In this document: positions 1-32,000 of the stretch, in pieces
Layout of the letters: the number at the start of each line of letters is the position of its first letter
Position numbering within the stretch: position 1 is the first letter of the stretch
DNA from: Schaalia odontolytica
Lineage (GTDB): Bacteria > Actinomycetota > Actinomycetes > Actinomycetales > Actinomycetaceae
Length of the DNA stretch: 32,000 nucleotides
Assembly (NCBI RefSeq): GCF_005696695.1
Contig: NZ_CP040006.1
Span: forward strand, 330,001 to 362,000
Reading direction: 5' to 3'
Program-made: the position numbers and the translations under genes
The notes under the pieces: generated by a model
Databases searched by the model: none
What the model was told of the DNA's origin: nothing
Seen by the model: the letters and a program-made list of their open reading frames with translations, nothing else

Positions 1-1730
<1,730 letters not shown>

Positions 1731-1772
1731 TCGCTGGCGCTTGCTCTGCTGAGTAGCGCTGATTGAGCGCGG

Positions 1773-1813
1773 CGAGGCCGCGGCCGGGAAACCGGTCGCG
1801 GCCTCGTTTCGTT
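1773..1813 (+). terminator. intrinsic terminator after ppdK
   Basis: GC-rich hairpin cgaggccgcggccgg / ccggtcgcggcctcg (1773-1806) followed by TTTCGTT. It begins ~43 nt after the ppdK stop. Confidence 0.7.
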
Positions 1814-2088
1814 GTGGGTGCTGTGTGGTGTTGCTTGTGGCCCCACGGGTGTTCCGGGCGCCGGAGGGCCCGGCCGCCCGCGAGGCTAGGCGGCCTCACT
1901 TCGTTCGGCGCCGCGCCTCGAAGCCCGCCCGTGCCCTCCGGTCCCTCCGGCGCCCTCCACACCAGTGGTTCCTGGCCGCTGATGTGTGGCTTGGCGCGTT
2001 GTCTCGTCGTCCGGCCAGGCCCTGCTGCCGCCCGTGGGCATCGCAGGGGTCTTGCGCGCTGCGATTTCTGGCCGTTCTCTTGCGTGTT

Positions 2089-2269
2089 GTTACAAACGTC
2101 GTCAATCGGCGGTGTTTTTCGCGTGGATTTCTGATCCGTTGTTACAAACGTCGTAAATCCGACGGCTTTTTCGCTGAAAATAGTGGTTTTTGGGAGCAGA
2201 TTGACGACGTTTGTAACAGAAGTCCTCGGAAGGGCTTTCAAATTGCTCCGGTTTGACGACGTTTGTAAC
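2089..2269. repeat. repeat family A: four copies of GTTACAAACGTCGT(C/A)AA, two forward and two inverted
   Basis: Forward copies at 2089-2107 and 2141-2159; reverse-complement copies at 2199-2217 and 2251-2269. Start-to-start spacing is 52, 58 and 52 bp. The spacers between copies are unrelated. Confidence 0.9.
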
Positions 2270-2357
2270 GGATATTGCCCACGGGTGCCGCGGCCGGGCC
2301 GCACCACTGCCCGCGGGCGCCGCGGCCGGGCCCTGTTGGATAGGCGGCCCGGTTGTC

Positions 2358-2602
2358 TGAAACCCCTGTCGCCTTTGCTCGTGCGTGTTTGCGAGGGTTT
2401 GAAACCGCCATCGCCTTTGCGGGCGCAGATCGAGCCGTAACTGAAACCGCCATCGCCTTTGCGGGTGAGAAATGGGTGTTTTTGGTCCAGTTTTCGGGTG
2501 CAAAGGTGTTGTGGGTTTCAAGACGCAGACCCGGGCTTGTCGCAGAGGCGTTGCGGGTTTCAAACGTCACCTCAAGGCCTTGCGCAGGCATCGGCGGCTT
2601 CA
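2358..2602. repeat. repeat family B: six copies of bipartite TGAAACC-N7-CCTTTGC, three forward and three inverted, 42-bp phasing
   Basis: Forward TGAAACC at 2358, 2400 and 2442, each followed after 7 variable nt by CCTTTGC. Inverted copies are GCAAAGG-N7-GGTTTCA at 2500-2520, GCAGAGG-N7-GGTTTCA at 2542-2562, and a degenerate copy ending GGCTTCA at 2596-2602. Confidence 0.88.
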
Positions 2603-2640
2603 GGCGGCGCGGCCGTCCACATCCAGCGGACGTACAGCAA

Positions 2641-2666
2641 CGCCCCGCCCGAAGCCGGGCGGGGCG
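2641..2666 (-). terminator. GC hairpin downstream of CPBP paralog 1
   Basis: Perfect 11-bp stem cgccccgcccg-aagc-cgggcggggcg, ~16 nt past the stop at 2683 on the minus strand. There is no clear U-tract, so termination efficiency is uncertain. Confidence 0.5.
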
Positions 2667-2682
2667 TCACGGCATCCAACAA

Positions 2683-3507
2683 TCAGACGTTCTGCAAAGC
2701 TCCCTGCATGGCGAACATCAGGCCCACCATGATCGAGTTATTGAGCGCGTGGAACAGCCACGAGTACGCCACGTTCTTCCCGGACATCACGTACACGAGC
2801 GTCAGGACGATGCTGATGGGCAGGTATGTGAAGAAGTCCTGCCACTGGTGAGAATGCATGTACGCAAACAGCGCCGCGGAGATTGAAGCGACGAGCCACG
2901 TCGGCGCGTATGCGCTGAGCTTGCCGATGAGGATGTGGCGGTAGAAAATCTCCTCGACCATGGGCACCCCGATGGCGACGAAGAAGCAGAAGATGAGTCC
3001 CGTGCCGCCGTCAAAAATTGCGTTGATGACGGCCTGCTGGTTATCGGCGACCGGCGGGTTGAGCCCGTAGAGGGCGATGCGGGTCGCGGCCTGGACGATG
3101 ACGACCAGGATCCACAGGCCGAAAAGCAGCAGGACCTTCAAGAAGGGGCGCGTGCGCAGATAGGAAAACGCGGGGAAAAACTCGCGCGAAAAAAGTGCCA
3201 GGACGATGATCAGGAAGACCGTGTCGACAGCGAGATTGATGGCCGTCAGGTTCCACGACTCGGGGAAGAGGAACATGGGAACGGCGCCCAGCAGGAAGAA
3301 CGCGGCGTAGGGGATGCCGAAGATCGCGATGCGCACCCAGTCCGCGCGGGTCGGGCGCTCAGGGGACGAGGCCGGGACTGCCTCGCTCGAAACAGCCTCG
3401 CCGGGCAGGGGGAGGGGAGCGGTGGACACGGGGCCCTGCGGGCCTGTGTTCGTCACGAGAGAATCTGCCGCCTCGCTCAGGGGCTGTGTATTCGGGTTGG
3501 TTGCCAT
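2683..3507 (-). CDS. CPBP family intramembrane glutamic endopeptidase (CAAX protease/Abi-like), paralog 1
   Basis: Has the three CPBP motifs: EEIFYRH (EExxxR), FAYMHSH (FxxxH) and FHALNN (HxxxN). Multiple hydrophobic helices and a Pro/Ser-rich ~65-aa N-terminal tail. The ATG at 3507 aligns with the paralog start. Confidence 0.88.
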   Translation of the reverse strand: MATNPNTQPLSEAADSLVTNTGPQGPVSTAPLPLPGEAVSSEAVPASSPERPTRADWVRIAIFGIPYAAFFLLGAVPMFLFPESWNLTAINLAVDTVFLIIVLALFSREFFPAFSYLRTRPFLKVLLLFGLWILVVIVQAATRIALYGLNPPVADNQQAVINAIFDGGTGLIFCFFVAIGVPMVEEIFYRHILIGKLSAYAPTWLVASISAALFAYMHSHQWQDFFTYLPISIVLTLVYVMSGKNVAYSWLFHALNNSIMVGLMFAMQGALQNV

Positions 3508-3529
3508 GAGTGGGATCCGCTTTCTGCCG

Positions 3530-3558
3530 CAAATTGTACTGCCCGAATATTATGACAG
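3530..3558 (-). promoter_or_regulatory. candidate promoter of CPBP paralog 1
   Basis: The minus strand reads CTGTCA-N16-CAATTT (or TACAAT with a shorter spacer). It is positionally conserved with the segment upstream of paralog 2. Confidence 0.3.
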
Positions 3559-3603
3559 AATTTGAAATAAATTGGCGGGTGCATGTGTGTGAGAGTGCAG
3601 CAA

Positions 3604-3629
3604 CGCCCCGCCCGAGGCCGGGCGGGGCG
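3604..3629 (-). terminator. GC hairpin downstream of CPBP paralog 2
   Basis: Same stem as at 2641 (cgccccgcccg-aggc-cgggcggggcg), ~33 nt past the stop at 3663. No clear U-tract. Confidence 0.5.
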
Positions 3630-3662
3630 ACACACAGGTAAGTCCGATACCCTCGCAGGCGA

Positions 3663-4463
3663 CTAGACGAGGGACCTGACAATGAGCATGATCGAGTTGT
3701 TCAGCGCGTGGAACGTCCACGAGTATGCGACGTTCTTCCCGGACTTCACGTACACGAGCGTCAAGACGATGCTCAGCGGCAGGTACATGAAGAAGTCCTG
3801 CCACTGGTGAGAGTGCATGTACGCAAAAAGCGCCGCTGAGATCGACGCGACGAGCCATGTGGGCGCGTACGCGCTGAGCTTGCCGATGAGGATGTGGCGG
3901 AAGAACATTTCCTCGATGACGGGCACTCCAATGCCGACGAAGAAGGTGAAGACGATGCCGAGAGCCCCGTCATTCAGAAGGTTCATGACCTGCTGCTGGT
4001 TTTCGGCAATCGGTTGGTTGTGTCCGTAGAGGGCGATGCGGGTTACTGCCTGAATGGCGGTGACCAGGAACCATAGGCCGAAGAGGAGCGCGATCTTGCG
4101 TACGGGCCGCGTGCGCAGGTAGGTGAAAGCGGGGAAGAACTCGCGCCAGAAGAATGCGAGCGCCATGATCAGCAAGATGGTGTCGAGCCCGATGTTGATA
4201 GCGGTCAGGCTCCACGATGCGGGGAAGATCCATGTCGGCACTCCCACCAGGAAGAACGCCGCATAGGGGATGCCGAAGATCGCGATGCGCACCCAGTCCG
4301 CGCGCGTCGGGCGCTTGGGGGACGAGTCCGTGGCCGCCTCGCTCGAAACCGATTCGCCGGGTAGGGGGAGGGGAGCGGCGGACACGGGGCCCTGCGGGCC
4401 TGTGTTCGTCACGAGAGAATCTGCCGCCTCGCTCAGGGGCTGTGTATTCGGGTCGGTTGTCAT
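3663..4463 (-). CDS. CPBP family intramembrane glutamic endopeptidase (CAAX protease/Abi-like), paralog 2
   Basis: Motifs EEMFFRH, FAYMHSH and FHALNN. The track ORF extends to 4604. The ATG at 4463 (MTTDPNTQPLSEAADSLVTNTGPQGPV) aligns residue-for-residue with the paralog 1 start and is preceded by GGAAGAGGAAACC. Confidence 0.85.
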   Translation of the reverse strand: MTTDPNTQPLSEAADSLVTNTGPQGPVSAAPLPLPGESVSSEAATDSSPKRPTRADWVRIAIFGIPYAAFFLVGVPTWIFPASWSLTAINIGLDTILLIMALAFFWREFFPAFTYLRTRPVRKIALLFGLWFLVTAIQAVTRIALYGHNQPIAENQQQVMNLLNDGALGIVFTFFVGIGVPVIEEMFFRHILIGKLSAYAPTWLVASISAALFAYMHSHQWQDFFMYLPLSIVLTLVYVKSGKNVAYSWTFHALNNSIMLIVRSLV

Positions 4464-4486
4464 GGGTGGTTTCCTCTTCCTGTCGA

Positions 4487-4514
4487 AAATTAGACCGCCC
4501 GAATATTTTGTCAG
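4487..4514 (-). promoter_or_regulatory. candidate promoter of CPBP paralog 2
   Basis: The minus strand reads CTGACA-N16-TAATTT, ~25 nt upstream of the start codon. Confidence 0.3.
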
Positions 4515-4678
4515 ATCTTGACCTGATGGGGTGGGCGTGTGGTTGAACTGTGAGACATTAGAAATCCTGGATATTGCGCCACTTTTATGGCATCGTGTCA
4601 GCAAGCGATCATCCTGGGTCCTTAGTCCCTCAACGGGGCTATGTCCCCGCGCTAGGCACCGTCACGGCATGGTCACAA

Positions 4679-4692
4679 TTTAGGACGACCTA
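4679..4692. promoter_or_regulatory. candidate operator palindrome upstream of the iron-uptake operon
   Basis: TTAGGACGACCTAA is a TTAGG/CCTAA inverted repeat, ~100 nt upstream of the proposed FTR1 start. The arms match the outer pentamers of DtxR/IdeR-type iron boxes, but the spacing is not canonical. Confidence 0.25.
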
Positions 4693-4793
4693 AACAGACT
4701 GCTTTTCACCTGGGTGAGATGTGGCTACGCTCAATGCTTAGGAATTCCATCATCCCGGCGTTGCCTAATCGCCGGATCCACAGGAGGCAAGCG

Positions 4794-6452
4794 GTGACAG
4801 TGCTTCGCGCTCACGCGCATAGTATTCGCGCTCACGTACACAACATCGGTCAGCGACTCAGCCGCGTCCTCATCGTCGCCGTGATGGCGGCTCTGGCCGT
4901 GGCGATGTTCGCCTCGCCCTCGCGCGCCGCGGATCAGACGTGGAGCGATGTTTCGACCACGATCAATGGCCTGATCGACGAAGGTGTGTCCACCTTCAAG
5001 GCGGGCGACGCTAAGGGCGGCAAGGACAAAGTCAACGACGCCTACTACAAGCACTACGAGATCACCGGCATGGAGAAGCAGGTCATGGCCCGCATCTCCG
5101 GCTCGCGCGTCTCCCAGGTGGAGATGGAGTTCTCCCTCCTGAAGAAGGCCATGAGTGACGCCGACAGTGCGGGCGTCGATAGTCACGCTACGACCCTCAA
5201 GCAGTACATGGTCGAAGACGGCGCGTCCCTGGATGGCGTCGCCCCCGGGTCGGCAGCCCAGGCCTCGTCGGATGATTACAGCCCCGGCGCGTGGGGTGAG
5301 GTCGCCAAGACGATCAACGGCATCCTCGAAGACGGCGCCAACGCCTACAAGGGCGGCGACGCCAAGGCCGGTAAGGACAAGGTCAACGAGGCCTACTACA
5401 AGCACTACGAGATCACTGGCATGGAGAAGCAGGTCATGAGCCGCATCTCCGGTTCGCGCGTCTCGCAGGTGGAGATGGAGTTCTCTCTCCTCAAGAAGGC
5501 CATGACCGACGACGACTCGGCCGCGGTCGACCAGCACCTCTCGACGCTGACGAACTACATCCGCGAGGATGCCAACAGCCTTGACGGCTACACCGGCAAG
5601 GCCGCCGACAAGACTACTGACAGCTCGGGCACCTCCCCGTGGATCGCCCAGTTCCTGCCCTCCCTCCTCGTCATCCTGCGCGAGGGCATGGAGGCGATCC
5701 TGGTCGTCGCCGCCGTCCTGGCCTACCTGTCCAAGGCCGGCCACAAGAACAAGGCCCCCATCGTGTGGGGCGGCGTGGCCCTCGCCCTCGCCCTGTCCGT
5801 GGGCCTGGCCTTCCTCTTCAGCTACGTGACCTCCCTGGCGGGCGCCAACCAGGAGCTCCTCGAGGGCTTCGCCGCGCTCTTCGCGGTCGTCATGCTGATC
5901 TGGGTCTCCAACTGGATGATCAACAAGTCCTCCAACAAGGCCTGGGATGACTACATCAAGAAGCAGACGGACGCCTCGCTGACCAGCGGCTCCCTGCTGG
6001 GCCTGGCGTTCATCTCCTTCCTCGCGGTCCTGCGCGAGGGCGCCGAGACGATGCTCTTCTACGTGCCGATCGTCGCGGCTGCGGGCGACAAGGTCCACTA
6101 CGTGTGGATCGGCCTGGCGGTCGGCCTCGTGGCCCTGGTCATCATCTACCTGCTCATCCAGTTCGCAGCGGTGCGCATTCCGCTGCGCCCCTTCTTCACC
6201 GTCACCTCGCTGCTGATGGCCTTCATGGCCTTCACCTTTACGGGTGCCGGTATCGGGGAACTCCAGGAGGCGGACGTCGTGTCCCTGACGCCCATCTCCG
6301 GCTTCCCCACCATTGACCTCTTGGGGATCTACCCCCGAGTGGAGAACCTGGCCGCGCAAGCCATCGTTCTCGCCATCATCGTCGGTCTCTATTTCTTCGG
6401 AAAAGCTCGCCTCGCCCGCGAGGCCGCCGCCCAGTCGCGGGCTGGGGAATGA
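4794..6452 (+). CDS. FTR1/EfeU-family iron permease with a duplicated extracytoplasmic N-terminal domain
   Basis: Two REGxE motifs (LREGMEAILVV, LREGAETMLFY) lie in a polytopic C-terminal half. The N-terminal half has a signal-like segment (VAVMAALAVAMFASPSRA) and two ~95-aa repeats. The start is placed at GTG 4794, 6 nt after AGGAGG (4782-4787). The track start ATG 4719 is the alternative. Confidence 0.85.
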   Translation: MTVLRAHAHSIRAHVHNIGQRLSRVLIVAVMAALAVAMFASPSRAADQTWSDVSTTINGLIDEGVSTFKAGDAKGGKDKVNDAYYKHYEITGMEKQVMARISGSRVSQVEMEFSLLKKAMSDADSAGVDSHATTLKQYMVEDGASLDGVAPGSAAQASSDDYSPGAWGEVAKTINGILEDGANAYKGGDAKAGKDKVNEAYYKHYEITGMEKQVMSRISGSRVSQVEMEFSLLKKAMTDDDSAAVDQHLSTLTNYIREDANSLDGYTGKAADKTTDSSGTSPWIAQFLPSLLVILREGMEAILVVAAVLAYLSKAGHKNKAPIVWGGVALALALSVGLAFLFSYVTSLAGANQELLEGFAALFAVVMLIWVSNWMINKSSNKAWDDYIKKQTDASLTSGSLLGLAFISFLAVLREGAETMLFYVPIVAAAGDKVHYVWIGLAVGLVALVIIYLLIQFAAVRIPLRPFFTVTSLLMAFMAFTFTGAGIGELQEADVVSLTPISGFPTIDLLGIYPRVENLAAQAIVLAIIVGLYFFGKARLAREAAAQSRAGE

Positions 6453-6508
6453 CACCCCCGAGCGACACCGACGTTTCACCCAACCAACACGCACAGGAGA
6501 TCATCACT

Positions 6509-7141
6509 ATGAAGCGCTCTCTGTTCCGCGTCGGCGCGGCCCTGGCCACGCTGGCCCTCGCAGGCACCCTGGCTGCCTGCTCCAACAACTCCTCCTCGTC
6601 CTCCAGCGAGAAGCCGTCGACCTCGTCCTCGGCCGCCGCTGACTCTGCCGCTCCCGCCCCCGGCGAGGACGCTGGCTTCGAAGAGCAGCCCCTCGGTGAC
6701 GAGGTCCACGTCGGCCCCCTCGTCGTGGGTGGCGTCTACTTCCAGCCCGTCGAGATGGAACCCCAGGTGGGCACCCCCGCCGCAGATTCCTCGATGCACA
6801 TTGAGGCCGACATCGCCGCCGCCGCCGACAACAAGCTCGGCTACGGCGCGGGTGACTTCGTCCCCGGCCTGACCGTGGACTACGCGATCAAGGACAAGTC
6901 CGGCACGACCGTCCAGGAGGGCACGCTCATGCCGATGAACGCGTCCGATGGCCCGCACTACGGCCTGAACCTGCCCAAGCTGGACGCCGGCACCTACGAC
7001 GTGTCCTTCATGATCAAGCCCCCCAGCGTGTGGCTGCTGCACACCGACAAGACCACGGGTGTCGAGGGCCGCTTCTGGACCGAGCCGCTCGTCGCCGAAT
7101 TCCCGGATTGGCAGTGGGATCCCACGGCCGTCTCCTGGTGA
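6509..7141 (+). CDS. P19/FtrA/Tp34-family periplasmic iron-transport lipoprotein (Fe2+ transport protein family)
   Basis: Lipobox LAAC after MKRSLFRVGAALATLALAGT. Family-like motifs YFQPVEMEP, MHIEADI and DGPHYGLN. Sits directly after an FTR1 permease, as in known FTR1-P19 pairs. RBS CAGGAG precedes ATG 6509. Confidence 0.8.
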   Translation: MKRSLFRVGAALATLALAGTLAACSNNSSSSSSEKPSTSSSAAADSAAPAPGEDAGFEEQPLGDEVHVGPLVVGGVYFQPVEMEPQVGTPAADSSMHIEADIAAAADNKLGYGAGDFVPGLTVDYAIKDKSGTTVQEGTLMPMNASDGPHYGLNLPKLDAGTYDVSFMIKPPSVWLLHTDKTTGVEGRFWTEPLVAEFPDWQWDPTAVSW

Positions 7142-7160
7142 TCGACGTGCACTCTTCGCG

Positions 7161-7204
7161 GGGCCGAGGCAGTGGTTCTTTGTCGGGACCTCTCGCCTCG
7201 GCCC
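7161..7204 (+). other. intra-operon stem-loop between the P19 gene and the DUF2318 gene
   Basis: 10-bp stem gggccgaggc / gcctcggccc with a ~24-nt loop and no T-tract. It may be an mRNA processing/stability element or a partial terminator. Confidence 0.35.
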
Positions 7205-7277
7205 TCGCCCCGTGAGGGGACTAGAATCGACACCGTAGCTACGACTTCGGTGAACCTTTATTTCGGGAGGAAAGCCA

Positions 7278-8597
7278 ATGCTTCAGCAGATGAGTGAAGC
7301 AACCCTGACGCTGCTATTGACGATGCTCGCGCTCGGCGCCGTCATCCGCTTCATGCCCGCCGCCGGGCGTGGTCGCCGCGGTAAGAAGGCGCGCTCGCTC
7401 GCCGTGTGGGCCGGCATCGGCCTGGGCATGGTCTCCTCCCTGGCCCTGACGATCATTAACGTCGAGGCCCCCAAGTCCGTGAACCGCCAGACGGTTGGCC
7501 TGTTCACCCTCCCCGTCGGGATTCTCCTCGCGGTCCTGTTCCTTGCGCTCATCGCGGTGCGCTCGCGCCGCGTGCGCGCCCTCCTGCCCGGCGACGCCGA
7601 CGACGAGGCCCGGGCGGCCTCGTCAATGGAAACCGCAGTGAGCGGGGATACCCTCGTGCGCATCGTCGGGGCCCTCTACATTGCGGCCGCCCTGTTCCGG
7701 GCCGTTCCGACCGCCATGAACCAGGCCGTCATGATGCTCTCGGGCGGCGTCGAGATCTACTCGACCCCGGTCGTCCTCGCGCTCGTCGGTTACACGCTGG
7801 CATGGGTGCTCGTCTGCTTCGTCGCCTGGGTGTCCTACCGCCTGTGCTCGTGGAACAACCGCGTGTGGCCGGCGGCCTTCATCCTGATCGCCCTGCTGGC
7901 CAACCACTCTCTGATGGTCGTGCGTATCCTCAAGGCCAAGCGCTGGATCTCAACCAGCAAGGAAACATGGGCGGTCATGTCGTGGTTCATCAACCACGAG
8001 GCCGTCTTCACGATCGCCGCTGGCCTGGCCCTGTGTGCTGTGGTGGTCCTGACCTGGCTGGCCTCGCGCTCCATTCCGACCGTCGGGGCAAACCCGGCCG
8101 AGGGGCGCCTGGGTCGCGCGCGCTCGCGCCTCTACAAGTCCATGGCCGGCACCGCCGCCCTCGGCTACCTGTGCGGCGCGCTGCTCATCACCGTCGGCGT
8201 CGCCTACGGCAGCCAGGAGATCGAGCTGTCCCCGCCCGAGTCCTTCAGCGTCGTCGACGACCAGGTGAGCGTCAACCTCGCCGACATCTCGGACGGCCAC
8301 CTGCATCGCTTCGAGTACACGACCTCGGGCGGCGTGAAGGTGCGCTTCATCGTCATCCAGAAGTCCGGCTCCTCCTTCGGCGTTGGCCTGGATGCGTGCG
8401 AGATCTGCGGCCCCTCCGGCTACTACGAGAAGGACGGCAAGGTCATCTGCAAGCTGTGTGAAGTGGCGATGAACATCGCGACCATCGGCTTTAAGGGCGG
8501 CTGCAACCCGATCCCCATCGACTACAAGGTCTCCAACGGCACGCTGACCGTGCCGATCTCCGCCCTCGAGGCCTCGGCCTCCATCTTCGCGAAGTAA
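7278..8597 (+). CDS. DUF2318-type membrane protein with a C-terminal Cys-rich (putative Fe-S/metal) domain
   Basis: Polytopic N-terminal ~300 aa. The C-terminal soluble domain carries CEICGPSGYYEKDGKVICKLCEVAMN...GGCNP. RBS GGGAGGAAAG precedes ATG 7278. It holds the same position as the DUF2318 gene in P19-type loci. Confidence 0.78.
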   Translation: MLQQMSEATLTLLLTMLALGAVIRFMPAAGRGRRGKKARSLAVWAGIGLGMVSSLALTIINVEAPKSVNRQTVGLFTLPVGILLAVLFLALIAVRSRRVRALLPGDADDEARAASSMETAVSGDTLVRIVGALYIAAALFRAVPTAMNQAVMMLSGGVEIYSTPVVLALVGYTLAWVLVCFVAWVSYRLCSWNNRVWPAAFILIALLANHSLMVVRILKAKRWISTSKETWAVMSWFINHEAVFTIAAGLALCAVVVLTWLASRSIPTVGANPAEGRLGRARSRLYKSMAGTAALGYLCGALLITVGVAYGSQEIELSPPESFSVVDDQVSVNLADISDGHLHRFEYTTSGGVKVRFIVIQKSGSSFGVGLDACEICGPSGYYEKDGKVICKLCEVAMNIATIGFKGGCNPIPIDYKVSNGTLTVPISALEASASIFAK

Positions 8598-8606
8598 GGC
8601 TGACGC

Positions 8607-9884
8607 GTGTTTTTCCGAATGCTCCGCGGCGCCCTCACAAGACGCGGCAACCGCCACCTCATGATCGCCCTGACCGTCGCGCTGGGCGCCTGCGTCGCCA
8701 CGTCCATGCTCTCCGTCATGTTCAACGTCGGCGACAAGGTCAACCAGGAACTCAAGTCCTACGGCGCGAACATCGTGGTGCGCCCGCAGGGCGCGGCCGT
8801 CCTCGACGACCTCTATAGCACGGGCGAAGCCACCGAGGCGCGCTCCTACCTGCGCGAGGACGAGCTCGGCAACATCAAGACAATCTTCTGGACGTACAAC
8901 ATCCTCGACTTCGCGCCCCTGCTGAACGTGTCCGCCACCGACGCGTCCGGCGAGCACGTGCCCACGACCGGCACGTGGTTTGGCCACCACCTCGAGCTGG
9001 CCACCGGCGAGAGCGTCGAGACCGGCCTCGACAAGCTGCGCGGCTGGTGGGGCATCGAGGGCTCCTGGCCGGCGGACGACGACGAGGACGGCGTCCTCGT
9101 CGGCACCACCTACGCGGCCGCCCACGGCCTGACGGTCGGCGACACTGTCACCCTCACCCGCGAAGGCATCACCCGCGACTTCACGGTGCGCGGCATCCTC
9201 ACCAGCGGCGACGATGCCGACCGCGGCGTGTTCATTCAGCTTCCGCAGGCCCAGGCGCTCCTGAACCGCGAGGGCGTCGTCGGCAGCGTCGAGGTCTCCG
9301 CTCTGACCACGCCGGACAACGACCTGGCGCGCAAGGCGGCGAAGAACCCGAATTCGCTGAGCGTGTCCGAGAAGGAAACCTGGTACTGCACCGCCTACGT
9401 CTCCTCGATCGCCTTCCAGATCGAGGAAGTCATGACGGACTCTGTGGCCCGCCCGGTCCGCCAGGTCGCCCAGTCCGAAGGCGTCATCCTGGAAAAGACC
9501 CAGCTGCTCATGGTCCTCGTGACCGTCCTGGCGCTCATCGCCTCGGCCCTGGCCATTGCGAACCTGGTGACCGCAGGCGTCATGGAGCGTTCCAGCGAGA
9601 TCGGCCTCATGAAGGCCGTGGGGGCCAAGGACAAGCAGATCATCGCCCTGTTCCTGACCGAAACGGTCATCGTCGGCCTGGTCGGTGGCGTCCTCGGCTA
9701 CGGCGGAGGCCTCGCGCTGGCCCAGGCGATCGGCTACATGGTCTTCCACTCGTCGATCTCCTTCGTGCCCGTCGTCGTCGGCCTCGTCGCCGTCCTCGTC
9801 ATCCTCGTCGTCCTGGGAGCCTCCATCCCGGCGATCCGCTACCTGCTGCGCCTCAACGCGGCGGAAGTCCTGCACGGAAGGTGA
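8607..9884 (+). CDS. ABC transporter permease, FtsX/MacB-type (first of two)
   Basis: N-terminal TM helix, a large extracytoplasmic domain, then the FtsX-domain signature MERSSEIGLMKAVGAKDKQIIALFLTE followed by TM helices. GTG start at 8607. Confidence 0.85.
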   Translation: MFFRMLRGALTRRGNRHLMIALTVALGACVATSMLSVMFNVGDKVNQELKSYGANIVVRPQGAAVLDDLYSTGEATEARSYLREDELGNIKTIFWTYNILDFAPLLNVSATDASGEHVPTTGTWFGHHLELATGESVETGLDKLRGWWGIEGSWPADDDEDGVLVGTTYAAAHGLTVGDTVTLTREGITRDFTVRGILTSGDDADRGVFIQLPQAQALLNREGVVGSVEVSALTTPDNDLARKAAKNPNSLSVSEKETWYCTAYVSSIAFQIEEVMTDSVARPVRQVAQSEGVILEKTQLLMVLVTVLALIASALAIANLVTAGVMERSSEIGLMKAVGAKDKQIIALFLTETVIVGLVGGVLGYGGGLALAQAIGYMVFHSSISFVPVVVGLVAVLVILVVLGASIPAIRYLLRLNAAEVLHGR

Positions 9885-11077
9885 TGCCCATGTCCAGACG
9901 AGCAATGTTCTGGCGGATGGTCACCTCCTCCATCCTGCGCCGCCGCTCCCGCGTCCTCATCGCGATCCTCGCCGTCGCCATCGGCGCGACCACACTGTCC
10001 GGCCTCGTCACGATCGCCGTCGACGTGCCGGCCCAGCTGGCCCGCGAGATCCGCTCCTACGGTGCCAACCTCGTCGTCACCCCCGCCGGGGACGTGCCCA
10101 TCACGGACGAGGCCGTGGCCGCCGCAACCGCCCAGGTGCCCGCAAGCGCTCTGGTCGGATCCGCGGCCTTTGACTACGAGACCGTCACCATCAACGACCA
10201 GCCCTACGTGGCGGGCGGCGCCGACCTGGAGGCCGTGCACGCCATGAACCCGTACTGGTTCGTGGACGGTGAGTGGCCCGCTGCGACGGGCCAGGTGCTC
10301 GTGGGCGAGCAGGTCGCCTCGACGATCGACGTGAAGGCGGGGGACACGATCACGGTGAGCCAGCTGGACGCCGGCGCCTCCTCGAAGGGTGCGCAGGTGC
10401 AGTCCGGCGCCCCGGCCTCGGGCCTGAAGGTCGATCCGCGCACCGTCACCCTGACCGTGTCCGGCATCCTCAAGACCGGCGGTAACGAAGACGGCTACGT
10501 GTACATGTCCAGCCAGGACATGAGCGCCCTGACCGGGCAGAGCGGCACCGTGTCGCTCGCCGAATACTCGATCGCACTGGAGGGTGATCAGCTCAGCGCC
10601 ATCGCCGACGCGATGAACGCCGCGAACCCCGACATTCACGCTCAGACCGTGCGCCGCCTCGCCCAGTCCGACACGGGTGTCCTCGCGATGCTGCGCTCCC
10701 TCCTCGTCGTCATCACCGTCATCGTGCTGGCGCTGACCATGATCGGCGTGTCCACCACGATGATCGCCGTCGTCACCGAGCGCCGCAACGAGATCGGCCT
10801 GCGCAAGGCCCTGGGCGCCACCTCCCGATCCATCACCCGCGAGTTCATGGGTGAGGGCGTCATGCTCGGCCTCATCGGCGGAATCCTGGGGGCCGGGGCA
10901 GGCTACGGCCTCGCCGTCCTCATCTCCACCTCCGTGTTCCACCGCTCTATCTCGCTGCACCCCGTCATCCTCCTCGGCACGGTCGCCTGCTCGATCCTCA
11001 TCGCCGTCCTCGCCTGCCTCCCGCCCGTGCGCCGCGCACTGGCCGTCGACCCCGCGCTCGTCCTGCGCGGAGAATGA
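9884..11077 (+). CDS. ABC transporter permease, FtsX/MacB-type (second of two)
   Basis: TERRNEIGLRKALGATSRSITREFMGE plus terminal TM helices. The track ORF starts at 8975 in a frame that overlaps the previous gene. A realistic start is ATG 9884 (overlapping the upstream TGA), or GTG 9881 or ATG 9890 after GGAAGG. Confidence 0.85.
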   Translation: MPMSRRAMFWRMVTSSILRRRSRVLIAILAVAIGATTLSGLVTIAVDVPAQLAREIRSYGANLVVTPAGDVPITDEAVAAATAQVPASALVGSAAFDYETVTINDQPYVAGGADLEAVHAMNPYWFVDGEWPAATGQVLVGEQVASTIDVKAGDTITVSQLDAGASSKGAQVQSGAPASGLKVDPRTVTLTVSGILKTGGNEDGYVYMSSQDMSALTGQSGTVSLAEYSIALEGDQLSAIADAMNAANPDIHAQTVRRLAQSDTGVLAMLRSLLVVITVIVLALTMIGVSTTMIAVVTERRNEIGLRKALGATSRSITREFMGEGVMLGLIGGILGAGAGYGLAVLISTSVFHRSISLHPVILLGTVACSILIAVLACLPPVRRALAVDPALVLRGE

Positions 11078-11871
11078 GAGTCACCATGACCACCTCCACT
11101 GCCACCCCGGCCTCGTCGGCCTCCACCGACGCGCTGCTGAGCCTCGAGGGCGTCTCCAAGATCTACGGGGACCTGCACGCCCTCGACAACGTGTCCCTCG
11201 AGATCCCGCGCGGCCAGTGGGTCTCAATCGTCGGACCCTCCGGCTCCGGCAAGACCACGCTGATGAACATCGTCGGTGCCATGGACACCGCCACGAAGGG
11301 CACCGTCATGCTGGACGGCCACGACATCTCCGACCTGACCGCCGACGAGCTCACCGAGGTGCGCTGCCGCACCATCGGCCTCGTCTTCCAGCAGTTCCAC
11401 CTCATCGGCCACCTGACGGCCCTCGAGAACGTCATGGTCGCCCAGTACTACCACTCGATGCCCGACGAGAAGGAGGCCCTCGAGGCCCTGGACCGCGTCG
11501 GCCTGGCCGACCGCGCCACCCACCTGCCGCGCCAGCTCTCCGGCGGCGAACAGCAGCGCGTGTGCGTGGCCCGCGCCCTCATCAACTACCCCAAGCTGCT
11601 GCTGGCCGACGAGCCCACCGGCAACCTGGACGAAACCAACGAGGAAATCGTCCTCGACCTGTTCAACCAGCTCCACCAGGACGGCACGACCCTCATGGTC
11701 GTCACCCACGACGCGCTCGTCGCCGAACAGGGCCAGCGCGAAATCCGACTTGACCACGGCAAGGTCGTCAAAGAAACCTGGCACGACCACGACTTCGAAC
11801 AGCGCGCCTCCGGCCTGGTTCTGCCCGGCCGCGACGGCGACGCACGCAGCGGAAAGGACAAGGTGCGATGA
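11074..11871 (+). CDS. ABC transporter ATP-binding protein (MacB/LolD-like)
   Basis: Walker A GPSGSGKTT, signature LSGGEQQRV, Walker B LLLADEPTGNLD and H-loop VVTHD. ATGA overlaps the upstream stop. An alternative start is ATG 11086. Confidence 0.93.
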   Translation: MRVTMTTSTATPASSASTDALLSLEGVSKIYGDLHALDNVSLEIPRGQWVSIVGPSGSGKTTLMNIVGAMDTATKGTVMLDGHDISDLTADELTEVRCRTIGLVFQQFHLIGHLTALENVMVAQYYHSMPDEKEALEALDRVGLADRATHLPRQLSGGEQQRVCVARALINYPKLLLADEPTGNLDETNEEIVLDLFNQLHQDGTTLMVVTHDALVAEQGQREIRLDHGKVVKETWHDHDFEQRASGLVLPGRDGDARSGKDKVR

Positions 11872-12443
11872 CCACGCCCACCACCCCCGATACCCGATCC
11901 CGCTGGGTCGCCCCGGCCTCGTACGCGGTCCTCGGCGCCCTCGGCGCGACGATCCTGGCCGCGTGCACGCCCTCCACCGGCCTGGACATGACCAAGCCCA
12001 TGAGCGACGGCACCTGGACCGCCCAGTCCAACGCCGACGACCAGGGCTCCATCGGCACCATCACCATCACGGTTGAGGGCGGGCGCATCACCGCCACCTC
12101 CTACGAGACGACGCTTGCCGACGGCACCGACAAGGGCGCCGAGTACGGCAAGAACTCCGCGGGCGAAGTCTTCAACGAGGACTACTACAAGAAGGCGCAG
12201 GCCGCCGTCGCCTCCTACCAGGAGTACTCCGACAACCTCACCAAGGTCGGCGACCCCGCCAAGGTCGACGTCATCACCGGCGCCACCGTCGCCCACCAGC
12301 AGTTCGTGCAGGCCGCCATCCGCGCCATCGCCGCGGCCCAGGGTGTCTCCCCGGACGGCGCCGACGACATCAATATCCCCGGCCTGAAAGACGCCACCAA
12401 GGACGGCGACCTCGACAAGGACCTCGGAGGCTCCGACGGCTGA
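11868..12443 (+). CDS. FMN_bind-domain lipoprotein (predicted flavinylation substrate)
   Basis: Lipobox ILAAC in the N-terminal signal. Flavinylation-type motif DVITGATVAH, which fits the [S/T]GAT pattern of NqrC/RnfG/PplA-type FMN_bind domains. ATGA overlaps the ATPase stop. Confidence 0.8.
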   Translation: MTTPTTPDTRSRWVAPASYAVLGALGATILAACTPSTGLDMTKPMSDGTWTAQSNADDQGSIGTITITVEGGRITATSYETTLADGTDKGAEYGKNSAGEVFNEDYYKKAQAAVASYQEYSDNLTKVGDPAKVDVITGATVAHQQFVQAAIRAIAAAQGVSPDGADDINIPGLKDATKDGDLDKDLGGSDG

Positions 12444-12465
12444 GCCCGCGCGCTGTGCTGGCTCT

Positions 12466-13647
12466 GTGGGCGGCCCGGGGGACGAGGCCGTGGCCGGGTC
12501 TCCGGGGGTAGCGCCCACGTGGCGTTCGTCCTTCCCCGCGATGGGGACCCGCGTCGACATCATCGGCTGGGGCGGGGACGGCATGGCGATCGTCAACGCT
12601 GTTGTGGGTGTCGTCGCGCGCCACGAGGACACGTGGAGCGTATTCCGGCCTTCCTCCGAGGTGTCGCGGCTCAATGATGTAGTCGCTTCGACTGGGGGCG
12701 GCGGTGGTGTGTCCCGTTGTGGGGCCGATTCCGCGGTGGCTGGCCCCGGCCTCGTCGTCAGCGAAGAAACCGACCGGCTGCTGCGTGACGCGCTCGCGCT
12801 CGCGGAGGCGACCGGGGGAGCGTTCAACCCGCTGATCGGGCCGCTCGTTGCCGCCTGGGACGTCAAAGCGATGCGGGCCGCGTACGTCGCGGGTGCGCCC
12901 TTGCCGCCCGCGCCGTCTGAGCGCGTTGTGGAGGCGGCGTTGCGGGCGTCGTCGTGGGGCTTGCTGTCGCGCGTTGGCGAGCGGCGGTGGGCGATGGGTA
13001 CCCCTGCTGAGTGCGTGGGTGGTGTGGATGTTCCCAGCCCGAGCCTCGACCTGGGCGGCATCGCGAAGGGATACACCGCCGACGCGTGCCGCGACTTGGC
13101 AGTGGCCATGGGGGCGCGTGGCGTGTTGGTGTCGGTGGGGACCTCGTCGGTGTCGGTGTATGGGACTCGCGCCGACGGTTCGTCGTGGCGCGCGGGCCTG
13201 CGAGACCCTCATGGTGGGCCCACGTCGGTCGCTGGCGTCGTGGAGCTGCCTGCGGGCGGCATGGCGTCCCTGTCGACGTCCGGGGATAACCTGGGGCCGC
13301 TGGGTGGGGTTCGCGGTGTCGGTGCGGGGCGTGCGTCGGGGCCTCTGGTGGGGCCTGCGGCTGGTTCTGTGGAAGATCGTCGCGCGCGTGAAACATGGCG
13401 TGAAACAGCTGCGGGTGGCGGTCGGATTTTCGACCACCACATCATCGACCCACGCACGGGATACCCCGCGAGTGCGGGCGTTCGACAAGTCAGCATCGTG
13501 GCCTCGTCGGGTGTACTGGCGGAGGCCCTGTCGACGGCGCTGCTCGTCGATCCGTCCATCGATGTTTCGGACGTCGCTGCCCGCTGGGCCCGCGTGACGG
13601 GTGCCCCGGCCTCGGCGAAGGTTGTGGGCCTGGTGCGTGCGGGGTGA
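12466..13647 (+). CDS. apbE: FAD:protein FMN transferase (ApbE family)
   Basis: ApbE motifs FPAMGT, FNPLIGPLVAAWD, LDLGGIAKGYTAD and HHIIDPRTGYP. The only in-frame start upstream of the conserved FPAMGT block is GTG 12466. No signal peptide is evident. Confidence 0.85.
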   Translation: MGGPGDEAVAGSPGVAPTWRSSFPAMGTRVDIIGWGGDGMAIVNAVVGVVARHEDTWSVFRPSSEVSRLNDVVASTGGGGGVSRCGADSAVAGPGLVVSEETDRLLRDALALAEATGGAFNPLIGPLVAAWDVKAMRAAYVAGAPLPPAPSERVVEAALRASSWGLLSRVGERRWAMGTPAECVGGVDVPSPSLDLGGIAKGYTADACRDLAVAMGARGVLVSVGTSSVSVYGTRADGSSWRAGLRDPHGGPTSVAGVVELPAGGMASLSTSGDNLGPLGGVRGVGAGRASGPLVGPAAGSVEDRRARETWRETAAGGGRIFDHHIIDPRTGYPASAGVRQVSIVASSGVLAEALSTALLVDPSIDVSDVAARWARVTGAPASAKVVGLVRAG

Positions 13648-13714
13648 TGAACGAGCAGTTGATACGTGGATGGGCCTGGGATGGGAAATGCTTGGTGCAA
13701 GGGTCAACCTGATC

Positions 13715-13802
13715 GGGAACATTCAACCTGATCGGGAAGATTCAACCCGATCAGAAGAGGTTGAACCTTACCGATCGGGTGTAACGCCTCATCGGTAACA
13801 AG
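13715..13802 (+). repeat. left copy of an ~88-nt direct repeat flanking the endonuclease cassette
   Basis: Contains 18-nt tandem units (tcaacctgatcgggaaNat) followed by two hairpins (ttcaacc...ggttgaa; ttaccgat...atcggtaa). About 4 mismatches to the copy at 15064-15151. One extra 18-nt unit lies at 13704-13721. Confidence 0.9.
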
Positions 13803-13885
13803 GGAATACCTGGGCAGGTGTTGTTGTTGGCCACCATTGTTAGGGGGCTGGGGGGCTTTTATCCACAGACCTTCGTTCGTGTCGT

Positions 13886-15064
13886 ATGTTTTCCACAGGG
13901 GCAGCCGTTCTAGGTGAGGTACTTTCGTCGTGCTGCGATCATCCACATATGAGTGACAATCAGCTGACCGTTATTCGTTCATCGTCGGGCTGTCGAATTC
14001 CTCGCGATATGCAAGATACATGCGTGTATCTACACATCATGAAGGGGTGCTACGTACGCGTCGACGATGCTCAATTCCTGAGTTCGCGATGGGCTGTCTG
14101 GGAAGCCGTGTCACGAGCACGACTGTTGGCTGTGCAGCATGCGGGGAGTGAAGATCGTGTCTTCATCGGAGCCAGTGCGCTCGTTGCTCGAGGTATTCCG
14201 TTGTGGGAAGCGAACCCCGATGTTTGCGTCTGGGCTCCTTCGCGGCGTGGGCACAAATCGCTGCGCGCAGTCCAAGCGGAGGCTGTTCGGGTGCCTGCCG
14301 TCTCGGTCCGGTGGAGCGTCGTGCCACCCAATGCGCCGGAGCTTGAGCAAGTAGAGGGCATCACCGTCGAAGGAATCGTTGATGCTGGAGTGCGCATGGC
14401 TCTCTTCTCTGAACACTTAAGTGCCTTCGTGGCGCTCTGTATGCTGCTCAATCGGCAGTCGCAATTTTCAGTGTTTACGCAGGACGTGGACCGGCAACGT
14501 TCGGATTCTCTGCGGGAAAACATGCTGGCAAGGCTCGAAGAACGTGCGACAGACAAAGAAACTATCCCCTTCCGGAGAGCTAAACGCCTGATAGCCGCCG
14601 CTGACCCGGGCTGCGAGAACCCTGCTGAGGCCGCTCTTCTGTGGGTGGTGAAGTCGGTGAGCGCGTTCGAGGTCGTGACCCAGTTTGAGATCGTCGTCAA
14701 CGGGAGGCGTTATTTTGCGGACATCGCTATTCCGGGACTCATGATCATCTTCGAGTTCGATGGGATTGGAAAGCTTGGAAAGAACGAAGCCGACTTCGCT
14801 CGGGCGAAGCGTGACTGGATCCAGCGCGAAAACGACTTGCGTAGTGCCGGCTGGACCATCTATCGATTCTCGTGGCCAGATTATGAGGATCTGGCGCAAC
14901 TGAGGTCCTTGGTAAGTGAGCTGTTGGGGCCTTTCCAATCCGTGATCCCATCCTCGGCTCAGGGCCTGTGGGCGAAACCCTCGCCGGCGTGTGATGGACC
15001 GGAGCGTCGGTTCCATATGGCTGCCAATCGTTGGGGAACCGCGCGAGAGGATTACACCCGTTAG
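13886..15064 (+). CDS. DUF559/Vsr-like (PD-(D/E)xK fold) endonuclease-domain protein
   Basis: The C-terminal block ENPAEAALLW...YFADIAIPGLMIIFEFDGIGKLGKNEADFARAKRDWIQRENDLRSAGWTIYRFSW matches the pattern of actinobacterial DUF559-type proteins. Visibly AT-richer than its neighbours. An alternative start is ATG 13949 (MSDNQL...). Neither start has a clear RBS. Confidence 0.7.
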   Translation: MFSTGAAVLGEVLSSCCDHPHMSDNQLTVIRSSSGCRIPRDMQDTCVYLHIMKGCYVRVDDAQFLSSRWAVWEAVSRARLLAVQHAGSEDRVFIGASALVARGIPLWEANPDVCVWAPSRRGHKSLRAVQAEAVRVPAVSVRWSVVPPNAPELEQVEGITVEGIVDAGVRMALFSEHLSAFVALCMLLNRQSQFSVFTQDVDRQRSDSLRENMLARLEERATDKETIPFRRAKRLIAAADPGCENPAEAALLWVVKSVSAFEVVTQFEIVVNGRRYFADIAIPGLMIIFEFDGIGKLGKNEADFARAKRDWIQRENDLRSAGWTIYRFSWPDYEDLAQLRSLVSELLGPFQSVIPSSAQGLWAKPSPACDGPERRFHMAANRWGTAREDYTR

Positions 15065-15151
15065 GGAAGATTCAACCTGATCGGGAACATTCAACCTGAT
15101 CAGAAGAGGTTGAACCTTACCGATCGGGTGTAACACCTCATCGGTAACAAG
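15064..15151 (+). repeat. right copy of the ~88-nt direct repeat
   Basis: Begins at the last base of the cassette gene's stop codon (TAG 15062-15064). See the left copy. Confidence 0.9.
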
Positions 15152-15455
15152 CGAATGCGTGGACGCAATCACGAACGGATGCCGCTGCGGGGCGAAGCAC
15201 CGAAACATGCGCCAGTGCATCAGGCCCCACAGATGTGAAGGGTGCCGGTGGGGCCTGGTTGCGGTGCCGGTGGGCGGTGGCGGGGCCTGGCCGGGCTTCG
15301 AGGCGACGCGCCGAGCGGAGCTCGCGGCGCGGACGGCTCGCGGGCGGGCCGCCGCCCACCGGCACACAAAGCAGCCCGGCCCCACAGCAAGGTACGACGG
15401 TGCCCCGAACAGGAGCAGTGCCCAGAGTACCCGCGGAGCGCCGCAGCAACGCCAA

Positions 15456-18400
15456 TCAGTCAGCGTGCCCCGCAAGCAGCGTCGCCAGGTGGACGCCCCC
15501 GCGGCCCGCCAGCTGCGCGGCCTGGGTGCGGCACGAGAAGCCGTCCGCCAGATACACGGCGTCCGGCTTCGCCGACAGGGACGGCAGCAGCGAATGGGAT
15601 GCGACGGCCACAGACAGGTCGTAGTGGCCCGCCTCCATGCCGAAATTCCCGGCCAGGCCACAGCAACCCTCGAGCCGGGTCACACGCGCGCCCAGCGACT
15701 CGAGCAGCGCCTGGTCCACGTCCCACCCCATGACGGAGTAGTGATGGCAGTGCGGCTGCGCGACGATCTCGACGCCCTCCAGGCTCGGCAGGCGACGCTC
15801 GGATGCGGGCACCGCAGACAGCACCTCGGCGAGGGTGCGCGTCGCGGAAGATACGAGCACCGAGCGCGGGTCTTCGGGCAGCAGATCCAGCAGGTCGTCG
15901 CGCAGCACCGCCGTGCACGACGGCTCGACGCCGACGATCGGGATCCCCGACGCCGCGAAAGGCGCAAGAACCCCCAGCAACGACGCCAAGTGCTTCTTCG
16001 CACCCGTCAGCTGACCCGTCGTAATCCACGTGAGGCCGCAGCATGCGTCCGGCGCAACGATCGGCGCGAACCCGTTCGCCTCGAGCACGTCGACGACCGC
16101 GCGCGCACCCGCATCGTCCAGGGTCTGGCTAAACGAGTCCGCCCACACGAGCGCGTACGGCCGCCCGCTGGGGTCGCGCGGCCCGCTCAGGATCGGGGAG
16201 TTCGACGTCGACGAGGCGGTGGCCCCCTCGCGCTCGCGGGTATCGGATACGGCATCCGACGAAGCCGACGCAGGAACGCTGTCCGCCAACAGGGAGCGGC
16301 GGCGAGCCCACGTGGTGAAGGTGCCGGACTGGAGGGCGGGCATGCCTCGTCGAGGATCGAGGCCGATGACGCGGAACGCGAGCGAGCGCAGGGGAGCGAC
16401 CGACATGACGGCGTTCGCGATGCTTGCCAGGCCGGGCACGCGCGCGGTGACGCGGGTGAGGCGAGGCAGCCAGCCAAGCGTGTAGTGGCTGAGGGGGCGC
16501 ATGCGGCCCCGGTAGGTGCGGAACAGCGCTTCGGAGCGGTAGCGGGCCATGTCGACGCCGGCGGGGCAGTCGGCGGAGCAGGCCTTGCAGGCGAGGCACA
16601 GGTCGAGGGCCTCGAGGACCTCGGGGGAGTCGATGGCCTTCACGAGCTGCGAGTTCGCCGCCTCCTGGAGGATGCGGGCCCGCCCGCGGGTCACGTCCTT
16701 TTCCTCGCGCGTGGCCAGGTAGGACGGGCACATGAACGTGCCGGACACTCCCGCGCGGCACTTGCCGACGCCGGTGCAGCGGTGGACGGCGGCCGTGAAG
16801 TCGCCGCCGTCGTGGGTGAAGGCGAAGCCGCCGTCCGCGGGCATGGGGCGCGCGGCGACGCGGCGCAGGCCAAAGTCGAGGGGGTCGACGCCGGGCTGGA
16901 GCTCGAGGGCCCCGCCGGCATTCCGCGCCCGCGCGCGGGAGGCGGCCTCGGCCTCGTCCATGGGGGCGGCGAGCACCCCGGGGTTGAGGAGGTTGTCCGG
17001 GTCGAAGACGTGCTTGACGCGGGCGAACAGGTCGAGCATCTCGGGGGAGTACATGAAGCGCAGGAGCTCGCCGCGGGCGCGCCCGTCGCCGTGCTCGCCG
17101 GAGACGGAGCCGCCGTGGGCGGCGCAGATGCGGGCCGCGGACTGCAGGAAGGCGCGCGAGTGGGCGACGCCCTCCGGGGTGTCGAGCGGCATGGCGAGGC
17201 GCACGTGCACGCAGCCGTCGCCGAAGTGCCCGTACAGGAGCCCGTCGATGTCGAACTCCTCCATGAGGGCGGTGAAGTCGCGCAGGTACGCGCCGAGGTT
17301 TTCGGGCGGGACCGCCGCGTCCTCGAAACCGGGCCAGGCCTGCTGGTCGCCGCCGCCAGCGCCGTCGGGCGGGGTGCGTCCGCCCAGGCCCGCACCGTCG
17401 GCGCGGATCCTCCACAGGGCCGAGGCCTGTGCCCCCGGCGGGTACACGACCGTGTCGATGGCGGCCGAGTCGGTGCACAGGGCGCGTGCGCGCTCCAGGG
17501 AGGCGGTGACGTCTTCGCCGGGGGCGCCGACTTCGACGAGGAGCCAGCCTTCGCCTTCGGGCAGGGCGGGGACGGCGCCGGGGCCCTTGTGGGCGCGCAC
17601 GACGTCGACGAGGCGACGGTCCATGCCCTCCACGGCGAGGGGGGAGTGGGCGAGCAGTGCGGGTACGTCGTCGGCGGCCTCGATCATGGAGCGGTAGCCC
17701 AGGGCGGCGAGCACGGGCGCGTCGGGCAGGGGTACGAGGCGCACGGTGATGGACAGGATGAGGACGAGGGTGCCCTCGGTGCCCGTGAGCATGGCGGCGA
17801 GGTTGCGCCCGCCCTCGGGGGTGAGGTGCTCGAGGGAATAGCCGGAGACTTGGCGCTTGAAGCGGCCGAGTTCGGTTCGGATGGGCGCCAGGTTGGAGTC
17901 GATGAGGGAGGCGAGTCCCGGCACGTCGCTGAGGGCTGCGTCGTGGTCGGTCGTGGCCGTGAAGCGCCGCCCCTGCCCGTCCACGCAGTCGAGGGAGACG
18001 ATGTTGTCGGAGGTGCGCCCCCAGGCGGTCGCGTGCGGGCCGCACGCGTTGTTGGCAACCATGCCGGCGATCGTCGCGCGGTTCTGGGAGGAGGGGTCGG
18101 GGCCGAAGCGTAGGCCGTGCTTCGCGGCCGCGGCCTGGAGGGTGGAGCCGACGCAGCCGGGCTCAACGGTGGCGGTGCGGGCCTCGGGGTCGATGGAGAT
18201 GACGCGGTTCATGTGCCGCGAGAAGTCGAGGACGAGGCCGGGGCCGATCGCGTTGGACGCGCACGAGGTGCCACCGCCTCGGGCGGTGAGGGGGACGCCG
18301 TGGGCGCGGGCGAGGTCGAAGGCTGCGATCGCCTGCTCGGGCGTGCGCGGGAATGCGACGGCTAGGGGCGGGATGCGCGTGAGGCCGGCGTCGGAGGAGT

Positions 18401-32000: not shown

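Follow-up and report, generated by a model that had tools for sequence, protein, structure and literature searches.

What kind of element is the array of six bipartite boxes that lies between two convergent genes in the genome of Schaalia odontolytica, and does it belong to this site alone? The array was analysed within a stretch of 32,000 nt (hereafter the window). A comparison over 1.4 kb gave 99.9% identity between the window and LLVT01000001.1, the record of S. odontolytica XH001 (PMC12369343), in which the region is placed near 960-990 kb. The six-box array is one copy of an abundant intergenic modular palindromic repeat and not a one-off regulatory site.

A sequence-only reading of the window had described six copies of TGAAACC-N7-CCTTTGC, three forward and three inverted, in exact 42-bp phase. 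Exact matches on the + strand start at 2358, 2400 and 2442 and an exact match on the - strand spans 2500-2520, while the remaining - strand boxes, at 2542-2562 and 2582-2602, carry one and three mismatches, respectively. When up to three mismatches were allowed, the sole match outside the array in the 32-kb window was an unrelated one at 27551. These seven matches compare with 1.38 +/- 1.13 in 100 dinucleotide shuffles, none of which reached seven, confirming that six copies in a 3 + 3 arrangement are far above chance. Start-to-start spacings were 42 and 42 bp for the forward boxes and 42 and 40 bp for the inverted boxes; five copies thus keep the exact 42-bp phase, from which the degenerate sixth departs by 2 bp. 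The five N7 cores had been listed correctly, and the proposed symmetry about ~2481 agrees with a centre at 2463-2499 whose midpoint is 2481.

The array occupies part of a 950-bp gap flanked by the 3' ends of two convergent genes, one of which, ppdK (3..1730, +), is a pyruvate phosphate dikinase-type gene according to ORFs and Pfam matches. As the array lies between two 3' ends, it is not in a promoter region. The features of this gap are as follows.

1731..2682, + strand: intergenic repeat island between the convergent ppdK and CPBP/Rce1-like (2683..3507, -) genes (ORFs and Pfam)
1773..1806, + strand: terminator-like hairpin after ppdK, CGAGGCCGCGGCCGG / CCGGTCGCGGCCTCG, then TTTCGTT (inverted repeat and direct reading)
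1836..1968, + strand: module H, a GC-rich long palindrome with 31-nt arms (inverted repeat)
2086..2272, + strand: module A, two forward and two inverted GTTACAAACGTCGTCAA units with a period of 52 and a 39-nt centre, GCTGAAAATAGTGGTTTTTGG
2273..2357, + strand: conserved A-to-B linker with two copies of TGCCCRCGGGYGCCGCGGCCGGGCC and the motif GGCCCGGTTGTC preceding B (direct repeat)
2358..2462, + strand: module B left arm, boxes 2358-2378, 2400-2420 and 2442-2462 with 21-bp linkers between them
2463..2499, + strand: module B centre, GGGTGAGAAATGGGTGTTTTTGGTCCAGTTTTCGGGT, 37 nt, directional, setting the orientation of the element
2500..2602, - strand: module B right arm, boxes 2500-2520, 2542-2562 and 2582-2602, the last degenerate
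2504..2521, no strand: 18-bp recombination overlap (BLAST junctions and L002 sequence)
2640..2667, - strand: terminator-like hairpin of the CPBP gene, ACGCCCCGCCCG / CGGGCGGGGCGT (inverted repeat)

The neighbouring family A array, which had been credited with the same forward-then-inverted logic, is real, with forward units at 2088 and 2140, inverted units at 2199 and 2251 and a period of 52. A motif of the A centre, AAATAGTGGTTTTTGG (2178-2193), recurs in the B centre as AAATGGGTGTTTTTGG (2470-2485). Modules H, A and B of the window are all co-oriented, as they are at other loci. The forward units of family A (2097-2111 and 2149-2166) additionally form a small terminator-like hairpin followed by T5 on the + strand only, a polarity that agrees with that of the island. 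Directly downstream of the island, the CPBP/Rce1-like genes at 3663-4604 and 2683-3507 are tandem paralogues with ~82% DNA identity over 839 bp.

The distribution of the repeat was examined by scanning one genome per species with a query of two phased boxes, which yielded at least 120 loci. Among the matches listed, 107 were in Actinomyces, Schaalia or Pauljensenia (Actinomycetaceae) assemblies, a count that includes assemblies labelled Sanguibacter and Xylanimonas, and 13 were single chance matches without arrays in unrelated phyla. Single genomes held at least 11-16 repeat loci, and no copy was found inside a called gene at more than 100 loci. An identity as a locus-specific iteron, partition or operator array is contradicted by this abundance and by the position between convergent 3' ends. 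The motif is scattered genome-wide, an outcome that the sequence-only reading had named as damaging if the scatter were random, but the scatter is not random. Many copies were present in NZ_JVOJ01 ('Sanguibacter keddieii 250_SKED'; L015, L023, L046 and others) and NZ_JVKM01 ('Xylanimonas cellulosilytica 352_XCEL'; L045, L059 and others). The flanks in both are 90-95% identical to the window over 5-7 kb, and their species labels, judged by this identity, are probably wrong.

A rigid common geometry was observed in 116 elements, each consisting of n forward boxes, a centre and m inverted boxes, with a 42-bp phase in either arm. An arm has between one and six boxes, and the commonest form is 2 + 2 (51 of 116). 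The step across the centre, between the innermost forward and inverted boxes, is 58 bp in 115 of the 116 elements, and the centre is 37 nt long in the same proportion. The centre is rich in A/T tracts and has the directional consensus GGGTGAGAAATGGGTGTTTTTGGTGCGTTTTTCGGTT, so that the element has an orientation. Each unit comprises a 21-bp box (TGAAACC, seven variable bases, CCTTTGC) and a 21-bp linker; the linkers are of a few recurring types shuffled among copies. The box consensus differs consistently between the left arm (TGAAACCGCCATCGCCTTTGC) and the right arm (GCAGAGGTGATGnCGGTTTCA).

Module B is generally part of a composite island, located 3' of genes, in which module families H, A, B, G, C and others follow one another in the order H-A-B-G and so on. 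In most A-B composites elsewhere, the end of A is separated from the start of B by 88 bp, as compared to 85 bp in the window (2272 to 2358), and the A-to-B linker is conserved in non-orthologous copies too. Family G (CGCGAAAAA(A/G)(C/T)TCGCCC, 42-bp period) follows B in most loci, starting ~22-26 bp beyond it. No other island module is as widespread or as well conserved as H, which is present in most loci with 90-97% identity to copies at many non-orthologous loci; families C, D and E provide further modules after or before. An apex motif, G(C/G)TGA(A/G)AA-N7/8-TTTTGG, is common to families A, B, C and G. Related families with a 19-bp period occur in L006 (CTGGATAGG) and at 13704 and 15064 of the window. 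Module maps indicated that nearly every module is oriented like B and that inter-module linkers are conserved; what is repeated is therefore an island, polar and non-coding, that is made up of palindromic modules and has a length estimated from these maps at ~0.7-1.5 kb. Where G or B copies have centres of unusual length, the cause is degenerate units and not nested insertion. A further convergent-gene gap in the window, at 29913-30023, contains ~110 bp of unrelated sequence; the same gap is filled by a 1.2-kb island (modules G, B, D/E and C) in L103:5745-6953, L111 and L072.

Comparisons between strains revealed that these islands are labile. At the window's site, two B-type modules separated by 858 bp are present in L002, L003 and L005; the first of these matches the left arm and centre of the window array, and the second its last units. 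The 3 + 3 copy of the window is, as read from these junctions, a recombinant of two modules; its symmetry is a product of this recombination, which also accounts for the poor pairing of partner cores in the window. Three forward A units are present in L002 and two in the window, and strains with an identical CPBP protein differ inside the island. Orthologous islands exhibited 77% identity as compared to 96% for the flanks in L090/L120, and 90% as compared to 97-99% in window/L002. Islands diverge faster than the flanking genes, unit numbers shift by unit-length gain and loss, and modules recombine with one another. In L006 (1-1052, 1749-3338) and L007, which have an identical CPBP gene, window position 2631 is joined to 15283 in inverted orientation, producing a 12.7-kb inversion that contains the two CPBP genes, an FTR1 iron-uptake cluster, an ABC transporter, ApbE and a DUF559-like gene. 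Both breakpoints are in repeat islands, and these carry H-like modules in opposite orientation. The array is missing from this junction in L006 and L007 because of the inversion, so these strains do not provide the absence from sister strains that had been proposed as grounds for dismissing the array. Many metagenome contigs end at islands, and the ends of the contigs examined for strains lacking the DUF559-like gene likewise fall at repeats.

If the array worked as an RNA scaffold or cruciform, the N7 cores had been expected to covary between partner copies. The consensus arms are complementary. Compensatory changes were at the level of the shuffled controls (paired cells, 90.0% versus 90.2%; covariation score, 0.115 versus 0.117), and the RNAalifold covariation term was only -1.67 kcal/mol. 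Partner cores paired at 5.33 of 7 positions, non-partner cores at 5.28 and cores of different elements at 5.30. At the most variable core position, pair types equalled the product of the marginals; at polymorphic core positions G.U was about as frequent as A.C, and conserved mismatches were present (e.g. T.T at the fifth base of the outer box). Since the N7 cores vary without covariation between partner copies, a selected RNA or cruciform fold is not supported. TGAAACC/GGTTTCA was invariant in all four boxes of 79 copies, including the arm left free by the search pattern, and the 7-bp core and the linkers varied; this invariance looks more like sequence recognition than structure.

The two strands nevertheless differ greatly in folding. 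Mean RNA minimum free energy was -83.4 kcal/mol for the forward strand versus -52.5 kcal/mol for the opposite strand, the forward strand being the more stable in 79 of 79 copies; the corresponding values for the window copy were -135.3 and -110.4. The differences between the arms, both in the consensus and where fixed, are all G.T on one strand and not A.C. The better-folding strand has 36% G and 30% T, and the opposite strand is C-rich and weakly structured. Orientation was compared with that of neighbouring genes on the basis of crude gene calls. Between tandem genes, 17 of 19 copies of the main family were co-oriented with the genes (raw 17:2), a bias of ~10-11:1 after orthologous loci were collapsed by hand and of 7:3 under an automatic collapse that over-merges loci. 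Only one of 21 collapsed sites lay between divergent genes. Copies within a single 136-kb contig had the orientations + + + - -, which argues against orientation being set by replication direction.

The array is very probably one of the many copies of an intergenic repeat, modular and palindromic, that is specific to the Schaalia/Pauljensenia group. Our best reading is of a BIME/BOX-like mosaic repeat, selfish or neutral, that may act as a sense-strand 3' hairpin; taken as a whole, with repeat identity, behaviour and putative 3' role together, this explanation is favoured with modest confidence. The sense strand alone would provide transcripts with very stable, G.U-rich long hairpins; as with REP/BIME, BOX and Correia elements, their effect could be to protect 3' ends or to insulate them. 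A role at the transcript level is the best single guess because folding is asymmetric in favour of the sense strand and copies tend to follow co-directional genes. Any such action on the sense transcript of the upstream gene is proposed tentatively, at a level somewhat short of probable; the alternative to function is persistence as selfish or neutral repeat DNA.

The most serious competitor is an array that binds protein as double-stranded DNA, in which each 21-bp box would bind one protein and the arms would be bridged into a nucleoprotein complex, possibly with the A/T-tract centre as a bendable segment and a nucleoid-associated, gyrase/IHF-like or end-pairing character. This explanation is kept alive by the invariant boxes, set against variable cores and linkers, together with the lack of covariation. 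It is also consistent with centre A/T tracts ~10 bp apart and with the periods of 42 (B and G) and 52 (A). As to the helical phasing put forward for the 42-bp period, these periods are indeed near multiples of 10.5 bp, but two related families have 19-bp periods and phasing is therefore not general. Moreover, the two blocks of a box are 14 bp apart and so face different sides of the helix, several box families would each require their own protein, no candidate protein gene adjoins the arrays, and the strong single-strand asymmetry would be left unexplained. We consider protein binding of this kind unlikely as the main explanation.

Foreign genes are found at some modules. A 2.1-kb cassette encoding a LysR regulator and a YeiH/Cons_hypoth698 transporter (L120:2326-4558, L143:3349-5530) interrupts a family-A apex, reading GCTGAAAATGG at the left boundary and AAACGG followed by TGGTTTTTTGG at the right; the apex is intact in L090:~400-470. 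The same cassette with identical ends occupies an unrelated intergenic site in L140:3790-5915, L141 and L142, where the left flank ends AAAATTGG. AAAAT(T)GG stands at the end of both targets and AAACGG at that of the cassette, a pattern that looks like site-specific insertion 3' of AAAAT(T)GG; a circular junction, if formed, would read AAACGG followed by TCGTTACC. The cassette contains neither a recombinase nor a module and has no obvious duplication. The nearest named homologues of its LysR protein, at 72-74% identity, are in other actinobacterial genera, and unnamed metagenome proteins are 84-99% identical. Additionally, homologous DUF559/Vsr-like genes with low GC3 occur among modules at three independent sites. 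In the window, ORF 13886-15064 has a GC3 of 0.61 as compared to 0.86-0.94 in its neighbours, and its C-terminus resembles DUF559/MTES_1575 (Vsr-like nuclease). This ORF is flanked by a ~100-bp direct repeat (13704-13800 and 15064-15150) in which 19-bp TCAACCTGATCGGGAACAT units precede two short inverted repeats; this module family is present also in L120 and L143, and the layout resembles a Campbell-type integration at a repeat module. The DUF559-like homologues (29% identity, E 2e-25) in L079:399-1766 (orthologues in L089 and L123) and L119:2192-3085 lie between B-type modules or beside H-like modules; the L079 gene is inside a 2.6-kb stretch with five B-type modules, of which four have spacings of 220 or 304 bp. 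When separated arms were searched for an intervening transposase, only a DUF559-like gene and the LysR/YeiH cassette were found.

These insertions could mean that modules are working recombination platforms, with the conserved apex (GAAAATGG...TTTTGG) as a site-specific target that captures foreign cassettes and with islands as breakpoints of programmed or frequent rearrangement. A recombinase or nuclease, possibly the DUF559/Vsr-like proteins embedded among the modules, would drive the capture. The exact splitting of a family-A module at its apex in L120 and L143 would fit, as would the low-GC3 genes at three sites, one of them with ~100-bp direct repeats. Split modules were nonetheless rare (one of ~21 for A and none of ~88 for B), no linked recombinase was present, the second target of the cassette is not a module, and breakage at a palindrome apex followed by end-joining could look the same. 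Capture and rearrangement of cassettes as the business of these islands is accordingly rated improbable. If true, it would amount to an integron-like gene-capture system in Actinomycetaceae, of which we know of no described case.

Mobility was also considered in the form of a MITE mobilised in trans, whose arms would be subterminal arrays of transposase-binding sites with TG...CA tips. Arrays of transposase-binding sites occur at the ends of Mu, Tn7, Tn552 and IS21. The repeat is multi-copy and dispersed, its terminal inverted repeats consist of inverted copies of one 21-bp site starting TG, and a whole island present elsewhere is missing at 29913-30023 of the window. Comparison of this gap with L103, however, revealed a replacement without clean boundaries and not a clean insertion. 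No target-site duplication was visible at the ends of B or A, where the flanks are conserved linkers, and neither a target-site duplication nor a clean empty site nor a linked transposase was found at the copies examined. B is not an independent unit, since A, B and G lie at fixed distances with conserved linkers, and unit number varies freely. The ~1 Mb of DNA around the copies contained no autonomous element or transposase with such ends, those of an IS3-like element in L029 being unrelated. A MITE origin is very doubtful. Least credible of all, and highly improbable, is the processing of single-stranded DNA hairpins by an HUH enzyme (RAYT or IS200/IS605-type), as for REP/REPIN, which would suit the strand-specific folding, the G.T pairs that DNA hairpins tolerate and the insertion of the cassette 3' of a short specific sequence without obvious duplication, but which is opposed by the mixed orientations in one 136-kb contig, arguing against a link to a single replication strand, and by the lack of any Y1 transposase near copies in the stretches examined.

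Several other identities were examined and rejected. A CRISPR array was discounted as orientation switches at the centre and the 21-bp linkers are of few recurring types, not unique spacers. For an iteron origin or partition site, the location between the ppdK and CPBP 3' ends, the number of loci per genome and the lack of a plasmid or phage match were decisive. Integron attC sites were rejected because the only cassette insertion observed is at the apex and not at the hairpin base, the cassette carries no module and no integrase was seen among the flanking genes examined. The centre contains an ATG (ORF 2472..2732, 86 aa) and 42 is divisible by three; a coding function was rejected because families A, C and G lack the ATG, the period of family A is 52 bp and the variable positions of the box show no wobble bias. 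The layout of n forward and n inverted boxes is not accounted for by nested self-insertion at the apex, since cores of partner rank match no better than others. Likenesses to a parS half-site (TGAAAC), to IS3/IS6110 terminal repeats (TGAACCGCC...) and to Mu ends are coincidences of 6-9 nt, the half-site order also differing from that of Mu. A plasmid or phage origin was rejected as BLAST against plasmids and phages gave no match, and matches in IMG/VR were either coding repeats or B/G modules near the stretch ends of contigs with 64-65% GC that are probably host DNA.

The view that no annotated element class has this geometry was borne out by these plasmid and phage searches, by Rfam and by the literature. 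Rfam gave no relevant match over 1500-3000 at E<=10, and at the gathering score over 14 sources only tRNAs and one ALIL pseudoknot. Full-text keyword searching brought up no account of repeats of this kind in Schaalia or Actinomyces, nor are they mentioned in the paper on the XH001 transposon library. As REP, MITE, CRISPR, iteron/partition and attC elements each have defining features that are lacking here, the arrays are classed as interspersed mosaic palindromic repeats, apparently of an undescribed family.

What appeared to be a local 'regulatory array' is thus a member of a large and apparently undescribed repeat superfamily of Schaalia, Pauljensenia and oral Actinomyces. S. odontolytica XH001 is the model host of the TM7x epibiont. 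The islands break short-read assemblies, provide both breakpoints of at least one inversion (12.7 kb) and coincide with places of foreign-gene insertion. Since unit number differs between near-identical strains, strain typing is a potential use. If a function were established for the conserved boxes or the sense-strand hairpins, they would represent an actinobacterial counterpart of REP/BIME biology and a way into chromosome organisation or the processing of RNA 3' ends in an organism for which genetic tools are few.

The closest parallels are with BIMEs, extragenic mosaics of REP hairpins that vary in copy number and prefer 3' ends and convergent genes; BIME-1 consists of two inverted REPs around an IHF site. 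Like BIME/REP elements, the present repeats are multi-copy, extragenic and outside coding sequence, are mosaics of a few box and linker types and have inverted arms around a conserved central motif; as for BIMEs, copy number varies, 3' ends and convergent pairs are preferred and transcripts would form stable hairpins. This likeness to REP is one of features. The REP unit is an imperfect palindrome of ~35 nt in alternating orientation, whereas the box is not self-complementary and the arm units are direct repeats with a fixed 42-bp phase; in addition, the present repeats have one apex motif common to several box families, form polar islands and belong to the Actinomycetaceae. A hallmark of REPINs is a cognate RAYT (Y1 HUH) gene in the genome, usually flanked by REPs. 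No RAYT is known here, and the few ORFs scanned with Pfam in ~8-kb stretches around matches included no Y1 transposase. Correia elements (CREE/NEMIS) of Neisseria also combine inverted arms, a central bendable or IHF-type region, many intergenic copies and transcript hairpins, but are of defined length, duplicate a TA target and have a single inverted repeat at each end; none of these traits was seen here. The BOX elements of Streptococcus pneumoniae (boxA-boxB(n)-boxC) are similarly modular, intergenic and dispersed, with a variable count of ~42-45-bp internal units, partly complementary ends and a stable RNA fold; in BOX the repeated unit lies between two different end modules, whereas here the units form both arms around a non-repeated centre. 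The mycobacterial MIRU-VNTRs are purely direct tandem repeats without an inverted arm or centre, and share with the present islands the character of actinobacterial intergenic arrays whose unit number varies between strains and can be used for typing.

Follow-up and report, generated by a model that had tools for sequence, protein, structure and literature searches.

An FTR1-P19-type iron-uptake gene cluster of Schaalia odontolytica that ends in an FMN_bind lipoprotein and an ApbE-family protein

In Campylobacter jejuni, fetM, fetP and the four genes fetA-D, and also the fetEF pair, are each required under iron limitation (PMC10783030). Bifidobacterium breve needs bfeUO-sifABCDE and an unlinked apbE gene for growth under ferrous-iron chelation; Tn5 insertions in bfeU, bfeO and sifA-E confer sensitivity to iron chelators, and an apbE mutant, like the sif mutants, is sensitive to dipyridyl and phenanthroline and not to ciclopirox (Lanigan 2017, PMC5449479). 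In Proteobacteria the seventh gene of such clusters encodes a thioredoxin, whereas Actinobacteria, Firmicutes, Spirochaetes and Synergistetes have a gene for an FMN-binding protein at that position, and extracytoplasmic ferric reduction has been proposed (Liu et al. 2018, mBio, PMC6083913). In a further survey, 260 P19 clusters were counted that include an FMN-binding gene, and its authors came to the same redox reading (Méheust et al. 2021, eLife, PMC8238504). A sequence-only reading of the DNA analyzed here had suspected that surveys of this kind had already noted the association, as these two indeed had.

The window, a stretch of 32,000 nucleotides from Schaalia odontolytica, of the oral Actinomyces group (contig NZ_CP040006.1), carries eight co-directional genes at 4794-13647 on the plus strand, all of whose coordinates were confirmed. 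These genes, and two further features discussed below, are as follows.

4680-4693, no strand assigned: TTAGGACGACCTAA, a perfect palindrome lying about 100 nt ahead of the g1 start
g1, 4794-6452, plus strand: FTR1 permease (Pfam FTR1, 8e-44)
g2, 6449-7141, plus strand: P19/FetP/BfeO-type lipoprotein (Pfam PF10634, Iron_transport/P19, 3e-48)
about 7159-7205, plus strand: stem-loop rich in GC that immediately follows the stop codon of P19, inside the 136-nt g2-g3 gap
g3, 7278-8597, plus strand: FetA/SifA-type membrane protein (Pfam PF10080, 'FtrD-like', formerly DUF2318, 4e-31)
g4, 8607-9884, plus strand: FtsX/MacB-type permease, FetB/SifB (Pfam FtsX, 5.5e-19; MacB_PCD, 7e-13)
g5, 9881-11077, plus strand: second FtsX/MacB-type permease, FetC/SifC (Pfam FtsX, 2.9e-19; MacB_PCD, 3.8e-9)
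g6, 11074-11871, plus strand: ABC ATPase of the MacB/LolD/FtsE type, FetD/SifD (Pfam ABC_tran, 1.5e-35)
g7, 11868-12443, plus strand: SifE-type FMN_bind lipoprotein (Pfam FMN_bind, 20.6 bits, just below the gathering score of 22)
g8, 12466-13647, plus strand: ApbE-family FAD:protein FMN transferase (Pfam ApbE, 2e-46)

Judged by homology, the cluster is the actinobacterial form of the FetMP-FetABCDEF/BfeUO-SifABCDE high-affinity iron-uptake system. The sequence-only reading had named this same set of FTR1, P19, DUF2318, FtsX/ABC, FMN_bind and ApbE genes; every member was found on the plus strand with agreeing Pfam domains, and Pfam and NCBIfam searches together support the family assignments of all eight. 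Its comparison with the C. jejuni cFtr1-P19 and FetMP-type loci is borne out by domain content, by gene order in 80 or more related loci and by the literature. The Schaalia cluster and C. jejuni fetMP-fetABCDEF are homologous, and in the former FMN_bind and ApbE stand where Proteobacteria have thioredoxins, an ending on which domain searches, related loci and published work agree. This exchange of a thioredoxin for a flavin lipoprotein in the Gram-positive form of a well-studied gene cluster is already in print (2018, 2021), and its occurrence here is correct and ordinary, with one exception: the flavin-attaching enzyme is oddly devoid of any export signal. In 32 complete actinobacterial loci the genes are colinear with those of the window, and an ApbE gene follows the FMN_bind gene, on the same strand, in 40 of the 40 actinobacterial loci whose contig extends far enough. 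The seven-gene core with FMN_bind as its seventh member is also found in Pectinatus, Clostridiales, Peptoniphilus, where it adjoins feoAB, and Clostridium aminobutyricum, where it adjoins the gene for a DtxR-family repressor; in the Firmicutes versions the first seven genes recur without an adjacent ApbE gene.

The FTR1 permease g1, which starts at GTG 4794 with AGGAGG seven nt upstream, comprises a signal-anchor, two tandem extracytoplasmic helical repeats of ~110 amino acids (at about 4941-5276 and 5292-5624; 70% identical to each other) and the FTR1 membrane domain. Both REXXE motifs are present (REGME at 296 and REGAE at 414), and Peptoniphilus FTR1 has a single N-terminal domain to which the repeat unit is homologous (39% identity, 5e-16). 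The g2 product is predicted to be a copper-dependent iron-binding surface lipoprotein of the P19/FetP/BfeO type. It has an L-A-A-C lipobox (C44), matches 8T7M, Tp34 (2O6C), E. coli FetP (3NRP), FtrA and C. jejuni P19 in the PDB, and retains the ligand motifs H-x-E-A-D, M-P-M and G-P-H-Y-G. Its true start is most likely ATG 6509 rather than 6449, because this codon lies nine nt downstream of AGGAG and opens a conserved MKRSLF signal peptide; 56 nt would therefore lie between the end of g1 and g2.

The palindrome TTAGGACGACCTAA matches once in the window, with 0.07 matches expected, and within the S. odontolytica clade its arms are kept and its 4-nt spacer is variable; we regard it as a candidate operator at which a metal-dependent repressor would bind. 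Matches of 14-16/19 to the IdeR/DtxR box lie upstream of the FTR1 gene in 8 of 16 more distant loci, a score of at least 14/19 being reached by 0.8% of background windows; in the S. odontolytica window itself the best score was 12/19, which is background, and no convincing box was found. The cluster is probably metal-repressed.

Hydropathy predicts eight transmembrane segments in g3, followed by a C-terminal Cys-rich DUF2318/FtrD-like domain (PF10080 match at residues 337-437) that the positive-inside rule puts outside the cell. Its five cysteines, arranged as CxxC-x13-CxxC-x14-C from C374 to C409, match the motif given by Liu et al. 2018 (PMC6083913), and a search for solved structural relatives of g3 found none. 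The permease g4 is 56-59% identical to homologues from Firmicutes and Spirochaetes and has more than 6,000 relatives; the best NCBIfam matches of g6 are FtsE, MacB and LolD. Together, g4-g6 make up a heterodimeric ABC machine of the MacB (mechanotransmission) type.

The eight genes had been read as one translationally coupled operon. The overlaps cited for this are real (GTGATG at 9881-9886 for g4/g5, ATGA at 11074 for g5/g6 and ATGA at 11868 for g6/g7), and only 9 nt separate g3 from g4 and 22 nt g7 from g8, but uniform coupling is too strong a claim, because P19 is followed by the hairpin-bearing 136-nt gap at the very place where, in B. breve, a terminator follows bfeO and the genes fall into two transcription units (PMC5449479). 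The minimum free energy of the stem-loop is -59.3 kcal/mol, versus -49.0 +/- 3.6 for shuffled sequences (z = -2.8), and most loci of Schaalia, Propionibacterium, Pectinatus and Clostridiales have a strong hairpin of non-conserved sequence at this position. The stem-loop probably acts as a partial terminator or stabilises the mRNA, dividing the expression of g1-g2 from that of g3-g8. Expression would probably occur as two units, with FTR1-P19 reaching a higher level than g3-g8, which lie past the hairpin.

The assignment of g7 is supported by a partial NCBIfam PplA match (4e-12), by profile matches to PDB entries 2KZX and 3O6U, and by a relative in the C. aminobutyricum cluster, the product of its seventh gene, which is 44% identical (1e-26) and reaches 40.6 bits with the FMN_bind model. 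The flavinylation motif claimed for this protein is present as D134-V-I-T-G-A-T140 (12267-12287) and is the sole [ST]GA[ST] among the eight proteins; as a canonical ApbE target motif, it suggests that FMN would be covalently attached at Thr140. A lipobox (L-A-A-C at C33 in g7) occurs in every orthologue, and a conserved acidic C-terminal tail, G-A-D-x-I-x-I/M-P-G/S-L..., is shared by the actinobacterial loci but not by the orthologues of Firmicutes.

We consider it likely that this uptake system, with a flavoprotein in the thioredoxin place, carries out assimilatory ferric reduction and that its lipoprotein is flavinylated before export. The flavoprotein g7 would hold the place of the proteobacterial thioredoxins FetE and FetF and would shuttle single electrons on the membrane's outer face, most likely between the Cys-rich g3 domain and either Fe(III) or the Cu site of P19, and iron would thereby be presented to FTR1 in the transportable redox state. 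The five-cysteine domain and surface P19 lie on the same side of the membrane; we infer both the redox role of g7 and its direction. Neither the operon nor its flanks encode an NAD(P)H- or quinone-binding protein that could serve as a cytoplasmic electron-input module. The effect of losing the last two genes, which the sequence-only reading had proposed as a test, has in effect been determined in B. breve, where transposon mutants of sifE (FMN-binding) and apbE are sensitive to ferrous chelators (PMC5449479).

The sequence-only reading had called g8 the transferase of g7. It is an ApbE directly downstream of g7, it matches T. pallidum Ftp 4IFU (1.5e-17), and it retains DLGGIAKG and HHIIDPRTG, but the label hides a compartment mismatch: g8 has no signal peptide, since its N-terminus is not hydrophobic and a hydrophobic segment would not fit there, and enzyme and presumed substrate are predicted in different compartments. 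The signal peptide is likewise absent from the nearest ~25 representative ApbE clusters of the g8 subfamily, in which Glu replaces the conserved Asp of the Ser-His-Asp triad. Since g8 lacks an export signal while its presumed substrate is a lipoprotein, these sequences suggest that FMN attachment precedes export of the lipoprotein and takes place in the cytoplasm, where FAD can be drawn on. Such a step is feasible, because tags of only seven residues suffice as ApbE substrates and flavinylation thus needs no folded domain (PMC12052999). It is possible, though unlikely, that g8 instead serves a cytoplasmic target or has another flavin role, such as FAD hydrolysis, and that g7 either receives its FMN from another ApbE, which is secreted, or binds FMN non-covalently. 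The subfamily-wide lack of a signal peptide fits this alternative, as do the cytosolic substrates of known cytosolic ApbEs, the essential periplasmic location of Salmonella ApbE, the loss of the catalytic His-His motif in a few clade members, and the Firmicutes and B. breve clusters without an adjacent ApbE gene. Moreover, g8, which contains low-complexity insertions, is the fastest-diverging gene in the cluster (32-92% identity to orthologues versus 71-100% for the ATPase). Against it stand the invariant position of the actinobacterial ApbE gene, the overlap of the g8 start with the g7 stop in four loci (L032, L034, L036 and L038, where the third base of the stop opens the ATG or GTG of g8, in the TGATG manner), the restriction of the flavinylation motif to g7, and the B. 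breve apbE mutant, which phenocopies the sif mutants.

The same parts could also run with electron flow reversed, which we consider rather improbable: P19-Cu would oxidise Fe(II) to the Fe(III) entering FTR1, with the flavoprotein as electron sink and the electron passing to FMN and then to the g3 cysteines or oxygen, along the lines of the models for yeast Fet3-Ftr1 and Brucella FtrABCD. Coupling to a ferroxidase is the classical arrangement for REXXE permeases of the FTR1 family, as in Fet3-Ftr1. C. jejuni FetE, structurally similar to thiol-disulfide oxidases, appears to be an oxidase of thiols and not a reductase, and in extracts FetEF promotes the oxidation of substrates (PMC10783030); the sensitivity of B. 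breve sif and apbE mutants to Fe(II) chelators, and not to the Fe(III) chelator ciclopirox, fits a system handling ferrous iron. However, free FMN and flavoproteins are low-potential, good ferric reductants, the largely oxygen-free lifestyle of Schaalia and Bifidobacterium makes a terminal acceptor hard to name, and both surveys favor reduction (Liu 2018, PMC6083913; Méheust 2021, PMC8238504), the sequence by itself being compatible with either direction.

Finally, it is very unlikely that g3-g7 form a separate ferrous-iron/siderophore ABC importer merely beside FTR1-P19, with g7 as ferric-siderophore reductase (the 'Sif' reading of Lanigan 2017): the two B. breve transcription units, the differing chelator phenotypes of bfeUO and sifABCDE, and the hairpin-bearing gap in the window are consistent with it, but the permeases are of the FtsX/MacB_PCD type and the ATPase is MacB/LolD/FtsE-like, a class whose known members are exporters or mechanotransducers, not importers, the cluster has no substrate-binding lipoprotein, the DUF2318 gene almost always accompanies FTR1-P19 (Liu 2018, PMC6083913), the seven genes keep a constant order across five or more phyla, and C. 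jejuni fetA-D mutants share the fetP phenotype (PMC10783030).

The eight co-directional genes that the sequence-only reading placed at positions 4794-13647 were found there when the open reading frames were read, all on the forward strand, and searches of Pfam and NCBIfam confirmed each of its eight gene identities, the seventh product falling just below the Pfam cut-off and being settled by its orthologues. The genes, called g1 to g8 in order of transcription, encode the following products:

g1: FTR1 permease (PF03239, 8e-44), with REGME at residue 296 and REGAE at residue 414
g2: P19/Iron_transport protein (PF10634, 3e-48), with a lipobox L-A-A-C
g3: PF10080 'FtrD-like' protein, formerly DUF2318 (4e-31), with eight hydrophobic segments
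g4 and g5: two permeases with FtsX and MacB_PCD domains (Pfam/NCBIfam)
g6: ABC ATPase, MacB/LolD/FtsE-like (Pfam/NCBIfam)
g7: FMN_bind protein with a lipobox L-A-A-C and the motif D-V-I-T-G-A-T (Pfam/NCBIfam and motif scan)
g8: 12466-13647, forward strand, ApbE (PF02424, 2e-46)

When aligned to 8T7M, the g2 protein retains the ligand motifs H-x-E-A-D, M-P-M and G-P-H-Y-G, and the cysteines of g3 form a CxxC-x13-CxxC-x14-C array (Cys374/377/391/394/409). With an FTR1 permease bearing two REXXE motifs, a P19 protein, a DUF2318 protein and two FtsX permeases with their ATPase, in this order, the cluster belongs with FetMP-FetABCDEF of Campylobacter jejuni and BfeUO-SifABCDE of Bifidobacterium breve. 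The identity of the locus is thus supported, and comparative and genetic accounts of such clusters are already in print. The window has a GC content of 60-73%, its source group is Schaalia odontolytica, and the g7 protein is 95-98% identical to those of loci from S. odontolytica, 'Actinomyces sp.' and Pauljensenia assemblies. S. odontolytica is commonly met as a commensal of the mouth and gut and occasionally causes disease, which lends some medical relevance to its main high-affinity iron system.

The sequence-only reading suspected that earlier surveys had already associated ApbE substrates with iron-uptake loci, and its central inference has indeed been published twice. Both the exchange of a thioredoxin for an FMN-binding protein and an extracytoplasmic role for these proteins in iron redox chemistry are in print (2018, 2021), and the B. 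breve homologues were mutated in 2017. In a comparison of 33 species, Liu et al. (2018) found that the seventh gene encodes a thioredoxin in most Proteobacteria and an FMN-binding protein in Actinobacteria, Firmicutes, Spirochaetes and Synergistetes, and proposed that either protein could give extracytoplasmic reducing power for ferric iron (PMC6083913). Méheust et al. (2021) describe 260 P19 clusters with an FMN-binding gene, mostly from Gram-positive bacteria, contrast them with the thioredoxin-containing clusters of Gram-negative bacteria, and propose the same redox role (PMC8238504). Like the window cluster, the clusters of that survey combine P19, FTR1 and an FMN-binding gene and possess no core transmembrane electron-transfer module. 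The criterion for picking them was that at least one target gene had a signal peptide, and the survey makes no comment on ApbE proteins without one.

In the C. jejuni cluster (Cj1658-1665 / CJJ81176_1649-1656), the first six genes and their order are those of g1-g6. The two clusters also share a DUF2318 protein with a CxxC-x13-CxxC-x14/15-C pattern, a gap following the P19 gene, and a small membrane-tethered redox protein in the seventh position. They differ in that FetA has an extra YHS domain, none being detected in g3, and in their last two genes, where FetE and FetF of C. jejuni give way to the FMN_bind lipoprotein and ApbE, a replacement of thioredoxins that the sequence-only reading had described correctly. 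Genetic work in C. jejuni showed growth at low iron to depend on each of fetM, P, A, B, C and D and on the fetEF pair, and FetE is thiol-oxidase-like (PMC10783030).

The closest characterized system is BfeUO-SifABCDE of B. breve UCC2003 (Bbr_0221-0227), which comprises the same seven genes, a likeness that rests on domain descriptions and on the locus of a Bifidobacteriaceae MAG (L041). SifE, like g7, has a hydrophobic N-terminus and an FMN-binding domain. The bfeUO-sifABCDE genes are induced by dipyridyl/iron limitation, Tn5 insertions in all seven impair growth with ferrous chelators, and sifE was annotated as 'FMN binding domain, possible ferric reductase' (PMC5449479). The apbE gene, eighth in the window cluster, is unlinked in B. 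breve (Bbr_1825), where an apbE::Tn5 insertion reproduces the sif pattern of sensitivity to dipyridyl and phenanthroline and normal growth with ciclopirox (PMC5449479). Those authors took SifABCDE for an importer of siderophores or ferrous iron and assigned ApbE to Fe-S repair (PMC5449479). Since the function of ApbE has now been established (PMC12052999), we infer that loss of SifE flavinylation would be a simpler explanation of the apbE::Tn5 phenotype than a defect in Fe-S repair, and this rereading gives genetic support to the flavin module.

A further likeness is to PplA/FmnB of Listeria monocytogenes, another Gram-positive system in which an ApbE-family enzyme flavinylates an FMN_bind lipoprotein at the outside of the membrane, and g7 gives a partial match to the NCBIfam PplA model (4e-12). 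PplA has two FMN_bind domains, however, and g7 has one, and the FmnB-type ApbEs of Firmicutes carry lipoprotein signals (13/14 control loci) whereas g8 does not. Assignment to a Listeria-type EET locus was rejected, as Ndh2, EetA/EetB and DmkA/DmkB are absent from the 32-kb window. FtrABCD of Brucella and Bordetella, in which FtrA is a P19 homologue, and EfeUOB of E. coli and B. subtilis also combine a permease of the FTR1 family with a partner outside the cytoplasm that binds iron or has a redox function. The former was rejected for want of a cupredoxin FtrB and a polyferredoxin FtrD in this cluster, and the latter on an NCBIfam EfeU score of 142.9 against a cut-off of 255 and the absence of both EfeO (M75/cupredoxin) and the DyP peroxidase EfeB.

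To follow the cluster across taxa, the window proteins were compared by tblastn with 80 loci that had been retrieved with a g7 profile. All eight genes keep their order in 32 complete actinobacterial loci, which belong to Schaalia/Pauljensenia/Actinomyces, Flaviflexus, Winkia, Propionibacterium (P. acidifaciens and oral taxon 192) and the Bifidobacteriaceae MAG, and a contig-truncated Bowdeniella locus (L038) retains g4-g8 in the same order. A gene-neighbourhood count of the kind proposed earlier placed ApbE after the FMN_bind gene in every actinobacterial locus with a long enough contig (40/40). Genes 1-7 occur in the same order, without an adjacent ApbE, in Pectinatus, a Clostridiales MAG, Peptoniphilus mikwangii and Clostridium aminobutyricum, and the reference gene order, including the FtsX pair and the ATPase, is found in five Firmicutes-type loci. 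The Peptoniphilus cluster is adjoined by feoAB and that of C. aminobutyricum by a gene for a DtxR-family repressor. In the remainder of the 80 loci P19 is missing, and FMN_bind occurs in a PplA-type or other context.

The g4 permease is unusually conserved across phyla, with 56-59% identity between Schaalia and Clostridia, Peptoniphilus or Spirochaetes (P0119-P0192 among the proteins compared), far above its FTR1, DUF2318 and ApbE partners, which suggests a strong constraint on the first FtsX subunit. In g1, an extracytoplasmic N-terminal helical domain of ~110 aa is duplicated in tandem (4941-5276 and 5292-5624), the two copies being ~70% identical. The number of copies is one in the Bifidobacteriaceae MAG, Pectinatus and Clostridiales, two in most Actinomycetaceae and Propionibacteriaceae, and four in one Schaalia turicensis strain (L028). 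This domain matched no Pfam family, and no solved relative of it was found.

The g7 protein scores 20.6 bits with FMN_bind (PF04205), just under the Pfam cut-off of 22. Its membership of the family is settled by its orthologues, which score above the cut-off (23.6-40.6 bits); by its 44% identity (1e-26) to the product of the seventh gene of the C. aminobutyricum cluster, itself scoring 40.6 bits; and by the match of a profile of g7 orthologues to the FMN_bind-type structures 2KZX (2.5e-9) and 3O6U. An AlphaFold2 model of g7 built from an 8-sequence alignment was too poor to add to the fold assignment (mean pLDDT 51). The flavinylation motif noticed earlier in this protein, D134-V-I-T-G-A-T140, conforms to the pattern D-x-x-[ST]-G-A-[ST] of ApbE-flavinylated FMN_bind proteins in the NqrC/RnfG/PplA class (motif definition from PMC12052999), is invariant in the aligned orthologues, and is the only [ST]GA[ST] in the eight proteins of the operon. 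A signal peptide and lipobox are present on g7 in every locus. Covalent FMN is fluorescent and easy to track, which makes the actinobacterial version of the cluster convenient experimentally.

The g8 ApbE, by comparison with its Firmicutes counterparts, is devoid of an export signal. Its start lies only 25 residues ahead of the ApbE domain, and no hydrophobic segment is seen at its N-terminus. For the 11 actinobacterial loci that were scored, only 18-57 codons of open frame precede the conserved F-P-A-M-G-T motif (up to ~90 in a few others), and the stretch preceding this motif in g8 and its orthologues holds nothing translatable that is hydrophobic, the maximum 12-residue Kyte-Doolittle value being at most 1.4. 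The same procedure, applied as a control to the ApbE genes beside FMN_bind genes in 14 Firmicutes loci, revealed a lipoprotein signal in 13, most scoring 2.6-3.4 and two scoring lower owing to the choice of start codon. When 1.84 billion representatives were searched in full with HMMER, the ~25 closest clusters (E <= about 1e-27) all proved signal-less, and more distant ApbEs mostly carried signals. On these sequences, the ApbE of the operon can be placed with its nearest relatives in a separate subfamily, signal-less throughout, whose candidate substrate is an exported lipoprotein (12466-13647 in the window; L002-L041 among the homologous loci; P0193-P0234 among the proteins compared).

ApbE normally acts outside the cytoplasm, and a periplasmic location is essential for the Salmonella enzyme (PMC12052999). 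In the window cluster, g7 is an exported lipoprotein and g8 is signal-less, so that substrate and enzyme are not assigned to the same extracytosolic compartment; the earlier proposal that g8 serves g7 agrees with the pairing of the genes but leaves a mismatch of predicted compartments. The ApbE of the Klebsiella pneumoniae soluble fumarate reductase is signal-less like g8, but its substrate is cytoplasmic, whereas the only motif-bearing protein near g8 is the exported lipoprotein. The g8 protein keeps the motifs DLGGIAKG, S-T-S-G-D and D-H-H-I-I-D-P. Inspection of the catalytic site showed that the conserved Asp of A-D-A-L-S-T is Glu throughout the signal-less clade, and that the catalytic His-His is lost in P0206, P0207 and P0234, the last from the Bifidobacteriaceae MAG locus. 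With P0234 as query, 10 metagenomic matches were obtained, none from B. breve. The signal-less ApbE subfamily and its exported substrate are the only element of the cluster that might repay further work, and they raise the question of where exported proteins are flavinylated in these Gram-positive bacteria.

One answer, which we offer tentatively and hold to be less likely than not, is a new biogenesis route in which FMN would be attached to g7 before export. The reaction would take place in the cytoplasm, where FAD is plentiful and an FAD exporter would therefore be unneeded, and the flavinylated lipoprotein would then cross the membrane, by Tat if folded or by Sec if unfolded. A motif of only seven residues suffices for ApbE (PMC12052999), and a folded domain would thus not be needed. 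The n-regions of g7 are Arg-rich, with Arg-Arg in six lineages and R-S-R in the window, compared with Lys-Arg or Lys-Lys in the P19 protein of the same locus, a difference that hints weakly at Tat. Following the FMN_bind domain, g7 has an acidic C-terminal tail (window 12340-12440), of the form G-A-D-x-I-x-I/M-P-G/S-L ... D-L-G-G or D-Y. Of the 15 ApbE-linked actinobacterial loci examined, only L041 lacks this tail, and none of the Firmicutes orthologues has it; on this distribution, the tail could be a docking site for ApbE. Alternatively, g7 may be served by a second, secreted ApbE encoded elsewhere in the genome, outside the window. Export of ApbE within the lipoprotein, by way of a programmed frameshift or a g7-g8 fusion, was ruled out because the frame relation between the two genes varies among loci (+1 in some, +2 in others), a canonical g8 start lying just past the g7 stop in most of them. 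An upstream start or missed exon supplying ApbE with a signal peptide was likewise ruled out by the short, non-hydrophobic frame, with which the independent gene calls of the representative library agree.

The eight transmembrane segments of g3 and the strongly positive loops after TM1, TM3 and TM7 indicate that its Cys-rich domain lies outside the cell. An outside location is accordingly predicted to be common to this domain, P19, the FTR1 N-terminal repeats and the lipid-anchored flavoprotein g7. The flavoprotein would probably relay single electrons on the outer face of the membrane, between the cysteines of g3 and Fe(III) or Cu-P19, which would let FTR1 receive iron in the right redox state. 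Less probably, electrons flow in the reverse direction, with the flavin acting as an electron sink for a ferroxidase-type cycle; both the oxidase-like character of C. jejuni FetE and the ferrous-specific phenotype in B. breve fit this direction. Within the window, the flanks of the operon contain no NAD(P)H- or quinone-linked module. To our knowledge, the known members of the MacB-type ABC class are exporters or mechanotransducers, not importers.

When the junctions between the genes were read, the overlaps reported at 9884, 11074 and 11868 proved real. Tight coupling therefore stands at these three sites, but not as a uniform property of the operon, given the gaps at g1-g2 and g2-g3. The P19 gene most probably starts at the ATG at 6509, since an AGGAG lies nine nt upstream, the MKRSLF signal peptide opens there, and this is the sole possible start in some relatives; 56 nt then separate g1 from g2. 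The 136 nt between P19 and g3 contain a GC-rich hairpin (~7159-7205; MFE -59 kcal/mol, z = -2.8), which resembles an internal attenuator dividing the cluster into two expression units. A strong hairpin is found directly 3' of the P19 stop in most Schaalia, Propionibacterium, Pectinatus and Clostridiales loci, its position being kept and its sequence not. The same position is occupied in C. jejuni by an 82-nt gap (PMC10783030) and in B. breve by a terminator that separates two transcription units (PMC5449479). The gap and hairpin in the window, the positional conservation of the hairpins, the C. jejuni gap and the B. breve terminator all argue for a two-unit arrangement, in which FTR1-P19 is likely the more highly expressed unit and g3-g8 are likely expressed via read-through or an internal promoter.

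The C. jejuni cluster is regulated by Fur, and Actinobacteria use DtxR/IdeR-type repressors. The canonical 19-bp IdeR/DtxR box has no match in the window at up to 3 mismatches, and the best score upstream of g1, 12/19, equals background. A perfect palindrome, TTAGGACGACCTAA, occurs at 4680-4693, ~100 nt upstream of g1, and nowhere else in the window (0.07 matches expected). The arms correspond to the outer ones of the IdeR/DtxR box, but the spacer between them measures 4 nt and not 9; within the S. odontolytica clade the arms are conserved and the spacer is variable. Half of 16 more distant orthologous loci have IdeR-box matches of 14-16/19 upstream of the permease gene, against a background of 0.8% of windows, which makes metal-dependent repression likely for the family. 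At the window cluster such repression is plausible, with TTAGGACGACCTAA as the candidate operator. Rfam and tRNA scans of the window returned nothing, an FMN riboswitch included.

The flanks of the operon encode a PEP-utilising enzyme, two CAAX proteases, a DUF559-like ORF and an FAD-oxidase/4Fe-4S protein. Several features are located there:

2683-3507 and 3663-4604, reverse strand: two tandem genes for Rce1-like membrane proteins of the CAAX-protease family, divergent from the operon and immediately upstream of it, in a region of lower GC (~60%)
13704-13752: 19-bp tandem repeat TCAACCTGATCGGGAACAT, 2.6 copies with 93% match, just downstream of ApbE
15456-18473, reverse strand: 1005-aa fusion of FAD_binding_4, FAD-oxidase_C and 4Fe-4S dicluster domains, of glycolate-oxidase/D-lactate-dehydrogenase type

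The FAD-oxidase/4Fe-4S fusion is without evident link to the iron operon. The ORF at 13886-15064 was rejected as a ninth operon gene on its 239-nt gap, its position in a lower-GC stretch and its faint matches, which are to DUF559/restriction-endonuclease-like proteins only. The TCAACCTGATCGGGAACAT repeat lies at the edge of this stretch (58-64% GC, 13-15 kb), which may be a small foreign insertion.
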